NCBI GenBank assembly: GCA_964430885.1 | Contig: CAYSHM010000006.1 | Coordinates: 75,803-139,802 of the forward strand | DNA length: 64,000 nucleotides | Direction: 5' to 3' | From: an uncultured archaeon | GTDB taxonomy: Archaea; Thermoplasmatota; Penumbrarchaeia; JASLWR01 | Shown: positions 1 through 64,000 of the stretch, piece after piece | How positions within the stretch are numbered: position 1 is the stretch's first letter | Layout of the letters: each line of letters starts with the position of its first letter | Position numbers and translations under genes: made by a program | Notes under the pieces: generated by a model | Databases searched by the model: none | What the model saw: only the letters and a program-made list of their open reading frames with translations | Told to the model about the DNA's origin: nothing

Positions 1-2439
1 ACGGCGGATACCTGGTATGTTGAGATAGTTGATGACGAAGGAACCAACGGCAAGTTCACCTCATTGGATCTGGATAACAACGGGAAACCCCATATCGCCT
101 ACCAGAAGACGGAAGGATTCGAGCTGAGATATGCTGACAAAACAGGTGCGGCTTGGGATACGGAAACCATAGAGGCGGGTGAAGCGTCCTATGGGTGGCA
201 TAACTCGATAGCGGTAGATTCTAACGGGAGACCTCATATCGCCTATTACGAGAATACCAACGGAATTCTGAAATATGCCCGCTGGACCGGTTCTCAGTGG
301 TCCATTGAACAGGTGGACCCTGCGGAATATGCAGGTAGTTACCCATCACTTGTTCTGGATGATTCCAACAATCCTCATATCTGCTATTACAGCTCCCGCT
401 GGAACTCCGATAACGGCCGGTTGAAATATGCCCATAAGACTGGTCAGGGATGGACATTGGAATTTCTGCATAATTCCACTGCCATGGGAAAACATCCTTC
501 TTTAGTGCTTGATGATGATGAGAGGCCTGTTGTGGCATATACCGATGCTGGTCAGGATGCACTCCGATTATTGAGATGGGATGATGAGGCCCCATCAGCA
601 AATGCAGGTACGGATATTGTGACCCTCCAGGGAGTGAATACAGATTTTAATGGGTCCGGATCAAGGGACAATTACGGTATTTCCAGCTACGATTGGACTT
701 TTGAATACAACGGCTACATGAAATATCTCACCGGAAAGACGCCCTACTACAAGTTCAATGATGTGGGGGTTTACACCATAACCCTCAATGTTACGGATAA
801 TGCAGGCAACTGGGATCAGGTTGTCTTCAATGTTACCGTTAATGATAATGAGCGACCTTACGCAGATGCCGGTGGCCCTTACAACGGCCCCCAGAACGAA
901 GCAGTTTATTTCAACGGCAATGTATCATATGATAATGTGGGCATAGACAGCTATACCTGGACATTGGACTACCAGGGAGCTGAAGAGGAGCTGTTTGGGA
1001 TAGATCCCTATTTTGTGTTCGGAGAAGCAGGTCAATACAACATTTCTCTCAATGTAACGGATTCAGCTGGGTTTTGGGATACTGACGCTGCTACAGTGAC
1101 CATATGGGATTCTGAGAATCCGGTGGCAGTTGCTGGGAATGACCGGACAATTGATCAAGGTGAAGGAATAACGTTTGATGGGCTTTCCAGCACTGATAAT
1201 ACGGAGATAACCGGTTATGAGTGGACCATATTCCTTGAAGGCATGGTAGTAGAGGTTTTCGGAGGAGCTACCCCCAAGTATGTTTTCAATAATGCCGGGG
1301 AATATGTGGTTTCTTTGAATGTTTCTGATTCCACCGGCAACTGGGATATTGATTCCATTACCGTGACGGTTCTGGATACCACCGACCCCACGGTTCAGGG
1401 CGAGGTTCCGGATTCGGTTCCTCAGGGGACCAGGGTGCTATTGAACGCTACGGCTAGTTCAGACAACGTGGGTATTGTGAAGTATAAATGGACCTTCAAT
1501 TACAATGGTATCTCCATGTCACTGAACACTGCTTTAGCCGAATTCACCTTTGAGATAATAGGTCTGTATGATATTGTTTTGAAAGTTGAGGATGCCGAGG
1601 GTAATTATGATACCCTGCATTTTTCATTGAACGTAACAGATACGATGTCCCCTGCAGTAGAGATCACTAGTGCCAGTCCAAAGGAGGTTAATGGCTCTCT
1701 CTATGTTTTCGATGCATCGGGCAGTTCAGATAATATGGATATTGTTCAGTATATCTGGAAGTTCAAAGACAGGGGAAATGATGTCACACTAACTGGAGAT
1801 GTTGTGGAGTATAATTTTACCAAGGGCGGAAAATACAATATCAGTCTCAGAGTATTGGATGCAGCTGGAAATGAGAACGTTTCATTTGTTGTCATATCTT
1901 ACGGGAAGGTTTCCCAGGGTGATGACGATTCTTCGTCGGATGACGATTCATCCGATGATGATGATTCAGTTTCGGGAGATAAGGGCAGTGGTGATGATGG
2001 ACCAAATTGGCTCTTGATAATAATATTATTAATGCTGGCAGCCATTATTATAGGTGTCGGAATAGTGGTAGCGGTTTATATGGTGAAGAAGAATAAAGAG
2101 GAGAAGGATGAACCGGATGATGATAGGGTAGAGGGTATTGAAGAAGCCTCTCAACCCCAATCACCCCAGGAGCTCTACGCCCAGCTTTATGGTTCTTCAC
2201 CTCCCAGGGGTCCGGGAGATTACGGAAATGAAGGAGTAGTACCTGGCCACTCAGGACCTCCTCCGGCAGAACGAAGGTCTCCTACTGCCGAACAAGCTAA
2301 GCAAAAAGCGGTTCAGCAAAAAGCAGCCGCGGAACCTGGAACTCCGCAGCAAAACCCGAATGCCGAAAAAATCGCTCCTGGTAAACCCCGATCACCTCAG
2401 GTTCCCGGCAGCAGTCCGCCTCGACCACCGAAACAATAG
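1..2439 (+). CDS. Surface protein with beta-propeller-like and PKD-like repeats, C-terminal TM anchor and acidic/Pro-rich tail; 5' end truncated by window edge
   Basis: Frame 1 is open from nt 1 into the ORF-track start at 64 (TTG). Repeated 'PHIAYY...LKYA..W' units and PKD-like 'YTITLNVTDNAGNWD' modules; Asp/Ser-rich stretch, then hydrophobic helix 'WLLIIILLMLAAIIIGVGIVVAVYMV', then charged/Pro-rich tail ending PPRPPKQ. Confidence 0.6.
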   Translation, partial: TADTWYVEIVDDEGTNGKFTSLDLDNNGKPHIAYQKTEGFELRYADKTGAAWDTETIEAGEASYGWHNSIAVDSNGRPHIAYYENTNGILKYARWTGSQWSIEQVDPAEYAGSYPSLVLDDSNNPHICYYSSRWNSDNGRLKYAHKTGQGWTLEFLHNSTAMGKHPSLVLDDDERPVVAYTDAGQDALRLLRWDDEAPSANAGTDIVTLQGVNTDFNGSGSRDNYGISSYDWTFEYNGYMKYLTGKTPYYKFNDVGVYTITLNVTDNAGNWDQVVFNVTVNDNERPYADAGGPYNGPQNEAVYFNGNVSYDNVGIDSYTWTLDYQGAEEELFGIDPYFVFGEAGQYNISLNVTDSAGFWDTDAATVTIWDSENPVAVAGNDRTIDQGEGITFDGLSSTDNTEITGYEWTIFLEGMVVEVFGGATPKYVFNNAGEYVVSLNVSDSTGNWDIDSITVTVLDTTDPTVQGEVPDSVPQGTRVLLNATASSDNVGIVKYKWTFNYNGISMSLNTALAEFTFEIIGLYDIVLKVEDAEGNYDTLHFSLNVTDTMSPAVEITSASPKEVNGSLYVFDASGSSDNMDIVQYIWKFKDRGNDVTLTGDVVEYNFTKGGKYNISLRVLDAAGNENVSFVVISYGKVSQGDDDSSSDDDSSDDDDSVSGDKGSGDDGPNWLLIIILLMLAAIIIGVGIVVAVYMVKKNKEEKDEPDDDRVEGIEEASQPQSPQELYAQLYGSSPPRGPGDYGNEGVVPGHSGPPPAERRSPTAEQAKQKAVQQKAAAEPGTPQQNPNAEKIAPGKPRSPQVPGSSPPRPPKQ

Positions 2440-2791
2440 CTGCTCCTTATCAATTTTAATGGTTTATTCTTCCCTAAATTCATAGTGCATAGAATGAAAT
2501 TTATTAGGAAGCGAATAAATTATATGTCCTTAAAAGGTAATGTCTTTCTATGAAATTTATCATTTGGTCTAGATGAAATGCATCCTTTATTCCATGCCCT
2601 CCAGGTTATTGAAATCAACATGATTTTATTTTCCCTGAAAATGGGTCCTATTTACTAATGGATCAGCAGTGTATGGAATGCTCATGCAGAATAGCATAAA
2701 AAGTAATAAATAAAAGAGCTGGCCATTGGGGCTTTATTACAATTTCAGGTTAAATGGATTGTAGCGTATTATTATAGGAGGTTGAAGGACT

Positions 2792-3421
2792 TTGTCAGAA
2801 GGATTACAGTTGAGGACATTTATATTCATCGATCAGATGCAGCCGCAATTTGCAGCATATCAGGCTACTGTCGGGAGAGGTTATCTGCCAGTATCAGGTA
2901 TGGCTGCAATATATATTGAAACTGCACCCGGAATGCCCATCAATCGGGTTACGGATCTGGCATTGAAATATACAAGTGTGAGACCGGCAGAACTAATAGT
3001 GGAGCGAGCTTTTGGAATGTTGGAATTCCATCATGAATCCCAGTCCGAGGTCAGAACAGCGGGAAAAGCCGTTCTAGATGGCCTAGGTTTGGAGGAGATG
3101 GACAGATATAAACCAAAGGTTGTGACCAATGAGATAATCAAGAAAATAGATGATTACCAGTCAATGATAATCAATCGTTCCTGGAGGGGTATGATGATCC
3201 TTCATGATCATTCTCTCTTCATTATGGAGACTCAGCCTGCCGCTTATATAACCTATGCCGCAAACGAGGCCGAAAAGGCAGCAGATATCAATATTGTCGG
3301 CATCAGGGCAGCCGGTGCCTTTGGCAGGCTGTACATCAGCGGTTGGGAATCCGATGTCAGGGCCGCAGCGGATGCCGCTACGACGGCCATAGAGGGTATT
3401 GACGGTAGGGATGATTGGTAG
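2792..3421 (+). CDS. BMC shell protein, tandem-domain BMC-T (EutL/PduB-like permuted type)
   Basis: Two BMC-like halves; second half 'AAYITYAANEAEKAADINIVGIRAAGAFGRLYISGWESDVRAAADAATTAIEGI' fits the BMC fold pattern. TTG start preceded by AGGAGG at 2776-2781. Call from recalled family motifs, not alignment. Confidence 0.55.
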   Translation: MSEGLQLRTFIFIDQMQPQFAAYQATVGRGYLPVSGMAAIYIETAPGMPINRVTDLALKYTSVRPAELIVERAFGMLEFHHESQSEVRTAGKAVLDGLGLEEMDRYKPKVVTNEIIKKIDDYQSMIINRSWRGMMILHDHSLFIMETQPAAYITYAANEAEKAADINIVGIRAAGAFGRLYISGWESDVRAAADAATTAIEGIDGRDDW

Positions 3422-4190
3422 TTCCGCCGACCTAGGTGTCTTTATGGATCCCGACCGTCTCAGGACCATCGTTCTGGAGCAGGTACGGAGATATTTTCAG
3501 AACGAGGGAATGGAGTTCATTCGATATGAAAAGGATTCCGAAGAAGGATCTAAAGGTATATTGATAGTGATAAACCGAACTGATCCATCAATGGACCTTT
3601 TATTCAGCCAGATAAACAATCTGGTATCTGCTGGTCATAACATCACATTGATGAGCACCTCCGAAGTGAGGGCAATATTGGGCCAGCAGGGCTATTGGTC
3701 ACTTGACCGGATCACCTACTTGTCTATTGATGATACCCGAAAGGTCAACATGAAAATTGACGAATATTGGTCCCTGCTATTTCCGGTTATAGGTTACTCC
3801 CTGGCCGGAGAGATATCAGCCTTAAAAGATACAAATCCATTGGCGGATTTGGCTTTGACGGCCCTGCGCAGTGGATTGGATGTCGGAGTGGCAGTGGATA
3901 CCCTTGAGACTGTAGGGAAGAAGGCTCGTAGGCCAAAGCTGATCTCCGAGTCCACCAGGATACAGAAGGGCTTATCGGGAATAGGCGTGAGATTGGTAAC
4001 CCTGGAAAATATGGTCAACGAGATGTCCTTTGACAAACGGAGGTTCACAGGCCGAGTGCTGACAGAGGATATAATAAACAGCTATATGTCCCGTGGCGTG
4101 TTCGATATCAATGTGGATGAAGATACTGTGATCACGCCTTTGGCAAGGGAAAGGGCAAGGGAGTTGAACATTCGAATAAATATCATTTAG
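3411..4190 (+). CDS. BMC-locus protein of unknown function; N-terminal amphipathic helix may be an encapsulation peptide
   Basis: ORF 3399..4190 with in-frame ATG at 3411 and 3444. N-terminus 'DPDRLRTIVLEQVRRYF' is amphipathic; C-terminal 'GRVLTEDIINS...VITPLARERARELNI' loosely resembles a segment of the N-terminal domain of the DeoC fusion at 11266. No family recognised. Confidence 0.45.
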   Translation: MIGSSADLGVFMDPDRLRTIVLEQVRRYFQNEGMEFIRYEKDSEEGSKGILIVINRTDPSMDLLFSQINNLVSAGHNITLMSTSEVRAILGQQGYWSLDRITYLSIDDTRKVNMKIDEYWSLLFPVIGYSLAGEISALKDTNPLADLALTALRSGLDVGVAVDTLETVGKKARRPKLISESTRIQKGLSGIGVRLVTLENMVNEMSFDKRRFTGRVLTEDIINSYMSRGVFDINVDEDTVITPLARERARELNIRINII

Positions 4191-4238
4191 AAATTGAATT
4201 AATAGGATCAGATATCATAGATCAAGGAGTGTAAGAAA

Positions 4239-4532
4239 ATGAAATTGTGCAGAGTGGTAGGAAATGTGGTAGCCACTGTCAAGGACCGAAACATCGAGTC
4301 CTTCAAGCTGATGATAGTACAACCGGTGGATTTCAAGGAACAGAAGCCCTATGGAGAGCCTCTAGTGGCAATAGATGCGGTTGGTGCCGGCCAAGATGAG
4401 CTGGTCCTGATAGTTCAGGGAAGTTCCGGCAGAATGACCGCTATAACTGACCAGAAACCGTCCGACTGTACGATAATGGCAATTGTGGATTTTGTGACCT
4501 TAAACGGTGAACAGACCTTTGCAAAACGGTGA
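4239..4532 (+). CDS. BMC vertex (pentamer) protein, EutN/PduN/CcmL family (BMC-P)
   Basis: 97 aa; 'MKLCRVVGNVVATVK...AIDAVGAGQDELVLIVQGSSGR...AIVDFVTLNG' matches the EutN/CcmL pattern. ATG at 4239 with AAGGAG upstream. Confidence 0.85.
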   Translation: MKLCRVVGNVVATVKDRNIESFKLMIVQPVDFKEQKPYGEPLVAIDAVGAGQDELVLIVQGSSGRMTAITDQKPSDCTIMAIVDFVTLNGEQTFAKR

Positions 4533-4550
4533 TCGAGGGAGGTTTTAATA

Positions 4551-5981
4551 ATGGAGATCAGGCAGGATCAGATAAATAATATTGTGGATGAGATAGTTAG
4601 AAGAGTGGAGCTGGATATGAGCTATGGGAAACCGAACATGGGGCCAGCCAAGCAGGGAGGCACTACAGGTATCTACAGCACTATTGACGAGTGTATTGAG
4701 AAGGCGAAGAAGGCAAGAAAGTTTTTGATGTCAATGTCATTGGATCAAAGGCAGAAGCTGATAGATGCCATGAAAGGGGAGATATTGCAGAACGCAGATC
4801 CTCTGGCCAAGCTTGCTGTTGAGGAGACTGGATTGGGTCGGTACAAGGACAAGGTGAATAAGAACATTCTGGCTGCGACAAAGACCCCTGGATGCGAGGA
4901 CCTGCAGACTGAAGCCCAGACGGGCGACGACGGTCTCACACTGTACGAGATGGGGCCCTTTGGAATTATAGCTTCCATAACACCTACTACCAATCCCACG
5001 TCAACGATCACATGCAACTCCATCGGCATGATCGCTGCTGGAAACGCTGTTGTGTTCAATCCCCATCCGAGGGCTACCAAGACCAGTCTGGAGACCATAA
5101 GACTGCTGAACCGGGGTATTCAGTCGGCAGGAGGTCCTACTGATCTTATAACAACGGTTAAAAAACCAACAATTGACACAAGCCAGGCTCTTATGAACCA
5201 TAAGGAGGTCAATCTACTCTGCGTAACCGGCGGTGAAGGAGTGGTGCATTACGGTCTTACCAGAGGGAAAAAATGCATTGCAGCAGGTCCGGGAAATCCT
5301 CCTGTTTTCGTGGACGATACCGCTGATCTGATACGGGCGGGCAGGGATATTGTGGACGGAGCCAGTTTTGACAACAATATCCTCTGTATAGCTGAAAAAG
5401 AGGTTCTGGTATTCGAAAATGTGGCAGATAGGCTAATCTCTGAGATGAGGAAACACGGTGCACATCTGGTCAGCGGAAAGGAGATAGACCGGCTGATAGA
5501 TTTGGTATTCAATGATCCCTCGGGAGAGATCCCCCTGGTGAACACCAAATGGGTGGGTCAGGATGCAGGTAAGATACTGCGGAACATAGGAATAACCGAT
5601 AAGTTCAATGCGCGATTGATCCTTGCCGAGGTTCCTCACGATCATCCATTCGTGCTGGCTGAAATGCTAATGCCAATACTGCCCATAGTTAGGGTGAAAT
5701 CCATAGATGAGGCCCTTAAAATTGGTCTGAGAGCCGAACATAGATTCAGACATACCGCAGCTATGCATTCCACAAATGTGGACAATATGACCAAGGTGGG
5801 ACGGGCAATGGAAACCACAATATTCGTTAAGAACGCTCCATCCTATGCAGGTCTGGGTTTTGGAGGTGAGGGATACTGCTCCCTTACAATAGCCGGACCA
5901 ACCGGTGAAGGAGTTACAAGGGCGAGGAATTTTGCCAGATTGAGAAGATGTACGCTCAAGGATTCATTCAGAATTGTGTGA
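4551..5981 (+). CDS. CoA-acylating aldehyde dehydrogenase (PduP/EutE-like) with N-terminal encapsulation-peptide-like helix
   Basis: 476 aa; catalytic-Cys region 'DNNILCIAEKE', 'GPFGIIASITPTTNPT'. N-terminal 'QDQINNIVDEIVRRVEL' amphipathic helix followed by linker. GAGGGAGG upstream. Confidence 0.85.
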   Translation: MEIRQDQINNIVDEIVRRVELDMSYGKPNMGPAKQGGTTGIYSTIDECIEKAKKARKFLMSMSLDQRQKLIDAMKGEILQNADPLAKLAVEETGLGRYKDKVNKNILAATKTPGCEDLQTEAQTGDDGLTLYEMGPFGIIASITPTTNPTSTITCNSIGMIAAGNAVVFNPHPRATKTSLETIRLLNRGIQSAGGPTDLITTVKKPTIDTSQALMNHKEVNLLCVTGGEGVVHYGLTRGKKCIAAGPGNPPVFVDDTADLIRAGRDIVDGASFDNNILCIAEKEVLVFENVADRLISEMRKHGAHLVSGKEIDRLIDLVFNDPSGEIPLVNTKWVGQDAGKILRNIGITDKFNARLILAEVPHDHPFVLAEMLMPILPIVRVKSIDEALKIGLRAEHRFRHTAAMHSTNVDNMTKVGRAMETTIFVKNAPSYAGLGFGGEGYCSLTIAGPTGEGVTRARNFARLRRCTLKDSFRIV

Positions 5982-6028
5982 ATAATAATCGATAATAAAT
6001 ATTTCAGTCCAGCAGATCAGGTGAAAAA

Positions 6029-7390
6029 ATGGCTTCATTGGGAACGGATATGGTAAGGAACTCGGGGATAATAGGTGCGGGTGGTGCAGGTTTTCCTACC
6101 CATGTCAAGCTGGCAGCTAAGGTTGATTGTGTAATAGCCAATGGTGCCGAATGTGAACCCCTTCTCAAGGCGGATAAGCAGCTCATGGAGCATTTCCCTG
6201 AAAAAATACTGGATGGTATGAAAGCAGCCATGGATATGACGGGAGCCCAGAAAGGTATAATAGCTCTAAAGAGAAAGTATGCGGATGCGGTGTCCTCCTT
6301 CAGAACTCGATTGGCGGATGCTGTGAACGGTAGATATGAAGGAATATCCATATTTGAACTTGAGAACTTCTATCCTGCAGGCGACGAACAGGTCATGGTC
6401 TATGAAGTGTTAGGACGGGTAATTCCCGAAGGCGCCATACCATTGTCAGCAGGTGTTGTTGTGGACAATGTGGGGACCCTGGCCCAAATATCGGAAGCCA
6501 TTGAAGGAAAAAATGTTACCCATCGGTGGGTAACGGTCACTGGTGAAGTGGCCTACCCAAAGACCCTTTACATCCCTATAGGTACTTCTATAGAAAAGAT
6601 GCTTGGATTGTGCGGGGGTCCGACAATAACCAATTACAGGATATTATCCGGAGGTCCCATGATGGGACGTCTAGTAAACCTTACCGATAGTGTTCTGAAA
6701 ACCACCTCGGGTATCATAGTTTTCCCGGCAGATCATTATGTTGTGAAGGCTAAAACCCGCCCGGTGGAAGTGAATGTTAGGTATACTTTAGCGGCATGCA
6801 TTCAGTGCAAAATGTGCACTGATGTATGTCCCAGATTCAATCTGGGTAAGTATGTATGTCCGGACAGTGTGATGAAAGGCATCGCTTACGGAATACTTTC
6901 AAAACCGGAGGATATGACCACCGCATTCCTCTGCGTTGAGTGCGGATTATGCACCCATTACGGATGCCCTATGGGTTTGGACCCCTGCGGTATGATGGGG
7001 AAGGTCAAATCCGAACTTATTTCCGAAGGTATGACGAACCCACATTCAAGGACGGATCTGTCTGCCAGGGAATACAGGCCTTTCAGAAAGGTTCCCCTAA
7101 AAAGATTGATGGCCAGGATGGATCTTTTGAGATATGATGTACCGGCACCCATGGAGCTGAAGGACCTATCGAAGGTTATTACAGAAGTGAATATCCCTCT
7201 TAAACAGCACATAGGCGCGCCTTCGAAACCTGTTGTGAAAGTGGGAGATCAAGTGAAGAAGGGTGAACTGATAGCAGATATTCCAAAAGGTTCTCTGGGG
7301 GCACGGTATCATTCCAGCATTAACGGTGAAGTAACAGGTGTGGATTCCTGCATCAGTATTAGAGCAAAGAAAATCGGAGGAATTGAATGA
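6029..7390 (+). CDS. PduS-like RnfC-family Fe-S flavoprotein (electron-transfer partner of PduT)
   Basis: 'GIIGAGGAGFPTHVKLAAKVDCVIANGAECEPLLKADKQLM' nucleotide-binding motif; two Cys clusters 'CIQCKMCTDVCP' and 'CVECGLCTHYGCP'; PduS-type C-terminus. Confidence 0.8.
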   Translation: MASLGTDMVRNSGIIGAGGAGFPTHVKLAAKVDCVIANGAECEPLLKADKQLMEHFPEKILDGMKAAMDMTGAQKGIIALKRKYADAVSSFRTRLADAVNGRYEGISIFELENFYPAGDEQVMVYEVLGRVIPEGAIPLSAGVVVDNVGTLAQISEAIEGKNVTHRWVTVTGEVAYPKTLYIPIGTSIEKMLGLCGGPTITNYRILSGGPMMGRLVNLTDSVLKTTSGIIVFPADHYVVKAKTRPVEVNVRYTLAACIQCKMCTDVCPRFNLGKYVCPDSVMKGIAYGILSKPEDMTTAFLCVECGLCTHYGCPMGLDPCGMMGKVKSELISEGMTNPHSRTDLSAREYRPFRKVPLKRLMARMDLLRYDVPAPMELKDLSKVITEVNIPLKQHIGAPSKPVVKVGDQVKKGELIADIPKGSLGARYHSSINGEVTGVDSCISIRAKKIGGIE

Positions 7391-7944
7391 GAGAGTCTAT
7401 AGGTCTCATGGAGTTCAACAGCATTGCAAAGGGTATTGAGGTGACGGATGTTCTTCTGAAGGCTTCCGAGGTGGAACTCATATTCTCATCGCCGGTGTGT
7501 CCTGGAAAGTATCTGATAATGATCTCTGGTGAGGTGGAGGCTGTTAAGAATTCACTGGGAAAAGGAGCCGACATATCGGATGGTTTCCTCATCGATCAAA
7601 GTGTAATACCTCAGGTTCATGAAAAGGTGTTCCCAGCCATAGCTGGGACCACACTGCCCGAGGTGATGGGGGCCATTGGTGTCATAGACTGCTATTCTTC
7701 GGTTTCGGCAGTAGTGGCAGCCGATAAAGCGGTGAAATCCGCCGATGTAGATCTGCTGGAGATTCGATTGGCCAGGGCGTTGGGAGGAAAGGCCTTTGTC
7801 ATAATAACAGGTGAGGTTGCCGATGTGAGGGCAGGTGTCGATAACGGAGTTGAGTCCATAAAGGAACACGGACTGCTGCTGGGCACAGTGGTAATTCCGT
7901 CCCCCCACCAGGACCTACTGGAAACGTTGATAGGATCGAGATGA
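7387..7944 (+). CDS. PduT-like tandem BMC-T shell protein with conserved Fe-S ligand Cys38
   Basis: 185 aa, two BMC domains; 'SIAKGIEVTDVLLKASEVELIFSSPVCPGKYLIM' parallels PduT '[34 protein letters not shown]' as recalled. Start ATG overlaps PduS stop (ATGA). Confidence 0.85.
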   Translation: MRESIGLMEFNSIAKGIEVTDVLLKASEVELIFSSPVCPGKYLIMISGEVEAVKNSLGKGADISDGFLIDQSVIPQVHEKVFPAIAGTTLPEVMGAIGVIDCYSSVSAVVAADKAVKSADVDLLEIRLARALGGKAFVIITGEVADVRAGVDNGVESIKEHGLLLGTVVIPSPHQDLLETLIGSR

Positions 7945-8041
7945 TCAGATCATAAATTCATATCACGATTAATTAAATTAATTAATTGATGAATAATTTG
8001 AAGAATATAATCAAGAAGATGAAAAATAGAAGTTGATTGAA

Positions 8042-8548
8042 ATGAGAATTTGCAGGGTAATAGGCAATCTGGTATCCACATGCAAGATACCTGATCACGA
8101 AGGTTTCAAGATACTGGCGGTTCGTGCTGTCGATCTTCACGGCAGAATGCATGGTGAGACCTTTCAGGCTATAGATTGCGCCCAGGCAGGTGTGGGTGAT
8201 TTTGTGCTCGTGATAGAGGAAGGAGGCTCCTGCAGTCAGGTGATGAGCGGAGTTAAGTCGCTAACCCCCAAGGGTGACCGGGTGGCAGTCAACAAGTCCA
8301 TTCTTGCTGTTGTGGATTATATTGAGGCTGATGGAGAGCTCAGAAGGCTGGAGCAGACAGCAGAGATGGAAGAGGATGGAGGAAAGAAAAAATTAAGAAG
8401 TACCAAGGTTAAAAGAAAGACCTCCAAGGCTACTGGAAAAAAGGGTAAAGAAAAAAAAAGTGAAAAAACGTCAGGAAAAAATTCCCGCAAACCTGCTAAA
8501 ACCTTGGCAACAAAGAAAGGCAAGGGCGGTAAGAAGAAGAAGGGTTGA
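8042..8548 (+). CDS. BMC vertex protein (EutN/CcmL family) with about 60-aa lysine-rich C-terminal extension
   Basis: 'MRICRVIGNLVSTCK...AIDCAQAGVGDFVLVIEEGG' BMC-P core, then tail 'GKKKLRSTKVKRKTSKATGKKGKEKKSEKTSGKNSRKPAKTLATKKGKGGKKKKG'. ORF-track start 8033 is TTG; first ATG at 8042. Confidence 0.8.
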   Translation: MRICRVIGNLVSTCKIPDHEGFKILAVRAVDLHGRMHGETFQAIDCAQAGVGDFVLVIEEGGSCSQVMSGVKSLTPKGDRVAVNKSILAVVDYIEADGELRRLEQTAEMEEDGGKKKLRSTKVKRKTSKATGKKGKEKKSEKTSGKNSRKPAKTLATKKGKGGKKKKG

Positions 8549-8554
8549 TAGATT

Positions 8555-9469
8555 ATGTCAGAAGACGAGCTCAGAAAGTTAGTAGAAAACATGGTTCGAT
8601 CCATGCTGGAATCCGGTTCTGTGGAGATACAGAAGGGAACTGCTCTAAGGACCCAGGGAGATATCTCAAGGCCTACCAACAATTATTTTAATGATCAGAT
8701 GGAGGGTAATGCCCGGTATGTGGTTGCAGCCAATTGGAAGATGAACATGACCACCATAGAGGCCAAGGAATTCGCTATGCAGATAAGGGCCTTAGGAGAG
8801 GAAATTTCCAATAGTAAAAGGGATGCAGTGGTCTGTCCTCCTATTTATTTGGCTCCTCTTCTGAAAACAGCGTTCATGGGGACGGGTATCCGGTTGGGCG
8901 GTCAGAATATGCACCATGAGACCAAGGGTGCTTATACCAGCGAGATATCGCCTCTAATGCTTAAGGATGCGGGTTGTCAATATGTGATAATTGGACATTC
9001 TGAAAGGAGACATATATTTGGTGAAAAGGACCATCATATCAATATGAAGGTGAGGTCAGCTTTCAATCATGGCCTTGTACCTCTTTTCTGCGTTGGCGAG
9101 ACCGAGAAGGAACGGGAGAGCAATGCTACCTTCAGGGTTGTCAGGAAACAATTGAAATTGGGCCTCTATAAGACAAGCTCCAAGCAATCCGGCAGGCTGA
9201 TAATCGGTTATGAACCGGTTTGGGCAATAGGCACTGGGAGAAATGCTACTCCGGCTGACGCCCAAAGGGTACATGCATTCATCAGGGAGGTTCTGACGGA
9301 GATCTACGATTTCCCCACGGCCAAGAATATCAGGATTCTCTACGGCGGAAGCGTTACACCTGATAATGCTTCAGGTCTTATAGCCAAAAAAGATATCGAC
9401 GGTTTCCTGGTGGGGGGTGCTTCTCTCACCGCTTCCAAGTTTATGAGCATAGCGGAGGTGTGCAAATGA
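8555..9469 (+). CDS. tpiA: Triosephosphate isomerase, bacterial type, with about 50-aa N-terminal extension (putative encapsulation peptide)
   Basis: 'AANWKMN', 'IGHSERR', 'YEPVWAIGTG', 'YGGSV' motifs. N-terminal 'EDELRKLVENMVRSMLE' amphipathic helix precedes the catalytic core. Confidence 0.85.
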   Translation: MSEDELRKLVENMVRSMLESGSVEIQKGTALRTQGDISRPTNNYFNDQMEGNARYVVAANWKMNMTTIEAKEFAMQIRALGEEISNSKRDAVVCPPIYLAPLLKTAFMGTGIRLGGQNMHHETKGAYTSEISPLMLKDAGCQYVIIGHSERRHIFGEKDHHINMKVRSAFNHGLVPLFCVGETEKERESNATFRVVRKQLKLGLYKTSSKQSGRLIIGYEPVWAIGTGRNATPADAQRVHAFIREVLTEIYDFPTAKNIRILYGGSVTPDNASGLIAKKDIDGFLVGGASLTASKFMSIAEVCK

Positions 9470-9945
9470 GCCAGGATATGAGGAAGATATTGATAGGTAG
9501 TGATCACGGGGGATTTGAGTTAAAGGAGATTATTAGACAGTTCCTCAAGGACCAGGGATACCGGGTTGTTGATTTTGGTTGCTATTCGCCGGACCCTGTT
9601 GACTATCCAGATATTGCCTTTTTGGTCTCTCAGGGGGTGTGTTCGAATCCTAATTCAATTGGTATAATGATAGATGGGGTAGGTGTTGCCAGTACAATGG
9701 TTGCAAACAAGATTCCCGGGATCAGGGCCGCCCTTTGCTGGAATCAGTTCAGCGCACACAATGCACGTGAGCACAACAATGCAAATATGCTCGTCCTAGG
9801 GGGTAGGGTAATCGGTGATATATTGGCCAGGAGCATTGTGAAGGAATTCCTGGAAACAGAATTTGCCGGCGGACGGCACGCACGGAGGGTAGACAAGATA
9901 ATGGCGATTGAAGCCAAATATCTGAGGTCTATTCAGGAAAAATGA
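9466..9945 (+). CDS. rpiB: Ribose-5-phosphate isomerase B (RpiB/LacAB family)
   Basis: 'KILIGSDHGGFELKE', 'MLVLGGRVIG', 'FAGGRHARRVDKI'. ATG at 9466 overlaps tpiA stop (ATGA); alternative ATG at 9478. Confidence 0.8.
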   Translation: MSQDMRKILIGSDHGGFELKEIIRQFLKDQGYRVVDFGCYSPDPVDYPDIAFLVSQGVCSNPNSIGIMIDGVGVASTMVANKIPGIRAALCWNQFSAHNAREHNNANMLVLGGRVIGDILARSIVKEFLETEFAGGRHARRVDKIMAIEAKYLRSIQEK

Positions 9946-10047
9946 GTTAAAAGTTAACAGAGTTAGGATAAATTTATTAGTTCAGTGTAATAATAATATA
10001 AAACTTAATAATATAGAGTTGAGAGACGAATCTTGAGGAGTGAACCA

Positions 10048-10335
10048 ATGTATATCGGTAAAGTAATGGGAACCGTGGTGGCCACAAGGAAGATAGATAC
10101 CCTTAAAGGGATCAAACTGCTCCTAATACAGCCCTTGGATGATGATATGAAACCCTCGGGAAGGTTACTGGTGGCCGGGGATGCCCAGGGAGATACAGGA
10201 GAAGGTGATGTGGTATATTTGGTCACCAAGAAGGAAGCCTGTTTCCCCTTCGGTGGTCTGACCCCCCTTGATCACGCTGTGGCGGGTTATATTGATGATT
10301 ATCATATTGAAGAATCTTTAAAAGAGGGGAAATAA
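10048..10335 (+). CDS. BMC vertex protein (EutN/PduN/CcmL family), third paralog
   Basis: 'MYIGKVMGTVVATRKIDTLKGIKLLLIQP...LVAGDAQGDTGEGDVVYLV'. ORF-track TTG start at 10033; first ATG at 10048 after GAGGAG. Confidence 0.8.
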   Translation: MYIGKVMGTVVATRKIDTLKGIKLLLIQPLDDDMKPSGRLLVAGDAQGDTGEGDVVYLVTKKEACFPFGGLTPLDHAVAGYIDDYHIEESLKEGK

Positions 10336-10640
10336 GCATAACATGGACACTGCGGACAACCATCCAAGGCTCTATTTACCTGGAAGAAATATTTGGACAG
10401 TAAATAATAATATAGGAATAAGGTAAGATTAGTGTGTTAATTTAATCCTGTTACCAGGATGTGAATTCATAATAGTATTGGATAGGGCATGGGTATGAGT
10501 AAAGGTAAAAAGCAATAGATGAAAAATTCGAAATCAGCTATTGAAATGTATAATCAATCAAAAATTATTGAGAAGTAGTAGTCAAGGATTATTACAATGG
10601 AGATACATTGAATCCAAAACAAATCAAGGAGGAAAAATAA

Positions 10641-10934
10641 ATGAGAGATCTACAGAAAATTGCATTGGGAATGATTGAGACAAAGGGAGAGATAGGAGCT
10701 ATAGAAGCTGCAGATGCCATGGTAAAGGCAGCCAAAGTGACCCTTATCGGAAAGGATTTCGTCGGCGGCGGCTATGTGTGCGTTATGGTCAGGGGAGAGG
10801 TTGGGGCTGTCAAGGCGGCAATAGACGCCGGTGGAGCCGCTGCAGCCAGGGTCGGAGAGCTTGTCTCAGTTCACGTTATTCCCAGGCCCCACGAGGAAGT
10901 AGAGGATGTTCTGCCTTCCATTGATAGGGATTAA
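10641..10934 (+). CDS. BMC hexamer shell protein (BMC-H, PduA/EutM/CcmK-like)
   Basis: '[26 protein letters not shown]...[33 protein letters not shown]' matches the canonical BMC-H pattern closely. AAGGAGG upstream. Confidence 0.9.
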
Positions 10935-11265
10935 AGTAATACTGCATTAAATTGTTATTTGCAGGGATGGGCTGAAATATTCGCCTGCTCCCTTAGAGAA
11001 CAGGATTTGCATTTGGAGATTTATCCTCAAAATAATAATGATATTCTTTTAGGAAGATCATCTGAATGTTTTATCCTGCAATTTACTCAATAGGATTAAA
11101 TCGAATTGATATCTATGGTGATCATGAAAGCAAAGGCCATATGTCAATTACTTCCAGATTGAAATGCGGGTAGTATTGTTACCTTTGATATCAAGATCCG
11201 GGATATGGAATGTATGGCCTAAACACCACGAAAAAATTCAAGAATAGTGATAATGAAGTGATACA

Positions 11266-12705
11266 ATGGAAAGGGAGGAAGCGATCAAAAGGATAACCGA
11301 AGAGGTTCTTGCAAGAATTAGGGGCGCATCTTCGGGTAATTCTTTGAATACCTCACAGGGATCTGCCGCGGATCAATCCGAAAAGGGACGGAGTGCACCT
11401 TATTTAGCCTCTGGGGGAAAATCCATTATTATGATACTCAGCGGAGACCGGACTATTGAGGATCTGAGAGAGGACATCAGTTCCATATGCAGTAGCCAGA
11501 AGGTTGAAATGATAGTGGTATCCGATTGGGCTCTTAGGTCCTTCAACATCTTTAAACTCAAGGGTTTAGCTCCTGGGATAAAACTGCTCCAGGAGGGGGA
11601 CATATTGGGCAGCAAGACAATATCAGACATCTTATCAGACGTTGACTCGGTCTATGTTCTCGACCTGGATATTCCCAGTGCTTCGCGTATTGCAGATTTT
11701 GCTCCAGTGCTGCCTGCTGAAAGGGTTATCACAGGGGCAATTATTTCCGGTAAAAGCGTTATCTGTTCACATGCACTTCTGAGCCCAATGGCAGGGGAGC
11801 TAACTCCTCCATGCGCCCGTGAGGCCATTTCCGCAGTTGAGAAGAAGCTCGTGGCCGTCGGTGTTGCCATGCTTGGTTCGGGGACTTCTTTCAGTGATAA
11901 TGAAGCAGTGGAACAGGCCCTAGCCCGCTGCCCGGCGGGTGAAGGAGAATGTATTGGATGCGGATTGTGCGTGAACCTGAACACAGCAGGCGTGGAGAAC
12001 ATCTTTTCAGCCGGAGCCCAGAGGATTAGTACGGCTACCGGATTGGATACCCCCAATCCAGATATGGCTCGTATGATAGATCACACGCTGCTGAAACCCG
12101 CTGCCACAGAGGATGATATCCGGGAGCTATGTGATGAGGCTAGAAGATACAATTTCGCTACGGTATGTGTTAATCCATCCCATGTAGCCCTTGCAGCAAG
12201 GGAGCTGAGAGGAACGGATGTTGGTATCACCACTGTCATCGGTTTCCCCCTGGGAGCAACAACCCATACCGCAAAGTCCATTGAGACCCGGGATGCAATA
12301 GCCAATGGCGCCAATGAGATAGATATGGTGGTTAACGTTGGCGCTCTGAAGGCTGGCAACGATGATCTGGTAAAAAGGGATATTGCGTCAGTGGTGAACG
12401 CTGCAGGCAATGATGCTATTGTCAAGGTGATTCTTGAGACCTCTCTGCTGAATGACGAGGAGAAGGTCAGGGGCTGCCTGCTCTCAAAGATGGCCGGGGC
12501 GGATTATGTGAAGACATCCACTGGTTTTGGTCCTGGCGGCGCTACCGTAGAGGATATCCGCTTAATGAGGCAGACTGTGGGCCCAGATATGGGGGTTAAG
12601 GCCTCTGGAGGGATCAGAAATACAGACGATGCCAATGCCATGCTTGAAGCAGGTGCTTCAAGGATAGGTGCTAGTGCTTCAGTTGCCATTGTTAAGGGCG
12701 CATGA
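11266..12705 (+). CDS. deoC: Deoxyribose-phosphate aldolase (DERA/DeoC) fused to about 265-aa N-terminal domain of unknown function with Cys cluster and encapsulation-peptide-like N-terminus
   Basis: C-terminal 'IDHTLLKP...VCVNP...[12 protein letters not shown]...VKASGGIR' are DeoC hallmarks. N-terminal '[15 protein letters not shown]' amphipathic helix; Cys cluster '[14 protein letters not shown]'. Confidence 0.85.
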
Positions 12706-12818
12706 GCCAAGGATCTCTTAAATATCCATTCCAGGTATACTAACTACCAAATGGAAGTCGCCTAGTTGCATGAAACTAGTGCAAGCTGTAGTAAATAATG
12801 CATGAAGGGATTGGATAA

Positions 12819-14678
12819 ATGAATGAAAAAGACCTCCAAAGGGACGATGGTCCCGCTACAGGGAATACCATGGAAAATGAAGAGGAGTTTTCATACACTT
12901 CCGGTGAAATAACCGGCAAATCTCCCATGGAGCAAACTCTGGATCAAGGTCTTCAATTTCTCGAATACCTCCAAAAGCGGAAGGAAACATACAGGGCGGT
13001 CAAACTATATTTTCATAATGACATGGACGGTTTTGCTTCCTCACTTCTTGTGAACCATCTCCTGACAAAGATCGGTTATGAAATTCCTCTGGAGAACATA
13101 CACCCCTTGGCTCATGTCAACCTGAATAATGTGGCAATAGATGAACAGCATCTATTTTTCTTTGTAGATATACGGCCCCCTAGCTCAGCTTTCAAAGAAT
13201 CAAGTCTGGCGGGAGAGGATAGACCTTTCATGGAAAATGTTTTCTGTGTGGATCATCACACAACCCTGGATTCACCCCTTTCACCCCATGCGAATTTCTT
13301 TCTTTACAACTATGAGATCGATGATATTCTTCCATCCACTGCCACCTTCCTGATGTATTATCTTGTAATGCTTGAGAAAGGGATCAGGGGAACCTACGGT
13401 GCCCTCATGAGGGAATGGATGACGAACCCCCCCATGAACACAAGATATCTTCTGCTACAGGCCACCATTGCTGATCATCTTCATCTTCTGTCGGAAAAGC
13501 TACCCAATAATCCCCTGAGGTATCTATCCAACCTGCTTATTGAGGATATGGATGCCTATGTGCTCCTATCAATAACCACCTCACTGCTGCTGGGAGGGGA
13601 CGGCGGACATATGGATATGTTCAGGCAACTATATTCCGAAGCCCTGGGGAATATCAATCAGGAATTAATGGCCCAGAAATTAGAGAACAATCTTTCTCAG
13701 GTACTTTCGCTTTTTGAATTCGTGGATATTCTCATGAAGAAGCGTAAGGAATTCATCGATGATATGGCCAAGGATATGGATGGGGAGATCCAGAGAACAG
13801 AAGCTGGGATCAGCGGAATGACGGATACCCTGAATAACTATAACACCGCAGCCGATAAGATCAAGGAGGAACTCTCATTCCAGAATATAGCTATGGGGAA
13901 ACTGAAGGATCTTCGAAATGATTACATGGGTATCAGGGAGCAGATGACGCGTTTAGAGAACCAGATAGGTATTGAGTTGGGAAGGCTTGAAAAACAGAAA
14001 GTTCTCAGATACCATCTTGTGGCTGAAGGAGACATCAATTTATCAGTTTTCCTGCCACCCCAGAACAATGATCAGGTTAGAGGCATACTGTCATCACTTC
14101 TATTTTATCACGGTAATAACAACATCATCATAGAGGAGAAGACATCCAAGGCCGTGTGGAGTTCAAGGGGTTATGAGGGAAAGGAATTGGAAAGCTTCCT
14201 GACAACAGTATCGGTGGACATGGAGAAATTGATGGAACTGAAGGAACATCAGGAGGCGGTGGAGGAATTTAAGGGAGATCCAACCATAATTGAGAAGCTT
14301 GAATTGGATGAGAGGTCCCCTCCTTTGATATCTGTGGAGAACCGATATATCGGACAGATGGGTGGCAGGAGTAGGATATTCGGCGGTATCATTACCAGCA
14401 ATGTCACCCTTGATGCTAGCACTTTGGTTCAAGACAGAGGAGGTAATGAACTACAGTCCATACTTACGGTTCCTCACCAGCGGTTCTGGATATCAACTAT
14501 ACAAGCAATAAAGGAAAAATTCAAGGAGAGCCAGTGGTTCACAGTACAGGTGGAAGGGGGTGCAAGCTTGGGCGAGATACTCTCAGACCAGTGGGAGCTG
14601 CTGCTGATGCATTTCATGGGCAATAGGATGTCATACAGGATTTTTGAACTGAAAAGCAATGGTCAAGATGGCATCTGA
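12819..14678 (+). CDS. DHH-family phosphoesterase-like protein with central coiled-coil
   Basis: 'HNDMDGFAS' and 'VDHHT' resemble DHH motifs I and III of RecJ/NrnA-type phosphoesterases; rest unassigned. Confidence 0.45.
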   Translation: MNEKDLQRDDGPATGNTMENEEEFSYTSGEITGKSPMEQTLDQGLQFLEYLQKRKETYRAVKLYFHNDMDGFASSLLVNHLLTKIGYEIPLENIHPLAHVNLNNVAIDEQHLFFFVDIRPPSSAFKESSLAGEDRPFMENVFCVDHHTTLDSPLSPHANFFLYNYEIDDILPSTATFLMYYLVMLEKGIRGTYGALMREWMTNPPMNTRYLLLQATIADHLHLLSEKLPNNPLRYLSNLLIEDMDAYVLLSITTSLLLGGDGGHMDMFRQLYSEALGNINQELMAQKLENNLSQVLSLFEFVDILMKKRKEFIDDMAKDMDGEIQRTEAGISGMTDTLNNYNTAADKIKEELSFQNIAMGKLKDLRNDYMGIREQMTRLENQIGIELGRLEKQKVLRYHLVAEGDINLSVFLPPQNNDQVRGILSSLLFYHGNNNIIIEEKTSKAVWSSRGYEGKELESFLTTVSVDMEKLMELKEHQEAVEEFKGDPTIIEKLELDERSPPLISVENRYIGQMGGRSRIFGGIITSNVTLDASTLVQDRGGNELQSILTVPHQRFWISTIQAIKEKFKESQWFTVQVEGGASLGEILSDQWELLLMHFMGNRMSYRIFELKSNGQDGI

Positions 14679-14939
14679 TTTTCTGCACCTGAAATATGAT
14701 CACTTCACTTCGATAGCCTATCATCCAATGATATATTCCAATGAAAAATTTTAAAAATGATACACCTTTTCCACTTACAGAACCGAATAGGAGTTTTTTC
14801 GGGGATAATATGAACTAAAAAATGTTATACTTGGTGTAACATAAACATGGATTCATAGTGTATTGGTTTGATCAATCAAAGTGCTAAGGGGATTGAATTG
14901 ATCTTGGTGATCTCCCGAGGAGATACAAGAGGTGGATAG

Positions 14940-15827
14940 ATGAACATTGAGAACAAGTTATGGTTTGGAATCATAGTAGGTGCAGTTGTTTTGCTGATAG
15001 TTTCAGTTATTCTTTATGCTACATTCAAAGAGGAAAACGTTGAGGAAGGAAAGACCTCCATTCCTGTAATTCTAGAGGGTTATGAGATAGAGTACAAATA
15101 TACGGTCCGAATCGGCGGACCTAACGGACCGGTATATGATTCCAATATGGACAATATCATAAACTCATCTCTGGTTGAGAAAACGGTTTTCTATAATAAC
15201 TATGCTCAATGGCCGGAACGTTTCATAGTTGGTGAGCACCCGGCCGATGCGGAATTACCTTCCTTCAGCGATCATTTCATTGGACATGAGGAAGGGGACC
15301 ATTTCAATTTCGTTCTTTCGGGGGTGAGCCGTCTAGAATATAACGACAGTAAAAGGGTGGAAATACCTGTGAAGGAGAAGATACCTCTCTATGAGACAGT
15401 GAACAAAGAGCAGTTCAAATCATCGTTAGGAGCTGTGGATTTGAAGGTTGGTATGATATATAATCATGGTTTTTGGGGATGGGAAATTGAGATTTTTGAA
15501 TTTATCGACGAGAATAATATGACAATTTATCACAGACCTGAGATAGGTTACGAAATAGATGTTCTTCCCTGGTCTTCCGAAGTGAAGGATGTATCATCTG
15601 AAACGGGTTTCATAACTCTGAATCATGATCTGACAGATAAAGATCTTCTAAAGGGCCAGTTCTACCCCTTTGAATACACGGATTATTCTGACCATTTTGA
15701 TAATATGAACAATCCGGGTTACATCCAACAGCTTGGTCCGAATTATATAGTGATCGAGTTCAATGATGAACGCGCAGGTGCGGATATTTATTTTGATATA
15801 GAGATAGTGAGGATTCTGAATTCCTGA
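14940..15827 (+). CDS. N-terminally membrane-anchored protein, function unknown (possibly FKBP-like)
   Basis: N-terminal TM helix 'LWFGIIVGAVVLLIVSVILYA'; ORF with ATG start. Confidence 0.4.
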   Translation: MNIENKLWFGIIVGAVVLLIVSVILYATFKEENVEEGKTSIPVILEGYEIEYKYTVRIGGPNGPVYDSNMDNIINSSLVEKTVFYNNYAQWPERFIVGEHPADAELPSFSDHFIGHEEGDHFNFVLSGVSRLEYNDSKRVEIPVKEKIPLYETVNKEQFKSSLGAVDLKVGMIYNHGFWGWEIEIFEFIDENNMTIYHRPEIGYEIDVLPWSSEVKDVSSETGFITLNHDLTDKDLLKGQFYPFEYTDYSDHFDNMNNPGYIQQLGPNYIVIEFNDERAGADIYFDIEIVRILNS

Positions 15828-15839
15828 TGAGGTGATGTA

Positions 15840-16766
15840 ATGGCAAGGAAAAGAAGCGTGGACGGATCAAAAAGAGGAAAACACGGCGGAGACGCATCCA
15901 TGTTCGATGATATCGATGAGTACAGTATAAGGGAAGAGGTGAGGGGTTCGGTCATGAAGGAGTCATCCCGCAGAAAAGCCTTAATGCCTTATGTGGTTCT
16001 GGTACTTGTAATATTAGCAATAATAGGAGGGTATTTTGCCTACATGTATCTTATAAAGGAAGACAAGGATACACCTGCTTCTGATTTCAATGAGGATAAT
16101 TCCTTCATTGCAGATGTGGAGATAAAGGTAGAGACCAAGACCGATGGTGATGGAAGCCACAGCCCTTTTGATTACAGTATGCACAAGGTTGATCCTTCTA
16201 GGGGAACCCAATACCTGCTTTTGATCAAGAACAAGGGTGAAGAAAAGGATTCTTTCCGATTGACTGCGGACAATCCCAGCGGTTGGTCAGTCACCTTCGA
16301 AGGTGGTAATGTCATGACGGACATGTCCCCGGGGTACTGGGATTACAAGATAATGACCATAAAGGTGACTGATTCAAGTGATTCCTATAGGGACATAAAG
16401 ATTACAGCTACTTCATTATCAGACCCGTTAGTAAAGGACAGTATTATCACCAAGAACACAGTGGAATCTCTTCCTCCTGGCGAAGCAGATCTGAACAATG
16501 ATCCGGCTAAGGTAGATTACAATTTGGTATATTACGGCGGAGGAACTTCCGGGGAGAAGGGCTGGTATCATAATCAGGGTAGCGAGTTCGAGGCCACAAA
16601 TGTTATTCAGGGGTTCAAGGAGGCCATCAAGGGAATGAGAGTAGGCCAGACCAAAGTAATAGAGGTTCCACCTGAAAAGGGATATGGTCCGGATGATGAG
16701 AAGCATGTTGGCGGCCGTCCCCTGGTCTTCGAGATCACAATGCTGGATGTCAACACCAATAATTAG
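15840..16766 (+). CDS. Membrane-anchored protein with C-terminal FKBP-type peptidyl-prolyl isomerase domain
   Basis: TM helix 'VVLVLVILAIIGGYFAYMYL'; C-terminal 'FKEAIKGMRVGQTKVIEVPPEKGYG' FKBP-like. Confidence 0.55.
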   Translation: MARKRSVDGSKRGKHGGDASMFDDIDEYSIREEVRGSVMKESSRRKALMPYVVLVLVILAIIGGYFAYMYLIKEDKDTPASDFNEDNSFIADVEIKVETKTDGDGSHSPFDYSMHKVDPSRGTQYLLLIKNKGEEKDSFRLTADNPSGWSVTFEGGNVMTDMSPGYWDYKIMTIKVTDSSDSYRDIKITATSLSDPLVKDSIITKNTVESLPPGEADLNNDPAKVDYNLVYYGGGTSGEKGWYHNQGSEFEATNVIQGFKEAIKGMRVGQTKVIEVPPEKGYGPDDEKHVGGRPLVFEITMLDVNTNN

Positions 16767-17009
16767 AACGATCAAGTTCGACCAGCTAAGTGCCGACCCA
16801 CAAAGCAAAAACTCAATCATCCCTCGTTTGGAAACAATGGGTTTGATTTGTAAGTTAATTATTAATAGGAGTTTGAGGAATAAGGGTCGGAAATGGAATC
16901 CTTTGGCATTTGGGTATAATAGTGTATATTGAATGACATGGGAACTCCGATTTAATCAATAACTATAGTTCACACTGATGAATATTAATGGATAAGGAGA
17001 GGTGTAAGG

Positions 17010-17288
17010 ATGAAGTTGCCAAGAAGGATAAAAACGTACTGTCCGTTCTGCAAGGTCCACACGGAGCATAAGGTGGAAAATGTGAAGAAGAAGAAGGCTT
17101 CTGAGCTGAAATGGGGACAGAGACGTTTCAGAAAGGTAATGAGAGGGTACAGGGGATTTCCCAGACCCAAACCCGAAGGCAGGGAAAAACCAACCAAAAG
17201 AATATATCTACGAAAAAGGTGCACCCAGTGCAATAAAGCTCATCAGAGCAAATGTTTCAGATCAGGGAAATTTGCGTTCAAGGATTGA
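17010..17288 (+). CDS. rpl44e: Ribosomal protein L44e (eL42)
   Basis: '[15 protein letters not shown]...KRCTQCNK' zinc-ribbon ribosomal protein pattern; archaeal/eukaryotic-specific. Confidence 0.85.
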
Positions 17289-17293
17289 TAATT

Positions 17294-17509
17294 ATGCATA
17301 TACAAAAACAGACCAAGTATTTGGATACACCTAACAGCAAATACTTAAAGGTGAAATGTCACGACTGCATGAACGAGCAGGTAATATTCAACAAGGCCAG
17401 TAATGTTGTGAAATGTTTGGTTTGCGGGGCTACTTTAGCAGAACCCACCGGCGGAATGGCCAAGGTAAAGAGTAAGATATTGGCCGTTGTTGACAGAAAG
17501 TACAGATGA
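17294..17509 (+). CDS. rps27e: Ribosomal protein S27e (eS27)
   Basis: '[36 protein letters not shown]' matches the S27e C4 zinc-finger pattern. Alternative ATG at 17252. Confidence 0.8.
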
Positions 17510-18297
17510 AGGTAGAGATTTATATGGCAAACCGATTCGAATGGCCTTTGGAAGATGAACTGGTTGTATGTACCGTAAAAAGGGTTCTTGATTATGGTGC
17601 TTTTGTTACCCTGGATGAATATCAGGATAAAGAAGGCTTCATCCATATTGCTGAGATCGCTTCCGGTTGGGTCAAATATATCGGCAACCATATTAGAGAA
17701 AAGGCCAAGGTTGTTACCAAGGTCCTTCGTGTGGATCCTCGAAGGGAGCATATAGATCTCTCCTTGAAGAGGGTCAATGACCACCAGAAGAGGGCAAAGA
17801 TACAGGAGTGGAGAAGAAATACCAAGATGCTGAAGCTCTTCGAACTTCTCTCAAAAAGAATAGAGAAAGAGCTGAAATTGTGTTATAGAGAGTTTGGTTT
17901 CTCACTGATGGAGAAATACGGCTCCCTTTATAACTCCTTTGAAGCGGTATCTATCAATAACAATGTCCTTGAAGAGGACGGTTTCCAGGGAGACTGGGTG
18001 GAGCATTTTGTTGATATTGCACGGACCAATATAACTCCCCCCTATGTATCCATTTCAGAGAAAATATACCTATTCTCTCCTGCTCCCAATGGAGTGGAAC
18101 ATGTTAAGGAAGCTATAGGTTCGGTGATCAAAAATTCCGAGGAAAACGTCAAGATCACCTATGTAGGGGCGCCGGAATACCGGATCTCCGTCATCGCCCG
18201 CGATTATAAAAATGCGGAATCAGTAATGGCTAATACTGCAGGAGATGTTATTGATAAGATAACATCAACGGGCGGTTATGGTTCATTCGATAGATAA
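17506..18297 (+). CDS. eif2a: Translation initiation factor 2 alpha subunit (aIF2-alpha)
   Basis: S1 domain '[41 protein letters not shown]'. ATG overlaps the S27e stop. Confidence 0.8.
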
Positions 18298-18323
18298 ATA
18301 ATTTTTTCAAGAGGGCATGGATC

Positions 18324-18503
18324 ATGAAGCATTTTTTATTCAAGTGTTCAGAATGTTCAGTCTATACTATGGACCAACAATGCCCAGAATGCGGTAATAC
18401 AGCTTGGGCTGTGGAACCCCCTCGTTTTTCACCACAGGACCGTTGGGGGAAATACCGCAGAAAGTTATTACTTAACTTGGAGAATGATGAGAATGATGGA
18501 TAG
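18324..18503 (+). CDS. nop10: H/ACA ribonucleoprotein component Nop10 (59 aa; absent from ORF track)
   Basis: Hand translation from ATG 18324: MKHFLFKCSECSVYTMDQQCPECGNTAWAVEPPRFSPQDRWGKYRRKLLLNLENDENDG, stop TAG 18501-18503. Zinc ribbon plus 'PPRFSP' motif; canonical position after aIF2-alpha. Confidence 0.7.
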   Translation: MKHFLFKCSECSVYTMDQQCPECGNTAWAVEPPRFSPQDRWGKYRRKLLLNLENDENDG

Positions 18504-19260
18504 TGTGATCTTCCAAAAGGAAAATGTTCCCGATTGCCAGAATGCGGTATTGATAGAGGGATTACCGGGAATAGGACGGGTAGGTCAGATAGCAGCAGAT
18601 TATTTGGTGGAAAAATTGAATTCGGAAAAATTTATCACAATTTATTCACCCTTCTTTCCTCCTCAGGTTATGGTTGATGATGAGGGTCTGGTTCATCCCA
18701 TGATTCAGGAAATGCATCACTGCATCACTAAATCAGGACGTCATTTACTGTTCTTAACCGGAGACTATCAGGGTTTGACTGGCGAAGCCCAGTATGCTCT
18801 CAGTCATGAAGTATTGAAACTCGCAAGCTCCATGGATGTGAAAGAGATCATAACTCTAGGTGGTTACGGTGTTAGAAAGATACTTGAAGAACCCAGGGTA
18901 CTCGGTGCTGCCACTTCAAATGAAATTGTCTCCAAAATGGAGGAATTTCAGGTTGTGTTCAAAAGCGAACACCCCACGGGCGGTATTGTAGGAGCATCCG
19001 GTATATTGCTTGGATTGGCTCCGCTGTTTGATCTTGAAGGGGTTTGCCTAATGGGTGAGACCCATGGTGCCTATCCAGATCATATTGCTGCAAAGATGAT
19101 ATTGAAGGTGCTGGATGCATATCTGGATCTGGATCTTGTTTATGATGATCTGGATGAACCCTCTCCCGCCCTGGAGGCCCTGAAGGCCCAGATAAAGGAA
19201 ATGGATCAGGAAGCAGAAAAAGGTTACAAGGAAGAACAAGAACTGAACTATTTTGTATGA
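18484..19260 (+). CDS. PAC2-family proteasome assembly chaperone
   Basis: 'NAVLIEGLPGIGRVGQIAADYLVEKL' N-terminal motif. Start uncertain (ATGs at 18484/18493/18496); overlaps nop10 3' end. Confidence 0.65.
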   Translation: MMRMMDSVIFQKENVPDCQNAVLIEGLPGIGRVGQIAADYLVEKLNSEKFITIYSPFFPPQVMVDDEGLVHPMIQEMHHCITKSGRHLLFLTGDYQGLTGEAQYALSHEVLKLASSMDVKEIITLGGYGVRKILEEPRVLGAATSNEIVSKMEEFQVVFKSEHPTGGIVGASGILLGLAPLFDLEGVCLMGETHGAYPDHIAAKMILKVLDAYLDLDLVYDDLDEPSPALEALKAQIKEMDQEAEKGYKEEQELNYFV

Positions 19261-19426
19261 TTTACCTTGATCTTTTATGAATTACCGATGATCTCTCACC
19301 GGACTCTATTTCTTTCTTTCCAGCAGCTCTCTTTCTGAAAAGGATTCCAAAAATATTATTAGATGTAAGTTCGATGTAGTGTAGCATAGTAATTTTTTCA
19401 AGCTGCATAAGTATGTACATAGGGTT

Positions 19427-22400
19427 ATGGGAGTTCATCATATGGCCGCAACTTTTTCAGGTAAGAAAGGTATCTATTCAGTTATTTTAATAATTATTAT
19501 TATTTTATGTGGTTACTCAGGTTTTATCCCATTGGTGTTGAGGAATGAAGACCAATTTATATGTTCCTTATTGCCGTCCGATCCAAATTCTGAGGACAAT
19601 GATGAGATTATAGATGGCAATATTGATAATGATATAATTACAAGAGGGAAAGGTTGGTTCTACCAAATGATCGACTTTCGGGACGAATCGGGTTTGGGGC
19701 AATCACCTTCTGCCAGATTTGACTCCATAGGGAATCTTCATGTAGGGTACGAGGATAGAGAAGCGGACCGCTTGAAATATACTTACTGGAACGGAAACCA
19801 ATGGGATATCCAAGTAATTGCCGGTTCAGATCCGGGGGATCCCATTGATACGGAAGGGCGTCCTTATATGGTGCTTGATGATATTGATAGTCCCCATTTT
19901 GCCTATATTGATGATGATGAACACCTCAAGCACACTTACTGGGACAACGACCATTGGGCCCATGAAATTGTGGATGGCATTTCCCAGTGCAAGGGTTATA
20001 CTCCTCTGGTAATAGATGGGAACGGCAGTATTCATGTGACGTATTATGATTCTATTATTACTGCCTTGAAGTATGCCTATTTCGATGGTAATTTCTGGAA
20101 TGCCACCGTTGTGGATTCATTCGGAGACGTGGGTGAGTATTGTTCAATAGCCGTGGATTCGGAGAACAATCCCCATATTAGCTATTTTAATGATTCGGCG
20201 GACGATCTTAAATATGCAACCTTTAACGGAATGTCCTGGAGCAACCAAACAGTTGATTCCACGGGTTTTGTAGGCCAATACACATCTATAGCAATCGGGA
20301 CTGATCAGCACCCTAGGATCAGTTACAGAGACGTGACCAACCGATTTCTGAAATTTGCGTTCTTCTTCAACGGGAACTGGACCATCGAATCCGCAGATTC
20401 AACACCCCAGGATGTTGGAAAGGACTGCAGTCTTTTTCTGGATTCATCGGATAATCCTCATATTTCATATTTTGATGATTCCTGGAATGACCTGAGGTAT
20501 GTTCATCATGACGGTGAGCAGTGGAACATGGGGATAATAGATTCCGATTCAACAGCTGGAGACTACACCTGTATTGCTCTAAATGGGACTGACAGTCCTC
20601 ACATTTTTTATCATAGGGAAAATGACGGCGAGCATACCTTGGAATATGCAAATCTGATAGAGGAGTACAGCAACCCTTTCCTAATTTCAGATGAGACTGC
20701 CGAGTATGGTACTACAGGTGAAAAGCTCCAGTTCAATATAAGCGCGGGCGATAATTTTGCAGTTAAGAATGTTAAGGTGAATTGGGAACACAACGGAACC
20801 AGCGAGAACCTTTCCCTTGTTGAGGGTAATTCATTTTGGATTGGAGAGGCCGAAATAGAGCACGATTTGGCTACTCTAAACTATACTATCTACATAGAGG
20901 ATTACTGTCAGAACCATTACAATAGCCATCAGTTCAGAGTAAATATCAGTGATGATGACCTTCCGGTGATTATTGGTGATTCAAGTCCGAATTTCGGAAC
21001 TACTGGTGATATTTTTAGATTTAATATAACTGCCTATGATAATATTGGACTGGATACTATAAAAGTCAACTGGACCCATGGGAATCTGGCTGGAAATACT
21101 ACATTGACCGAATCCATAGATGGCTATTGGAATTCCAGTATAATACTTGATCATAACCTTAGCGATATGAACTATACTATCTTCATAAATGATACATCAA
21201 ACAACAGCATAACAGTGCCGGGGGTACCAGTGAATATTTCAGATGATGATCTTCCGGTTCTCATAGAAGACATGTCCCCTCTATCAGGAACAACAGGTGA
21301 TGATTTCCTTATACAATTGTCACTGGATGATAATATAGGTGTTGAAGGTGCATTCGTGAACTGGAGTCACGGCGGTTTAGATGATAATATCTCCTTGGTG
21401 CTGCAAAGGGGTCGATGGACCAGGACAATACAGCTGGACCATAACCTTTCTGATTTGCAGTACTATGTATTCTTCAATGATACCTCTGGTAACAGCAATG
21501 CAACCCCGGTTCTCAATATAGAAGTTCACGACAATGACCTTCCCTATCTGGATGACATAAGCCCTGACAATGGCACCACAGGGGATCCGTTCGAGTTCAG
21601 AATCACTACTGGAGACAATATAGATGTCGGAAGTGTTAATATATCCTGGGAACATGGGAATCTGAGCGGTAATGCTCCTCTTGCTGAGGAAGGCCCCAAC
21701 CTTTGGATGGGCACCATCTTTCTCGACCATTCCATTGAACATCTATCCTATTATGTGCAGGTAAATGATACCGCAGGCAACAGTGTCAATCATCAGGGGC
21801 CAATGGTCCATGTAATGGATAACGATGATCCTTTTATTCAGAATGATAATTCCAGCGGCACAGGATCCACCGGTGATAATTACACGTTTTTGATACAGCC
21901 TTTGGATGATGTTTGGGTCAGCAGTGTGCTTGTCGACTGGAATCACGGTGAGGCCGATGGCAGGCTAGAACTGATCAAGAACAATACTGGATTCTGGGAG
22001 GGCATTGTTTCTCTAGTTGATGATATTGGTGATCTGGAATATACAGTACAGATAAACGATAGTTCGGGAAATTATCACATTAGTTCCAAGCGTTTCATTA
22101 TGATATTGGATAATGATATTCCTATGATTAGGGAGAACAACTGTCCGAATTTCGGGACCACTGGCGATGAATATATTTTCAGTATGGAACCATGGGATAA
22201 TATCGAGGTTGATAGTGTCAATGTGAGTTTTAATCATGGTCCGATGGATGAAAACATTGAGCTAGAAAAAGGACTTGGTGATTCCTGGTCTGCTAAGATT
22301 TACATGGCTCATTCTCTATCGAATCTCGAATATTCCTTTCAGGTAAATGATACTTCAGGTAATTTTTATCGAAATGAATTGACAAATGTCCAAGTATTCG

Positions 22401-24034
22401 ATAACGATGACCCCCAATTCATATCCAATCTTACCCTTGGGACCTCAACAACCGGGGGAAATATCATATTCAAAATCAATGCCAAGGACAATATTGGGAT
22501 ACAGAGCGTGAAAGTGCAGTACAGTTATGGTGAGCCCTGGGCCGAATTCACCTACTTGATTCCATATGTAGGCAATTTCACCTATGAAAAGACCATTGTG
22601 ACATATGATACCATTGATCCCCTGTTTTACCGATTCATTATTGAAGATAGCAATGGTAACTCTTTCACCACTGATTATTCACCCATACTGATATCGGATA
22701 ATGACGATCCGGTTATTATACATGATGATACCCCCCGGCGGGTATCTCTGCTGGAATTCCTGAATTTCCAAGTCAATACGGTAGATAATGTGGGGCTGGA
22801 CAATGTCAAGGTGTATTTTGGATACGGAGTAAATGTAAACCTTACAATTCTGGAACTGACTTCAAACGAGCAGATGGAAGAAAATTATACCGGTATTCTA
22901 GTCCTGGACATCAATGCAACAGCTGATCTTCTATATTTTATCCGGGCAGTTGATACAAGCGGCAACCAAGCAACTACAAAAATGAAAATGATCAATATAT
23001 CTGAACTCCATGAGGATTTTGACGGCGATGGAATAATAGATTTTAGGGATGAAGATGATGACAACGATACCATCCCGGATGACTGGGAGATCAATTTCGG
23101 TCTTAACCCTTACAACCGATCTGACAGTTCAAATGACATGGAAGGAGACGGACTTATGAACCTCTATGAATACCAGAATGGTTTGAATCCGACCTCCAAC
23201 GATACAGATAATGACGGAATGCCTGACGGTTGGGAGGTCATAAACAATTTGGATCCCTTGAAGAACGATGCGAATCTCGATCCAGATCGGGATAATCTGC
23301 CGAATACTGACGAATACCGAATTGGAAGTGATCCCCGAAATCATGATTCAGACGGTGATTACTGGACAGATGGTGATGAGGTTACAAGAGGCTCTGATCC
23401 CCTTGATATCAATTCTTTCCCTTCGGATCCGGGAGATGATGGAATACTCTTTAATCTGTTTGGAATTGGTATAGATATAAAGGATATATTGGGTATTACC
23501 GCGTCCCTGCTTTCCTTCCTTCTAGCATATCTACTGTTAACCAGAAGAAGACGAAAGTATCAGCATTATGTTTTGAAAATTGCCGAGATCAATGATCTTG
23601 ATAAGCTGGTTGAATATTATCGGGTGGAAATATTAACTGCCATCAAGAATGAGCAGATCACACCTCATCATGCAGTAATAATCAAAGAGGATTATACCAA
23701 ACGCAGGGAAGAATTACAGGATATGGATAATTCCGGGGACGGATCGAGAGAGGAAATCGCACATTCTTCAATTTCAAAAGAAGATGATGAACAGGATTCC
23801 GAAAGTGATGAAGCAGGTTTTTCAGCCCCAGTCCTTGACGAAGATCAACACCCGGAACAGAATGACCATGATGTCGATGAAATTCTAACCGATTCAGAAA
23901 AATCAGCCGATGATTTTGAGACCAGTCCTGATGATGATGAAGATGATGTTGATTTTGAGATCGATACTTCCTTTGATGAAGACGACAATGTAATAACTCC
24001 GGCTGATCTTTTTGAGGATAACTTCGATATGTAG
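19427..24034 (+). CDS. Giant (1535 aa) surface protein: N-terminal anchor, beta-propeller-like repeats, about ten 100-aa repeat modules, thrombospondin-type-3-like Asp-rich region, C-terminal TM helix and acidic tail
   Basis: Recurrent 'DNDLP...SP.FGTTGD.F.F.I...DNIG...V.VNW.HG...N..L...............LDH.LS...Y.....DTSGN' modules; 'DGDGIIDFRDEDDDNDTIPDDWE...DTDNDGMPDGWE' region; TM 'ITASLLSFLLAYLLL' followed by RRRRK. Confidence 0.6.
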   Translation: MGVHHMAATFSGKKGIYSVILIIIIILCGYSGFIPLVLRNEDQFICSLLPSDPNSEDNDEIIDGNIDNDIITRGKGWFYQMIDFRDESGLGQSPSARFDSIGNLHVGYEDREADRLKYTYWNGNQWDIQVIAGSDPGDPIDTEGRPYMVLDDIDSPHFAYIDDDEHLKHTYWDNDHWAHEIVDGISQCKGYTPLVIDGNGSIHVTYYDSIITALKYAYFDGNFWNATVVDSFGDVGEYCSIAVDSENNPHISYFNDSADDLKYATFNGMSWSNQTVDSTGFVGQYTSIAIGTDQHPRISYRDVTNRFLKFAFFFNGNWTIESADSTPQDVGKDCSLFLDSSDNPHISYFDDSWNDLRYVHHDGEQWNMGIIDSDSTAGDYTCIALNGTDSPHIFYHRENDGEHTLEYANLIEEYSNPFLISDETAEYGTTGEKLQFNISAGDNFAVKNVKVNWEHNGTSENLSLVEGNSFWIGEAEIEHDLATLNYTIYIEDYCQNHYNSHQFRVNISDDDLPVIIGDSSPNFGTTGDIFRFNITAYDNIGLDTIKVNWTHGNLAGNTTLTESIDGYWNSSIILDHNLSDMNYTIFINDTSNNSITVPGVPVNISDDDLPVLIEDMSPLSGTTGDDFLIQLSLDDNIGVEGAFVNWSHGGLDDNISLVLQRGRWTRTIQLDHNLSDLQYYVFFNDTSGNSNATPVLNIEVHDNDLPYLDDISPDNGTTGDPFEFRITTGDNIDVGSVNISWEHGNLSGNAPLAEEGPNLWMGTIFLDHSIEHLSYYVQVNDTAGNSVNHQGPMVHVMDNDDPFIQNDNSSGTGSTGDNYTFLIQPLDDVWVSSVLVDWNHGEADGRLELIKNNTGFWEGIVSLVDDIGDLEYTVQINDSSGNYHISSKRFIMILDNDIPMIRENNCPNFGTTGDEYIFSMEPWDNIEVDSVNVSFNHGPMDENIELEKGLGDSWSAKIYMAHSLSNLEYSFQVNDTSGNFYRNELTNVQVFDNDDPQFISNLTLGTSTTGGNIIFKINAKDNIGIQSVKVQYSYGEPWAEFTYLIPYVGNFTYEKTIVTYDTIDPLFYRFIIEDSNGNSFTTDYSPILISDNDDPVIIHDDTPRRVSLLEFLNFQVNTVDNVGLDNVKVYFGYGVNVNLTILELTSNEQMEENYTGILVLDINATADLLYFIRAVDTSGNQATTKMKMINISELHEDFDGDGIIDFRDEDDDNDTIPDDWEINFGLNPYNRSDSSNDMEGDGLMNLYEYQNGLNPTSNDTDNDGMPDGWEVINNLDPLKNDANLDPDRDNLPNTDEYRIGSDPRNHDSDGDYWTDGDEVTRGSDPLDINSFPSDPGDDGILFNLFGIGIDIKDILGITASLLSFLLAYLLLTRRRRKYQHYVLKIAEINDLDKLVEYYRVEILTAIKNEQITPHHAVIIKEDYTKRREELQDMDNSGDGSREEIAHSSISKEDDEQDSESDEAGFSAPVLDEDQHPEQNDHDVDEILTDSEKSADDFETSPDDDEDDVDFEIDTSFDEDDNVITPADLFEDNFDM

Positions 24035-24110
24035 AAAATGGGGGAAAATGAAAACTTGATGAGAATATGATGGTAAATTCAATATTTATTACCATTTTTA
24101 TGTTCAATGG

Positions 24111-25031
24111 GTGTTAAATTTGGATGGGACAGTCTCTAAAGAGTTCAGGAAGGATATCGTGAACAGTTATTCAGGTCTAGAGGAATTGCCGCGCTTTCCG
24201 ATTCTAGATAATCATTTGCATCTGGACCCCTCAGGTTGCGCCCCCCGAGTATTGAAGGATTTTGTTGATTTTGGAGGTACCCATATTGTAGTGGTTCACA
24301 AACCCTATCGGCAGAGACCCATTTTAAAAAAGGATGATTTCAATAAGAGCTTTGATATTACTGTAGGTCTTGCAGATAACATAGAGAACGATACTCCCCT
24401 CTCAGTAATCAAAATGATAGGTCCTTATCCGGTGAACCTTATTCATCTGGAAAAAAAACACGGACTTGAAAAAGCTGAGGATATAATGATCCAAGGTATG
24501 GAATTGGCTGGCAAGTATGTCGAAGAAGGGAAGGCTCAGGGCATAGGGGAGATAGGTCGGCCTCATTTTGATGTGCATCCCGAAATAATCGATGCATCCA
24601 ACCGAATACTAGAGCATGGCCTTTCAATTGCCAGTGATCTGGAGTGTCCGGTTCATCTTCATACAGAGTCGGGGAATTCCGAACTTTTTCTGGAGATATC
24701 ATATATGGCAAAAAGAGCCGGTTGTGATCTGGACAAGGTTGTGAAGCATTTCTCGGGACCAATGGTGGATCTTATTGAAAACCATGGTCTTTTTCCATCC
24801 GTTCTAGCAAGCAGCAGAAATGTGAAAACCGCAGTTGTCAAGAATACTAGATTTGTAATGGAAACAGATTATATGGATGATCCCAAAAGACCTGGGGCCG
24901 TGATGGTTCCCAAGACCATACCTAAAAGGACATTTGAATTGATATCCAAAGGTCTTTTGGATGAAAAGGGAGTATATGATATTCATTCATATTGGCCAGG
25001 CCGGATCTACAACATGGATTTTGATCTGTAG
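24111..25031 (+). CDS. TatD-related metal-dependent hydrolase (TIM-barrel)
   Basis: 'ILDNHLHLDP' and 'VHLHTE' His motifs; GTG start (no in-frame ATG near the 5' end). Confidence 0.45.
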   Translation: MLNLDGTVSKEFRKDIVNSYSGLEELPRFPILDNHLHLDPSGCAPRVLKDFVDFGGTHIVVVHKPYRQRPILKKDDFNKSFDITVGLADNIENDTPLSVIKMIGPYPVNLIHLEKKHGLEKAEDIMIQGMELAGKYVEEGKAQGIGEIGRPHFDVHPEIIDASNRILEHGLSIASDLECPVHLHTESGNSELFLEISYMAKRAGCDLDKVVKHFSGPMVDLIENHGLFPSVLASSRNVKTAVVKNTRFVMETDYMDDPKRPGAVMVPKTIPKRTFELISKGLLDEKGVYDIHSYWPGRIYNMDFDL

Positions 25032-25083
25032 TAATAATGGGCTGATATTGATCAATAGGATGTATGCTAGGCCCCTCTAAATC

Positions 25084-26034
25084 TCATTTTTTCTTCTTGC
25101 CCTTCTTATTTTCCTCGCCTAAATTGAGTTTGCCAGTATTTAGAAGTATTTTGAGGTCTTCAAGTCCCATCTTTTCGCTGTTATCAAGCTTCTTCTTGGC
25201 CACTGCTATCTTTTCTCTCTTGGAAAGCCTGATCCTGTCCCCCTTGAACCTGCTTTTCTTTCTCTTCAGATAAGAATGATCCTTTCGAATACGGTCCTTG
25301 GCCATTTTCACTGCCTGGGTAGTGAGGTTCAGATCATTCACCTCTCTTTTGAGATCCTCAATCTTTTTCTTGATGTCGTCAATGTTCTTGCTGACATTGT
25401 TCTTCTCCTTGAACTTGGCAATGGATTCAAAATGTGCATCCTGTGAGGTTTTTTTAATCTCATTTATTTCTTGAAGAATCGTATTCTTTTTCTTCTCGTT
25501 TTCCTTGAGCTGGTGATAGTTTTCTGTGATTTTCTGATGTTTCTCATCCGCTATTGCGGATATTTGTGTTCTCTTTCTTAGATCTATGAACATCGAATAA
25601 ATGCGTATCTCTTCCTTGAGGCTAATCTCTCTGGTCAATAAGGTCTTGAACTGCTCAATTAGTGAATTCTCAAGATAACCCAGGGTTCCTCTGGCTTCTT
25701 TGTTGAATTCGTTTCTTTCGCCCTTGAGTTCCTTTATATTTTCCGCATGTTTATCCATGTTCTTCTGGTATTTCTTGAAATCGTTCCACATTGGTTTGAG
25801 TTTTGTCTGAAGTGCATCCCTCTTTTTCTGGAGCTCCTTCCCTTCCTTTATCAGTTTTTTAACCAGTGCGATCTGTTCCCCTTTCTTCTTGTAGAGTTCA
25901 TCTATCTCATTTCTTTTCCGGTCTATTAACGTTATTGTATCACTAAGCTTTTTTTCCTTGGATTGGGAGAGCTTCTCCTTGCTTTGTATAGCTTTATCAA
26001 GTTCTTCCTTTGTCTCGAATATTTCCTGCGGCAT
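25084..26034 (-). CDS. Lys/Glu-rich coiled-coil protein
   Basis: Highly charged heptad-like sequence; probable start at internal Met (MPQEIF...) immediately after the upstream gene's stop. Confidence 0.45.
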   Translation of the reverse strand: MPQEIFETKEELDKAIQSKEKLSQSKEKKLSDTITLIDRKRNEIDELYKKKGEQIALVKKLIKEGKELQKKRDALQTKLKPMWNDFKKYQKNMDKHAENIKELKGERNEFNKEARGTLGYLENSLIEQFKTLLTREISLKEEIRIYSMFIDLRKRTQISAIADEKHQKITENYHQLKENEKKKNTILQEINEIKKTSQDAHFESIAKFKEKNNVSKNIDDIKKKIEDLKREVNDLNLTTQAVKMAKDRIRKDHSYLKRKKSRFKGDRIRLSKREKIAVAKKKLDNSEKMGLEDLKILLNTGKLNLGEENKKGKKKK

Positions 26035-26035
26035 A

Positions 26036-27193
26036 TTACTCCCCCCTATCTTCTGCTTTTTCGGGTGTTCCGTTTCCCTTTTTATCTTCCCCAGTTTCCT
26101 TCGGATCATTTTTTTCTTCAGGTTCTTCGATTAATTCGAACTCAATAATACTGCTCTGTTCTTCAAGTTTTTTGTCATCTGTTTCCTTTTGATCCTTATC
26201 CGTTTTCTTTTCATCTTCCTTGGTCTTGATCACCTTTTCCGGACGATCGGCGGACACTTCATTTATTTTTTCTTTGTTCTCAATAGAGGCACCCTGTGGT
26301 TCGGAAGTTTCTTGTTTTTCCTTAATTTCCTTTTCCACACCCGCTACATTTTCCGCCATTTTTCTCTTGGTCTCACCTTTAACCACAATAGGTTTGTCAT
26401 TTTTTGTTTTTATTTCCTTCTCTTTATAAACCGGTATTTCCCTGTTTGTCCAATATTCCAACGCTTCATCGTGCTTTATTATCCATCTCTTCATCCTTTC
26501 CAGTTCCCAGTTGTTTGTATTGAATTCCTTTTTAATTTTAACAAGTTCTTCATGATGGACGTTTCCTTCCTTGACAAGTTCAAGCATGGTACCATGAACC
26601 TTTTCCTTATCCACCATTGTTTGGAGGATCTCCTTTTCAAGCCGGGATATTTCATCCTCCCTTTCCTTATCCTTTTCAATACGTCTGTTGATCTTGTTGA
26701 TCTGGGCATAACACAGTTTTGCCTCTTCCATTAACCGCCTTTCGGTTTCAAGGTCGATACCTTCAGTCTCCAGTTTCCAATCTACATCTCTCAGTTGGGA
26801 TTGGTACATTCTCATTCGTTTGCTGTCATCGGATGATAATTTGGATTCATTTATCAGGGTCAGATAACGGTCTTTGTTTTCCTTGATTTTCCTGAAAAGA
26901 GAGGTACGTATTTCCTTCTTCTCCTGAACCATTTTATTATAATTATCCCTCTCTTTTTGGATAGTCTTGATCTTATCCTCAAGTCCGGGCAGGGTCTTTT
27001 CCAGTTCCAGGATTTTATCCTTGTAAGTACTAGCAAAAGTATCATGTTTCTGAATAACTAAGGATATCAACCGCTCCTCAGTTATGGTCTTCAAGTCTTC
27101 ATTCTGGATGATTCCCTCTGCATTCTGTATTATTTCCTTCAAAATAATCCCTCTAAAATTAAAAATATATTGGTTGTAAAAAGATTTCAACAA
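26036..27193 (-). CDS. Coiled-coil protein with Lys/Glu/Asp-rich C-terminal tail
   Basis: Long ORF, TTG start, coiled-coil-like composition; apparently co-transcribed with 25084..26034. Confidence 0.45.
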   Translation of the reverse strand: MLKSFYNQYIFNFRGIILKEIIQNAEGIIQNEDLKTITEERLISLVIQKHDTFASTYKDKILELEKTLPGLEDKIKTIQKERDNYNKMVQEKKEIRTSLFRKIKENKDRYLTLINESKLSSDDSKRMRMYQSQLRDVDWKLETEGIDLETERRLMEEAKLCYAQINKINRRIEKDKEREDEISRLEKEILQTMVDKEKVHGTMLELVKEGNVHHEELVKIKKEFNTNNWELERMKRWIIKHDEALEYWTNREIPVYKEKEIKTKNDKPIVVKGETKRKMAENVAGVEKEIKEKQETSEPQGASIENKEKINEVSADRPEKVIKTKEDEKKTDKDQKETDDKKLEEQSSIIEFELIEEPEEKNDPKETGEDKKGNGTPEKAEDRGE

Positions 27194-27333
27194 AAACCAT
27201 TATTGCAACATTTTATGGATAATAAAAGAAAGAAGGGGAGCCACGTTCCCCTTCCATGCATTTTTATTTTTCAATTACCGGATTGTTAGTTTGTTGTTTT
27301 TCAAAAAATGTTTGTTTCAAGTTTCATCCTTGA

Positions 27334-27897
27334 TTATCTAAGACGTCCTCTGGCACCGCAGTTAGAGCAGGTGATTTCAATGGGTCTCTCATCAGAGGTA
27401 ACTGTGATATTACTTCCGCACTTGGGACACTTGATCTTTGTTGCCTCCTTCTTCTCCTCTTCCTCTTCCTCTTCCTCTTCTTCTTCGCCCCATTGTTCTT
27501 CAGTTTCCTCTTCTTCCTCTTCCTCTTCCTCTTCTTCTACCTCTTCTTCCTCCTCCACTTCCTCTTCCTCTTCCACTTCCTCTTCCACTTTTTCTTCTAC
27601 TGGTTTGGATCCCCTGGAACTAAGATAATCGGAAAGTGCTGCACGAACTACATCACCAACGGAAACTTTTTCCTCACTCATTACTTTATTAACGCCCATA
27701 ACTATCTTCTCAGGTATAACAACATGGATCTCCTCTGCGCCGTCCAATTCCTCTTCCAGATTTTCCAGAGCTCCAGCCATTGTGCTGATCCTCATGTCGC
27801 CATTTGCCATTTTGTCCTGAATTCGGGCTACTATTTCTTCCTTGGTGAGCCATTCTCCTGATACCTGTATTGTACCTTCATCAAGATTGATTTTCAT
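27334..27897 (-). CDS. Small acidic protein with poly-Glu linker and C-terminal C4 zinc ribbon
   Basis: 'KCPKCGSN...CSNCG' zinc ribbon; roughly 60-residue Glu/Val-rich linker. Confidence 0.5.
   Translation of the reverse strand: MKINLDEGTIQVSGEWLTKEEIVARIQDKMANGDMRISTMAGALENLEEELDGAEEIHVVIPEKIVMGVNKVMSEEKVSVGDVVRAALSDYLSSRGSKPVEEKVEEEVEEEEEVEEEEEVEEEEEEEEEEETEEQWGEEEEEEEEEEEKKEATKIKCPKCGSNITVTSDERPIEITCSNCGARGRLR
27440..27600. repeat. CTT/CTC-rich simple-sequence tract (GAA/GAG on coding strand) encoding poly-Glu
   Basis: Visible run 'cttcttctcctcttcctcttcctcttcctcttc...' spanning about 160 bp. Confidence 0.8.
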
Positions 27898-28166
27898 TGT
27901 ATAATTCCCCCTTTGTAAGGTTGCTTATAATATCATATCGACACATTATCATATTATTCAGTGCGTTCTATTTAGATATGAATTGTGCTATATATTATTT
28001 CTCTTGTATTTATTTATTCCGCTGTTACTCTATTACTGTACACCACCATGGTTTATGAATAATAATCAGTTTTTTTTTATTCCTTCAATGGTCTATTGTT
28101 GAATGCAATTATTCAGATGTGATTGGTAAACCACATAGGAGCTAACGATTTCAGTTTCAATTGGTT

Positions 28167-31100
28167 CTATTGGCGAGGCGGACGGGGAGGTAAATTATCA
28201 CTGCTGTTTTCAGTAGGCTCTTCTTCATTGGCCAGATCGCCCGTGAGCTCCTCCTCTTCGGATGACGGCCCATTCTCTTCTCCGTCGGTCCCTTCAGCAG
28301 TCCCTTCCTGGTTATCCATACTGCTCCTGTTATCATCAAATTCATCCTCTGCTTCGAATTCATCCTCTGCTTCGAATTCATCCTCTTGAAGCACTTCTTC
28401 CTCCAACATCCTATCCTCGGTTTTCCCCTTGTCCTCCTTTTTGGTTTTCATTATGTAAATGGCCATGGCGGTCCCTACTCCTAGAATGAGAATCACTAAA
28501 GCTATCAATATAATCCAGAGAGTAGTATTTCCCGAACCGGGATCCTTGTCCGAATCGTCATCGTCATCATCTGATGCAGAACCGAAATATGATGTTGGAA
28601 AGGAATCAATATTGTGCTTCCATGTCTTTGTTTTTCCGTCATACTCGGCAGTTATCTCGGTTCCATCTGGTATGCCGGTATATCCAATTAGGCTGAATGT
28701 AACCTTTCCATCCTTACCAGTGGTACCAGCATAGTCCCGATTTCCCAAACTGAACGTAACGATGACACCCTCAAGCGGTTTGCTTCCATCCATGAAAGGT
28801 CCCATTTTAACATCGGCGCCTGATATATCAAGATACATGTCTCCCAGATCCACATCTGCACCTTCTATCTTGAAGGATATTGTTTTGTCATCATAACCAT
28901 CAGCAGATAGGACAAGATCATATGAACCGTTGGGTAGTGATGCAGTGAACACACCATTGGTATCAAGGGTGATATTGATTCTATCCTGACCTTTTGTTAT
29001 ATAACCCTGGGCATTGACTGGGGCAACCTTTCCGCCAACGGAATACTTGGTCAAGGCGGTTGTAGTGAATTGGAATGTGAGGTCACTGTCCAATTCTTGA
29101 CCGTCAATGTCTTTTACACCTTGGAGGTCTATCTGATAGATAGTATCCTCTTCGAAACCATCTTTTGGTGTGAAGGTGAAATTGTATTTATCGATCCATG
29201 TGCTTCCTTGGATGAAGGGAGTGATAATGACGGTGTCACCCAGAGTGAAAGAAGTGTAATCCATCATTTTAGTGAATTCGACTATTATGGTAGAATTGAG
29301 CGGTATGTCGACACTTCCGTCCAATGGGTAAGTTGTAACAACCATTGGCAGCTCTAATTCCACAACAGATAGAGCGTATTCAGAATCAATGGTATAGGTT
29401 GAGGAACCGTCATCCACAAGTACCTGAAGGTAGTATCTCCCGATCTCCAGATCCGATGTGTTCCACGAATAACTTTCCTCGAATGGATCAAGATATGACA
29501 GTAAGAACAAAGTTGTGTTATCTCTCTCTTCATAATAATAAAGGGTAAGGTTTGTATCAGAAATTGGACCCGGATCTCCGCCTATATTCAAATGGACAAT
29601 GAATTTCTCCTTTCCTTCATATATGGTAAAATTTTCATCTTTTAATGAATCGAATTGGAAGGTGAATGGCACCGGCGGAGCAGTTACCTCTCCGGGACTC
29701 ACAGCTCCTATCTTCCAGTCATCCTTTGAATTGGTGTCGAGATAATTCACTCCCGCTCCTCCGGTCAATCTGCTGAGGCTCTGTCCCTGGGAAATGTTGG
29801 TCACATTGATACATGACGAAGTTAGATTGTTATCCCAGTCGGCCCCGTCTCTCAGTGAACTGATATCCAATATTTCATGGGCGGTCAAGGTTCCCTCCGA
29901 CTGCCAGGCTACAGCATCATGAACCAAATCTTCGGTATCTGCCAATATCACTTGGTCTCCGCCGGTACTTAGCACTCCATTGCTTGCGCTTGTATATATG
30001 TCGATTATGCCGTCGCCATTCCCTTCCATGCTGCCGTTTTCGCTCGCCATGGTATCATTGTTAAAGTGTATGAGCAGATATTCATCACTAGCAATGACAG
30101 TTCCATCGAAGAAATGGTCGGTATTCCCATCAATGTCATCTATCCACCATCCTGTTATATCCGCACCATCCCCCAGATTTCCATCATCCACGCAGAAAAT
30201 CTCAACCCAATTATCACCTGTTTCCGGTTTGAACATGACCTCCGTTATAAGCAGGATAGGTTCAGGTGCTGGCTCGGCAATCGTTATTGTAAACAAACTG
30301 CTGAATCTTGGCTGATTTGTTCCATCCTCGGCAGCAATCCTGAACTTAATAACACTTCCCAATGCCTGCCCGGGGATACTTGCACACCAGTTATTATCTC
30401 CTGCTATTTCATCTATCCCCGTTCCATCATCCTTCATAATTATTTCATTTTGGTCAGCATCATTGAGGGTCCAGTTGATCACAGCCCTTGTCACACTCAC
30501 ATCGTCAGTGATCCTTGCTGAGATGTTCAGATCTGTCATTGGGGCAAGTGTATGATTGTCGGGTAAAGGATCAAGAATAATATCAGTTATCAATGGCAGC
30601 TCATCGGCCAGGTCTCTGAAGATTCCGGGTTCGGGAATTTCAAGTATATGCCAGTCGTTTCTGGAGTTTGAGTCTGTTTCTCCTCTGCTCCTGGTTATAC
30701 TGAAACCCGCGGATATATTATCCGAATCCACGCAGGCACCTGTGTTGTTGGCATCCCACTGGCCCTTAGCAACAGTATAATTCAGGTCGTCCTTTTCACC
30801 TGCTGAGAGAGTATCATTATAAGCCCAGCACACAGCGTCCATTAGGAATCCGTCCTGATCAAAAAGTATTACTTGATCCCCCTGATAGCTAAGGCGGGTA
30901 TTGCTCCCTTCAGTATATGTGTCCAGGATATTATCGCTGTTTCCGTCATCTACAGAAATCTCGTCTTCCATATCCGGGGAGTTGTAATGCATTAAGAGGA
31001 TATCGCCTGTGTGAACCAAGGCATTGCCGAATGTTTTATCCCTGCTTCCGTCTTCATCATCAAGACCCCATCCAAGAATGGAATTCCCATTTCCGCTATT

Positions 31101-32378
31101 ACCGTCATCTACAACGTAGAGTTCTACCCAGTCATTTTCTCCCGAGTCTGCGTTGAAATAAACTTCTGTTATATTGATGGATGGCTTGGTGCCAGGTAGA
31201 TAGTAGTAGGTGAAATTCTCCGTTGTTACTGAGTTGCCCTGATCGTCCACTGCAGTCATGTTGTATTGGATAGGTACACCTATACCCATCTGTCCTGCAT
31301 CATAATCAATGGTATATGAATAATTGTCACCGGCAGAAAAGCTCATCAGGTTTACAGAAGGGTTTCCATTATTGATCACTACTGTTATGTTCACATGGTC
31401 TATGCTTCCGTCATCGGTGACATTTACCTCTACATCCACATCTGTACCTGGCTCAGGATTGCCAACGGGGTCCTGGCTTATAGAGTTGAATGTTGGAATG
31501 GATTGTGTAGGCTGGCTGATAACGGGATCTGCAGGGTTGTTCGATTCCCAGCTTGTGGTGAGGTTCTCGGTTGTTTCATCATGTCCGGTGATTCCGTTTC
31601 CATTGTTGCCTACCTCCTCAGGTTCCGCTGGAATATTTACCCTTTTATATGATTTTCCAAGATCATGTACAGATGTGTTTATCCGGATAGATGTGTTCCC
31701 ATCAGCATTATAGGCCGAGGGATTACCATCGCCATCGGTATCGCTGTCTATACTCACTCCGGTCTTGTCAATTTTATAACCTTCATCATCACCCCACCAT
31801 ACAATGTCTACATCGCTTACAAGATCGCTAATCCCGTCCCAGTAGAACATAACCACGGTCTCGTGATCATTTGTCAGACCGGCCGTTCCTCCTATGTCAA
31901 CATCAATCATATTAGGTACCCCGCTAGAATCAATCATCTCATAATTGGGATTCTTTCCGAATTCTGCTAGGAAATCACTGCCGTCGAAAGCTACCACCAT
32001 ATAATCCCCGACTCCAATGCTGGTTCCTTGGGGGAACCGGCATATGAAATCGTAACCGCCCGCGTTTGCTGAATTATCTACAATTCCATAGTAATCCACG
32101 ATGTCAGCCAGATAGTAATTGGATAGGTCAATTGGGCCGCCTGTGGGATTATGGATCTCAATGAACTCCTTGACAGTTGGAGTGACGCATACCTCGGAAA
32201 GTACCAGATGGTCTGCATTTATTCTCGATCCTCCGCCTTCAGCCTGGACTCCGTATGGCCCCAATAGGGACAAGAACGGAGCACTCAGAAGGGTACAGAA
32301 TAATAATAATACAGGGAGTTTCCGAAATCTATTCTTCCTGTTATTTTTTGAATTATTTCTTTTTAACATATTGAACAC
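28167..32378 (-). CDS. Giant (1403 aa) surface protein with multiple lamin-tail-domain (LTD)-like modules, Ig-like regions, C-terminal TM anchor and acidic tail
   Basis: Signal peptide; LTD-like 'LVLSEVCVTP..EFIEIHNPTGGPIDLSNYYLAD', 'INITEVYFNADSGENDWVELYVVDDG', 'LLITEVMFKPETGDNWVEIFCVDDG'; TM 'LWIILIALVILILGVGTAMAIYIM'; tail ends PPRPPRQ. Confidence 0.65.
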   Translation of the reverse strand: MFNMLKRNNSKNNRKNRFRKLPVLLLFCTLLSAPFLSLLGPYGVQAEGGGSRINADHLVLSEVCVTPTVKEFIEIHNPTGGPIDLSNYYLADIVDYYGIVDNSANAGGYDFICRFPQGTSIGVGDYMVVAFDGSDFLAEFGKNPNYEMIDSSGVPNMIDVDIGGTAGLTNDHETVVMFYWDGISDLVSDVDIVWWGDDEGYKIDKTGVSIDSDTDGDGNPSAYNADGNTSIRINTSVHDLGKSYKRVNIPAEPEEVGNNGNGITGHDETTENLTTSWESNNPADPVISQPTQSIPTFNSISQDPVGNPEPGTDVDVEVNVTDDGSIDHVNITVVINNGNPSVNLMSFSAGDNYSYTIDYDAGQMGIGVPIQYNMTAVDDQGNSVTTENFTYYYLPGTKPSINITEVYFNADSGENDWVELYVVDDGNSGNGNSILGWGLDDEDGSRDKTFGNALVHTGDILLMHYNSPDMEDEISVDDGNSDNILDTYTEGSNTRLSYQGDQVILFDQDGFLMDAVCWAYNDTLSAGEKDDLNYTVAKGQWDANNTGACVDSDNISAGFSITRSRGETDSNSRNDWHILEIPEPGIFRDLADELPLITDIILDPLPDNHTLAPMTDLNISARITDDVSVTRAVINWTLNDADQNEIIMKDDGTGIDEIAGDNNWCASIPGQALGSVIKFRIAAEDGTNQPRFSSLFTITIAEPAPEPILLITEVMFKPETGDNWVEIFCVDDGNLGDGADITGWWIDDIDGNTDHFFDGTVIASDEYLLIHFNNDTMASENGSMEGNGDGIIDIYTSASNGVLSTGGDQVILADTEDLVHDAVAWQSEGTLTAHEILDISSLRDGADWDNNLTSSCINVTNISQGQSLSRLTGGAGVNYLDTNSKDDWKIGAVSPGEVTAPPVPFTFQFDSLKDENFTIYEGKEKFIVHLNIGGDPGPISDTNLTLYYYEERDNTTLFLLSYLDPFEESYSWNTSDLEIGRYYLQVLVDDGSSTYTIDSEYALSVVELELPMVVTTYPLDGSVDIPLNSTIIVEFTKMMDYTSFTLGDTVIITPFIQGSTWIDKYNFTFTPKDGFEEDTIYQIDLQGVKDIDGQELDSDLTFQFTTTALTKYSVGGKVAPVNAQGYITKGQDRINITLDTNGVFTASLPNGSYDLVLSADGYDDKTISFKIEGADVDLGDMYLDISGADVKMGPFMDGSKPLEGVIVTFSLGNRDYAGTTGKDGKVTFSLIGYTGIPDGTEITAEYDGKTKTWKHNIDSFPTSYFGSASDDDDDDSDKDPGSGNTTLWIILIALVILILGVGTAMAIYIMKTKKEDKGKTEDRMLEEEVLQEDEFEAEDEFEAEDEFDDNRSSMDNQEGTAEGTDGEENGPSSEEEELTGDLANEEEPTENSSDNLPPRPPRQ
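28341..28388. repeat. 18-bp direct tandem repeat (about 2.7 copies) inside the tail-coding region of the 28167..32378 gene
   Basis: 'ttcatcctctgcttcgaa' repeated in tandem; encodes EDEFEA repeats on the minus strand. Confidence 0.75.
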
Positions 32379-32545
32379 CTGATAGAAATTACTAGAATCA
32401 CATTTAAATTGTTTTGGTGGGTAAATAACAGCTTTATGAAAAAACCTTTCCTAAAAAATGGGTATATATAGATAAAAAGTTTGAAAAGATCCGAGCAGCG
32501 CAATCAGTGTATAGTGATAAATAGATAAATATGGCAATTCAGCGA

Positions 32546-35500
32546 TTAAGCCGGAATCAGAGTAGGCATGGAGGGTATTGCTTCTTCGTCATTTACATCA
32601 TCGATTTTCTCACCTTCCGTTTTACCGCCCTTTTTTCCCTCATCCTCTTCATCTGCCGGCTTCACATCCTCTCCTGATTCCTCACCGTCCATACCTTCTT
32701 CACCATCCTTTTCTGACCCGCTATCTCCTGCCCTTTCTTCGGTGACTGCTTCCCTGTTTTCATCCCCTCCTTTCTTATCTTCAGCCTCTTCTTCTCCTTG
32801 ATCACCTATCTCTACTTTTTCAGGTTCTGCTTCATCCTCCTTTTTGGACTTGACAGCATAGATTACCATTGCCAAAGCAACAATAATGATCAGCGCCATC
32901 AGAATGATCAAAATGGTCCAGAGGGTCTTGTTACCCTCTTTGTTTCCCGATGCTTCCCGATTTTCAAATGCATCATAGGGATTTTCATTCCCCCAGGTCC
33001 ATTCCACCTTATCCTCTTCATATCTGCCGTATATTTTCACACCGTCGGGCAAGCTTTCCATTTCAAGCCAGAAGACAGCTTTCCCATCATTACCGGAGGT
33101 ATTTTCATAATAGGTGTCATTCAGTGTGAACCATACCCTTACGCCCTTTAGGGATTCACCATCCATTAGGAAAGGACCGATCTCTACTTTGAATTTCTTG
33201 GGCGGCTTAACAGTTTTCTGAAGAACGATATCGTCTAATATCATATCCAGTCCGTTTACAAAAAAGGTATCCACATGTGTTGTGTATCCCGGAGAACTGA
33301 TCACTATATCGTGGGACCCGTTCACGAGACGTATCTCGAAAGTATCCTTGTCAACATCTATTTCCTCTCCGTCTATCTCAACTGTGGAAGTTTCGGGAGA
33401 AATGCTGCCTTTCACATTGAATGTCGGCTGCACCTCGGTTTTGAACGTGAAGTGGTATTCATCTAAAAGCAACCGTCCCTTATTGCTCTCGACATCCTTG
33501 ATAGTAATACTGTAAAGGGTATCATAATCCAGGTTATTACTTGGGTCGAATATCACCTTAACATCATCTTCCAGAGAGAAGCTCCCTTGGACAGTGGGGG
33601 TTATGATGAAAGTAGTCCCGAGGATAAATGAATCCCGATCTATAGCCCTGTCAAACTCAACGGCAATATCCACGTTCACCGGTAATCTGTTTCCTCCATC
33701 AGCAGGCCAGCTGCTGACAATCTCAGGGGGATAGACTGGAACATGAACAATGACCAGGGGATGATCTGTAATCTTCTCTATCTGGCAATAGCTGGAATAG
33801 TTCACTTTTCCAATTAGGAAATAACTGCCGTTCACCACCTCGGCGGTATTCCAAAGGTAATTCTGCTCCTCGGGGATCGCGTCAGCGATCTTAACAGGGG
33901 TTGAATTACCCTTTCGGTAGAACAGTTCAAATGATAGTTGATCATTTACCCTTGGGGCTTTCCATTCCCAATTAATACGGTAGGACTTATCCGCGTTATC
34001 GCTTGAATTGGTAAGTACTGTGAAGTTGAAATCAGGGGGCGGGGAATGTCCGCCCATTCCCGGGGAAGGTATGTTGTCCAGATACCAGTCGTCCTTTGTG
34101 TCGGTATCTATGAATAAATTCTGCGAATGATGATATCTTCTAGCGACCGATATACCGTCATCAATACCGGTAAGATTGAAACATCCTGTGATTACTGAGG
34201 AGTTCCAGGCATTTTCATGTTTAAGCTCTTCCATATCCGTTATTTCACCAGATTTTAATGTCCCATCCCTCTGCCAAGCTATGGCATCCATTATGATATC
34301 ATCCTCATTGTATAAGACAAGCTGGTCCCCGGTAGTCGCCATTATTCCGCTGGATGCGTCAGTATAAAGATCGATTATTCCATCATCGTTCCCACCAGTA
34401 GCGTTTCCTTCATCCACACTCACATCATCATCGAAATGGATCAGTAAATAATCGCCGGTTCTCACCAGAGTTGCGCCAAATTCATACCTCGTACTTTCCA
34501 TATCCGTCAATTCCCAATCCAAAAGGATATTGCCGTCTCCGCTGTTTGCATCATTGGCACAGTAGAGCTCCACCCAATCCTCTCCTGCTTCGGGTTCAAG
34601 CATGATTTCAGTAATAATTATCTCCGGGTATTGGAAGAATAGGTAGTTGTAATCATTGGAAAAGGTGATCTGACCGCCGATATCCCTGGCCATCAATTTG
34701 AAGATGATAGATGTTCCCAATTCCTTTCCAGGAATGACGCATGTCCAGATATTATCATCCGCGGATATGTCCGCACCAGCGCCATTGTTCTCAAGGAGAA
34801 TGTTAGGTTGATTAATACCTTCAAGAGACCAAATCAGTTCAGCGCTATCCAGTTCCAGTTCATCGGTAATATTTACCTCTAGAGTGATATTTGTATTGGG
34901 TTTCAATATTCCCATCTCCGCTTCAGGAGTCAATATCACCTCACCGATAAAAGGCGCCAGGTCGGATTTATTGAAAGGCGTACCGGGATTGGGTCTATCC
35001 ATTATGTACCAATCATTTTTGGTATTCGAATCCTGCTCATCCACGCTCCTGGAAATACTTTTACCGTCTTCCACCGATTCCGAATCAACACAATCCTGAT
35101 AATTTTTTGAATCCCAATGTCCCAGATCGAAAGTTACATTCAGGTCTTCCTCTTCGCTTCCTTCCAGCTCACCGGGCCCCGCCCAGCAAACCGCATCTAA
35201 GACCATTCCATCTGGATCGTACAACAGAAGCTGATCCTCAGAGTCGTCCAGCCTGGTGTTGGTAGCTTCAGAGTAAGTATCAAGTATCATATCATTGTTT
35301 CCGTCAGTGGCGTTCCACTCGTCCATTGAATCACTGTTAAAATGAACCAGAACACTTTCACCTGTTCTAACCAGTATATTCCCGAAAACCTTATCCATTT
35401 CACCCTCGAGGTCATTGGTTCCCCAATTCATTAAGGTATTGCCAAGTCCCAAGTTGTTATCATCCAAACATAGAAGCTCTACCCAGCAGTCTGTAAGTTT

Positions 35501-36757
35501 CCATCCGCTGGCCTCATTATCAGGTTTGAACATTACTTCATGTATAAGCATATCGGGGTAAACAGCAGGTAGATAATAGTAAACCATATCTCCGCTCCGG
35601 GTCACATTGCCATGGTCATCTTCTGCTGATATATTATATTTCACTGAAGTTGCCCGTTCCATGATCGCTTCATTCCATACCAGGACATATCCGTAGGTGG
35701 CATTCTCTATGAATATCATTGGATATGATTGATAAGGTTTTCCGTCAATGGATATGTTGATCTCCACGCCGGTGACACTTCCTTCATCAATAACGGTGGC
35801 CAGAAATGTCACATTTTCGCCCAGACCCGGATTATCTCCAACAGGTGTTTTTTTCAGGGATGTCATGATAGGGGGCCCCCCCACGGGACTGGTTACAGTC
35901 GGATTTGCCGTGATGTTTCTCCAGAAAGAAATGGTGAGGTTCTCAGTTGTCTCATCATGTCCAGTCTTTCCATTGCCGCCGGCAGGTATCTCTTCAGCCT
36001 CCTCCATGGGGGCTATTCTAGTGAAGGAATTATCCTCTGGATGGGCCGATGTGTGAATGGGAGGAAAGGTTGAAGCATCGTTGGCATAGGTACTTTCGTC
36101 AAGATCCCCGTCAAGGTCAGAATCGATGCTTACTCCGCTCTTGTCAACCTTGTAATCCTCATCATTCCCCCACCAAACTATATCTACATCCCTTACAAGG
36201 TCCATGACACCGTCCCAATAAAATAGTACAAGGGTTTCACCCGAATCGGTTAGGGATGCACTTCCGCCTATAAATCCCCGTGTTTCATTCATTCTAGGGC
36301 TGAAACCTTCCTGAAGTATATAATTCGGCCTTATGCTGTAGGCATCTATGAAGCCCACCTCGTCGAAGGCGATTATCTGATGCTCCCAAGGGGATATGGT
36401 ACTATCCGTGGGAAATGACGCTATGAAATCCGTGGCCAATTGCTGGTTGAATCCCAGGAGCAAGTTGGTGATGTTGTAATAATCGGTAATGTCCGCGATA
36501 TAATAATTGTCTAAGGAAATTGTATTATCAGTGGGATTCATTATCTCTATGAATTCCAAATTCCCGGGTTTCACCTTTACTTCGTTGATCACCAGGTGGT
36601 CCATCAAGGCCCTTGCATCGTTCTTTGCTTCTCCGTTCCTCTCTGAAAAAGCGACATTGGACGCGGAAAAACAATTCACCAGCAGAAATAATGTCATCAG
36701 CATTATTGCACTTCTTGTTGGGCGAATACCTATATTTTTTACAGATGGACTTTTCAT
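32546..36757 (-). CDS. Giant (1403 aa) LTD-repeat surface protein, tandem paralog of 28167..32378
   Basis: Same length and architecture: signal peptide, LTD-like 'LVINEVKVKPGNLEFIEIMNPTDNTISLDNYYIAD', 'MLIHEVMFKPDNEASGW', 'IIITEIMLEPEAGEDWVELYC'; TM 'LWTILIILMALIIIVALAMVIYAV'; Glu/Asp/Gly-rich tail. Confidence 0.65.
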   Translation of the reverse strand: MKSPSVKNIGIRPTRSAIMLMTLFLLVNCFSASNVAFSERNGEAKNDARALMDHLVINEVKVKPGNLEFIEIMNPTDNTISLDNYYIADITDYYNITNLLLGFNQQLATDFIASFPTDSTISPWEHQIIAFDEVGFIDAYSIRPNYILQEGFSPRMNETRGFIGGSASLTDSGETLVLFYWDGVMDLVRDVDIVWWGNDEDYKVDKSGVSIDSDLDGDLDESTYANDASTFPPIHTSAHPEDNSFTRIAPMEEAEEIPAGGNGKTGHDETTENLTISFWRNITANPTVTSPVGGPPIMTSLKKTPVGDNPGLGENVTFLATVIDEGSVTGVEINISIDGKPYQSYPMIFIENATYGYVLVWNEAIMERATSVKYNISAEDDHGNVTRSGDMVYYYLPAVYPDMLIHEVMFKPDNEASGWKLTDCWVELLCLDDNNLGLGNTLMNWGTNDLEGEMDKVFGNILVRTGESVLVHFNSDSMDEWNATDGNNDMILDTYSEATNTRLDDSEDQLLLYDPDGMVLDAVCWAGPGELEGSEEEDLNVTFDLGHWDSKNYQDCVDSESVEDGKSISRSVDEQDSNTKNDWYIMDRPNPGTPFNKSDLAPFIGEVILTPEAEMGILKPNTNITLEVNITDELELDSAELIWSLEGINQPNILLENNGAGADISADDNIWTCVIPGKELGTSIIFKLMARDIGGQITFSNDYNYLFFQYPEIIITEIMLEPEAGEDWVELYCANDANSGDGNILLDWELTDMESTRYEFGATLVRTGDYLLIHFDDDVSVDEGNATGGNDDGIIDLYTDASSGIMATTGDQLVLYNEDDIIMDAIAWQRDGTLKSGEITDMEELKHENAWNSSVITGCFNLTGIDDGISVARRYHHSQNLFIDTDTKDDWYLDNIPSPGMGGHSPPPDFNFTVLTNSSDNADKSYRINWEWKAPRVNDQLSFELFYRKGNSTPVKIADAIPEEQNYLWNTAEVVNGSYFLIGKVNYSSYCQIEKITDHPLVIVHVPVYPPEIVSSWPADGGNRLPVNVDIAVEFDRAIDRDSFILGTTFIITPTVQGSFSLEDDVKVIFDPSNNLDYDTLYSITIKDVESNKGRLLLDEYHFTFKTEVQPTFNVKGSISPETSTVEIDGEEIDVDKDTFEIRLVNGSHDIVISSPGYTTHVDTFFVNGLDMILDDIVLQKTVKPPKKFKVEIGPFLMDGESLKGVRVWFTLNDTYYENTSGNDGKAVFWLEMESLPDGVKIYGRYEEDKVEWTWGNENPYDAFENREASGNKEGNKTLWTILIILMALIIIVALAMVIYAVKSKKEDEAEPEKVEIGDQGEEEAEDKKGGDENREAVTEERAGDSGSEKDGEEGMDGEESGEDVKPADEEDEGKKGGKTEGEKIDDVNDEEAIPSMPTLIPA

Positions 36758-36993
36758 GCTAACAGACTCCTATTTCATATAGTGAATTAATAATTACATA
36801 ATTCTATGATTACAATAAGTATCGAATTATTCGCAATTATCTATTCCATATTCATTATATTTCAACATAATTCAAAGTATGAAATAGATATAAAACACTT
36901 TTTGGATTAAAATCAATAAATTATTTGATAGATCATCAACAGGAAATACTGATAATGGTCCGGAGGCAATCCCGTCTGGATGGTTATTATACA

Positions 36994-38319
36994 TCAGCAA
37001 TTATTCTGGACAAAATCACCAATAATGGTTTCCAGAGGCACACCGCTGACCTGGACAAGCTCATAGTTGATCTTGACGACCTTTTTCTTTATATCCAATA
37101 TTTTTCCAAGGTCCAGTGGGGTTCCCTGAATAACAACATCAGCATCAGAGAAATTGATAGTATCCTCAAGTTCCTTCCTCTGGACATCGCTGTATCCCAT
37201 AGCAGGCAGTATCTGTTCCAGGTGCGGAAACTTCTCAAATGTAGCCTTAATCGAACCGACAGCGAATTTTCGGGGATCTATCAATTCACCCACACCCATC
37301 CTCTTTGCATAGATGAACCCGGCACCGAAGGGCATGTTACCGTGTGTAACGCTTGGTCCGTCCTCTACAACAAGAACCCTCTTGTTCAGCAGGCTTTCCA
37401 TCTTTTCGGACCCTACTGATGAGGCAGCCTCTATCACCAGGGCTTTGGGATTGATCTTTCTGATATTGTCCCTGACCCTTTCGATATCCTCAAGATCAGC
37501 AGAAACCACCTTGTTGATAATCACAATGTCAGCAAGCCTTAGGGATATCTCTCCTGGATAGTGACCCACTTCATCTCCGGCTCTCAGCGGATCAAGCACT
37601 GTCATATACAGGTCAGCATGGTAGAACGAAAAATCATTGTTCCCTCCGTCCCAGATGACAATATCCGCTTCTTTTTCCGCCTGCCTGAGAATGGCCTCAT
37701 AGTCAACCCCTGCATACACTATGGTATTGTTCTCAATATGGGGTTCATATTCCTCCCTTTCCTCAAAGGTGCAATCGTGATCCTCAAGATCCTGATATGT
37801 TTCGAATCTTTGAACCCGCATTGCTTCAAGATCACCATATGGCATGGGATGGCGGATGACCGCTACCTTCTTGCCCAATCCTCTCAGTATATTCACGATT
37901 GTTCTGGAAGTCTGGCTCTTGCCGCATCCCGTCCTAGTGGCACAGATGGCGATTAAGGGTTTCAGGGATTTCACCATTGTGTTCTTGGTTCCCATGAGTT
38001 TGAAATCCGCTCCGGCGGTATTGACGATGGAGGCAATTCTGATGACTTCTGCTGCCGGCAGGTCGCTGTAGGCAAGTATACATTCATCGATATCATTTTC
38101 CCCGATTAACTCCGGCAGGTTTTCCTCGGGCACGATAGGTACCCCGTTTGGATATAGCTCACCTGACATTGATGCCGGAAACATCTTATCGTCGATGAAG
38201 GGTATCTGTGTGGCTGTGAATGCAACCACCTCGTAATCTCTATTATCCTTGAAATGCGTCAGGAAATTATGAAAATCCCTTCCAGCGGCTCCCAGTATGA
38301 TTACCTTTTTTCGTACCAT
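36994..38319 (-). CDS. COG2403-like P-loop protein (cyclic 2,3-diphosphoglycerate synthetase-like / predicted GTPase)
   Basis: 'ICATRTGCGKSQTSRTIVNILRGLGKKVAVIRHP' P-loop-like motif; recalled family resemblance only. Confidence 0.45.
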   Translation of the reverse strand: MVRKKVIILGAAGRDFHNFLTHFKDNRDYEVVAFTATQIPFIDDKMFPASMSGELYPNGVPIVPEENLPELIGENDIDECILAYSDLPAAEVIRIASIVNTAGADFKLMGTKNTMVKSLKPLIAICATRTGCGKSQTSRTIVNILRGLGKKVAVIRHPMPYGDLEAMRVQRFETYQDLEDHDCTFEEREEYEPHIENNTIVYAGVDYEAILRQAEKEADIVIWDGGNNDFSFYHADLYMTVLDPLRAGDEVGHYPGEISLRLADIVIINKVVSADLEDIERVRDNIRKINPKALVIEAASSVGSEKMESLLNKRVLVVEDGPSVTHGNMPFGAGFIYAKRMGVGELIDPRKFAVGSIKATFEKFPHLEQILPAMGYSDVQRKELEDTINFSDADVVIQGTPLDLGKILDIKKKVVKINYELVQVSGVPLETIIGDFVQNNC

Positions 38320-38545
38320 AATATCAGTCTCTCTATTTTTTAAAATTATTTGCTTCAGGGTGACTCGGTTAGATCAGGCATTAATACAAAAATAAAAAAA
38401 TTTTATTGTATTCCCCTTCGGTTTGTCTTTTGGGAAATGGTTAATCATATAACAAATTAATCCCGAATTTGATTCATTAAAAAAAGGGGATATTACTAAG
38501 AGAACTTATTGAGCGATTCGAAGACGAAGGTATAGAAGTGAAATA

Positions 38546-40609
38546 TTATCCATCCTCTGCCAATTTTGATTCCAATATGAATTCGATCTTCATCTCCAAA
38601 TGAATTGAAGAGAACATCTCTGGATAGGTTAATGAGCGGGCGTTTATGATCACAAGTACCGTGGTGCTGTTAATCGTATCTGCAGGTGATTGGATTCTCA
38701 TAACCATTACAGTTTGATTTCTACTTTCAAGATATGCTGATGAGCTTTCCCTGAACCATATGTCCAAACCGCGGTAAGGTCCCATTGTTCTCATATCTAT
38801 CACAGAGGTATTAAATACATAGGTGTCATTGGTAATACCCTTGTTGGTAACGGTGATTTCAACACTGTCAATACTTGGTTCATTTCCTACTACTCTCATA
38901 AGTCTTTCGTCGGTTTCAGTGCTCATTTCTATATAGGAAACCTGGGCTCCTACAAGCACATGGTCCACAATTCTGTTTTTACCGCTCTCAATAGCGCTGA
39001 AGTTGATCTTTAACTGCGAACCTAATGGTGTATCGCCCGCACATTTAAACGTGATATTTACTCTGCCTACAGTATCTCCCGGCATTGAAACTTGGATTCT
39101 CTCAAGTTCGTTCCCAACCAATCCATTCATTGGTATCAGATAGGATTTCCCCTTCTGATCCTCACGGATCTTATAGTCCACAGTAATGTTCCATTTATCA
39201 AGCAGATCCGGTCTCAGTTCTCTGAAATCATGATAGGATAATGAGAAGGTCAGAGAATAATCACCCTCGCCTTCGCCGGTATTGTTCAGATATAGCTGAA
39301 TTGAGACACTGCCATTGGGAGACAGGGACCTGATCGGGTCGTTGTAGTGGATATGGATGTCAGGCAGTGTTTGTTTCTCATCCATTATCTCCAGAGGTGC
39401 AGGTATGAAGCATAGGACTAGAATTGCCACGGAAACAACTCCAATAATCTTTTCTTTTGACCTCAGGGGTGTGATGTCGTTTAAAGGCGGAGGATGTTTG
39501 ATACCTAGAAGTATAATAAGCAGTGAAAAGAGGAGCCATCCAGAGAAGAAGAAGTAGCCCATTACCAGAAGGGCCCCCACAGTGATAAAGGACAAGTATT
39601 TCGCTTTCTCACCCAGAAGTCCTCTCCATATATGTCCCCCATCCAGCTGTCCTGCGGGAAGCAGGTTGAATGCGGTAATAAGGAGCCCCACCCAACCGGC
39701 AAAAGCAGTGGGATGGAGCAGATCAAAACTTCCCGTATTAATAAAATTTGAAATGAACATGAACAGAAGAGGCTCTCCTAGGACCATAGTACTTTCTGCA
39801 GAAGCGTCCATTACACCGGGGAATTCCTGGGTAAGAAAGAATCCTATGATGGTAACGGGTATTGCAACAATAAAACCGGCGATCGGTCCAGCTGCACCTA
39901 TTTGGATCAGGGTTTTCTTCGAGGGAATGGGTTCTTTGATCTTAATGAACGCTCCGAATGTTCCCAAGAAACCTATGAATGGAGGGATGGGGATGAAGTA
40001 TGGGAAAGTAGCACTGACCTTATTTCGTACGCTAGCAAGATAATGTGCAGATTCATGGGTTCCCAGAATCAAGAGGAGAGGAAGGGCGAATGATAGGCTT
40101 CCGTAAAGGAGGAGCTTCGGAACAGTAAGCACCTCAAAAATGGATAAGAAGGCACCCCAATCACCGCCGAAATTGGATTCCCAACCTGTGTAGGAAGCCC
40201 AAAGCATGGAACCTGCCCAAATAGTTGTAATCAAGGTTAGTATGAAGAGAATGACGTTCCATTTGGTTATTCTCTTTTCTTCCGGGGGCGCTCTAAATAT
40301 ATATATCTCCGCCCGTCCCATCTTTATTTGGATCTTTGCAAGAAATCCCATATCCTTTAATTGGGTTCGGAAGTTCTCGTATTCCCTGTTCAAAATCTGC
40401 TTGAATTCCTCTCCTGCTGAATTGGGATATTTGGATATATTATAGATTATATAGCCCTTGGTCCTATGAGAACCATCTATCTTGAAATATCGGTTCAGAA
40501 GTGAAGTGATGGATTCATATTCCAAATCGGTGAAGAAATCATTGGGGATTCCTTTGTTTTCAAGATCCCTTCTACCGGTCACCCTGTCAAAGAATCCCTT
40601 TCTTACCAC
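38546..40609 (-). CDS. Site-2 protease family (M50) membrane metalloprotease with large extracytoplasmic C-terminal domain
   Basis: Intramembrane 'HESAHYLAS' HExxH motif flanked by multiple TM helices. Confidence 0.6.
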   Translation of the reverse strand: MVRKGFFDRVTGRRDLENKGIPNDFFTDLEYESITSLLNRYFKIDGSHRTKGYIIYNISKYPNSAGEEFKQILNREYENFRTQLKDMGFLAKIQIKMGRAEIYIFRAPPEEKRITKWNVILFILTLITTIWAGSMLWASYTGWESNFGGDWGAFLSIFEVLTVPKLLLYGSLSFALPLLLILGTHESAHYLASVRNKVSATFPYFIPIPPFIGFLGTFGAFIKIKEPIPSKKTLIQIGAAGPIAGFIVAIPVTIIGFFLTQEFPGVMDASAESTMVLGEPLLFMFISNFINTGSFDLLHPTAFAGWVGLLITAFNLLPAGQLDGGHIWRGLLGEKAKYLSFITVGALLVMGYFFFSGWLLFSLLIILLGIKHPPPLNDITPLRSKEKIIGVVSVAILVLCFIPAPLEIMDEKQTLPDIHIHYNDPIRSLSPNGSVSIQLYLNNTGEGEGDYSLTFSLSYHDFRELRPDLLDKWNITVDYKIREDQKGKSYLIPMNGLVGNELERIQVSMPGDTVGRVNITFKCAGDTPLGSQLKINFSAIESGKNRIVDHVLVGAQVSYIEMSTETDERLMRVVGNEPSIDSVEITVTNKGITNDTYVFNTSVIDMRTMGPYRGLDIWFRESSSAYLESRNQTVMVMRIQSPADTINSTTVLVIINARSLTYPEMFSSIHLEMKIEFILESKLAEDG

Positions 40610-40743
40610 TTATAATCCCTTCAACGCTGTTGAACTAGGTAATCTGGCCCAGATAAAATATAGAAATGAATAGGTATGGAATAACATTTACCAGTTCTAC
40701 CTATCGGCATATAAATATATTTATTATTGTTTTTACTGGAACC

Positions 40744-41070
40744 CTACATCTCCCAGGCTTGTCTACTGATCCCATCCTCGGACCATTTTTTCTTTGTTCT
40801 TTTGATCCGTTTCTTGGGTTTATCGTCCTTCAATCTGATCCTTCCCGGGAAATATTTTAATATCACTACCTCACCGATTGAGTTCACCCATCTGAAGGGA
40901 ACCGATACATCCAATCCTGCATCTATGAGCATGGGATTAGTATTTGTCAAAAGAAGTTGATCGATGTTCTCGTTCACCATATCGATTATCAGGTTGCTCA
41001 CAACTCCAAGGTACTTTCCTTTGGGGGTGTACACATCCAATGAGATTATTTCAGTGTATTCAACTAGCAT
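40744..41070 (-). CDS. PRC-barrel domain protein
   Basis: 108 aa; 'DVYTPKGKYLGVVSNLIID...' typical of small archaeal PRC-barrel proteins; Lys-rich C-terminus. Confidence 0.55.
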   Translation of the reverse strand: MLVEYTEIISLDVYTPKGKYLGVVSNLIIDMVNENIDQLLLTNTNPMLIDAGLDVSVPFRWVNSIGEVVILKYFPGRIRLKDDKPKKRIKRTKKKWSEDGISRQAWEM

Positions 41071-41350
41071 TTATAATACTCCCTCTATAATGTTTAATAG
41101 ATGATGGTCCTGCATGGGAAATCAGACTGATTTCCCTTTATTACATGAACAGTTCCAAGCATATCAGTCAATTGATAAGCACATAATAGCGCTCACCTTA
41201 ATAAAAGTTATCGGAGTATTGCTTTTCAATTATAGCCCAAAATGGTCAATATGATGATATTGAAGGTTAGGTCGATCCATAAGCGTTTATATCCCTAATT
41301 TTAGTGGATTATTAGAGAGCAGGTGGGGAAATTGAAAAGGATGAATGGGG

Positions 41351-42799
41351 TCATTTACTGTTGATTACAATAGTCCTTCCCATAATGTCGCCTATCCTTT
41401 GAGAAAGGGAATTCCTTCTGATGAACAGGATGTTCACCAGGAATAGTCCGCAACATAGTTCGATAAATCGTCCCACGGTTCTGGCGAATATTTTGTCCAG
41501 GGAAGGTGGATCACCATTAACATCCACGATCCTAATGCTAGTTATGATCTTACCGGGGGTCCTTTTGGTTGCATATTCCAAAATAACGAAATAGAAGAAA
41601 AGAACAATCCCCCATGAGGAAACCAATATGTATAAATCTATGACAAAGCCCAGATTGGGGTCGAAGTTCAGCCATAAACTGAAAAGTATTATGGTCAGTA
41701 TCAGAATTATTACCTGATCAATCATGAACGCACCAATCCTCCTTCTCAAGCTTGCCAATCTGTTTGCTTTCGTATCTTCCAATAGATTGAGTAAAAAACC
41801 GCATGTTATCAAACATCTTCTGGATATCTCACTATCTACCTGAGAATTCCTTGAATATTCCCTAAGTAGCCGGTAGTCCCTTTTAGCTTCGGAGTGTATA
41901 AGACTTTCATAATTACCTATATTTTTCACTTTGCCCTTATGGTCTGTTCTAAGGATTGCGTTTATCTGGCCAATTTTTTCCCGAACACTTTTTTCTGCAT
42001 ATCTTACCGCTGATAGGTCTTCACCTTTTTCAAATAGCTCGTGGGCCCTTGCGTGATACAGATCGATTCGATCGGGTTCTGCAAATTCAGGGCTTTTGTC
42101 ATTTTGTATTTGAACAGTAGTCCCAGGCTCAAATGGTTCATTTGATTCCTTGGGGAACATTTTTATTAGCAGCTGATAATAAGGAAATGTTAGTATCAGA
42201 GTGAGCAAAGGAATTATTACCAGAAGGTCCAGGGTATGCGCGCCTCCAATTATACCGACACCCCCTACATCATAACCTAGATAGTCCACCCTAACAAGGT
42301 CCGCACCTATCAACACTCCTAAAGCGCTGATGCAGAAAGCCGATGGTATCATTTTTTCCCATGTACTGAAAGTGGAATACAGCGCGGCAAATACAGTACT
42401 GGCTACAACAGGCAGCAGGTAATCAGGAAACCTTGAAATGATGCCTAATCCCGGTTCAATACTGCTCGATATGAAGGTAAGTCCCGCAACCACAGAGGTA
42501 CCCAATATTATCCATATAGGATTCAGCTTATTGGTATACCAAAAATAGAAGGAAAGGAACATTGGGAACAGCCCTCCTGATAGTTCTATGCCTATCCAGG
42601 ATTTCTGTGTAATAAGAATTGGGAATGAGCCTATACAAAAAAGTATGCCCAAGGCGAATCCCAGAACGACCTCCCTTCTCAGATGGATGTTGCGGGCCAA
42701 TCTTGGAAATTCGCAGTTGATTATATAGAGCAAATTCAAACCAATGAAAGGTGCTAGGATCAATGTCAGACTTCCGATTATATTGATGATCAGACTCAT
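41351..42799 (-). CDS. Polytopic membrane protein with C-terminal RDD-like domain
   Basis: Multiple hydrophobic helices; C-terminal 'IGAFMIDQVIILI...YATKRTPGKIITSIRIVDVNGDPPS...IGDIMGRTIVI' RDD-like. Confidence 0.45.
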   Translation of the reverse strand: MSLIINIIGSLTLILAPFIGLNLLYIINCEFPRLARNIHLRREVVLGFALGILFCIGSFPILITQKSWIGIELSGGLFPMFLSFYFWYTNKLNPIWIILGTSVVAGLTFISSSIEPGLGIISRFPDYLLPVVASTVFAALYSTFSTWEKMIPSAFCISALGVLIGADLVRVDYLGYDVGGVGIIGGAHTLDLLVIIPLLTLILTFPYYQLLIKMFPKESNEPFEPGTTVQIQNDKSPEFAEPDRIDLYHARAHELFEKGEDLSAVRYAEKSVREKIGQINAILRTDHKGKVKNIGNYESLIHSEAKRDYRLLREYSRNSQVDSEISRRCLITCGFLLNLLEDTKANRLASLRRRIGAFMIDQVIILILTIILFSLWLNFDPNLGFVIDLYILVSSWGIVLFFYFVILEYATKRTPGKIITSIRIVDVNGDPPSLDKIFARTVGRFIELCCGLFLVNILFIRRNSLSQRIGDIMGRTIVINSK

Positions 42800-43165
42800 G
42801 CTGTATCAGCTCAAAAACGGGTAATAATAATAATATTGGTTTAATATTACTTGAAATCGATTGTTTGTATTATTTTGTAGGGATTGGCCCCTGCGATGCT
42901 CCATTTCAATATTCTCAAGGATGATTTCTGATAAAAAATGGAACCTAGCTCGACACTTTCAAATATATTTCATCTCAACATGACTTTTACAGAAATTTTA
43001 ATTAACCCTATACTATCTTATTCTCAATAATCAAAAAGAACGGCCCTGAAAATGGCTTTGAGGTCAATCCTCTTCAGTTCGTGAATGTTCCATCCGGGGT
43101 AGTTGATGAATAATGTTGTCGGACAATACTATTCTTGAAAGGTTTCCTTCTAAAACCAGAAGTGT

Positions 43166-45535
43166 GTGAACATGGACAATAGGAATTTGCCCATTAAATT
43201 GGAAGACCAACTTGTTCTTCACCTCTTGAATTTCGGAGGTTTTGAAGAGGAGTACAAGGTTCCTTTCCCCATATCCCAGTTAGGTATCGCACGCATTCTG
43301 AATGCAACCAGGTCTCATATCTCCTACTATATTAAGAAAATGAAGAGAAAAGGGATCATTGTTGAGAGATTAGGCCGGATCATTGATCTCCCCAGAAAAA
43401 GAAAGGTATATTTTCTCACCGATGAAGGACGAGAATATGGCCGGGAACTTGCAGAAAAGATCATGAGAGAAGGTCTGGAAATAGATTTTCGTGGTACAGT
43501 TATAACCATCACTCTGGATAGAGGAATATTTGAGAAAAAAATGACATCGGCGCTTGCTTTGATTCTGGAAAAGGTTGTAAGGGAATTCCCTCAAATTCCG
43601 ACTGCAGTTCAGGATGAAGAGGAAGATTATCTGATCAATCTACCAGGTCAATTGGTCCATCCTGCTTATGGTGAATTGATCACTCCAGAGATGCTGGAAC
43701 TGGTAGAAGAGGCCATTGATAAAGGCCGGAATATTGTCTTGGATTCACCTGCAGAACCTGAACTATCCTTTACATGTCTGGAAGCGTTGGCTCTTAAGAT
43801 TCAGGAATTCTGCAATGTGTTCATTTGGGATTTCAACCGACTCACAACGAGAAACGAGATACACACTCAGCTTCTGAACTTCATAGGAAGGATGGGTGAT
43901 CATTCCCTTCAGTCATGGGGATATGACGAAATAGAGACTGAGGAATTTACAGAGAAGTACAGGGACATAATCACCGGCCTCCCCCTAGTTATTTTGGTAA
44001 GGATCAACTTTTCTTCTGGAAATCTTCTTACCATGGAATCGAAGGAGCACCTTTTGGAAATTGCCTCCAAGGGTAAAATACCTATTATCATGGGGAACAG
44101 TTGCGGTCTAGCGGAAGATGATCCGATATTATCCCGGATCTATGGTGATGAAGCATCCCTATTGAAGTTGGCATTGTCACCGCCCGGGAAGGATGATTTG
44201 CTACTCATCGCGAAAAAAATAAGAGGTGCTCGGGAGGATGAATTGAACCAATTGGAGCAGGGCTTCAAAGAAATGTGCACCCTATGTTCCCAAGCTCCCT
44301 TGATATTGGCGAATATTCTGGTCAGTCCCGGGGAATTTAAAAGGGATCACCTTATTCAGACCTTGGGTTTTTCATCTGAATTACTAGATGCTTTGGAATT
44401 GGATGAACTTTCCATTCTCCATGCAATGTGTGGACTTTCCCACCCTATTGGAAAGGAGCAGCTAAATGAGAAGACCCTTGCAAAATTGGATGAACTCAAT
44501 TCAAAGCTGTTGGTCTATAAGACCGAGGTAGGGTATTGGCTTGGTCCAAAAATAAGGCGTTTGGTTTGCGGAAATTCCACAGATAAAGAAATTGCAACGA
44601 ACTTGCTGGAATTTTACAGGGGGACCCATTATCTGAATGAACATCAGGTTCTGGATACCATAACCCTGTTATTTGAAGCCGCAAATTATCTGAAAAGCCT
44701 CGTTTGGGCAGTTGATTGGAGCAGACTTTATCTCGAAAATCCTTCATTCATTGTAGATATGGATAAACTGCATTTACTGTACGAAGAAATTGATGAAATC
44801 AATCTATCCAGAGAAGTAAATGGTTTACTCATATTACTGCGTGTTTGTCTTCAGATATTCAAGGGCAATCTGGATGAGGCTGAAACCCTGGCAAATGAAG
44901 TTCTGCTCACTGGGGAACAGATGAAAAATGTCACAATTCTGACCAGGGCCAACTATCTTCTGGGAAAGATATATCTCAAGAGGGGGGATCTCCAGGGTTC
45001 TTTAGAAAGGTTTGTGGTTTCCTATAACCTTTCAATAACTAAGGATGAACAGCTGAGTTCCTCTCTTGCTGCACTCTCGATATCTGCGATCTACGGAGGG
45101 ATGGGGGAGTTGAACCGGGCCTTGGCCTATATAGATATGGCTGCAGGAGCTGATAAAGGCATGTTTTTCTCACCTCTGGTTACAACCGTTTATGCAGCCC
45201 AGGCCAGGTTATATAAGGAAAAGGATATTTTGACAAGGGTGGTCTCGGGTTTGACCAAGGCTGGGGACATGGCCATGAGGACTGGTCGGCCAGACGAGGG
45301 TTTCAAGTATATGATGGCCAAGGCCGAGGCGCTTTCCGAAGCGGGTCATGACAAAGAGGCGGCCTATATTCTGGAAAGTGTGGCAAGAAGGGCGGAGGAG
45401 AAGGGTGATGGTCATATAATGCTTCTTGCCTTCAACAGCCTATGGGAAAGATGTTATGCCGATGGAACCCTGTTTCATCAGATATACAAGCAGAAATCCC
45501 AGCATCTTTCAGCCATGCTCAAAAGAAATCATTAG
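43166..45535 (+). CDS. Large winged-helix DNA-binding protein with C-terminal helical repeat (TPR-like) region; putative regulator
   Basis: N-terminal 'ISQLGIARILNATRSHISYYIKKMKRKGIIVER' HTH-like; no Walker A motif seen. Confidence 0.4.
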   Translation: MNMDNRNLPIKLEDQLVLHLLNFGGFEEEYKVPFPISQLGIARILNATRSHISYYIKKMKRKGIIVERLGRIIDLPRKRKVYFLTDEGREYGRELAEKIMREGLEIDFRGTVITITLDRGIFEKKMTSALALILEKVVREFPQIPTAVQDEEEDYLINLPGQLVHPAYGELITPEMLELVEEAIDKGRNIVLDSPAEPELSFTCLEALALKIQEFCNVFIWDFNRLTTRNEIHTQLLNFIGRMGDHSLQSWGYDEIETEEFTEKYRDIITGLPLVILVRINFSSGNLLTMESKEHLLEIASKGKIPIIMGNSCGLAEDDPILSRIYGDEASLLKLALSPPGKDDLLLIAKKIRGAREDELNQLEQGFKEMCTLCSQAPLILANILVSPGEFKRDHLIQTLGFSSELLDALELDELSILHAMCGLSHPIGKEQLNEKTLAKLDELNSKLLVYKTEVGYWLGPKIRRLVCGNSTDKEIATNLLEFYRGTHYLNEHQVLDTITLLFEAANYLKSLVWAVDWSRLYLENPSFIVDMDKLHLLYEEIDEINLSREVNGLLILLRVCLQIFKGNLDEAETLANEVLLTGEQMKNVTILTRANYLLGKIYLKRGDLQGSLERFVVSYNLSITKDEQLSSSLAALSISAIYGGMGELNRALAYIDMAAGADKGMFFSPLVTTVYAAQARLYKEKDILTRVVSGLTKAGDMAMRTGRPDEGFKYMMAKAEALSEAGHDKEAAYILESVARRAEEKGDGHIMLLAFNSLWERCYADGTLFHQIYKQKSQHLSAMLKRNH

Positions 45536-45631
45536 GCTATACCCATACCTTATCTTCGGGATCAGAAAGCAGTTGTTTGTTTTATAATATCTATATTCTG
45601 AAAACTGAACTAGCGCTAGTATAGTAATTCA

Positions 45632-45925
45632 TCATTGCCAATGATTGATATAAAGGAAGATCAGGCCTGCGATATATCCGAGGTTGATCAGGAATATAAG
45701 GATTGTTATAAGATAAAAGCTCTTCTTATTGGTCTTATGGCGAAACAACAACATTGCTGATACCGCACCATATACGCCAGCGAGAAGTGCGAGAATATGA
45801 AGTGTTTTTTCGGGAATTCTATATGCTTTCTTCTTTGCTTTCCGCTTATCGATCCAGTATATAAAAAAAGTGATAAAATTGAACAATAGGACGCCTGCAA
45901 GGATCCACAATATAAAATTTTCCAT
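45632..45925 (-). CDS. Small membrane protein (DUF1294-like)
   Basis: Two or three TM helices; 'WIDKRKAKKKAYRIPEKTL' motif; start taken at internal Met. Confidence 0.4.
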   Translation of the reverse strand: MENFILWILAGVLLFNFITFFIYWIDKRKAKKKAYRIPEKTLHILALLAGVYGAVSAMLLFRHKTNKKSFYLITILIFLINLGYIAGLIFLYINHWQ

Positions 45926-45975
45926 GTGGCTTTCACCGTGAAAGGTATATACCAATTCTATTATGTAAAAATGGA

Positions 45976-47166
45976 TTATTCATGATAGGACAGACTGATT
46001 GCCCAGTCGCCCTTTGACAATTTCGTTGAATTCTTGAAGTTCAATATGGGTTTGCCCTTCTTGTATATTGTGATCACCTTGTCACCGGGTCCGATGGGGA
46101 TTTCCTTAACAAGCATAGGTTTATCGACAACATGCTGGTTTATATCTAATCCTTCAGTTTCCTGACATACGTCAACTATGAAATCCACCACATGTTTCTC
46201 GTCAACGGAGTTGGCCAGAAGTAATCCGTTGACCTTTGAGCTCGGGACCATAGACTTCACACCCGCATGTTCAATAACGTCCATATTCTCTTCATCCTTG
46301 ACAGCAAGGATTACCTTGATATTTTTGTTCAATCTCTTGGCCTTGAGGCTCATCATTACATTGTTCTCATCATTGAGTATGGGAAGAATAATGGTCTTGG
46401 CAGTATCTATATCTGCCTTCCCCAAAACTTCAGTATCGAGAGCGCTTCCGGGGATGAGCTGGATTCCCTTATCTTTCATCTCTATGAAATCCTGGTTTTC
46501 ATCAATAACAACACATTTAAGACCCCTGGAGGTCAATTCCTCGTAAGTTACCTTGCTGGTGGAGTTCCACCCCACAAGTATTACATGATCCTTTAACTTT
46601 TTCTTTTTCAGTCCGCGCATCTTCATAAAGCTGACCTCCACTAATCGAGAGCCCAGTTCCCCGATAACAAGACCAATAGTACTTATACCGAGCATACCTA
46701 CGGCATAGTATAGTATCCTGCCCCAGGTGGTAACAGGGGAAAAATCTCCGAAACCAACCGTTGTAACTGTGGTAAATGTCCAGTAGAAGGATGTATGGTA
46801 ATCATACAGTTCACCTAGTTCAACATTTACCTCGGCTATAGCCCGATTGGTTTTATTGTCCTTTAAATTGTTATCATCCAAGTATTGCTGTATTGCGGTT
46901 TTGTTATCATTTTCGATACCCTGGTTCTCAAAATATCTGAAACCAAATGTTCCCAGGCCGAATGTTATGAGTACCAAAAAGAATATGATCTGAAGATTCC
47001 GGTTCTTCAGTACCGCAAAAATCGTCCGAAAGAATTTGGATAGAACAACGAACATCAAAGAGCCTATGAACAAATGAATAAATATCTTTTCCCTTATTTT
47101 ATCGGGTTTTGGCGAATAATATGTGATCCAAGTACCAGACCTGATGATGTGGCTCAAGTTGTCCAT
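45976..47166 (-). CDS. Potassium channel with C-terminal RCK/TrkA-N domain (MthK-like)
   Basis: Selectivity filter 'TTVGFGD'; Rossmann-like 'HVILVGWNSTSK'. Confidence 0.75.
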   Translation of the reverse strand: MDNLSHIIRSGTWITYYSPKPDKIREKIFIHLFIGSLMFVVLSKFFRTIFAVLKNRNLQIIFFLVLITFGLGTFGFRYFENQGIENDNKTAIQQYLDDNNLKDNKTNRAIAEVNVELGELYDYHTSFYWTFTTVTTVGFGDFSPVTTWGRILYYAVGMLGISTIGLVIGELGSRLVEVSFMKMRGLKKKKLKDHVILVGWNSTSKVTYEELTSRGLKCVVIDENQDFIEMKDKGIQLIPGSALDTEVLGKADIDTAKTIILPILNDENNVMMSLKAKRLNKNIKVILAVKDEENMDVIEHAGVKSMVPSSKVNGLLLANSVDEKHVVDFIVDVCQETEGLDINQHVVDKPMLVKEIPIGPGDKVITIYKKGKPILNFKNSTKLSKGDWAISLSYHE

Positions 47167-48174
47167 CTATTTATGTTTCCACATACTAGGATAGGTATAT
47201 TTCTTCATAATGACCTTTTTAGTAACAACTGCTATACCGTTTCCTGCTTCCAGAACCGCATTTGCGGAAAGTGTGCTTTTACCCAATCCAATGATCTCCC
47301 CTTTTCGGCTCATAATGGCGACACGCTCACCGGAATTGAGGTCCTTCTGTACCTGAAGTATTCCCGTAACCGCCAGATCGGCCCCGTGGCAAACGGCATC
47401 AACAGCGGTATCCTTGGCGATAACCCGGGGTAAACCCCCCACCATTTTCTCCAATGGGTTCAGGATTTCCCTTAATAGTGTTCCATTACCAGATCCTTCA
47501 TATATTTCCCAGCCGTCCTTCAGGGAATGAAGAGTATGGATATTCTCCTCGTCGAAGGGACCCACCTTGGTTCTCCTAAGGGCCTTCAACTGTCCGCCCA
47601 CTCCCAAAGCATCTCCGATATCCACAGCAAGGGTCCGAATATAGGTGCCCCCTTGACAACCGACCCTTATTAGGATGTCCCGTCCTTTGATCTCCAGAAG
47701 ATTCAGGTAATATATTGTTCTTATGCGGAGCCTTCTTTTTACAGCGCTTTTCCTGGGCGGAAACTGGTAGATGTCTCCTGTGAAATCCTCAAAGACCTTC
47801 CTGATCCGTTTCTCGCTGCAATCCCTGTGAAGATGTATTATTCCCACGTACTCTTTTCCGGCATCCTTTAATGCATCCACGATGCGTGTGGCTCTCCCCA
47901 CGGCCACAGGAAGAACTCCAGTTACCTGCGGGTCCAATGTGCCGCAATGTCCTGTCTTCTTGACCTTCAGGATGTCCCTTACCCATGATGAAACCTGATG
48001 ACTGGTAGGGCCGGCCGGTTTATCCAGGAGAATTAGTCCTCCTTCAATAATTTCAGGTATTGTCCTTTCATCCGGTTTCTTACCTGAATCGAACATAATT
48101 ATGTCTTTTTCCTTTATGAGGAATTGACGTTTTTTTTTCCTGATTTCCACGGGTAATTGACCTTTTTCGTCCAT
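47167..48174 (-). CDS. cbf5: tRNA/rRNA pseudouridine synthase Cbf5 (H/ACA RNP catalytic subunit, TruB family with PUA domain)
   Basis: 'LLDKPAGPTSHQV', 'KTGHCGTLDPQVTGVLPVAVGRATR' TruB catalytic motif; C-terminal PUA-like region. Confidence 0.85.
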   Translation of the reverse strand: MDEKGQLPVEIRKKKRQFLIKEKDIIMFDSGKKPDERTIPEIIEGGLILLDKPAGPTSHQVSSWVRDILKVKKTGHCGTLDPQVTGVLPVAVGRATRIVDALKDAGKEYVGIIHLHRDCSEKRIRKVFEDFTGDIYQFPPRKSAVKRRLRIRTIYYLNLLEIKGRDILIRVGCQGGTYIRTLAVDIGDALGVGGQLKALRRTKVGPFDEENIHTLHSLKDGWEIYEGSGNGTLLREILNPLEKMVGGLPRVIAKDTAVDAVCHGADLAVTGILQVQKDLNSGERVAIMSRKGEIIGLGKSTLSANAVLEAGNGIAVVTKKVIMKKYTYPSMWKHK

Positions 48175-48196
48175 AGCTTATTCACCGTTGCAGTCA

Positions 48197-50029
48197 TCAA
48201 TCCACAGTAAGCGTCTTGCTGAGGTTTTTAGGGTAATCTGGATCGATTCCCTTGAATTTGGACCAGTAATATGCCAGCAGCTGGAGGGGTATTACATTGA
48301 TTAGGGGTGCCAGGTTCGGCCCGGCCCTCTGGGTTGCCAGGAAATGAGTGGCATTTTCCCGTAGGGGTCTGGAATCCTCGCTTATGACAATGACCTTTCC
48401 CTTTCTGCATGACACCTCGTTCATATGGGATATTATCATATAGGTGTCCTCCGGGGTTGTTACATATATCACGGGATAGCCCTTCTCCACAATGGATAAG
48501 GGCCCATGCTTGAACTCGCTGGAGTACATCCCTTCGCAATGAGCGTATGTGATCTCTTTGATCTTCAGCGCGCCTTCCATTGCAATGCCGTGACATGTAC
48601 TGTATCCCAGGCAATAACAATCCTCGACGTTGATCATCTTCTTTGCCATTCCCCTGCATTTGGTATCTACCTTTGTTATTGTGCGTGAAAGCAGGTTCGG
48701 GAGTGTGAACAGTTCTTTCAGCAGTTTGCGGTATTTCTTTTCAGAGAGAGTTCGGTTCCTCCATCCCAGTCTTAAGGCAAGGTAATAGAACATGACCAGC
48801 TGGTTAACAAAAGTTTTTGTTGCAGGTACACTTATTTCCAGATCACACACAAGGGGTAGGTATATGTCCGTGTTCAGCATCAATGTTGATCCCAGAACAT
48901 TCAGTATTCCGAGGACTTTGCCCTTCTCCGTCTTTCTAAGGAAGTTCAATCCGTTGATAATGTCCTTTGTTTCCCCGGATTGCGAAACGAAAATGACACA
49001 ATCATCATCCTGAATTGAGTAGCCGTATGCGTCAATGAACTGACCTGCGATTACAGGGATCACCGGTTTTGCGGCAAATTTGTTGAAGAAGTATGAACCG
49101 GTTACCGTGGCATTATATGATGAACCGCATGCTACGATATACAATCGGTTTGATTCCTTGATTGCGGTTATGAAATCTTCAGTAAAGGCGGAGGCCTCAA
49201 GATTGTCAAGAAGCATGGCCGCCCGTTTTGGCTGATCGTGGATCTCCTTCAGCATGAAGTGTTCGAAACCTCCCTTGGTTGCATTCTCAGGATCGAGATC
49301 GCTTTCCTTTGCCTCTCTTTCAATGCGTTCCCCGGTTTCCAGGGAGAAAATCTCATAGTCCTGATGATCATATCTTATCACTTCTCCGTCGTACAGGCTG
49401 AGTATCCTGTTTGTCAGAGGCAATATCGATGGCAGATCGCTTGAACAGCAGATAAAACCATCTCCAATACCCATATACAGGCTGCTTCCCTTTTTGACAG
49501 CATATATCTCGTTCTTTTTTTCAGAGGTGATCAAATATGCATAGTCGCCCACGAGGTCCTCATTACTCCGCATAATAGCTTCCTTCATGTTCTTATAATT
49601 GTTATCCAGATATTTCTCTACTGTGTGGACCACCATTTCCCCATCGTTCCAGCCTCTAACATTGTGGCCTTCTTTGATATAGAGTTCCTTCAATTGGGTG
49701 CAGTTAACGATATTTCCATTATGGGCGCCAACCATTTTACCGGAACAGTCAAGATGCGGCTGTGCGTTCCTTTTGGATGGTCTGCCGAATGTTGCCCATC
49801 TAAGCTGTATGATCCCTCTTGATCCCTTCATGTTCTCAAGTTCATAGTTCTCGGCGACCTGCTCAATGGTCCCGGCGTCCTTTCTGAGATCGATTTGTCC
49901 CTTTTCATCAACAGTGGCGATTCCAACAGAGTCATATCCCCTGTAAACCAGCTTTTTTCCAGCCTCGAGAATTATCTTACCGAGTTCAGGATTGTTCCTG
50001 TCAAATACAATACCGAATATTCCACACAT
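48197..50029 (-). CDS. glmS: Glutamine--fructose-6-phosphate aminotransferase (isomerizing)
   Basis: N-terminal 'MCGIFG' class-II amidotransferase Cys; SIS motifs 'ACGSSYNA', 'SQSGETKD'. Confidence 0.9.
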   Translation of the reverse strand: MCGIFGIVFDRNNPELGKIILEAGKKLVYRGYDSVGIATVDEKGQIDLRKDAGTIEQVAENYELENMKGSRGIIQLRWATFGRPSKRNAQPHLDCSGKMVGAHNGNIVNCTQLKELYIKEGHNVRGWNDGEMVVHTVEKYLDNNYKNMKEAIMRSNEDLVGDYAYLITSEKKNEIYAVKKGSSLYMGIGDGFICCSSDLPSILPLTNRILSLYDGEVIRYDHQDYEIFSLETGERIEREAKESDLDPENATKGGFEHFMLKEIHDQPKRAAMLLDNLEASAFTEDFITAIKESNRLYIVACGSSYNATVTGSYFFNKFAAKPVIPVIAGQFIDAYGYSIQDDDCVIFVSQSGETKDIINGLNFLRKTEKGKVLGILNVLGSTLMLNTDIYLPLVCDLEISVPATKTFVNQLVMFYYLALRLGWRNRTLSEKKYRKLLKELFTLPNLLSRTITKVDTKCRGMAKKMINVEDCYCLGYSTCHGIAMEGALKIKEITYAHCEGMYSSEFKHGPLSIVEKGYPVIYVTTPEDTYMIISHMNEVSCRKGKVIVISEDSRPLRENATHFLATQRAGPNLAPLINVIPLQLLAYYWSKFKGIDPDYPKNLSKTLTVD

Positions 50030-50139
50030 ATCTTCAGGCTATGGAATGGATTTTATTTAAGCTCACGGCCTAGAGTTTAATTTTTAAGAACCATTTTAGA
50101 GAAATACTCGAAACCCGTCTACTGGGCATTTTAGTTTCT

Positions 50140-51657
50140 CTATTTGTTGATCTTCAGTAAAGGCGGAATATATTTCTTCTTGAGGGAGGACCCGCTGAAT
50201 AGAGCTAGAACTGTGAATATCTCCAGTCTGCCGATCCACATCAATAGGGCAAGAATGATCTTGCTGGCATCAGGAAGGAATGCGAAATCCTTGGTAGGTC
50301 CTACCTGGTACAAACCCGGACCGACATTTCCAATACATGCCGCAGTGGCCGATGCGCCGGATATTATATCCAATCCCAATCCTATTACAGCGCCCGTTCC
50401 CAGCAGGAATAGCAGCAGATAGATCAGGAAAAAGGATGTGATATTGTCTATAAGGGATTCAGAGATGGCTTTTCCGCCTAAGGTGACGGGTATGACCCTT
50501 CTGCTTCTCCCCAGTTTACGGAACTTGCGTAGAATGACCTTCAGAAGGATAACTATCCGGATATTCTTGATGCCTCCCCCAGTAGATCCGGCCGAACCGC
50601 CCACGAACATTAGCATCAATAGAATGAAACGGGCCATCTCTGGCCACGCATTAAAATCGGCAGTAGCATAACCTGTTGTACTGATTATGGAAGCGGTTTG
50701 GAAGAATGACAATCTCAGACTGTCACCAGCATTTGAATTGGCATCATGTATGAAGAAGGCGATTATCACCGATGACATTAGAAATATGGTGATATAGCAT
50801 CTGAATTCCGCATCCCTCAGCATCTCCTTGACATTCCCTCTGAAGGCATAATATATTAGAGCGAAGTTCACGCCGCAGATGACCATGAAAACGGTTATTG
50901 TCCATTGAATGGCAGGTGAAAATGCGGCGATGGAATCCACAGTGGATGAGAAACCTCCTGTTGCCATTGTTGTGAATGTGTGGTAAAGAGCATTATAGGG
51001 GTTCATTCCCAGTAAAAATAAAGCGGTGAACTCTACTATGGAAAAACCAAGATATAATAGCCACATGACCTTTGCCGTGTGGGTGACCCGGGGTTTAAGC
51101 CTGGTGATGGTAGGACCCGGGGATTCAGCCTTGATCAGTTTTATACCTCCCCTGGTGAACTTGGATAAAATAGCGACCGACAGGACTATAACTCCCATTC
51201 CGCCCAACCACTGTATCAATGCCCTCCAGAGCATTATGCTGTGGGCATAATTATCAAGATAATCACCTGTTTCCACATGGAGAACCGTGGCCCCCGTGGT
51301 TGTGAGTCCGGACATGGATTCGAAGAAAGCGTCCACGAAGCTTGGAAGGGTATTGCTCAGCATGAAAGGAGTAGTGCTGATAAGGGCAATGATAAGCCAG
51401 CTTAGAGCGACAATGGCAAAGGCTTCCACATCCAGAAAATCATAGGGTCTCCCCAGTCTTTCCAATAACAGTCCGAGGGTAATTGTGAACAGTATGAGAA
51501 AAAGGAAATAGAATGCATTGGCAGGATATATGCCGCCTATCAGGGGTTTTTCCCAGTAAATCAATGATACCACAAGGGGGATGAGCATGAAGAAGGAGAA
51601 GAACTTCAATAATGTTCCAATGTTACCCAGAATGACTCGCCATCTCATTCGTGGCAC
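50140..51657 (-). CDS. trkH: Trk/Ktr-family potassium transporter membrane subunit (TrkH)
   Basis: Polytopic; pore-loop-like 'SGLTTTGATV', 'STTGYATADF', 'GGSAGSTGGGIK'. Confidence 0.85.
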   Translation of the reverse strand: MPRMRWRVILGNIGTLLKFFSFFMLIPLVVSLIYWEKPLIGGIYPANAFYFLFLILFTITLGLLLERLGRPYDFLDVEAFAIVALSWLIIALISTTPFMLSNTLPSFVDAFFESMSGLTTTGATVLHVETGDYLDNYAHSIMLWRALIQWLGGMGVIVLSVAILSKFTRGGIKLIKAESPGPTITRLKPRVTHTAKVMWLLYLGFSIVEFTALFLLGMNPYNALYHTFTTMATGGFSSTVDSIAAFSPAIQWTITVFMVICGVNFALIYYAFRGNVKEMLRDAEFRCYITIFLMSSVIIAFFIHDANSNAGDSLRLSFFQTASIISTTGYATADFNAWPEMARFILLMLMFVGGSAGSTGGGIKNIRIVILLKVILRKFRKLGRSRRVIPVTLGGKAISESLIDNITSFFLIYLLLFLLGTGAVIGLGLDIISGASATAACIGNVGPGLYQVGPTKDFAFLPDASKIILALLMWIGRLEIFTVLALFSGSSLKKKYIPPLLKINK

Positions 51658-51658
51658 C

Positions 51659-53020
51659 TCAAATGATCAATCCTTTTCCCTTGAAGTAGCGGTCCATCTG
51701 TTCCATCATTTCCTGGTAGCAGAATAGGAGGACTCTATCTCTCTTCTCCAGTTTGAAATCTCCTCCAGGTATAACTGTATTTCCGCCTCTCAATACCCCA
51801 ATAATCAAAACACCCCTGGGCAGTTTAATTTTGTTAATCTTCTTGCCCTTTACCGAGGACCTCTTTCCCACCTTTGTCTCGAATACTATCACATCGCCTC
51901 CGTACAGGGGAATGGTCTTGAGAATTCCGAGATATCCTATCTCCCTTAGCAAAGCTTCCACGGTGAGGTTGTCTATGGAAAGAGCCAGGTCAATACCTAT
52001 GGTCTCAAGAGTTCCTTTCATGGAGGTCTTGTTTATGAGGGATATGACCTTTGGTATTTTATAAACCTTTGCAAGGAGGGATACCAGGACATTGATACCT
52101 TCCTTCCGGGTCATAGCAACAACGGCATCCATCTCTTTCAATCCTTCCTCGAGAATCAATTTTTTATCCGTGGGATCTCCGTTGATGACCACACTGTCCT
52201 TCAGTATGGATGCTGCACGTTTGCACCTTTTGATATTATCAGAGATAAGTGTAACATTGATGTTCTTCCTTTCCAAACGCCTGGCGAGATGAATGGCCAT
52301 ATCTCCTACGCCAATTATCATCACATCATCGGTTCTGTCGCCCTTATTTCCCTCGACACGGCCTACAAGTTTTCTGATATTATGGATCTTGTCCGGAGAG
52401 TCAAGAACTAGAAGCAGCCGGTCTCCCTTTTTTATCCGGGTCTTTCCCTCGGGTATGATCACCTTTATGCCCCTGAATATGCCTCCAACTAATATTCCCT
52501 TGGGTAGGTTGATCTCTCCTAATTTCTTGCGGCACATGGAGGATGAATGGTCTATCTTCGCCTCTAAGAGCATCATTTTTCCCTTGGCCATTGCAGTTCG
52601 GTTCATTAGAGCAGGTATGGATATGATGTTCATTATCTTTTCAACAACCAATAGTTTAGGACAAACCGCAATGTCAATACCGATGGAGGAGAACTTCATT
52701 GATACAGGTTCATTGATATAGCTCAGGTTGTTCAATCTAGCTATGGTCTTGACACCCCTTGATTTGGCAATCACGCATCCCAGCATGTTTGCTTCATCAT
52801 CATTCGTGACGCCGAAATAGAATTCCGCCATGTCGATCTGTGCCGAATCAAGGACCTCCATTTTCCCTCCGTCCCCATGATAAATCCTGACATCCAAGGC
52901 GCGGGCTCTATCTACATTTACTTTCTTCTTTTCAATGATAGTAATATCATGACCAACCCTGGTGAGGGATTCGGCAATGCTCAGACCCACGTCACCGGCA
53001 CCGGAAATAATTATGTACAT
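51659..53020 (-). CDS. trkA: Trk system NAD-binding subunit TrkA (tandem RCK domains)
   Basis: 'MYIIISGAGDVGLSIAESL' and 'IIGVGDMAIHLARRL' Rossmann motifs; adjacent to trkH. Confidence 0.85.
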   Translation of the reverse strand: MYIIISGAGDVGLSIAESLTRVGHDITIIEKKKVNVDRARALDVRIYHGDGGKMEVLDSAQIDMAEFYFGVTNDDEANMLGCVIAKSRGVKTIARLNNLSYINEPVSMKFSSIGIDIAVCPKLLVVEKIMNIISIPALMNRTAMAKGKMMLLEAKIDHSSSMCRKKLGEINLPKGILVGGIFRGIKVIIPEGKTRIKKGDRLLLVLDSPDKIHNIRKLVGRVEGNKGDRTDDVMIIGVGDMAIHLARRLERKNINVTLISDNIKRCKRAASILKDSVVINGDPTDKKLILEEGLKEMDAVVAMTRKEGINVLVSLLAKVYKIPKVISLINKTSMKGTLETIGIDLALSIDNLTVEALLREIGYLGILKTIPLYGGDVIVFETKVGKRSSVKGKKINKIKLPRGVLIIGVLRGGNTVIPGGDFKLEKRDRVLLFCYQEMMEQMDRYFKGKGLII

Positions 53021-53219
53021 GCCTTGGGCACCTCTACGATCAAAGCTCTAGGGAACGATAATTGTTAAACCCTGATTTGTCTTAATGAAGGATATCAAAT
53101 AAATTCCTAGAGATAATATATAATGAATCATACAATGAAATAGGGACATTCAGATGGCAGGTTCAGGATATGAATGTTATGCTATAAGTAATTACAGATG
53201 GTATATTCCCAGGGTCCCC

Positions 53220-54431
53220 TTAATGATTCAGGACCTTCTTCACCCGTTCAAGAATGAAATCAATATTTTCCCTGGAAATTATCAGAGGCGGAGCGAATCT
53301 GATGGTCTGACCGTGGGTATCCTTGGCTAGAACACCCATCTCCATTAGACGCTGACAGTACGGCCGGGCGCCGCCATATTCCCTTTTAAGTTCCACACCG
53401 ATAAGAAGTCCCTTTCCGCGTATTTCCTTGATGAGCGGACTTTCAAGGGACTTCAGTCCTTCTTTGAAATATTTACCCATTTCGGTTGCCCTGTGGGGAA
53501 GATTTTCTTCAAGAATAATATCAATAGCCTCAGAAGCAATAGCACTGCCGAGGGGATTACCTCCAAATGTACTGCCGTGCTCGCCGGGACCGATAACATC
53601 CAGTATATTCCAGGTGGTAATTATGCCGGATACTGGAAAAACACCTCCACCCAAAGCCTTGCCTACTATCAAAATGTCAGGTTTTGCATCCTCATACATA
53701 TGTGCGAAGAGCTTACCAGTCCTGCCGAGACCGGTCTGTATCTCGTCGAATATCAGAAGAACATTATGTTCCGTGCATATTTTTCTCACCTTTTTCAGAT
53801 AACCCTCCGGAGGAACAATGACACCGCCTTCCCCCTGTATGGGTTCAACAAGGAAAGCCGCTGTATCGGGAGTGATGACTCTCTCCAACGCTTCCGGATC
53901 GCCGAAAGGAATGCTCTTGAATCCCGGTGTGAAAGGCCCGAATCCCTTTCGGTTCACCTCATCGGAAGAGAATCCTACAATTGTAGTGGTACGCCCATGA
54001 AAATTGTTATCGCATACTATGATCTGTGCTTTGTCGGCCTTGACCTTCTTCTTCATATATCCCCATTTCCGAGCTGTCTTAATTGCCGTTTCCACAGCTT
54101 CGGCACCTGTGTTCATAGGTAGAACAGCTTCCATTTGAGCGCATTTTGCCAATTTCTCCAAGAAATGGGGCAGCTTATCATTATGAAAGGCCCTGCTGGT
54201 CAGAGTAACTCTTTGGGATTGTTCCATCAGGACATTCATTATCCTCGGGTGCACATGACCATGATTCACCGCACTGTACGAGGAAAGACAATCCAGATAT
54301 TTTTTTCCTTCAACATCCCATACCCATACACCTTGGGCCCGGGATATGACCACAGGTATCGGTTTGTAATTATGTGCTCCGTATTTTTGCTCAAGTTCAA
54401 TATATTCATTAGAAGACTGCATTTTTACCAC
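53220..54431 (-). CDS. rocD: Ornithine aminotransferase (class III PLP aminotransferase)
   Basis: 'YGAHNYKPIPVVISRAQGVWVWDVEGKKYLDCLSSYSAVNHGHVHP' and 'LLIFDEIQTGLGRTG'. Confidence 0.8.
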   Translation of the reverse strand: MVKMQSSNEYIELEQKYGAHNYKPIPVVISRAQGVWVWDVEGKKYLDCLSSYSAVNHGHVHPRIMNVLMEQSQRVTLTSRAFHNDKLPHFLEKLAKCAQMEAVLPMNTGAEAVETAIKTARKWGYMKKKVKADKAQIIVCDNNFHGRTTTIVGFSSDEVNRKGFGPFTPGFKSIPFGDPEALERVITPDTAAFLVEPIQGEGGVIVPPEGYLKKVRKICTEHNVLLIFDEIQTGLGRTGKLFAHMYEDAKPDILIVGKALGGGVFPVSGIITTWNILDVIGPGEHGSTFGGNPLGSAIASEAIDIILEENLPHRATEMGKYFKEGLKSLESPLIKEIRGKGLLIGVELKREYGGARPYCQRLMEMGVLAKDTHGQTIRFAPPLIISRENIDFILERVKKVLNH

Positions 54432-54609
54432 CTTTAAGCTACTGCCGATAGGATTATTGGTTGTTAGATCATGCTTTCAGTTACAGAGTCATCAGAAGTA
54501 TGAAAAGCAGACAGGTAATTTGCTAATGAGATATTTAAAACTTGAAGTGATAAAGCTCTAAAGGCTGAAAAAATGACTAGGATTCAGTGTTAAATCTCGG
54601 ACTATTGCT

Positions 54610-57600
54610 TCAGCTTTTCTCGGCTTTGAGGGATGAACGGAGCTGATTAAGGGTGGATAGAACATCCTCGTAATCTTCATTTCCTGCAGTAGGTCCATTT
54701 GTCCTTTTGTCTCCGTGGTTTGCCGGTGGAGGAGGAGGGTTTTGGGTTTCAGATACTGATGCAGGGGGTTTAGGGGGTATAGGTTCATGAGGTGTTTCCA
54801 TTAGGGAAGGAACTTCATTCGGTGAAGGGATTGGTTTAGAATCAGGTTGAGGTTTCTCAGCAGCAGTCCTGTTGGATTCTAATGTTTGAGTAGGCTTTCC
54901 CGATAGTTTCTCCATTAACTCTTTTCTCTGTGAATCAAGATTTTCCAGTTTGATCTGTAACGGAGCGGTCTCTAATTCTGGGGCATTCCTAGCCTGAAGG
55001 TCCGCCAGCTGTTGGGTGATATTGATCTTGAAGCGGTCCAGGGTTTGCAGAAGTTCCTTTGTCTCTCCCATATCCTTCTGGTTTTGTTCATCCTCCCCTC
55101 CTTGCTTTGTTATTTCCTTTTCTCCAGCTGTAACCTTCTGAACCGCTCTCGGCGGTCTGGCTTTAGGCGGCTGAGCTTTTGCTTTTTCACCTTGGGAAGC
55201 TGTTTCTCTTCGTTTTTTCTGGTTTCTAGCTCCTTGTGCAAAGGAAGGCGGTCGGGAAGGTACTGCTCCAGTCTGCTGTTGAGGAGCGGGGCCTACCTGT
55301 GCCTGAGTTTGGTTCGGCCCCCCAGCTGCTCCTGGCTGCGGCCCGCCGTATCCTTGGGGAGAACCTGCACCTGATTGATATCCCTGGGATGGTATTCCAC
55401 CATACACCGGTCCCATGTTGGACTGTCCCATTCCCATTGCCAGAAGGTCCATTGAAGCGTCCTGGGGTTCTGATTCTCTGTCATCCACGTCCTTCTTTTT
55501 CTTCCAGATGAACAGAGCAATACCCAATCCAAGACCGAGAACTATAATAATGATCAGTATGAACCACACCCAGGAAGCACCTGATCCCCCGTTTCCTTCA
55601 GAAGATGATTCCCTTTCAGATTTCTCAAATGGAATCGATTGGGAGATGTCCGTATCCGCTGAGACCGCTTTCACAAAGAACTTTGAAGCCATGAGGTCCA
55701 AATCGGGCCAATGAACAGTTAGTTTAATATCCCTATCGTCCTTTGGATGGAGCAGAAATGAATCATGTTCGAGTTGGGTAAAGCTGTCGAAGGCACCAAG
55801 AACCGTCAATGTGATCTCTTCAGGTACATTTCCATCATTGCTGACGGTGACATTGAATGTTGTGGTGTACCCTTCCTTCAGCTGTGTCAATTGGATAGTA
55901 TCAAATTCTATTGAGATATCATGTTCAGGTTCAAAATCCAGATCGACCTTGAACGAACGAATATTACTCCTAAATGTACTGTACACACCGAAGAAGGAGA
56001 CCTCCACCATCCAGTAATATGTCATGCCGTCGATAAGTTCTTCAGTGGTATATGAATTCGCTATAATTCCCTCCCTTACAGGAGATATTTGATCAGGGAA
56101 CAATCCCATATGAACGGCGTATGAAGGGGAGCGTTCGGTATAATTTATATCCCACTTCAATTCCGGTGTATTATCGGACAGAGTGATCTGATCCAATGGG
56201 TATGTCTGGAATATCCCTACATCAGGGCATTCGGTCCAGTCATGGATGTTGACAAAAATGCTCTTATCTCTTCTATCACCGTCCTTATCCTTTACAGTGA
56301 GAGCTATGGAGAACTCCCCCACTGAAAGCATGGACACCGGGGTTATGTTCAGTATATTATTGTTTTTTACAGTAGCGCTTATGAAGTTGGTCTTTGCTGT
56401 TTTGATACTCCAAACCAGTTCCTCTTTGGGGTCTTCGGTGTCCCAGGCTAGGTCCCACAGGGAGAACTCCCTGCTTCGGTGGCTGTAAAGATGGAACACT
56501 GTGAATTCCTCGAAGATCTCAGGCGGATTGTTCATCAGCTCAAGTGTACTGTTGTAATAGTACCAGGGAGCCATACCGTGGTCCCGGTCTTCCAGGGAAA
56601 CCCTGATTCTGTACTGTCCTAGTTCATGATCCAAAGTAGTATTGAAACATACGCTGAAATTGATGCCGTCCTCATTGTGGTTCACTGGGAGAGGAGTCCA
56701 GTCTGAAGTGCTGTTTTTTACCTCGACCCGGGCATCCAAAATGTCCGATCCGTCCTCAAGATCTACAGGATCTATCCAGATCACCCCGCATTCCCCTCGA
56801 TGGAAAACAGAGGGTGATAGGGTCAGGTTAGCAACACTCGGTAGATTGTTGTGGAGATTGATCTGATGGTTCATATCGTACCAATCCGATACCGACCCAT
56901 CTTTATCTTCAGCTCTTATTCTGATATCATAAAGGCCGGGTTTGGATGTTTTTGGAAATGTGAGGTCGAAACCCCATTTACCCTCATTGTCATCGAAGAT
57001 GGGTTCCGTGAAAATATCGGACCGCCAGGTAATTGTTTCTTCATCAGAAAGCGAGTATTGGGCTGCTACAGCCAATTCGTCCTCGTAATCCTCCTCGTCT
57101 GAAACTGCCACGTACATTGTGGATGTTTCCGTTCTGAAAAGTGATACAGGCCCTAGAATATTTTCGATGACAGGTTTATTGTTGATCACTCTGAGGCCCT
57201 GGGCTTTTGTTTCCCAGTTACTGTATAGTCCGTTAGGGTCCTGGAACCTCACCCTGATGTCGTAATAACCGGTCTCAGTATCCAGTTCAGGCTCGAAGTC
57301 AACGTACCACCAATTGCCCTGGGAAACTGGATTTGTGAACATGGAGTCACTCCATGGATTACCTCCTGGGTTGCGAAGTTTATATTGGAATTCAGCGGTT
57401 AATTGGTCAGGTAGTGAGAAATAGCTTTCAGTTCTACCGTAAACTCTGGTGGTATTTCCACGTTTAACCGATGTTTTGGGAATATTTATTTCCGGCTGGA
57501 TCGGGGGAGCTGTGAGTAGCCAAACATCAATGGTACCATCCCTTGAGGCGGATGCGATCATCTCGTCATCCGGAGACCAGTCAACAGATGATACTGCCTG

Positions 57601-58524
57601 TGTATGACCCGTGAAATTGACATAGGTATACCCGGTGTCCGGATCCCATACCTTAACATCCCGATCAGCCGAACCGGTTACGATCTTGGAACTGTCCAAT
57701 GACCAGTCCACACATAGAACATCATCTATATGCTCCTCATAGACAAAAAGCTCAGCACCGGTGTCTGCATTCCAGATTTTCACAGTATTGTCCGATGATG
57801 CAGTTGCTAACTTAGTACCGTCTTGAGACCAGGCAACGTCGTTGACAGTATCCGAATGACTGGTCAATTCCTGATCCACATTACCGTTCTGAGGGTTCCA
57901 AATGAATACCTTGGAATCATTACCTCCCGAAGCTATCTCATCTCCCCCGGGCGACCAATCCACACACCGAACCTGATCTGTATGCTGGGTGAAGGATAGT
58001 ATTTCCATATCGTCAGGATTTGCCACATTCCAGTACCAGATAAGTATCTCACCGTCCTCTGAACAGGATACCACCTTGTCGCTGTTCGGGGACCATGAAA
58101 TATCTGTGACCCTATTGTCAGGAACACCGTCATAGTGACCCAGAAAAGTAGCTTCAGAATTACCGGTTATGGTGCTCCATACCTTTGCTTTTCCTGAAGC
58201 ACTACTACTGGCAATGTGCATTTCATTAGGCGACCATTCTGCTGAAAGGACATCGTCAGAATGCATCGCATAACGTATCCTCTCGTCAGTTTCGTTCCAT
58301 TTCCATATCATAGCGTCGCCGTCGGAATCGCAGCTGACCAGCTCTGTACTGTTGGGGGCCCATGATACACAATTAACGAAACCGTCATGGTTCCTGAAGG
58401 AGTTGTCAGAGAGATAATCATCTATTGTGGCATTGGTGTTGATCACGAAGGGAAATGACGCACCGATCAGGATCAAAATTATTAGAAAATTCAGGATTGT
58501 ATTTCTCATTATGTTCGTTTTCAA
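54610..58524 (-). CDS. Giant (1304 aa) WD40 beta-propeller surface protein with TM anchor and long Pro/Gln/Gly-rich cytoplasmic tail
   Basis: Signal peptide; repeated WD40 units ('VSCDSDGDAMIWKW', 'VKIWNADTG', 'VKVWDPDTG'); TM 'WVWFILIIIIVLGLGLGIALFIW'; tail rich in P/Q/G/A. Confidence 0.6.
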   Translation of the reverse strand: MKTNIMRNTILNFLIILILIGASFPFVINTNATIDDYLSDNSFRNHDGFVNCVSWAPNSTELVSCDSDGDAMIWKWNETDERIRYAMHSDDVLSAEWSPNEMHIASSSASGKAKVWSTITGNSEATFLGHYDGVPDNRVTDISWSPNSDKVVSCSEDGEILIWYWNVANPDDMEILSFTQHTDQVRCVDWSPGGDEIASGGNDSKVFIWNPQNGNVDQELTSHSDTVNDVAWSQDGTKLATASSDNTVKIWNADTGAELFVYEEHIDDVLCVDWSLDSSKIVTGSADRDVKVWDPDTGYTYVNFTGHTQAVSSVDWSPDDEMIASASRDGTIDVWLLTAPPIQPEINIPKTSVKRGNTTRVYGRTESYFSLPDQLTAEFQYKLRNPGGNPWSDSMFTNPVSQGNWWYVDFEPELDTETGYYDIRVRFQDPNGLYSNWETKAQGLRVINNKPVIENILGPVSLFRTETSTMYVAVSDEEDYEDELAVAAQYSLSDEETITWRSDIFTEPIFDDNEGKWGFDLTFPKTSKPGLYDIRIRAEDKDGSVSDWYDMNHQINLHNNLPSVANLTLSPSVFHRGECGVIWIDPVDLEDGSDILDARVEVKNSTSDWTPLPVNHNEDGINFSVCFNTTLDHELGQYRIRVSLEDRDHGMAPWYYYNSTLELMNNPPEIFEEFTVFHLYSHRSREFSLWDLAWDTEDPKEELVWSIKTAKTNFISATVKNNNILNITPVSMLSVGEFSIALTVKDKDGDRRDKSIFVNIHDWTECPDVGIFQTYPLDQITLSDNTPELKWDINYTERSPSYAVHMGLFPDQISPVREGIIANSYTTEELIDGMTYYWMVEVSFFGVYSTFRSNIRSFKVDLDFEPEHDISIEFDTIQLTQLKEGYTTTFNVTVSNDGNVPEEITLTVLGAFDSFTQLEHDSFLLHPKDDRDIKLTVHWPDLDLMASKFFVKAVSADTDISQSIPFEKSERESSSEGNGGSGASWVWFILIIIIVLGLGLGIALFIWKKKKDVDDRESEPQDASMDLLAMGMGQSNMGPVYGGIPSQGYQSGAGSPQGYGGPQPGAAGGPNQTQAQVGPAPQQQTGAVPSRPPSFAQGARNQKKRRETASQGEKAKAQPPKARPPRAVQKVTAGEKEITKQGGEDEQNQKDMGETKELLQTLDRFKINITQQLADLQARNAPELETAPLQIKLENLDSQRKELMEKLSGKPTQTLESNRTAAEKPQPDSKPIPSPNEVPSLMETPHEPIPPKPPASVSETQNPPPPPANHGDKRTNGPTAGNEDYEDVLSTLNQLRSSLKAEKS

Positions 58525-58694
58525 AATGGCCTACCCCCATTTATCAATTTAGCCTGATGAATTTGGATTAAAAATTGAATTTATTTATTATTCAAGATAT
58601 TATATATATATTTATACCTGTAACTATTTCATATTCAGTGTTGGTATCATAACCTGAACGGTAATTAAAATTGAGATTTTACAGGTGTGTACGG

Positions 58695-60323
58695 ATGAAC
58701 GAGGCTTTGGATATTGCCATAATCAATCTGTGTCAAGTTGTCTGTGTAGGGAAGGATCAGCCCTTTAAGAAGGGACCTGATCTCCATAACCTTAACCTCA
58801 TTGAGACGGGGGATATAGGTATAAAGAACGGGCGGATAGTCTTTGTAGGTAAAGGTCTTCCGGAAAAAGGAAGGATAGATGATACCACTCGAATAATAGA
58901 CGGCCGGGGATGCATTGCTCTGCCGGGTTTTGTTGACCCGCATACGCATTTAATTTTCTCTGGTACCCGTGAGCATGAACTGGAGATGAAGCTCCTGGGT
59001 CACAGCTATATGGAAATACTGAAAGCCGGCGGAGGGATATTATACACTGTCAAAAGGACCCGTAATGCATCTTTGGATGACCTTATGGATGAAGCTAGCC
59101 AAAGGCTGGACCGCATGCTCCTTCACGGAACCACAACCGCTGAGGCCAAAAGCGGTTACGGTTTGGATACTGAAACGGAACTCAGGTCACTTAAGGTCAT
59201 ATCACTCCTGAACAGTTCACACCCCGTCGATCTGATACCCACATTTCTGGGGGCTCATGCTCTTCCTCCGGAGTATAATAGTCATGAGGATTATGTGGAC
59301 CATGTGATAACCGATATGCTCCCCAGGATAGTCAGGGAAGGTTTGGCCCACTACTGCGATGTTTTTCTTGAAAAAGGAGTGTTCGAGGTGAATGAATCCC
59401 GAAGATTGCTGTCTGCAGCCAGGGACCTTGGCCTTCTGCTGAAACTTCATGTTGACGAGATAGAAAACCTAGGGGGAACTGATCTGGCTTGCGAACTCGG
59501 TGCGGTTTCTGCGGAGCATCTGGTAAAGACCACGTCCCGTCAGATCCGTGAATTAGCGGAGAACAGGATCGCCTGCATATTCCTTCCGGGAACTCCTTTC
59601 TCATTGATGGACGGTCATTATCCGGCGGCAAAGGAGTTCATAGATGAAGGATGCATAGTCTCATTGGCCACAGACCTGAACCCGAATTGTATGTGTGTGA
59701 ATATCCAGTTCATTTTGAGTCTGGCAGTTTATAATATGGGTATGACCCCTGCTCAGGTGATAAGCGCTTCAACTCTGAATGCAGCATTTTCCATAGGAAA
59801 GCAGGATGAGATAGGATCAATAGAGGTTGGGAAGAGAGCCGACATATCAGTTCTCGATCTTGATGATTATCGGAAATTACCCTACCAATTCGGTGTGAAT
59901 CATATCAGACATGTCATTAAGAATGGAAATATCGAGGTTTTCAATGGGAAATTGGTGAACCGTGAGAGGTCGGTCTACATCTATGCCTTCAAAGACGATT
60001 GCCTTTTACTGGTAAAGAGCAGAAAGCGGAAGGGATGGGAGGTTCCTGGCGGAAAAATGAAACCCGGAGAATCAATTGAGGAAACGGCTCTGAGAGAGTT
60101 CATGGAGGAAACTGGTCATGATCTTCAGATAGTGAAGACTGCTGGTAAAGTGGTCTACGGCAGGGTTGGAAAGATGAAGGGTGATTTCGATAAAGAAGAG
60201 ATCGAGAAAATAGGCTTATTCCACAAGCTCCCTGATGCCCTAAATTTTCCCAAGTCTGAATTTATTGCTTTTATTAAAGCGTCCCCAAAGGATATAACCC
60301 CTGATTGGATATATGGTAGGTGA
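58695..60323 (+). CDS. Imidazolonepropionase-like amidohydrolase fused to C-terminal Nudix hydrolase domain
   Basis: 'PGFVDPHTHLIFSGTRE', 'GTTTAEAKSGYGLD' HutI-like; C-terminal Nudix box 'GGKMKPGESIEETALREFMEETG'. ATG at 58695 (ORF-track TTG at 58671). Confidence 0.65.
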   Translation: MNEALDIAIINLCQVVCVGKDQPFKKGPDLHNLNLIETGDIGIKNGRIVFVGKGLPEKGRIDDTTRIIDGRGCIALPGFVDPHTHLIFSGTREHELEMKLLGHSYMEILKAGGGILYTVKRTRNASLDDLMDEASQRLDRMLLHGTTTAEAKSGYGLDTETELRSLKVISLLNSSHPVDLIPTFLGAHALPPEYNSHEDYVDHVITDMLPRIVREGLAHYCDVFLEKGVFEVNESRRLLSAARDLGLLLKLHVDEIENLGGTDLACELGAVSAEHLVKTTSRQIRELAENRIACIFLPGTPFSLMDGHYPAAKEFIDEGCIVSLATDLNPNCMCVNIQFILSLAVYNMGMTPAQVISASTLNAAFSIGKQDEIGSIEVGKRADISVLDLDDYRKLPYQFGVNHIRHVIKNGNIEVFNGKLVNRERSVYIYAFKDDCLLLVKSRKRKGWEVPGGKMKPGESIEETALREFMEETGHDLQIVKTAGKVVYGRVGKMKGDFDKEEIEKIGLFHKLPDALNFPKSEFIAFIKASPKDITPDWIYGR

Positions 60324-60327
60324 TAGA

Positions 60328-60894
60328 ATGTCTAGCCGAGCTTTACTGATAATTGATGTTCAGAACGACCTTTGTCCCGGAGGTAGTATGGCGATCGAGG
60401 GTGGTGAAAATATATTAAGAACCCTCAACAGATACATACAGCGTTTAAAGGTCCACTTTTTTGCATCTCGAGACTGGCATCCAGCTAAAACCAACCATTT
60501 CACGCCTTATGGAGGTGAATATCCCCCCCATTGTGTTCGGGATACTTTCGGTGCGATGTTCCCCACAAATCTGAAATTGCCCGCCTCAACGATTGTCATC
60601 AGCAAGGGAATGGGACCCAGAGAGGAAGGTGTTTCTGCATTCAATGGTTATGATAATAAGGGAAGAAGTTTCGATGTTATTCTGGACGACATGGGAATAG
60701 GCTCCCTTTACGTATGCGGTCTTGGAACTGAACTTGGTGTGAAGGAGACGGTGATAGATGCCCTCGAACGTGGATATGTAGTCAAGCTTCTGACCGATGC
60801 TATCGGCGGTGTTGATGCTGGTGGGGCACGGTTGGCAATGGAAGAGATGGAGGCCTTAGGTGCGGATATGATCAACCTGCGGGATCTTGGCTGA
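60328..60894 (+). CDS. pncA: Nicotinamidase / isochorismatase-family hydrolase
   Basis: 'ALLIIDVQNDLCPGG' and 'YVCGLGTELGV' (catalytic Cys). Alternative start 60313. Confidence 0.7.
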   Translation: MSSRALLIIDVQNDLCPGGSMAIEGGENILRTLNRYIQRLKVHFFASRDWHPAKTNHFTPYGGEYPPHCVRDTFGAMFPTNLKLPASTIVISKGMGPREEGVSAFNGYDNKGRSFDVILDDMGIGSLYVCGLGTELGVKETVIDALERGYVVKLLTDAIGGVDAGGARLAMEEMEALGADMINLRDLG

Positions 60895-60926
60895 AATGAA
60901 TTATCGGTCATCCAAGGTATCAAAGA

Positions 60927-61340
60927 CTATTTCCTTCTTCTGTCCCGCTCGTCATCCTCCTGCTGAATCTCCCTTTTAAGCAGCTCATGGTGCCATTTCT
61001 CCACAATAAAACTGTCCGACCAAGGACAATATGTGTCCTTTATGGCACAGCCACGGTCAGGATCGAATATTACGGGATACAGCTGGCAACCCAAAGGTCT
61101 TATATCGTATATGGAGCAATTACCGCGGTCAAGAAAAAAACAATTTCCGTCCACATTCTTCAGCTGGATGTATCCGTCGACCTTAATGGTGAAATTACTG
61201 AACCCCGCCTTTCTAATGGCACGTAGGTCCTTAAGGGATAAGGTCATTTCGGTATTCTGACAGCAACGGTAGCAACTGTGCACCCTGCAGGGCGATATTC
61301 CTCCTGAAACCGGAGGTCTGAGCTCAGTCATAATTACCAC
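60927..61340 (-). CDS. Cys-rich YkgJ-family putative Fe/Zn-binding protein
   Basis: 'CRVHSCYRCCQ' CxxCxxCC motif plus additional Cys. Confidence 0.45.
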   Translation of the reverse strand: MVIMTELRPPVSGGISPCRVHSCYRCCQNTEMTLSLKDLRAIRKAGFSNFTIKVDGYIQLKNVDGNCFFLDRGNCSIYDIRPLGCQLYPVIFDPDRGCAIKDTYCPWSDSFIVEKWHHELLKREIQQEDDERDRRRK

Positions 61341-61852
61341 TGGTCTTTCTTTATGGGATTCAGGGTTATACCTGACTGACCCATGTAGTTTCCGCTCTTC
61401 TCTTCGTATAGAGATGAAGGAATGCTAGTCAGACGCTGGATCACCAGTTGGACAATCCTCTCACCTGGCTTCAGAATGATGTCTGAATGAGAGCAGTTAA
61501 GAAAACTCAGGGTCAGAGTTCCCTCGAATCCCGCATCGATCTTGCCGAAAGCGGGTAGAAATCCCTTTCTGGCGAATGTTGTCCGTATCCAGCATTCTCC
61601 AACTAGATTAGGTCCGAACCTGAGCTTTTCCTGAGTAGATATTATGAAACGGGATTTGGATGGTATAAGGGTCATTTCATTGGTCACGGTTTTCATCAGT
61701 TCGGGTATCAAAATTTCGCCTATTCTAAGGTCGTATCCGTTTGGCGTCAGGTCCTTTTCCCTGAAGGGTTGTATGGACAGTTCGTTATGCTCAATGGCTG
61801 AAATTATATCTACATCGCTGAGAATCGAGATTATATCACTTCCAATTATCAT
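61334..61852 (-). CDS. dcd: dCTP deaminase / dUTPase-family protein
   Basis: 172 aa; 'LTPNGYDLRIGE', 'GKIDAGFEGTLTL', 'GERIVQLVI' beta-barrel dUTPase-fold motifs. Confidence 0.65.
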   Translation of the reverse strand: MIIGSDIISILSDVDIISAIEHNELSIQPFREKDLTPNGYDLRIGEILIPELMKTVTNEMTLIPSKSRFIISTQEKLRFGPNLVGECWIRTTFARKGFLPAFGKIDAGFEGTLTLSFLNCSHSDIILKPGERIVQLVIQRLTSIPSSLYEEKSGNYMGQSGITLNPIKKDQW

Positions 61853-62124
61853 TTTAATAAATGCTATCGATATGAAAATTATTATTTATACAGGTATTGA
61901 TAATACAGCCAATTATATTTTGCTTGAAAATTTCTATTTCCTATAGCTGAACATATCTAGATTATCTCATATGTTTCCGCTTTACAGACAATATTAAGAA
62001 CCAACTAGCTTTAAATATTTTTTGAACCAAAACCTAGATCTATACAATATTGATAAAATGAGCAATTGGATATCAGGATAACGATCATAAAAGAATTATA
62101 TATTTTCACTGCTATAGCTGTTTC

Positions 62125-63129
62125 GTGAACAAAGCGGTCAAAGTAAAGGGATTGGTGAAATTCTTCCCGGAAAAAAGATCATTATTTCAGAATTTCGGAA
62201 GATCCGCAAATAAAAATGATTCTCCAAAGGGTATCTATGCCCTCAAAGGACTGAATCTCACGGTAGGGGTGAACCAGATATTCGGACTTCTAGGACCCAA
62301 TGGTGCTGGTAAGACCACCCTAATTAAGACACTTAACTGCCTCATCCCTCCTACTAGAGGATCCGTTGAGGTATTGGGTATGGATCTATCAAAGGACCGA
62401 GAGAACATTCTGTCAAAGGTCGGTTATATGCCTGAGATCCCTTCATTTTATTCTGGAGTCACTACGGAAAAAATTGTGGAGTATTATTCCAAGCTTTATG
62501 GTTATCAAGGGGAGGAAGGTTCCCAAAGGGTAGACACTGTATTGGAAATGGTTGATATGGAAGCAAACCGTAAAAAGAAAACAGACGACCTGTCATTTGG
62601 AATGAAGAAGCGTCTCTCCCTGGCTGTTTCGGTGATCAATGATCCTGAGCTCCTGATACTTGACGAACCTACAGGCGGTTTGGACCCCAAGGGTAAGAAG
62701 GATTTTCAGGAGATGATAAGGGAACTATGCACAAGAGGGCGTACGGTGATCATGTCCTCACACATCCTTCCTGAGGTCCAGCAGATGTGCAGTCATGCAG
62801 GTATAATATTGAAAGGAAAACTGATCAGCTCCGGTTCAATGAGTTCACTCCAGAAAACCATGCTGGGAGGTGAGACCGTAAAGATCCGAATAAGGATATC
62901 AGGCGAGGGAGAATCACCTAGAGAAGATATCAGCGCATTGGAGGGAGTGAAGAGGTTGGAAATGGTTGATGAGGAATTGATCATTTTTGCTTTGGACGGC
63001 GAACTAAGCGTAAAGGTGAATGAAATACTGGCAAATAAAGGTTGGAAGGTAAGTTCTCTTGTCATCGAGGAGCCGGAGCTTGAAGATATCTTCATGCATC
63101 ATACTGAGGGTCGGAGTAGGAAGGGTTAA
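62125..63129 (+). CDS. ABC transporter ATP-binding protein
   Basis: Walker A 'GLLGPNGAGKTT', signature 'LSFGMKKRLSLA', Walker B 'LILDEPTGGLD'. GTG start. Confidence 0.8.
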   Translation: MNKAVKVKGLVKFFPEKRSLFQNFGRSANKNDSPKGIYALKGLNLTVGVNQIFGLLGPNGAGKTTLIKTLNCLIPPTRGSVEVLGMDLSKDRENILSKVGYMPEIPSFYSGVTTEKIVEYYSKLYGYQGEEGSQRVDTVLEMVDMEANRKKKTDDLSFGMKKRLSLAVSVINDPELLILDEPTGGLDPKGKKDFQEMIRELCTRGRTVIMSSHILPEVQQMCSHAGIILKGKLISSGSMSSLQKTMLGGETVKIRIRISGEGESPREDISALEGVKRLEMVDEELIIFALDGELSVKVNEILANKGWKVSSLVIEEPELEDIFMHHTEGRSRKG

Positions 63130-63196
63130 TCTTAATGATTCTTTTAGAATTTATAAAATTTATCTTAATCCAATATTGATAGAATTTGGGGCGTTT

Positions 63197-63991
63197 TCAT
63201 TCCAGTGTAAGCATTAATTCATTCAAACCTTCAATTTCGATTTCGTCCCCGGCCCAGTTGGAAATGATATCGCCGAAATCAGTTGATAACCTATTGACAA
63301 TTTCCTTCATTTTGCTGATGGCAGGTTCAACATCCTCTCCCTTTCCAATGACAATAAGATAAAACCCTATACCCTCTTCTATCAGTATGTTATGGTCCCC
63401 TTTCTTGATATTCTTCAGGTTTCCCTCAACGGATAATGAATCGGATATGAACATCTTAACAGCAGTGAACATCCCGCCAAATGTATCATCATCCAAGTTC
63501 AGGTCCTCTCTAACGGTTTTTTTATACATCACTAGACCACCTTCTTTCAAAAGCATTACATAGGTAGTTGTAAATGTATCGAACTTTGTCAAGGATCTCT
63601 TCTTTGTAATAGCGTTTTCAACTGCACCAAAGAGCTTCTTGCTTTTTACAGGTTTAACAATAAAATCCAGAGCGCCCTTTTTAATTGCATCCACACCTGT
63701 TGTTATATCATCAACGGCACTTATCATGATGACCTGAACATTGGGGTCCTTATTTTTGATCAAGGACAAACATTCCAGACCGCTCATTTGGGGCATATTG
63801 ATGTCTAGAAGGACCACAGAAGGTTCCACCTTTTCCATCATTTCGAGGGCTCTAATGCCGTTATCGGCAGTAAATACAGGATAATTCCTTTTTTCCAGAA
63901 GCCTGCTGAAAGTAACCCTTATGAAACTCTCATCATCCACAATCAGTATCTTTTCCTCTGAAACATCTATCCCGTCAAGATCGTTTTCCAT
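63197..63991 (-). CDS. Response regulator (CheY-like receiver domain plus C-terminal domain of unknown function)
   Basis: 'ILIVDDESFIR...VLLDINMPQMSG...VIMISA...GALDFIVKP' receiver motifs. Confidence 0.7.
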   Translation of the reverse strand: MENDLDGIDVSEEKILIVDDESFIRVTFSRLLEKRNYPVFTADNGIRALEMMEKVEPSVVLLDINMPQMSGLECLSLIKNKDPNVQVIMISAVDDITTGVDAIKKGALDFIVKPVKSKKLFGAVENAITKKRSLTKFDTFTTTYVMLLKEGGLVMYKKTVREDLNLDDDTFGGMFTAVKMFISDSLSVEGNLKNIKKGDHNILIEEGIGFYLIVIGKGEDVEPAISKMKEIVNRLSTDFGDIISNWAGDEIEIEGLNELMLTLE

Positions 63992-64000
63992 TGAACAGCC

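Follow-up and report, generated by a model that had tools for sequence, protein, structure and literature searches.

The open reading frame at 11266..12705 (+) of the window, the 64,000-nucleotide stretch of archaeal DNA analysed here, encodes a DERA fusion protein of 479 aa plus stop in which an encapsulation-peptide (EP) helix and disordered linker, a core with the HFCD-flavoprotein fold, and a four-Cys/AGAxR module together make up the 265-aa region ahead of a DERA barrel. The protein encoded at 3444..4190 is, as profile comparisons show, a true paralogue of the EP helix and core of this fusion. The reading that we favour, with a probability of roughly 55%, is that both proteins are non-catalytic assembly factors, forming a pair of scaffold and core-shell linker, and are not redox enzymes.

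The locus (2792..12705) is an archaeal SPU-type microcompartment (BMC), in which BMC-H, BMC-T and BMC-P shell genes, AldDH and RpiB are all present together with the DERA. The gene for the standalone protein sits between BMC-T(dp) and BMC-P.

Modular layout of the fusion protein

The DERA/DeoC TIM barrel (12061..12705, +; aa 266-479 plus stop) is a bona fide barrel of the kind found in SPU-type BMC DERAs. Its DeoC domain (aa 266-476) matches the TIGR00126 deoC equivalog at E 6e-86 (287 bits against a cutoff of 117) and PF01791 at E 6e-14, and AF2 models it with confidence (pLDDT 70-96), all AF2 models used here resting on shallow alignments of 6 sequences. The preliminary description had treated residues 1-265 as an unknown domain. 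"Unknown" is apt in that these residues have no Pfam or NCBIfam match above threshold, but they do not form a single domain, comprising instead the EP helix, the linker, the HFCD-fold core and a separate Cys module. Direct Pfam and NCBIfam scans of both window proteins (the fusion N-region and the 263-aa longest form of the standalone protein) gave nothing above threshold, and phmmer searches of both against PDB sequences returned only noise.

At the N-terminus, aa 3-23 (11272..11334, +) are modelled by AF2 as a helix and have the amphipathic character of an EP. Residues I10, E13, V14 and L15 do not vary in the family alignment, and the same '..I(T/A)REVL..' helix stands at the head of short-extension BMC DERAs from many phyla. 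The motif, common to other BMC DERAs, is found in none of the Streptococcus and Bacillus DERAs. Sequence and model thus identify a predicted N-terminal amphipathic encapsulation peptide that has no counterpart in non-BMC DERAs. EP-dependent recruitment to archaeal shells is described in PMC12747264 for a Flav+DERA (representative Hodarchaeales) and for a 'DUF' protein; the SPU DERA of PMC11585597 aggregates with its N-extension and is a dimer when truncated. The helix is followed by a low-complexity linker (11335..11415, +; aa 24-50) that is predicted to be disordered (pLDDT 27-33, without secondary structure), and neither its length nor its sequence is kept in the family alignment.

The core (11416..11880, +; aa 51-205, ~155 aa) lies in an intact reading frame and is modelled confidently (pLDDT 83.6) as the Rossmann-like three-layer alpha/beta/alpha fold of EpiD, PPC-DC and UbiX. 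It is a very divergent, microcompartment-specific branch of this HFCD fold (EpiD, PPC decarboxylase, UbiX). Even when E values of up to 10 were admitted, the PF02441 profile found no match in the window N-domain or in the 263-aa protein; its only match was in one relative (P0005, E 3.7e-7), and the family profile searched against the PDB reached DpaB at E 0.055. Relative to the HFCD flavoproteins (PF02441: EpiD, MrsD, PPC decarboxylase/CoaC, UbiX/Pad1, dipicolinate synthase B, AfpA/DmrB), the window sequences share 7-17% identity, and the window domain is set apart by its N-terminal EP, its fusion to an aldolase and its location in a BMC locus.

Neither the FMN-binding 'P-A-S/T-A-N-T' motif nor the catalytic His (EpiD His67) was found in the window proteins. 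At the PASANT position the N-domain has 'DLDIPS' and the 263-aa protein 'VIGYSL', with the Asn replaced by Pro or Ser and two Asp in the motif, and the position of the His is not conserved. Judged by these residues, the flavin-binding signature is degenerate in the window organism. The Asn is kept in several other members (Riflebacteria, L016, P0006 and P0005), and the PASANT-helix region ('P.L..N.LSKIANL..D') is the best-conserved stretch of the family, so flavin may be bound in the wider family, and even here.

The standalone paralogue and its tail

The standalone ORF (3399/3411/3444..4190, +) has alternative starts, of which the earliest gives the 263-aa form. It was called as 259 aa from 3411 by NCBI and as 248 aa from 3444 (P0001) by JGI/Logan; we prefer the start at 3444, and the upstream gene ends at 3421. 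From this start the protein comprises an EP-like helix ('MDPDRLRTIVLEQVRRYFQ'; 3444..3500, +), an HFCD-fold-like core assigned by hhalign to the fusion N-domain (3552..4013, +; aa ~37-190 of the 248-aa protein) and, where the fusion has its Cys module and DERA, a C-terminal tail of ~45 aa.

Independent profiles of the standalone protein and the fusion N-domain aligned by hhalign with 98.9% probability (E 1.2e-17, 190 columns), a value that was 75.8% with a shallower profile, and a profile built from standalone proteins alone (round 0) retrieved all fusion N-domains. The EP helices of the two families also align, in both hhalign and MAFFT. BLASTP of the fusion against the 263-aa protein found nothing significant, so the homology is detectable only with profiles. 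The distant paralogy suspected in the preliminary description is therefore upheld by the profile alignment, and the two proteins share the HFCD-like core instead of falling into unrelated, well-characterised families. The resemblance from which the suspicion arose is another matter. The parallel drawn between 'GRVLTEDIINS...VITPLARERAREL' and a segment of the fusion is no better than chance: besides the BLASTP result, a tail-motif HMM searched without filters did not match fusion aa 152-190 (its best match to the fusion, at E 41, lies elsewhere, in the DERA), which rules out this pairing as non-homologous. In the true register, 'NPLADLALTALRSGLDVGVAVDTL...RRPKLISESTRIQKGL' is the part of the 263-aa protein that lies opposite the fusion segment.

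Within the window, the tail motif ('VLTEDI...VITPLARERARELNI'; 4053..4190, +, including the stop) occurs only in the 263-aa protein, and the DERA-fused N-domain lacks it. The tail, putatively of the shell-binding type, matches the C-terminus of TIGR02536 (positions 163-205/207, E 3.5e-4, 20.3 bits). Its 'VITPLARE' element is a separate, strongly conserved motif that appears to recur in TIGR02536, in PduM and at the N-terminus of EutQ, which binds the shell, and it also occurs in small SPU-locus proteins and in N-extensions of RpiB. Among relatives, tails were matched to positions 3-50 at the EutQ N-terminus (E 0.004-0.08 for L010 and L014) and to the PduM C-terminus, and a small protein (L027) matches EutQ positions 4-100 at E 7e-5. 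The link from the window tail to EutQ is thus indirect, appearing to run through TIGR02536 and these relatives.

TIGR02536 ('eut_hyp', from Firmicutes-type ethanolamine-utilisation BMC operons) is the nearest curated sequence family. It is matched by 8 of the 12 members of the combined family (best 7e-12), all at <=45 bits and so below its cutoff of 152.6 bits (best L010, 45.4; the whole 263-aa protein, 17.9), and not by the window N-domain. The earlier statement that neither protein belongs to a recognised family accordingly holds for matches above threshold, and is to be qualified by the HFCD fold of the core and by this nearest curated relative. The PduM family (TIGR04493/PF15953) matched neither window protein; one relative (L024) matched TIGR04493 at E 3.8e-4. 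A test for homology between the body of PduM and the HFCD-like core gave no significant result, the standalone profile aligning collinearly with the real Salmonella PduM (L086) at only 0.9% hhalign probability; in the A7 comparison of the same test, only the EP aligned.

Relatives are few. Only 5 were detectable among 1.84 billion representative proteins. Every relative, from this or the other searches, is either encoded in a BMC/SPU locus or joined to a BMC-type DERA, which bears out the suggestion in the preliminary description that both proteins are BMC-specific accessory modules. Members from archaea and bacteria, at 15-43% identity, preserve the core motifs and all four Cys, and Riflebacteria, Elusimicrobia and archaea have either acquired the domain independently or kept it. 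A word-indexed protein search returned no match for the N-domain query, itself included, and only itself for the 263-aa query. The family profile search added a single protein (P0007). Patterns derived from the N-domain found no relatives in genomes and metagenomes, where only a scan anchored on the DERA domain found any. A 2604-aa protein with 29 matched stretches (P0003) was set aside as irrelevant, being a tandem-repeat protein with a unit of ~90 aa.

The four-cysteine module

The cysteine cluster noted previously is present at aa 222-235 (11929..11970, +), where the sequence reads C222-x6-C229-x2-C232-x2-C235. For one protein with 10 Cys in 479 aa, the union-bound chance of four Cys within 14 residues is ~0.07; chance is nevertheless excluded as the origin of the cluster because all four Cys are kept in every full-length relative (P0002, P0005 and P0006, at 24-43% identity) and in L016. 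A metal or Fe-S site at these conserved residues is plausible. The best matches to Fer4_15, Fer4_13 and Fer4 (E ~0.06, 13.6-14.6 bits) do not reach the respective cutoffs of 21-24 bits, and the ferredoxin pattern CxxCxxCxxxCP is absent, with no Cys-Pro after the third Cys and a 'CP' 6 residues upstream. The region has pLDDT <50 in the apo AF2 model. A ferredoxin-like 'CxxCGxC' with a nearby 'CP' is a feature of clusters of the window type.

Between the cluster and the barrel lies a segment of the form 'h..h..AGAxR[ILV]....G' (11983..12045, +; aa 240-260). Set side by side in ~29 sequences, it is a near-repeat of the C-terminal helix and beta-8 strand of DERA (aa 455-472, nt 12628..12681), and G250, A251 and R253 each reach 90% conservation or more across an alignment of 41 sequences. 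This element follows the Cys cluster at a fixed distance of 9 or 13 residues, so that the module as a whole (~45 aa) consists of a four-Cys knuckle followed by a helix and strand that copy the C-terminal 'AGAxRIG' of DERA.

The cluster is carried by the 265-aa region, as had been described, but it is not peculiar to the inserted domain, since 4-Cys clusters occupy the same position ahead of most BMC-type DERAs without a flavoprotein-like domain. Analogous clusters were found in 23 of 44 EP-bearing DERAs, and the arrangement EP, Cys cluster, AGAxR and DERA exists without the flavoprotein-like domain in Chloroflexota, Acidobacteriota, Elusimicrobia and others. The Cys module is therefore independent of the inserted domain and generic to microcompartment-type DERAs. 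Its spacing is highly variable (CxCx4Cx3C, Cx3Cx4Cx3C, CxxHHxxC, or only two Cys), and both the Cys and AGAxR are missing from some EP-DERAs of complete BMC loci (L010, L024 and L081). We also considered the cluster as a partner of PduS-like MNdh in electron export. This was rejected for lack of co-occurrence: no PduS-like MNdh was found within ~10 kb of most 4-Cys DERAs, and in L024 one adjoins a Cys-less DERA.

Proposed role and comparison with known microcompartments

In the assembly model, the EP helices would bring both proteins into the cargo core, where the HFCD-like domain would oligomerise, possibly into mixed oligomers of the two paralogues. The HFCD fold forms trimers and dodecamers, and the EpiD and UbiX structure entries matched here are dodecameric; it is from this analogy that we infer oligomerisation. 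Fusion to the dimeric DERA would create a multivalent signature enzyme able to nucleate or cross-link the core, and the tail of the standalone paralogue would join core to shell, the part played in other metabolosomes by EutQ, PduM and the PduB N-terminus. Most likely, the Cys knuckle would bind metal (Zn or a small Fe-S cluster) and so rigidify the junction between scaffold and barrel.

It is unlikely that the proteins instead constitute an active redox module, with FMN in the HFCD-like domain and a [4Fe-4S] cluster on the four Cys, as an electron-transfer or redox-sensing unit on DERA. The fold is that of FMN enzymes, the relative P0005 matches PF02441 and the PASANT helix is the best-conserved motif, but in the window proteins the Asn of that motif is lost, two Asp lie within it, the catalytic His is missing and no Pfam match exists. 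As for the cluster, the matches of 'ECIGCGLC' to Fer4 and NuoI/TYKY are weak (E 0.06-5). A compact loop of the form Cys-x6-Cys-x2-Cys-x5-Cys binds [4Fe-4S] in endonuclease III and MutY, offering a precedent. One relative (P0006) is a standalone EP, core and Cys cluster without DERA, so core and cluster may be a functional unit; against this, most BMC DERAs have the cluster without the flavoprotein-like domain and with highly variable spacing. Such a module might feed or sense NADH/NAD+ recycling through the PduS-like MNdh (6029..7390) and an Fe-S BMC-T(s), a CPGK-bearing BMC-T(s) being encoded in the window locus, and flavin Pfams including PF02441 recur in BMC loci (Axen 2014); the cluster does not, however, co-occur with MNdh, and DERA chemistry requires no redox cofactor.

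We consider it quite unlikely that the Cys module acts as a regulatory switch, based on thiols or an Fe-S cluster, with the HFCD-like domain as a passive spacer, such that oxidation or cluster loss would alter docking of the 'AGAxR' pseudo-strand on the barrel and gate activity or packaging by oxygen or redox state. The fixed distance between the Cys and a mimic of DERA's phosphate-binding beta-8 strand, the wide occurrence of the module in anaerobic lineages and a low pLDDT compatible with a conditionally ordered segment all fit such a switch. The docking is purely inferential, however; complete BMC loci have EP-DERAs that lack Cys and AGAxR, and the N-terminally truncated SPU DERA of PMC11585597 is active and dimeric, so the module is dispensable for catalysis. 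It is highly improbable, finally, that the inserted domain and the 263-aa protein derive by decay from a once-functional, horizontally transferred BMC flavoprotein and have no function left beyond the EP. Extreme divergence, the handful of detectable relatives, a degenerate cofactor motif and patchy distribution might suggest decay; the intact ORF and confident fold, the conservation of core motifs and four Cys between archaea and bacteria, the independent recruitment or retention of the domain, and the strongly conserved tail argue against it.

An extension of the scaffold and linker model is possible but doubtful: an HFCD-derived pseudo-flavoprotein superfamily (DUF, Flav, TIGR02536 and possibly PduM), with EP helix and EutQ-type tail, would be a general core-organising and core-shell linker of catabolic BMCs, and the Cys knuckle with its pseudo-beta-8 would confer metal-dependent control of the packaging or activity of SPU DERA. 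Outside the Pdu, Eut and carboxysome models there is no general account of how cores nucleate and attach to shells, and PduM and the TIGR02536 proteins are conserved yet unexplained. On our analysis, the archaeal 'DUF' belongs to the same HFCD-fold family as the 'Flav' domain of DERA fusions. Its members are built in modules, from an EP helix and a proposed oligomerising core to which either a tail of putative shell-binding type or the signature enzyme is attached, and this arrangement yields an assembly model for archaeal and SPU-type microcompartments that is concrete enough to test. The analysis further cautions against inferring redox function from the label 'flavoprotein domain' in energy-conservation models of archaeal compartments. 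The conserved four-Cys module on SPU DERAs is absent from discussion in the published main texts searched.

Among better-known linkers, Salmonella EutQ binds the shell through aa 9-41 and connects it to the core (PMC12487888), and PduM has an N-terminal signal helix and a C-terminal copy of the motif, its loss partly uncoupling core and shell (PMC12108088). The 263-aa protein appears to share with both the motif 'h(L/I)T..D(I/V)...G...(I/V).V....(I/V)(I/V)TP.A(R/K)E.A...(I/V)', but carries it C-terminally, joined to an HFCD-like core and without a cupin or acetate-kinase domain. With TIGR02536 it has in common a core and C-terminal 'ITPLA' tail inside a BMC operon, which here is of the SPU and not the EUT type. 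The bacterial SPU-BMC DERA of PMC11585597 has an extension of ~70 aa, with an amphipathic helix and 'two beta strands of low pLDDT' that correspond to the Cys/AGAxR module; the window protein has the same EP ('..ITREVL..') and pre-barrel segment, and differs by the insertion of the HFCD-like domain and linker (~185 aa) between EP and Cys module. Neither the cysteines nor the likeness to the C-terminus of DERA comes up in the main text of that paper.

Among the closest counterparts are the archaeal BMCs of Du et al. 2025 (bioRxiv, PMC12747264). In that preprint, as in the window, an SPU-type operon combines a 'flavoprotein domain'-DERA fusion with a separate DUF protein, a Lys-rich BMC-P2 tail, CPGK on BMC-T(s) and MNdh, and encapsulation peptides on Flav+DERA and DUF were predicted and tested. 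With a T(dp) gene, a single BMC-H and neither PTAC nor citrate synthase, the operon in the window has a composition that would fit JASLWR01 (Thermoplasmatota) and not Hodarchaeales as these are given there. The Cys cluster, the degenerate FMN motif, the DUF-Flav paralogy and the EutQ/TIGR02536-type tail are not mentioned in its main text. The fusion was thus already flagged in the preprint, as "Flav+DERA" alongside "DUF", and the present analysis refines known biology and does not describe a new system.

A DERA fusion in an archaeal microcompartment operon

Positions 2792..12705 of the window hold a complete microcompartment (BMC) operon of the sugar-phosphate-utilisation (SPU) type, in the order BMC-T(dp), 263-aa protein, BMC-P, aldehyde dehydrogenase (AldDH), PduS-like MNdh, BMC-T(s), BMC-P with a Lys-rich tail, TPI, RpiB, BMC-P, BMC-H and DERA fusion. 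The flanks (12819..19260 and 47167..48174) are archaeal (RecJ-like, L44e, S27e, aIF2-alpha, PAC2, Cbf5), and a bacterial-microcompartment operon of SPU type is seen on a clearly archaeal contig. The MNdh gene (6029..7390) is translationally coupled, with a 4-nt overlap, to that of the tandem-domain BMC-T(s) (7387..7944); the CPGK Fe-S ligand motif of this shell protein lies within 'SSPVCPGKY'. Triosephosphate isomerase is extended at its N-terminus by ~55 aa, beginning with an encapsulation-peptide (EP)-like helix, 'MSEDELRKLVENMVRSMLESG' (8555..8620). Elsewhere in the window lie two neighbouring ORFs of 1403 aa each (28167..32378 and 32546..36757, - strand), one of 1304 aa (54610..58524, -) and one of 1535 aa (19427..24034, +), for which no Pfam match was found at E up to 1e-5.

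The DERA fusion (11266..12705, +; 479 aa) carries a genuine deoxyribose-phosphate aldolase at aa 266-476 (TIGR00126 equivalog, E 6e-86, 287 bits versus a cutoff of 117; PF01791, E 6e-14). The preceding 265 residues, which a preliminary description had taken for a single unknown domain, indeed gave nothing above threshold in Pfam or NCBIfam, but proved to be composite. In the AlphaFold2 prediction, residues 3-23 form a helix and residues 24-50 are disordered; a beta-alpha-beta domain (aa 51-205, pLDDT 70-86) comes next, then an unmodelled segment with the cysteines (aa 211-258) and a confident DERA barrel. Sequence evidence from the family agrees: the N-domain of P0005, a related DERA fusion, matches PF02441 (E 3.7e-7) and TIGR02536 (E 1e-5), a curated yet uncharacterised family matched by 8 of 12 family members, and the top match of the family profile in the PDB was DpaB, exactly at the 'PASANT' helix. 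PF02441-type proteins have been on record in BMC loci since 2014. The flavin motif of this HFCD-like domain is degenerate in the fusion and the 263-aa protein alike: the PASANT position reads DLDIPS in the former and VIGYSL in the latter, and neither has the EpiD active-site His. The Asn of PASANT is retained in other family members, so flavin binding may persist in the wider family.

The N-region is very rare: phmmer, run exhaustively against 1.84 billion representative proteins, gave five matches, namely P0005, a further DERA fusion adjoining a BMC-H gene (P0002, 43% identity), P0006 (a 248-aa standalone protein), the fragment P0004 and an irrelevant repeat protein (P0003), which was discarded. 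All full-length relatives keep the N-terminal 'I.RIT.EVL' helix. With the DERA domain as anchor, a scan of genomes yielded full-length bacterial fusions in Ca. Ozemobacter/Riflebacteria (L005:9998-11482, L011:9305-10807, L006:2-1459) and Elusimicrobia (L016:9317-10792), as well as dozens of microcompartment-type DERAs with short extensions. The Riflebacteria fusions have two Cys clusters, 'CTTCIGAGGCTSC' straight after the core and a second straight before AGAxR. In the Elusimicrobia fusion the N-terminal EP helix seems to be absent, and its long linker, which contains 'GKVF', is shared with other Elusimicrobia DERAs (L015, L017, L020).

The standalone paralogue and its tail

Public gene calls for the 263-aa protein (3399/3411/3444..4190) differ, JGI/Logan giving 248 aa from 3444 and NCBI/ENA 259 aa from 3411; the latter start lies inside the upstream BMC-T(dp) gene, whose end is at 3421. 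We favour 3444, since family alignments then place the conserved N-terminal helix at residue 1, and homologues beginning 'MD(S/P)D(E/R)L' support this choice. A profile made from standalone proteins alone, three in number (that of the window, one from a Paenibacillus SPU locus (L010) and L024) retrieved fusion N-domains in its first search, scoring 1e-13 for P0005, 4e-8 for P0006, 1.5e-6 for L016 and 5e-4 for the window fusion over aa 48-208. Alignment of independent profiles with hhalign gave 98.9% probability (E 1.2e-17) across 190 columns that span the N-terminal helix and the entire core. By these profile comparisons the 263-aa protein is a true paralogue of the fusion N-region, and the distant relationship proposed earlier is borne out. 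The segment pairing then offered for it is not: 'GRVLTEDIINS...VITPLARERAREL' is a separate C-terminal motif of ~45 aa, and the tail-motif HMM found no match in fusion aa 152-190.

This tail matches the TIGR02536 C-terminus (E 3.5e-4). In relatives, the tails match positions 3-50 at the N-terminus of EutQ and the C-terminus of PduM, and the motif is found again in small proteins of SPU loci and in N-extensions of RpiB. Residues 9-41 of Salmonella EutQ bind the shell, and EutQ tethers core to shell (PMC12487888); the structural protein PduM bears a signal helix at its N-terminus, and core and shell become partly uncoupled when PduM is lost (PMC12108088). Homology of the PduM body to the HFCD-like core, tested with a real PduM sequence, was not significant. 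In bacterial SPU loci the ~45-aa 'FYTERDIEDL...V(L/I)T(E/P)LAREKA..GI' motif makes up a separate family (L027:14702.., L019:13713.., L012:14846.., L009:6278.., L063:14630.., L013:14799..; L018:9121.., L025:9165.., L047:3874.., L026:2.., L057:1446..), both as EutQ N-terminus-like proteins of ~115-140 aa (motif, linker and C-terminal EP helix) and as an insert between EP and RpiB.

A four-cysteine module before the barrel

The Cys cluster lies at fusion aa 222-235 with the previously described spacing C-x6-C-x2-C-x2-C, and all four cysteines are kept in every full-length phmmer relative. Among 44 curated EP-helix-bearing DERAs, 23 had at least four cysteines within 20 residues directly upstream of the barrel; the remainder mostly had two or three, sometimes with His pairs. 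CxxCxxC-type spacing occurs in the window clade, L016 and L023, CxxCx3Cx3C, CxCx4Cx3C and Cx3Cx4Cx3C in Chloroflexota and others, and CxxHHxxC in Acidobacteriota. The distance from the cluster to a conserved 'AGAxR[ILV]' segment is fixed at 9 or 13 residues, with conservation of 90% or more for each of G250, A251 and R253 (41 sequences). This segment nearly repeats the DERA's own C-terminal helix and beta-8 strand (11983..12045 versus 12628..12681), which suggests either that part of the DERA C-terminus was duplicated or that the strand docks on, or swaps with, the barrel. A C-terminal-like repeat before the barrel was also seen in ~29 loci across phyla (e.g. L007, L012, L018, L025).

The cluster thus has three kinds of context: most bacterial SPU DERAs carry it without an HFCD-like domain, the fusions of archaea, Riflebacteria and Elusimicrobia carry it together with that domain, and P0006 has cluster and domain but no DERA. 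As judged from sequence, it is a module in its own right and likely a metal site, Zn or Fe-S; ECIGCGLC matched Fer4-type profiles weakly (E about 0.06). The PduS-like MNdh did not co-occur with Cys-bearing DERAs in the loci compared, being missing within ~10 kb of most.

Proposed role and comparison with known microcompartments

With modular anatomy, fold, paralogy and cysteine conservation established, we infer that the DERA fusion and its 263-aa paralogue are assembly factors. Proteins of the HFCD fold habitually assemble into trimers and dodecamers. SPU DERA is described as a dimer (PMC11585597), and an HFCD-like domain joined to a dimeric DERA in one chain would yield a multivalent fusion able to cross-link a cargo core condensed by encapsulation helices. 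The standalone paralogue might co-oligomerise through the shared core while its tail attached the assembly to the shell, and the barrel junction may be stabilised, or regulated, by the Cys knuckle. The main rival, in which the N-region is a functional FMN/Fe-S redox unit, seems less likely to us: it is weakened by the degenerate flavin motif, by the occurrence of the Cys cluster apart from the HFCD-like domain and by the lack of linkage to MNdh.

For the pre-barrel region of SPU DERAs, the main text of PMC11585597 describes solely 'two beta strands of low pLDDT', with no mention there of cysteines, metals or a repeat of the DERA C-terminus. An Acidobacteriota ORF (L061:9353..) ordered RpiB, EP helix, DERA, without the Cys module, is the SPU3-type DERA/RPI chimera already in that paper. 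Archaeal microcompartments of exactly the present kind were reported in a preprint of November 2025 (PMC12747264), according to which most Hodarchaeales operons fuse DERA to a 'flavoprotein domain', and the encapsulation peptides on Flav+DERA and on a 'DUF' protein are required for recruitment. The window operon, with T(dp), T(s), one BMC-H and three BMC-P but no PTAC, fits that preprint's account of the Thermoplasmatota order JASLWR01 and not of Hodarchaeales. The second BMC-P (8033..8548) ends in a Lys-rich disordered tail of ~65 aa ('GGKKKLRSTKVKRKTSKATGKKGKEKK...'; 8345..8545), the same feature as the DNA-binding IDR described there on Hodarchaeales AMC-P2. The preprint already describes the archaeal compartment, its Flav+DERA fusion and its DUF protein; to these we add the paralogy of DUF and Flav, a tail of the EutQ/TIGR02536 type, the degeneracy of the cofactor site and the recognition of the 4-Cys/AGAxR module as general to SPU DERAs.

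Follow-up and report, generated by a model that had tools for sequence, protein, structure and literature searches.

A divergent RecJ-superfamily (DHH) gene at the tail of an archaeal sugar-phosphate microcompartment operon

Introduction

The substrate of sugar-phosphate-utilisation (SPU) microcompartments is thought to derive from DNA breakdown (PMC11585597, PMC12747264). These compartments are assumed to burn DNA-derived deoxyribose 5-phosphate, with no nuclease yet tied to them genetically. A microcompartment locus of this kind in the archaeal order JASLWR01 was already described in a 2025 preprint, where the gene studied here goes unmentioned, and a DHH or RecJ gene is absent as a component from the SPU and archaeal compartment (AMC) literature searched, including PMC11585597 and PMC12747264. 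As for the RecJ proteins themselves, the canonical archaeal gene lies in a neighbourhood with S15, S3Ae and Pcc1, and fast-evolving RecJ orthologues are known from other archaea (PMC3307487).

The window analysed in this work is a whole stretch of 64,000 nucleotides from an archaeal host of the Thermoplasmatota, order JASLWR01. At the tail of its horizontally acquired sugar-phosphate microcompartment (BMC) operon stands a gene whose product, to judge from its sequence, belongs to the RecJ/DHH nuclease superfamily as an unusual and probably active enzyme. Shown below are the conservation of its motifs, its RecJ-like fold, the order of the genes around it and its distribution among lineages.

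Results

The gene and the main parts of its product are the following:

12819..14678, + strand: gene for a divergent RecJ-superfamily (DHH) protein of 619 aa (ORF, homologues, top Foldseek matches)
12987..13598, + strand: DHH catalytic domain, residues about 57-260 (Pfam, NCBIfam, hhalign, AF2)
13659..14021, + strand: long antiparallel helical hairpin between the two domains, residues 281-352 and 359-401 (AF2 model)
14031..14654, + strand: C-terminal domain that looks DHHA1-like, residues about 405-612 (Foldseek; fold and motif logic)

The ORF starts with ATG and has exactly the boundaries first noted. Its product has 13 full-length homologues (E 1e-52 to 1e-147), the same 13 proteins being returned by a second, word-indexed search that used the wider profile, and a family profile search among 1.8 billion representative proteins gave 52 matches in total, with 21 cluster representatives below 1e-30. 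These homologues and profile matches mark the ORF as a genuine gene and rule out a chance reading frame. Overall identity among family members is 22-47%, archaeal RecJ-like proteins are the nearest to the one studied here, and all placeable copies lie on archaeal contigs; the family is small and confined to a few Thermoplasmatota archaea, and the database copies seen are all called 'hypothetical protein' and carry no Pfam domain. The gene has a GC of 0.447 and a GC3 of 0.506, inside the range both of the BMC genes and of ordinary genes, so that base composition is uninformative as a marker of an imported block. PADLOC gave no match for the protein or its two downstream neighbours, and a reading as a defence system, combining coiled coil and nuclease, was dropped for that reason. 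In and around the gene, Rfam returned sub-threshold noise only, and neither RNA elements nor tRNAs were found.

The first-pass annotation had recognised a DHH-motif protein of the RecJ/NrnA superfamily, and rightly so, as the complete catalytic motif set is present, conserved and in order (D68/D70, D117, D145-H146-H147, D219):

13014..13031, + strand: motif I, H66-N-D68-M-D70-G71 (FHNDMDG; family alignment)
13161..13178, + strand: motif II, FVD117IRP
13251..13259, + strand: motif III, D145-H146-H147 (CVDHH; family alignment)
13473..13475, + strand: motif IV aspartate D219, in ATIADH (family alignment)

Across the 19 family members, D70, G71, D117, D145 and H147 are invariant, whilst D68 and H146 are at least 90% conserved; D219 never varies in the 13 close members, and in the wider 19 its conservation is at least 90%. 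One member (P0017) has DRH where the others have DHH. The Pfam DHH profile (PF01368) matches residues 64-180 at E 6e-4, its 20.5 bits being below the curated cut-off of 28.1, and all 19 members examined match it (best E 6e-6); NCBIfam RecJ_archaeal matches residues 51-166 at E 4e-7. Comparison of the N-terminal DHH domain with canonical archaeal RecJ-like proteins by hhalign gave a probability of 99% and an E of 3.7e-18, a PDB profile search found 7bhi at E 0.0025, and the AF2 model has a pLDDT of 70-91 across most of the domain. At the level of the fold, Foldseek returned 29 matches at E <= 0.001, all of them RecJ, archaeal RecJ-Cdc45, RecJ2, GAN or Cdc45, with RecJ, archaeal RecJ-Cdc45 and GAN at the top and bacterial RecJ 8y30 first (E 4.5e-7).

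After motif IV, residues 220-280 are modelled by AF2 as helices only, leading straight into the hairpin, and no CID-type insert is seen; canonical archaeal RecJ-like proteins such as P0049 have about 90 extra residues at this place, which we take to be the CID (CMG-interacting) insert. The hairpin itself, of about 120 residues, is modelled at pLDDT 84-95, and searches of PDB and Pfam with it gave nothing beyond chance matches of coiled-coil type. The full-length alignments that Foldseek made to RecJ and GAN run over 540-676 columns and span both domains, and separate matches to AlaRS C-Ala (DHHA1-type) have probabilities of 0.84-0.99, in a model whose pLDDT is 32-65 at residues 450-560; a model of the C-terminal domain alone, from an 8-sequence alignment, had a pLDDT of 40 and was unusable. 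By sequence, none of the 19 family members matches DHHA1 (PF02272) at E <= 1, a profile search of PDB with the C-terminal part gave chance coiled-coil or GpsB matches only, and its local hhalign alignment to the DHHA1 part of canonical archaeal RecJ has an E of 0.25. The domain therefore looks DHHA1-like by fold and motif logic alone and is not assignable by sequence. Where the first-pass annotation had put forward DHH and DHHA1 as the domains to be checked, profile-profile comparison bears out the former and sequence comparison fails to return the latter. The relevant motif is this:

14352..14387, + strand: GQMGGRSRIFGG motif, in place of the DHHA1 GGGH..AAG phosphate-binding motif (alignment, hhalign)

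The GGGH..AAG motif was not found in the protein, and GG-R517-x-K-x-(F/Y)-GG occupies its place, with G515, G516, G522 and G523 invariant and R517 at least 90% conserved in the 19 family members. The alignment by hhalign, in itself non-significant, sets GGR on the GGH of canonical archaeal RecJ, and the AF2 model is of low confidence around this GGR loop.

The surroundings of the gene comprise:

11266..12705, + strand: deoC (DERA), upstream neighbour and last recognised BMC gene (TIGR00126, E 6e-86)
12706..12818, + strand: intergenic gap of 113 nt between deoC and the DHH gene (sequence, comparison with relatives)
14749..14762, + strand: conserved TATA/BRE-like word TTTTAAAAATGATA, upstream of the gene after the DHH gene (comparison with 5 other loci)
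14940..16766, + strand: downstream neighbours, two membrane-anchored FKBP-type proteins of 295 aa and 308 aa (annotation, synteny)
24111-25031: TatD gene (annotation)
61334-61852, - strand: dCTP-deaminase-like gene (annotation)

As had been noted from the start, the gene comes after deoC, reads in its direction and lies directly downstream of the BMC locus; between the two genes are the 113 nt listed above. The same placement directly after deoC is found in 10 of the 10 BMC-bearing contigs checked, so that the conservation of the neighbourhood, which the first-pass annotation had named as a point to be checked, holds among these relatives, though within one clade only. The order is kept across genomes whose aIF2-alpha proteins share no more than 58-64% identity, and the adjacency persists despite a rearranged downstream region in three of the loci (L008, L009, L025). 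Such tight placement could be more than an accident of insertion. However, the BMC-adjacent copies form one clade, which makes the adjacency a single evolutionary event, and synteny in this lineage reaches far past operons (FKBP, L44e, aIF2-alpha, PAC2, TatD), so that a conserved position beside the compartment locus is weak evidence. More distant family members have unrelated neighbour genes and no BMC nearby, so that the basic job of the family does not hinge on the compartment. In three BMC-less copies (L014, L019, L020) the next gene encodes a secreted, Asp-rich protein of 270 aa with a DxDxDG-type repeat; it has no similarity to the 295-aa FKBP-like gene, and the idea of a common downstream partner was rejected. 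Ribosomal protein S3Ae was found near one copy only, that of L014, which is one gene removed from it, whilst S15 and Pcc1 were found beside no family copy.

In relatives the gap between deoC and the DHH gene measures 25, 37, 42, 84 or 131 nt; in three lineages it comes to no more than 25-42 nt, and SD-like GAGGT boxes are present there. The 113-nt gap holds no T-run of at least 5 and no motif in common with relatives, and no promoter word is common to the gaps of the relatives either. Over the 5 other loci taken together, the word TTTTAAAAATGATA has 7 mismatches; the best word that the deoC-DHH gaps offer has 28. From these comparisons, TTTTAAAAATGATA likely marks the 3' boundary of the transcription unit holding the DHH gene, and the gene is probably read through from deoC. 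A T8 run found right after deoC in locus L001 could be a transcription terminator and counts against such read-through.

Within the same locus, DERA has an N-terminal extension of 265 aa and an N-terminal encapsulation-peptide-like helix, and the hydrophobic moments of the N-terminal helices are 0.77 for AldDH, 0.72 for TIM and 0.59 for DERA. The N-terminal extension of the DHH protein is acidic, Pro/Gly-rich and disordered; its maximum hydrophobic moment is 0.27, and no encapsulation peptide was found on the protein. PTAC has been reported absent from JASLWR01 loci (PMC12747264); the DHH protein was considered as a substitute for this phosphotransacylase, and rejected on the grounds that the family exists without the compartment and that the encapsulation peptide is missing. 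The pentamer protein encoded at 8033-8548 has a Lys-rich tail, and such tails have been reported as DNA-binding in the compartments of Hodarchaeales (PMC12747264).

The TatD and dCTP-deaminase genes, which the first-pass annotation had joined to the DHH gene and the BMC locus, do occur in the window, though 9.4 kb and 46.7 kb away from the DHH gene, both within runs of housekeeping genes and outside the block that travels with the BMC, and that tie loses support. The two FKBP-type genes, by comparison, are kept with the block and have no link to nucleotides.

Discussion

The explanation that we favour, and to which we give a little better than even chances, is that the gene encodes a cytosolic, predicted catalytically competent DHH phosphodiesterase of the RecJ branch, belonging to a small family native to the Thermoplasmatota and standing outside the bacteria-derived microcompartment module. 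Its activity, substrate and metal, its co-transcription with deoC and any link to the compartment are what we infer here. If such interpretation is correct, the seven conserved Asp/His of motifs I-IV would hold two divalent metal ions (in characterised DHH enzymes the metal is Mn2+), and these would activate a water molecule that cleaves a short oligonucleotide or single-stranded nucleic acid at its terminal phosphodiester bond, with release of nucleoside monophosphates. The C-terminal domain would close over the active site, its invariant GG-R517-x-K519-x-x-GG loop gripping the substrate phosphate in place of the usual GGGH motif, and the 120-residue hairpin, replacing RecJ's single linker helix, may be an arm for dimerisation or docking. 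The compartment locus would have been inserted upstream in the order JASLWR01, leaving the DHH gene last in the microcompartment gene string. This last position, together with the probable read-through from deoC, makes it possible that the enzyme supplies dNMPs for deoxyribose-5-phosphate production, as a secondary and lineage-specific use; a link between gene and compartment is, in this sense, plausible. The earlier suggestion that scavenging feeds the compartment keeps its neighbourhood and is weakened by the single evolutionary event, the BMC-less relatives and the limited value of synteny in this lineage.

Spelled out in full, that suggestion makes the enzyme the dedicated front end of the microcompartment pathway, co-expressed with DERA and degrading scavenged DNA or oligonucleotides to dNMPs, which a nucleotidase, a nucleoside phosphorylase and phosphopentomutase would then turn into deoxyribose 5-phosphate for the compartment. 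The unbroken placement after deoC in 10 of 10 contigs of diverged genomes speaks for it, as do the gaps down to 25-42 nt with their GAGGT boxes, the survival of the adjacency through downstream rearrangement in L008, L009 and L025, the presumed DNA origin of the SPU substrate (PMC11585597, PMC12747264) and the Lys-rich tail of the pentamer protein, a type reported as DNA-binding (PMC12747264). We nevertheless hold it to be rather unlikely, since the adjacency arose once, the family is also present where no BMC is near, the neighbourhood has no genes for the remaining salvage steps, TatD and the dCTP deaminase lie 9 and 47 kb off, and the SPU and archaeal compartment literature searched makes no mention of the gene. 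The FKBP genes, moreover, which have a promoter of their own and nothing that would plausibly tie them to nucleotides, stay with the block equally faithfully, which shows that retention there is no proof of function. More daring still, and unlikely, is that the protein is a new RecJ-superfamily architecture recruited in JASLWR01 as the nuclease arm of the archaeal sugar-phosphate microcompartment operon; that architecture would join an active DHH domain to a DHHA1-like domain, in which GGR stands for GGH, by way of a coiled-coil stalk of 120 residues. Through its stalk the enzyme might attach to the shell, or else to DNA that the pentamer holds by its Lys-rich tail.

Two further possibilities leave the compartment aside. 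The protein could be a highly diverged orthologue of the replicative RecJ/GAN/Cdc45 proteins, acting at the replication fork together with GINS and MCM and carrying a helical insert that would correspond to the additional helical elements in Cdc45. Its best matches do include RecJ-Cdc45 (7bhi, 7bjq), GAN (5ghr, 7e15) and Cdc45 (6cc2, 5dgo), the L014 copy is one gene from S3Ae, and other archaea also have fast-evolving RecJ orthologues (PMC3307487). Yet only helices are modelled between motif IV and the hairpin, where a beta-containing insert of canonical length would be expected, S15 and Pcc1 accompany no copy and S3Ae a single one, bacterial RecJ outranks the Cdc45 matches, and the family is rare and patchy. 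Canonical RecJ paralogues, besides, are normally present in Thermoplasmata, and we consider such orthology very improbable. The same low probability attaches to an action on small nucleotides, as a pAp phosphatase, nanoRNase or cyclic-dinucleotide/pApA phosphodiesterase of the NrnA/GdpP type, in a housekeeping or signalling role with no tie to the compartment. Enzymes of that type share the layout of a DHH and a DHHA1-like domain, the DHH-type PAP phosphatase 8a8k is among the fold matches, and an Arg/Lys-rich GGR-x-K loop would fit a small phosphorylated ligand; RecJ-type proteins, however, clearly outscore those of NrnA type by both sequence and fold, and the 120-residue stalk is without counterpart in known small-molecule DHH enzymes.

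If the DHH enzyme is co-expressed with DERA and degrades DNA, the assumption that SPU microcompartments live on DNA-derived sugar becomes testable in an archaeal system, and if it is truly their nuclease arm, it would be the first gene-level link from DNA or oligonucleotide degradation to an SPU compartment. If, on the other hand, the gene is merely a neighbour, it offers a useful caution that in this lineage, where synteny reaches far past operons, little can be concluded about function from nearness to a compartment locus. Compartment aside, the family represents a branch of the RecJ/Cdc45 superfamily that has gone unannotated; its active site is intact, and its unusual stalk and Arg-for-His exchange in the substrate-binding motif are relevant to the evolution of archaeal RecJ paralogues.

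Comparison with known systems

Archaeal RecJ/GAN/RecJ-Cdc45 (arCOG00427; 5GHR, 5X4H, 7BHI, 6TVV) have a homologous N-terminal DHH domain with all the catalytic Asp/His, the same arrangement of two domains and a helical linker, and an archaeal host, and they give the best fold matches. Even so, identity is only about 12-14% in structural alignments, the linker of the DHH protein is enlarged to a helical hairpin of 120 residues, GGR..(F/Y)GG replaces GGGH..AAG behind an insert of about 50 residues, and the gene in the window lies outside the S15/S3Ae/Pcc1 neighbourhood. The bacterial RecJ 5'-3' ssDNA exonuclease (8Y30, 1IR6, 2ZXO, 5F54) is alike in the order and similar spacing of its motifs and in having a long helix between its DHH and DHHA1-type domains, whereas the protein described here has no OB-fold or C-terminal SSB-binding domain and differs by its DHHA1 motif, its archaeal host and its coiled-coil hairpin. 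Eukaryotic Cdc45 (5DGO, 6CC2) resembles it in RecJ fold, in extra helical material between the domains and in length, but gives weaker fold scores (E 1e-4 to 3e-3) and has lost the catalytic residues that the DHH family keeps.

NrnA/COG2404 nanoRNases and DHH-type pAp phosphatases are likewise two-domain phosphoesterases (DHH and DHHA1) with the same metal-binding motifs; they differ in a size of about 310-340 aa, in their GGGH motif, in having no stalk and in lower scores. With the SPU microcompartment loci, archaeal AMCs of order JASLWR01 among them (PMC11585597, PMC12747264), finally, the DHH gene has in common that it is contiguous and on the same strand, next to a compartment whose substrate is presumed to come from DNA breakdown; it departs from them in that no DHH or RecJ component is described for these loci, that its product has no encapsulation peptide, and that relatives of the gene are found where the locus is lacking.

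The DHH gene and its homologues

The first-pass annotation placed a DHH-motif protein after deoC on the same strand, and it is indeed found there, 113 nt past the deoC stop, in the following arrangement:

2792-12705, + strand: complete microcompartment locus, upstream of the DHH gene
11266-12705, + strand: deoC (DERA; TIGR00126, E 6e-86), with a 265-aa N-terminal extension
12819-14678, + strand: DHH gene, ATG start, 619 codons
14940-16766, + strand: two adjacent FKBP-type proteins (295 aa and 308 aa), membrane-anchored, with a single transmembrane helix each

The full DHH catalytic motif set, which the annotation had left to be checked, can be read in the translation as FHNDMDG (H66, D68, D70), FVDIRP (D117), CVDHH (D145-H147) and ATIADH (D219). 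D70, G71, D117, D145 and H147 are invariant, and D68, H146 and D219 at least 90% conserved, across 13 close homologues (27-47% identical to the window protein) and a wider set of 19 members (22-47%); the C-terminal loop G515-G516-R517...G522-G523 is likewise conserved, and DRH replaces DHH in one distant member.

As a single sequence the protein has weak database support, scoring 20.5 bits with Pfam DHH (below the 28.1 cut-off) and matching NCBIfam RecJ_archaeal (E 4e-7) over only the domain's first 115 residues. The gene is real in spite of these scores, because a search of 5.8 billion proteins returned 13 full-length homologues (E 1e-52 to 1e-147) and, among 1.8 billion cluster representatives, a profile search gave 52 matches, 21 of them with E <1e-30. 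Every database copy seen is an unnamed 'hypothetical protein' for which no Pfam domain is precomputed. In the locus of the closest relative (L024, 1024-1250; 46% identity) the called Met sits within motif I and the DHH frame continues some 40 codons 5' of it; these codons include no ATG, GTG or TTG, suggesting misassembly or a non-standard start.

Fold and domain architecture

Both a DHH and a DHHA1 domain had been envisaged; the former is firmly assigned, whilst only the fold and the logic of its motifs allow the C-terminal domain to be called DHHA1-like, since sequence supports the DHH domain alone. Pfam DHH is matched by 19/19 family members and Pfam DHHA1 by 0/19. Against ten canonical archaeal RecJ-like proteins with the GGGH motif, the significant profile-profile match (99% probability, E 3.7e-18) is limited to the DHH domain, and neither this comparison nor a PDB profile search gives statistical support to the DHHA1 likeness.

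The AlphaFold model (pLDDT 68.9, pTM 0.67) consists of the DHH domain (residues ~57-260), a confident helical hairpin (281-352 and 359-401; pLDDT 84-95) and a C-terminal alpha/beta domain, poorly defined in its middle part and yielding no usable model when modelled alone. Foldseek against the PDB gives 29 matches at E <= 0.001, every one RecJ-type (RecJ of S. aureus, Thermus, Deinococcus and P. furiosus, M. thermautotrophicus RecJ-Cdc45, M. jannaschii RecJ2, T. kodakarensis GAN and Entamoeba Cdc45), with human Cdc45 next, beyond this cut-off (E 1.2e-3 to 3e-3). The TM-scores are low (0.22-0.38), as expected when a protein has several domains and a large insert. A separate match is to the C-Ala domain of alanyl-tRNA synthetase (a DHHA1-type fold), and the C-terminal order of elements (beta strand, QVRGILSSLL helix, NIIIE strand, WSSRG, ~50-residue insert, GGR..FGG) resembles that of DHHA1.

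The microcompartment locus and its host

The locus encodes a shell (tandem-domain shell protein, three EutN-type pentamer proteins, BMC-H) and enzymes (aldehyde dehydrogenase, PduS-like flavoprotein, triosephosphate isomerase, RpiB, DERA). It has no phosphotransacylase gene, an absence also noted for JASLWR01 loci (PMC12747264). It is of the SPU type and matches the JASLWR01 microcompartments of that November 2025 preprint, which describes such compartments in Hodarchaeales and the JASLWR01 order and ascribes archaeal microcompartments to horizontal transfer from bacteria. The compartment, the window's more striking fact, is therefore already reported, and the DHH gene is not yet discussed, since PMC12747264 mentions no DHH, RecJ, nuclease or FKBP gene; nor is the DHH gene mentioned in the searched literature on SPU loci.

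The host is archaeal: among the genes of the window are aIF2-alpha, a PAC2 proteasome-assembly chaperone, L44e, S27e, a Cbf5-type pseudouridine synthase and a Nop10-like ORF, and the relatives' contigs are those of Thermoplasmatota/Thermoplasmata archaea, one of them (JASLWR010000064) from the genome naming GTDB order JASLWR01. The Nop10-like ORF, previously unlisted, is a 59-aa zinc ribbon (18324-18503, +; CSEC...CPECG...PPRFSPQDRWGKYRR) between aIF2-alpha and PAC2, and looks like the completion of the classic archaeal L44e-S27e-aIF2alpha-Nop10 cluster.

Three enzymes of the locus begin with amphipathic helices (muH 0.59-0.77) followed by Gly/Ser linkers, which look like encapsulation peptides:

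4551-4610, + strand: AldDH N-terminus, DQINNIVDEIVRRV
8555-8615, + strand: TIM N-terminus, DELRKLVENMVRSM
11266-11330, + strand: DERA N-terminus

TIM is notable as a cargo candidate. The DHH protein is not predicted to be cargo, because its N-terminal extension is acidic, disordered and unconserved, with no encapsulation-peptide helix.

The second pentamer protein (8033-8548, +) has 171 aa, as opposed to 109-115 aa in all relatives, and ends in a ~55-residue Lys/Arg-rich tail (GGKKKLRSTKVKRKTSK...KGKGGKKKKG) seen only in this genome among the JASLWR01-type loci; a tail of similar kind is reported to bind DNA in Hodarchaeales compartments (PMC12747264). In two relatives' loci (L003, 2063-3653; L025, 176-1644) an AAA_15/AAA_21 ATPase gene and a ~155-aa gene, which may be a mobile or defence pair, are inserted in the operon between the AldDH and PduS-like genes.

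Gene neighbourhood and transcription signals

In 10/10 distinct BMC-bearing relatives the DHH gene lies directly 3' of the same locus's deoC and is followed by a ~296-aa gene and a ~310-aa FKBP_C gene. These genomes are far apart from the window's, to judge from the identities:

Identity of proteins in BMC-bearing relatives to those of the window
Most shell proteins: 75-86%
Aldehyde dehydrogenase: 71-75%
aIF2-alpha: 58-64%
DERA: 53-65%
DHH protein: 33-46%

The DHH gene is therefore among the fastest-evolving of the block, its active site nonetheless being kept. Three loci (L008, L009, L025) differ past the FKBP genes, with archease or a C25 peptidase in place of L44e-S27e-aIF2-alpha, and still keep the compartment-to-FKBP block intact.

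The conserved neighbourhood stands, but as one event: a neighbour-joining tree groups the BMC-adjacent copies in a single clade, so that their adjacency is a single historical event, whereas the remaining members (22-29% identical) occupy unrelated contexts. No shell or deoC gene lies near these within up to 10 kb on either side (much less on the short contigs L007, L016 and L017). Their gene follows a giant BNR-repeat surface protein in L007 and L015 (L021 sharing this gene layout), has an HdrD-like gene pair on one side and a secreted protein with S3Ae on the other in L014 (L017 having an upstream pair of similar size), and follows ThiI in L016. Synteny in the lineage also spans unrelated functions (FKBP, L44e, S27e, aIF2-alpha, Nop10, PAC2, TBP, TatD, surface protein), and the FKBP pair, despite its putative own promoter, is retained beside the block in all relatives as faithfully as the DHH gene.

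The deoC-DHH gap is 113 nt in the window and 25, 37, 42, 84 or 131 nt elsewhere; the gaps compared share no common word, and several have SD-like GAGGT. The gap 3' of the DHH gene has a conserved TATA/BRE-like word, TTTTAAAAATGATA, then a T-run, with 7 mismatches over five loci as opposed to 28 for the best upstream-gap word. In the form TTTTAAAAATGATAC-N3-TTTT(T)CC it lies upstream of the 295-aa FKBP-like gene in the window (14749-14775, +) and in L001, L003, L005, L008 and L010; it probably represents an archaeal BRE/TATA promoter, whose distance to the ATG is 191 nt here and 28-61 nt in relatives. Because a promoter-like word is conserved only in the downstream gap, the signals suggest read-through from deoC into the DHH gene, with a new transcript opening at the FKBP pair. 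Against read-through, L001 has a T8 run directly 3' of deoC that could act as a terminator.

The TatD and dCTP-deaminase-like genes, which the annotation had joined to the DHH gene as a hint of scavenging that could feed the compartment, are both in the window but distant, at 9.4 kb downstream within a housekeeping run and at 46.7 kb on the opposite strand, respectively. Near the latter is an amidohydrolase (deaminase-like)-NUDIX fusion (58671-60323, +), followed by an isochorismatase-family gene; the three may form a small nucleotide-metabolism cluster positionally unrelated to the compartment. Elsewhere in the window are a tandem pair of 1403-aa paralogues that carry Lamin Tail and Big_5 domains (28167-32378 and 32546-36757, -), probably surface proteins, and a 1304-aa protein (54610-58524, -) with an N-terminal WD40 propeller best matching eukaryote-type WD40 families and otherwise unannotated.

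Discussion

Characterised DHH enzymes (RecJ, NrnA, GAN) are the basis for a mechanism by analogy, and the DHH protein is likely to be an active RecJ-superfamily phosphodiesterase. Its conserved Asp/His set would bind two divalent metal ions, which would hydrolyse the terminal phosphodiester of single-stranded nucleic acid or a short oligonucleotide, yielding NMPs or dNMPs. The second domain would close over the active site, the GG-R-x-K-x-x-GG loop binding substrate phosphate in place of the GGGH motif, and the helical hairpin could be an arm for dimerisation or docking.

That the enzyme supplies dNMPs from which deoxyribose 5-phosphate is formed is no more than possible, and a functional tie to the compartment seems rather doubtful, given the single-event adjacency, the BMC-less members, the long synteny, the non-cargo N-terminus and the silent SPU literature. 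The family is probably native to these Thermoplasmatota archaea; in JASLWR01 the compartment locus would have landed upstream of the DHH gene, which is now probably co-transcribed with it.

That the protein is instead the lineage's Cdc45/GAN orthologue is improbable. The stretch after motif IV is without the insert of canonical archaeal RecJ sequences, probably the CMG-interacting insert (CID), and of the S15/S3Ae/Pcc1 neighbourhood that PMC3307487 describes only S3Ae is present, at one locus. Among known families, archaeal RecJ/GAN and bacterial RecJ come closest; unlike these, the present family combines a lack of CID with a stalk, a second domain with an Arg-for-His change and an insert, and a different genomic setting.

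Follow-up and report, generated by a model that had tools for sequence, protein, structure and literature searches.

A stably retained tandem pair of predicted lamin-tail-domain surface proteins in uncultured marine Thermoplasmatota

Two large, adjacent genes on the minus strand of a 64,000-nucleotide stretch of DNA from an uncultured archaeon (contig CAYSHM010000006.1; hereafter the window) raise the question of what kind of protein a lineage keeps in two such copies, and under what selection the copies have diverged. An earlier note, made from the sequence alone, had described them as proteins of equal length built from lamin tail domain (LTD) and Ig-like modules, and had read them as the products of an old tandem duplication under diversifying pressure, as for adhesion or phage/host-interaction proteins. 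The analysis presented here is a first anatomical description of a probable major envelope component in an uncultured archaeal order of marine oxygen-minimum zones whose cell surface was, to our knowledge, previously undescribed. A conserved LTD head subtype of 250 aa, widespread in secreted bacterial proteins, is delimited as well, and the analysis replaces the picture of diversifying adhesins with that of a fixed paralogue pair evolving, as far as codon comparisons indicate, under purifying selection.

The two genes are neighbours on one strand, as described, but their equal length does not stand (1403 vs 1400 aa; Table 1). The longest open reading frame of the downstream gene (28167..32378) begins with a GTG at 32378 and yields 1403 aa; this GTG falls within the AGGTG ribosome-binding site, 8 nt after which codon 4 offers an ATG, and in public gene calls the downstream protein has 1400 aa. 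The shared length is thus an ORF-calling coincidence that arose because the longest frame was taken. The upstream protein is a 100% match to a public protein (P0001). In orthologous pairs, the upstream and downstream proteins measure 1439/1300, 1439/1301, 1451/1378, 1444/1344 and 1451/1420 aa, a gap of 31–139 aa. The composition of the intergenic spacer suggests that each of the two genes probably has its own promoter. A search of the window for a third paralogue found none. Aligned end to end by BLASTP, the paralogues share 37% identity and 55% positives over ~1397 residues (E = 0), which agrees with the view that they combine the same architecture with diverged sequences.

Table 1. Positions of the gene pair, its predicted domains and neighbouring genes in the window
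Feature	Position	Strand	Remarks
Upstream paralogue	32546..36757	minus	1403 aa; ATG start, AGGAG 9 nt before ATG
Upstream head	35873..36625	minus	residues 45-295; LTD1 + ~100-aa extension
Upstream Ig1	35558..35872	minus	directly before LTD2
Upstream LTD2	34964..35557	minus	residues 401-598; 200-aa variant, helical insert, conserved Cys
Upstream Ig2	34643..34963	minus	directly before LTD3
Upstream LTD3	34049..34642	minus	residues 706-903; internal duplicate of LTD2
Upstream stalk	32948..34048	minus	residues 904-1270; Ig3, Big_5, two CarboxypepD_reg-like β-sandwiches
Upstream TM + tail	32549..32923	minus	TM residues 1279-1302, then KSKKED, disordered acidic tail
Intergenic spacer	32379..32545	minus	AT-rich; oligo-T runs and TATA-like boxes
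Downstream paralogue	28167..32369	minus	1400 aa from ATG at 32369
Downstream head	31497..32237	minus	residues 45-291; same module, 48% identity to upstream head
Downstream LTD2	30606..31184	minus	residues 396-588
Downstream LTD3	29682..30284	minus	residues 696-896
Downstream stalk	28566..29681	minus	residues 897-1268; Ig3, Big_5, two CarboxypepD_reg-like β-sandwiches
Downstream TM + tail	28170..28520	minus	TM residues 1284-1307, then KTKKED, acidic tail
Zn-ribbon protein	27334..27897	minus	187 aa; downstream neighbour
K/E-rich coiled-coil protein	26036..27193	minus	orthologues listed as DUF7121
K/E-rich coiled-coil protein	25084..26109	minus	orthologues listed as DUF7121
Large secreted protein	19427..24034		1535 aa; acidic, sequon-rich
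Large secreted protein	64..2439		791 aa; acidic, sequon-rich

Each protein comprises a signal peptide, three LTDs, about six other β-sandwich domains, one C-terminal transmembrane (TM) helix and an acidic tail, an architecture that Pfam, hydrophobicity and composition uphold. The LTD model (PF00932) scores 79.4 bits in one protein (three stretches) and 72.3 bits in the other (two stretches), far above the gathering cutoff of 34.3, and Big_5 (PF13205) reaches 48.8 and 50.4 bits (cutoff 23.6); LTD1 of the upstream protein falls under the per-stretch threshold, yet it is 48% identical to its downstream counterpart. The Ig-like β-sandwich fold expected of a lamin tail was recovered. The signature 'L.I.EV.....EFIE..NP' of the earlier note has no literal match anywhere; in relaxed form it occurs once per protein, at residue 55 in LTD1, and LTD2 and LTD3, which are internal duplicates (37% identity over 199 aa, E = 3e-41), carry a separate variant, 'ITE(V/I)M...W(V)EL.C.DD.N'. 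Hydrophobic segments are limited to two per protein, the N-terminal signal and residues ~1279–1307; K-rich residues follow the TM helix directly in both proteins, and the tails contain 36–38% D+E. The disordered acidic tail of the upstream protein should be cytoplasmic. No PGF motif indicative of PGF-CTERM/archaeosortase anchoring was found, and ~100 acidic residues extend beyond the TM helix. AF2 models (mean pLDDT 84 and 81) consist of all-β strings and a TM helix, and with these multi-domain models Foldseek retrieved only generic Ig, Fn3, macroglobulin and Big_5 arrays, among them the Big_5-like domains of LdtMt2 and fragments of the calcium-binding adhesins SiiE and MpIBP. Searches of PDB chains with the family profile returned only spurious matches in the TM/tail region, as did NCBIfam, PHROGs and PADLOC scans to tail or coiled-coil regions.

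A cell-surface location is supported by the predicted signal peptide and TM helix together with an excess of N-glycosylation sequons (25–29, double what is expected) and by the negative charge of the ectodomain, which amounts to a net value of about -12 per 100 aa, vs roughly 0 for the cytoplasmic proteins of the window; K/R is depleted to 4.5–6%. Other secreted proteins of the window are likewise acidic and sequon-rich, so that these properties indicate extracellular location only.

Conservation follows a gradient, with 55–62% identity in the head, 32–47% in the stalk and 15–25% in the tail. In the upstream copy, the head displays the motifs DVDIVWWG and GNGxTGHDETTENL and a DSDxDGD loop; across relatives, GNGxTGHDETxE and DVDxxWWG are invariant motifs of the subtype, and the invariant residues are R, E, GNG, G, H, E, T and E. 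The same head recurs, at 35–45% identity, in hundreds of secreted bacterial proteins, usually immediately after the signal peptide; of the 79 GTDB loci listed, 76 have it, all of them bacterial, with identities of 26–45%. A 1200-aa single-sequence query against a library of 1.84 billion representatives matched 132 proteins at E ≤ 1e-30, with the full-length architecture in three or four only. Bacteria, whose secreted and T9SS-sorted proteins often begin with this module, are its probable source, by horizontal transfer. The head is strongly acidic in both domains of life: per 250 aa, its net charge is -24 to -33 in archaea and averages -29 over 76 bacterial copies. Its bacterial partner domains are heterogeneous (among 50 proteins, an OB fold in 13, a T9SS tail in 13, CBM_56 in five, CHRD in five and nucleases in three), and the neighbourhoods of 44 bacterial head-containing genes revealed no consistent partner, which counts against naming a ligand; a PDB sequence search with the head profile found nothing. 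Should the ligand be found, whether cation, glycan or DNA, an annotation would follow for hundreds of proteins in more than ten phyla.

Six related genomes or populations of marine Thermoplasmatota, which probably belong to the GTDB order JASLWR01, have both genes in an unchanged order. In a neighbour-joining tree, upstream copies cluster with upstream and downstream with downstream copies, and eight downstream copies separate from the rest with 100% bootstrap, with a basal position for the downstream copy of the window itself. This shared order and the position-specific clades bear out an old tandem duplication. Recent gene conversion has left no sign (49% nucleotide identity between the paralogues, longest shared exact run 13 nt), and the copy number, which the earlier note proposed to survey for variation, is fixed at two in every related genome sampled. 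The paralogue clades are set apart by a single fixed residue difference, which does not establish non-redundant roles. The Zn-ribbon gene and the two DUF7121-type genes (25084..27897) retain their synteny with the pair in all related genomes whose flanks are long enough; the Zn-ribbon homologue search gave lineage-internal matches only, amid low-complexity acidic words. Upstream of the pair, relatives encode a 538-aa multi-OB RPA-like protein and a 313-aa protein for which the window holds no counterpart, and which look like housekeeping neighbours rather than members of a system. Elsewhere in the window, 15–25 kb from the pair, lies a microcompartment locus of the SPU type that encodes DERA and AldDH; this archaeal locus is already described in a 2025 preprint (PMC12747264).

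Since synonymous sites are saturated between the two paralogues (37% amino acid and 49% nucleotide identity), a dN/dS comparison of one with the other is uninformative and was dropped, and orthologues were used instead. Between the L001 and L004 orthologues, ω (NG86) is 0.13 for the upstream and 0.19 for the downstream copy; per domain it spans 0.06–0.40, a range that omits the signal-peptide segments and two upstream-copy LTD domains with saturated dS, and in 60-codon windows it never exceeds 0.42. Close strains, with usable counts from L088/L089 only, show 14 synonymous vs 4 non-synonymous changes in the N-terminal 856 aa (ω 0.08), and ω of ~1 in the TM-plus-tail segment, a value that concerns the low-complexity cytoplasmic tail and no exposed surface. 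Within 90%-identity clusters, identity is 99.3–100% except for two C-terminal fragments (96.4% and 98.5%), and L001, L002 and L003 differ by 0–3 nt; a within-population dN/dS from these near-identical members was dropped. An apparently truncated protein, P0040 (589 aa), is explained by a stretch of N that interrupts the L089 gene. The flanking RPA-like housekeeping genes have a dN of 0.035, roughly one-fifth of the value for the pair (0.17–0.19), and the protein divergence of a DUF2341/PKD protein, an HTH protein and the first DUF7121 gene about equals that of the pair. Divergence at four-fold degenerate sites is patchy, 0.25–0.74 per 150 codons vs 0.37–0.49 in flanking genes. Both the higher dN and the patchy synonymous divergence can be accommodated by relaxed constraint together with occasional recombination, which, like faster evolution in general, are common in surface proteins.

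These data bear directly on the suggestion that, following the tandem duplication, positive selection has maintained divergence in a family of adhesins or phage/host-interaction proteins, which we consider very improbable. The fivefold dN, the hint of recombination between lineages in the patchy four-fold sites and the ω of ~1 in close strains point in that direction, but the last is confined to the low-complexity cytoplasmic tail, whereas ω is low gene-wide, in all windows and in the N-terminal 856 aa; two copies are always present, in orthologous positions; microdiversity within the 90%-identity clusters is almost absent; and PHROGs and PADLOC reveal no meaningful relation. Moreover, a head that is the most conserved, and a stalk and tail that are the least, form a pattern opposite to that of a variable-tip adhesin or phage receptor. 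At the level of genes and domains, the sequence comparisons thus largely refute diversifying selection: judged by ω, both proteins are under purifying selection that is strongest on the head, and the pair appears to be an old, stably retained duplicate of an ordinary though uncharacterised surface family, not a rapidly diversifying one.

What these proteins do can be approached through their predicted layout. In the explanation that we favour and hold to be somewhat more probable than its negation, they are old, retained, type-I membrane-anchored surface glycoproteins that present a conserved cation- or ligand-binding head on a stalk and evolve under purifying selection. Export would proceed via a Sec-type signal peptide, and the single C-terminal helix would anchor each protein with type-I topology, leaving the disordered ~100-aa acidic tail in the cytoplasm. 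The ectodomain would form a string of nine or ten β-sandwich domains: the membrane-distal ~250-aa LTD head, in which acidic and His motifs are invariant and a DxDxDG-like loop is present, two Ig/200-aa LTD units, and then Ig3, Big_5 and the two CarboxypepD_reg-like domains of the stalk. The stalk would hold the putative binding head tens of nanometres above the membrane, so that the pair could serve the cell envelope as a receptor or adhesin component on a stalk, and the two paralogues may form a hetero-oligomer.

The main rival to this explanation, possible though on the unlikely side, is that the two proteins are the S-layer glycoproteins of the lineage, a two-paralogue, membrane-anchored and highly acidic Ig-like lattice comparable to NmSLP of Nitrosopumilus maritimus (Nmar_1547) or csg of Haloferax volcanii. 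NmSLP consists of 10 Ig-like domains with 17 attached glycans, is very acidic and exists alongside a second paralogue, Nmar_1201 (PMC11153153). The pair is likewise exported, built of multiple β-sandwiches, acidic, K/R-depleted and N-glycosylated as predicted from its sequons, features that fit a lattice as well as a stalked receptor; the C-terminal anchor, the fixed locus in all related genomes sampled, the two paralogues in the genome, and an evolution faster than that of housekeeping neighbours yet under purifying selection would also suit an S-layer. However, the family profile detects no homology to NmSLP, csg or SlaA among all PDB chains at E ≤ 1, and unlike NmSLP and csg the pair has LTD and Big_5 domain types, a cytoplasmic tail of ~100 aa after the TM helix, which is unusual for S-layer proteins, and a best-conserved part that is a distal head module common to bacteria. 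Strongest conservation in a module that is mobile among many unrelated bacterial secreted proteins fits ligand binding better than lattice contacts, and the 1535-aa and 791-aa secreted proteins of the window are equally good S-layer candidates. A further proposal makes the pair capture proteins for extracellular DNA: cation-loaded LTD heads would trap eDNA and thereby supply deoxyribose to the DERA/AldDH sugar-phosphate microcompartment 15–25 kb away, the head module and the microcompartment both being bacterial acquisitions. SPU-type loci have indeed been interpreted as serving DNA scavenging (PMC12747264), LTDs occur in archaeal proteins of eDNA metabolism such as Hvo_1477 and ComA (PMC5118699), and the pair resembles Hvo_1477 and ExeM/NucH in having an N-terminal LTD on an exported protein, the bacterial head being often fused to the nucleic-acid-binding OB fold typical of ExeM/NucH and occasionally to nucleases. 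We nevertheless regard DNA capture as a long shot, since the strongly negative head is ill suited to hold a polyanion except through bridging divalent cations, neither protein contains a nuclease (EEP, thermonuclease, endonuclease I) or OB domain by Pfam and NCBIfam, and most bacterial head-containing proteins have no DNA-related domain. The pair differs from those nucleases also in its far longer Ig-like stalk and its TM anchor; it lies on the opposite strand from the microcompartment locus and not adjacent to it, and in L001 and L004 the 10 kb around the pair contain no BMC genes.

On the available sequence evidence, the two proteins are thus most likely stalked, N-glycosylated, cation- or ligand-binding components of the envelope. 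Like SiiE and MpIBP, they are predicted to project a distal binding region on a long acidic string of β-sandwiches, and their head contains a DxDxDG-like loop; unlike these adhesins, they have 10 domains rather than 50–120, show no repeat expansion, and are TM-anchored in an archaeal membrane rather than relying on T1SS or outer-membrane retention. With other prokaryotic LTD-containing secreted proteins they share the LTD HMM matches and an N-terminal LTD after the signal peptide, as in most bacterial relatives, and they depart from them in having three LTDs of two subtypes (250-aa head and 200-aa, internally duplicated), a C-terminal TM anchor in place of a T9SS tail or lipobox, an arrangement as a fixed tandem pair and a full-length architecture confined to the three or four representative clusters mentioned above. 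The NCBI annotation of one orthologue, MDP6155401.1, already reads 'lamin tail domain-containing protein [Candidatus Thermoplasmatota archaeon]'.

The products of the two adjacent minus-strand genes align over their full length (37% identity and 55% positives across ~1397 residues, E = 0), and in a Pfam scan both contain a lamin-tail domain (LTD, PF00932; 79.4 and 72.3 bits, cutoff 34.3) and a Big_5 domain (48.8 and 50.4 bits, cutoff 23.6), with CarboxypepD_reg as a weak match; precomputed annotation of the public copies adds two matches to the Ig-like PF26342 (TP_1001_2nd). Hydrophobic segments number exactly two per protein: at the N-terminus a signal sequence, whose n-region is positively charged and whose c-region reads AFS|E or VQA|E, and a C-terminal helix. 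The adjacent, paralogous LTD surface-protein genes described in the earlier note are thus real, far beyond chance, but that description was wrong in detail. The identical length of 1403 aa is an artefact of the longest ORF, because AGGTG stands 8 nt ahead of an ATG at codon 4 of the downstream gene and public gene calls for this copy give 1400 aa; orthologous pairs are likewise unequal (1439/1300, 1439/1301, 1451/1378, 1444/1344 and 1451/1420 aa). The quoted motif, 'L.I.EV.....EFIE..NP', matches nowhere in its literal form; a relaxed form has one match in each protein, within LTD1, and a different variant is found in LTD2 and LTD3.

AlphaFold2 models of the upstream copy (residues 45-905, mean pLDDT 84.2, and 895-1300, mean pLDDT 81.1) both predict an all-beta, "beads on a string" ectodomain with the transmembrane (TM) helix at its end, and the layout of the downstream copy agrees with it. 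LTD2 and LTD3 are internal duplicates (37% identity over 199 aa, E = 3e-41). A beta-sandwich (Ig) domain measures ~4 nm, and nine or ten of them, fully extended, would span 35–40 nm. With 25 and 29 N-x-S/T sequons, the ectodomains have roughly double the number expected, and their D+E content (17–18%) exceeds that of K+R (4.5–6%), which leaves a net charge near -12 to -13 for every 100 aa, whereas the cytoplasmic proteins of the window are roughly neutral. Judged from composition, the pair would therefore be extracellular and N-glycosylated; similar acidity and sequon richness in other secreted proteins of the window mean that it is not singled out among them. Two of these, a 1535-aa protein with a weak TSP3 repeat match (net charge -13.7 per 100 aa) and a 791-aa protein with four PKD domains (-8.6), are as acidic and sequon-rich as the pair and are alternative envelope or S-layer candidates.

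Coordinates of the features discussed (nucleotides of the window unless a public locus, L, is named; residues of the upstream copy unless stated; ORFs of the pair from the ORF listing)
Feature	Position	Strand	Remark
Upstream LTD gene	32546..36757	-	1403 codons
Downstream LTD gene	28167..32378	-	1403 codons as longest ORF
Head (LTD1 + extension of ~100 aa)	residues 45-295
Ig1	residues 296-400
LTD2	residues 401-598
Ig2	residues 599-705
LTD3	residues 706-903
Ig3	residues 904-1008
Big_5	residues 1009-1110
Two CarboxypepD_reg-like sandwiches	residues 1111-1270
TM helix	residues 1279-1302		then KSKKED
Acidic tail, ~100 aa	to residue 1403
TM helix, downstream copy	residues 1284-1307		then KTKKED and acidic tail of ~100 aa
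Trio downstream of the pair	25084..27897	-
Same trio	L001 18553..21797; L008 14303..17398
RPA-like and 313-aa genes	L001 7259..9820; L008 2535..5114; L087 7203..9761; L089 287..2848
LTD pair compared at four-fold sites	L001 10001..18330		versus L004
Downstream LTD gene	L001 14428..18330		compared with L002
N run (scaffold gap)	L089 ~5752..5851		within upstream LTD gene
Multi-head Calditrichia proteins	L010 137..6484; L014 9941..16123; L012 1557..6290
Secreted protein, 791 aa	64..2439	+
Secreted protein, 1535 aa	19427..24034	+
WD40 protein, 1304 aa	54610..58524	-
Microcompartment locus	2792..12705	+	complete
Further BMC-domain ORF	2792..3421	+
BMC-P genes	4239..4532, 8033..8548, 10033..10335	+	three
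AldDH	4551..5981	+
RnfC/Nuo51-like flavoprotein	6029..7390	+
Tandem-BMC T protein	7387..7944	+
TPI	8555..9469	+
RpiB	9460..9945	+
BMC-H gene	10641..10934	+	one
DERA	11266..12705	+

Six genomes or populations contain the tandem pair with its gene order unchanged: the window, ETNP2_MAG_1 (GCA_030740765.1, accession prefix JASLWR01; loci L001, L002 and L003), GCA_964342815.1 (L004, L005 and L006), GCA_964614925.1 (L087), and the loci L008 and L088. In a neighbour-joining tree of 16 sequences, the upstream copies form subclades with 99–100% bootstrap support and group all together at 65%, while eight downstream copies group at 100%, with that of the window branching at the base of the group. Grouping by position and the shared order place the duplication before the divergence of these lineages, in support of the old tandem duplication that had been proposed; both copies have been retained everywhere since, so that copy number does not vary among the six. 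No recent gene conversion was detected between the copies of the window (49% nucleotide identity, longest exact run 13 nt). The sequences give no evidence that the two copies have diverged in function: the clades show a fixed difference in a single alignment column (D171 upstream, N downstream, in upstream-copy numbering), and identity between clades is only slightly lower than within them.

Since dN/dS (omega) between the paralogues is meaningless at such divergence, orthologues from L001 and L004 were compared instead (NG86). Omega is 0.13 for the upstream copy (dN 0.19) and 0.19 for the downstream copy (dN 0.17), beside 0.049 and 0.043 for the flanking 538-aa RPA-like and 313-aa genes (dN ~0.035 each), 0.016 for a Zn-ribbon gene (dN 0.014) and 0.24 for the first DUF7121 gene (dN 0.29). 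Values per domain range from 0.06 to 0.40, apart from the signal-peptide segments (0.36 and 0.55) and from upstream-copy LTD2 and LTD3, where saturation of dS leaves omega undefined; the 60-codon windows all stay at or below 0.42. Comparison of the close strains represented by L088 and L089 gives omega 0.08 for the N-terminal 856 codons of the upstream copy (14 changes synonymous, 4 non-synonymous), 0.27 for the stalk and ~1.1 for the TM-plus-tail segment. Identity falls from 55–62% in the head to 41–57% in the Ig and LTD2/LTD3 units, 32–47% in the stalk and 15–25% in the tail, whereas diversifying adhesins or phage receptors would be expected to show the opposite gradient. The pair evolves under purifying selection and its distal head is constrained; the diversifying pressure suggested in the earlier note finds no support.

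The dN of the pair is nonetheless ~5 times that of its RPA-like housekeeping neighbours, and four-fold-site divergence between L001 and L004 is patchy along both genes (0.25–0.74 per 150 codons, with the LTD2 region of the upstream copy saturated), as against 0.37–0.49 in the flanking genes. Both features are typical of surface proteins, and the patchiness may come from occasional, mosaic recombination between lineages. In the near-identical contigs L001 and L002 the upstream gene is identical and the downstream gene differs at only 3 nt, all amino-acid-changing (proteins P0010 and P0031) and too few to interpret. The 589-aa public protein P0040 is no truncated allele but an assembly artefact of a run of Ns within the upstream LTD gene of L089.

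A word-indexed search of 5.8 billion proteins returned only 11 full-length relatives, at 39–46% identity, all from marine metagenomes or "Candidatus Thermoplasmatota archaeon" MAGs. When 1.84 billion cluster representatives were searched exhaustively with HMMER, the full-length architecture was confined to P0001 (identical to the upstream copy), two further public proteins (P0003 and P0006) and one fragment, whereas the head alone, the membrane-distal ~250 aa, gave 132 matches at E <= 1e-30 and 923 at E <= 1e-10. Across 185,579 GTDB species genomes, full-length relatives were found in three archaeal genomes; 76 of the 79 loci among the matches listed are bacterial and match in the head only, at 26–45% identity (Calditrichia, Marinimicrobia/Neomarinimicrobiota, Gemmatimonadota, Myxococcota, Ignavibacteria, Cytophagia, KSB1 and others). 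That many bacterial phyla carry the head, but only a single narrow lineage of archaea, points to its acquisition by the latter from bacteria.

The bacterial head usually directly follows the signal peptide, alone in proteins of ~285 aa (as at L019, L050, L051, L054, L066 and L080) or one to three times in proteins that reach 2116 aa; Calditrichia proteins of 1578–2116 aa carry two or three copies per chain. Its partner domains include FlgD_ig (14 of 50 bacterial proteins), the OB-fold tRNA_anti-codon and the T9SS sorting tail Por_Secre_tail (13 each), CHRD and CBM_56 (5 each) and nucleases (3); inspection of immediate gene neighbours revealed no consistent partner gene. Archaeal and bacterial heads share the invariants W-D-G, D-V-D, K, Y, R, E, G-N-G and G-H-(D)-E-T-x-E and a DSDxDGD / DGPDxD loop that resembles DxDxDG calcium sites, and both are extremely acidic (net charge -24 to -33 in archaea; mean -29 in 76 bacterial copies). 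In head numbering, the invariant residues include R203, E212, H223, D224, E225 and E228, which fall within residues 247-272 of the full protein. NCBI already labels relatives of the pair "lamin tail domain-containing protein", and the pair is a lineage-specific addition to known multi-domain LTD/Ig surface proteins; the most useful by-product of the analysis is the definition of a conserved LTD head subtype without structural characterisation.

The best supported explanation is a fixed pair of strongly acidic envelope proteins, stalked and N-glycosylated, each of which would be anchored by its single C-terminal TM helix and whose conserved distal head may bind a cation or a conserved ligand. 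Its main rival, that these are S-layer proteins, draws on the likeness to NmSLP (PMC11153153), which has almost all testable features in common with the pair; no homology to known S-layer proteins was detected, however, and what is conserved is the head, a mobile module of bacteria. Capture of DNA is a further idea, prompted by the OB-fold and nuclease partners of the bacterial head, by the LTD in haloarchaeal eDNA proteins (PMC5118699) and by the microcompartment locus in the same window. The composition of that locus agrees with the already described "archaeal microcompartments" of the GTDB order JASLWR01 (Thermoplasmatota), probably acquired from bacteria, and related Hodarchaeales loci have been read as SPU metabolosomes for DNA scavenging (2025 preprint, PMC12747264). 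The linkage of the pair to the microcompartment is not conserved, however, the pair lacks a nuclease or OB domain, and the extreme negative charge of the head also weighs against this role.

Wherever the flank is long enough, in relatives as in the window, the pair is followed on its 3' side by three genes: a Zn-ribbon protein of ~187 aa with an acidic poly-Glu linker (61–66% identity to orthologues) and two K/E-rich coiled-coil proteins (34–43% identity to orthologues, which are listed as DUF7121). This trio is kept even in the window, despite broken upstream synteny: the RPA-like protein (several OB folds and a Zn finger) and its 313-aa partner, which precede the pair in relatives at 70–79% identity, have no match within the 64 kb, and a P-loop protein and an M50 protease occupy the counterpart position. 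The unconserved tails argue against a specific cytoplasmic partner for them. Separate transcription of the two LTD genes is likely, as an AT-rich spacer containing oligo-T runs and TATA-like boxes stands ahead of each. The contig, which encodes aIF2-alpha, PAC2 and Cbf5, is archaeal. To judge by the naming convention (JASLWR01 being the accession prefix of ETNP2_MAG_1) and by the loci in common, the window most likely comes from the order JASLWR01. A 1304-aa protein of the window contains a seven-bladed WD40 propeller (E = 1.7e-57), its remainder being unannotated.
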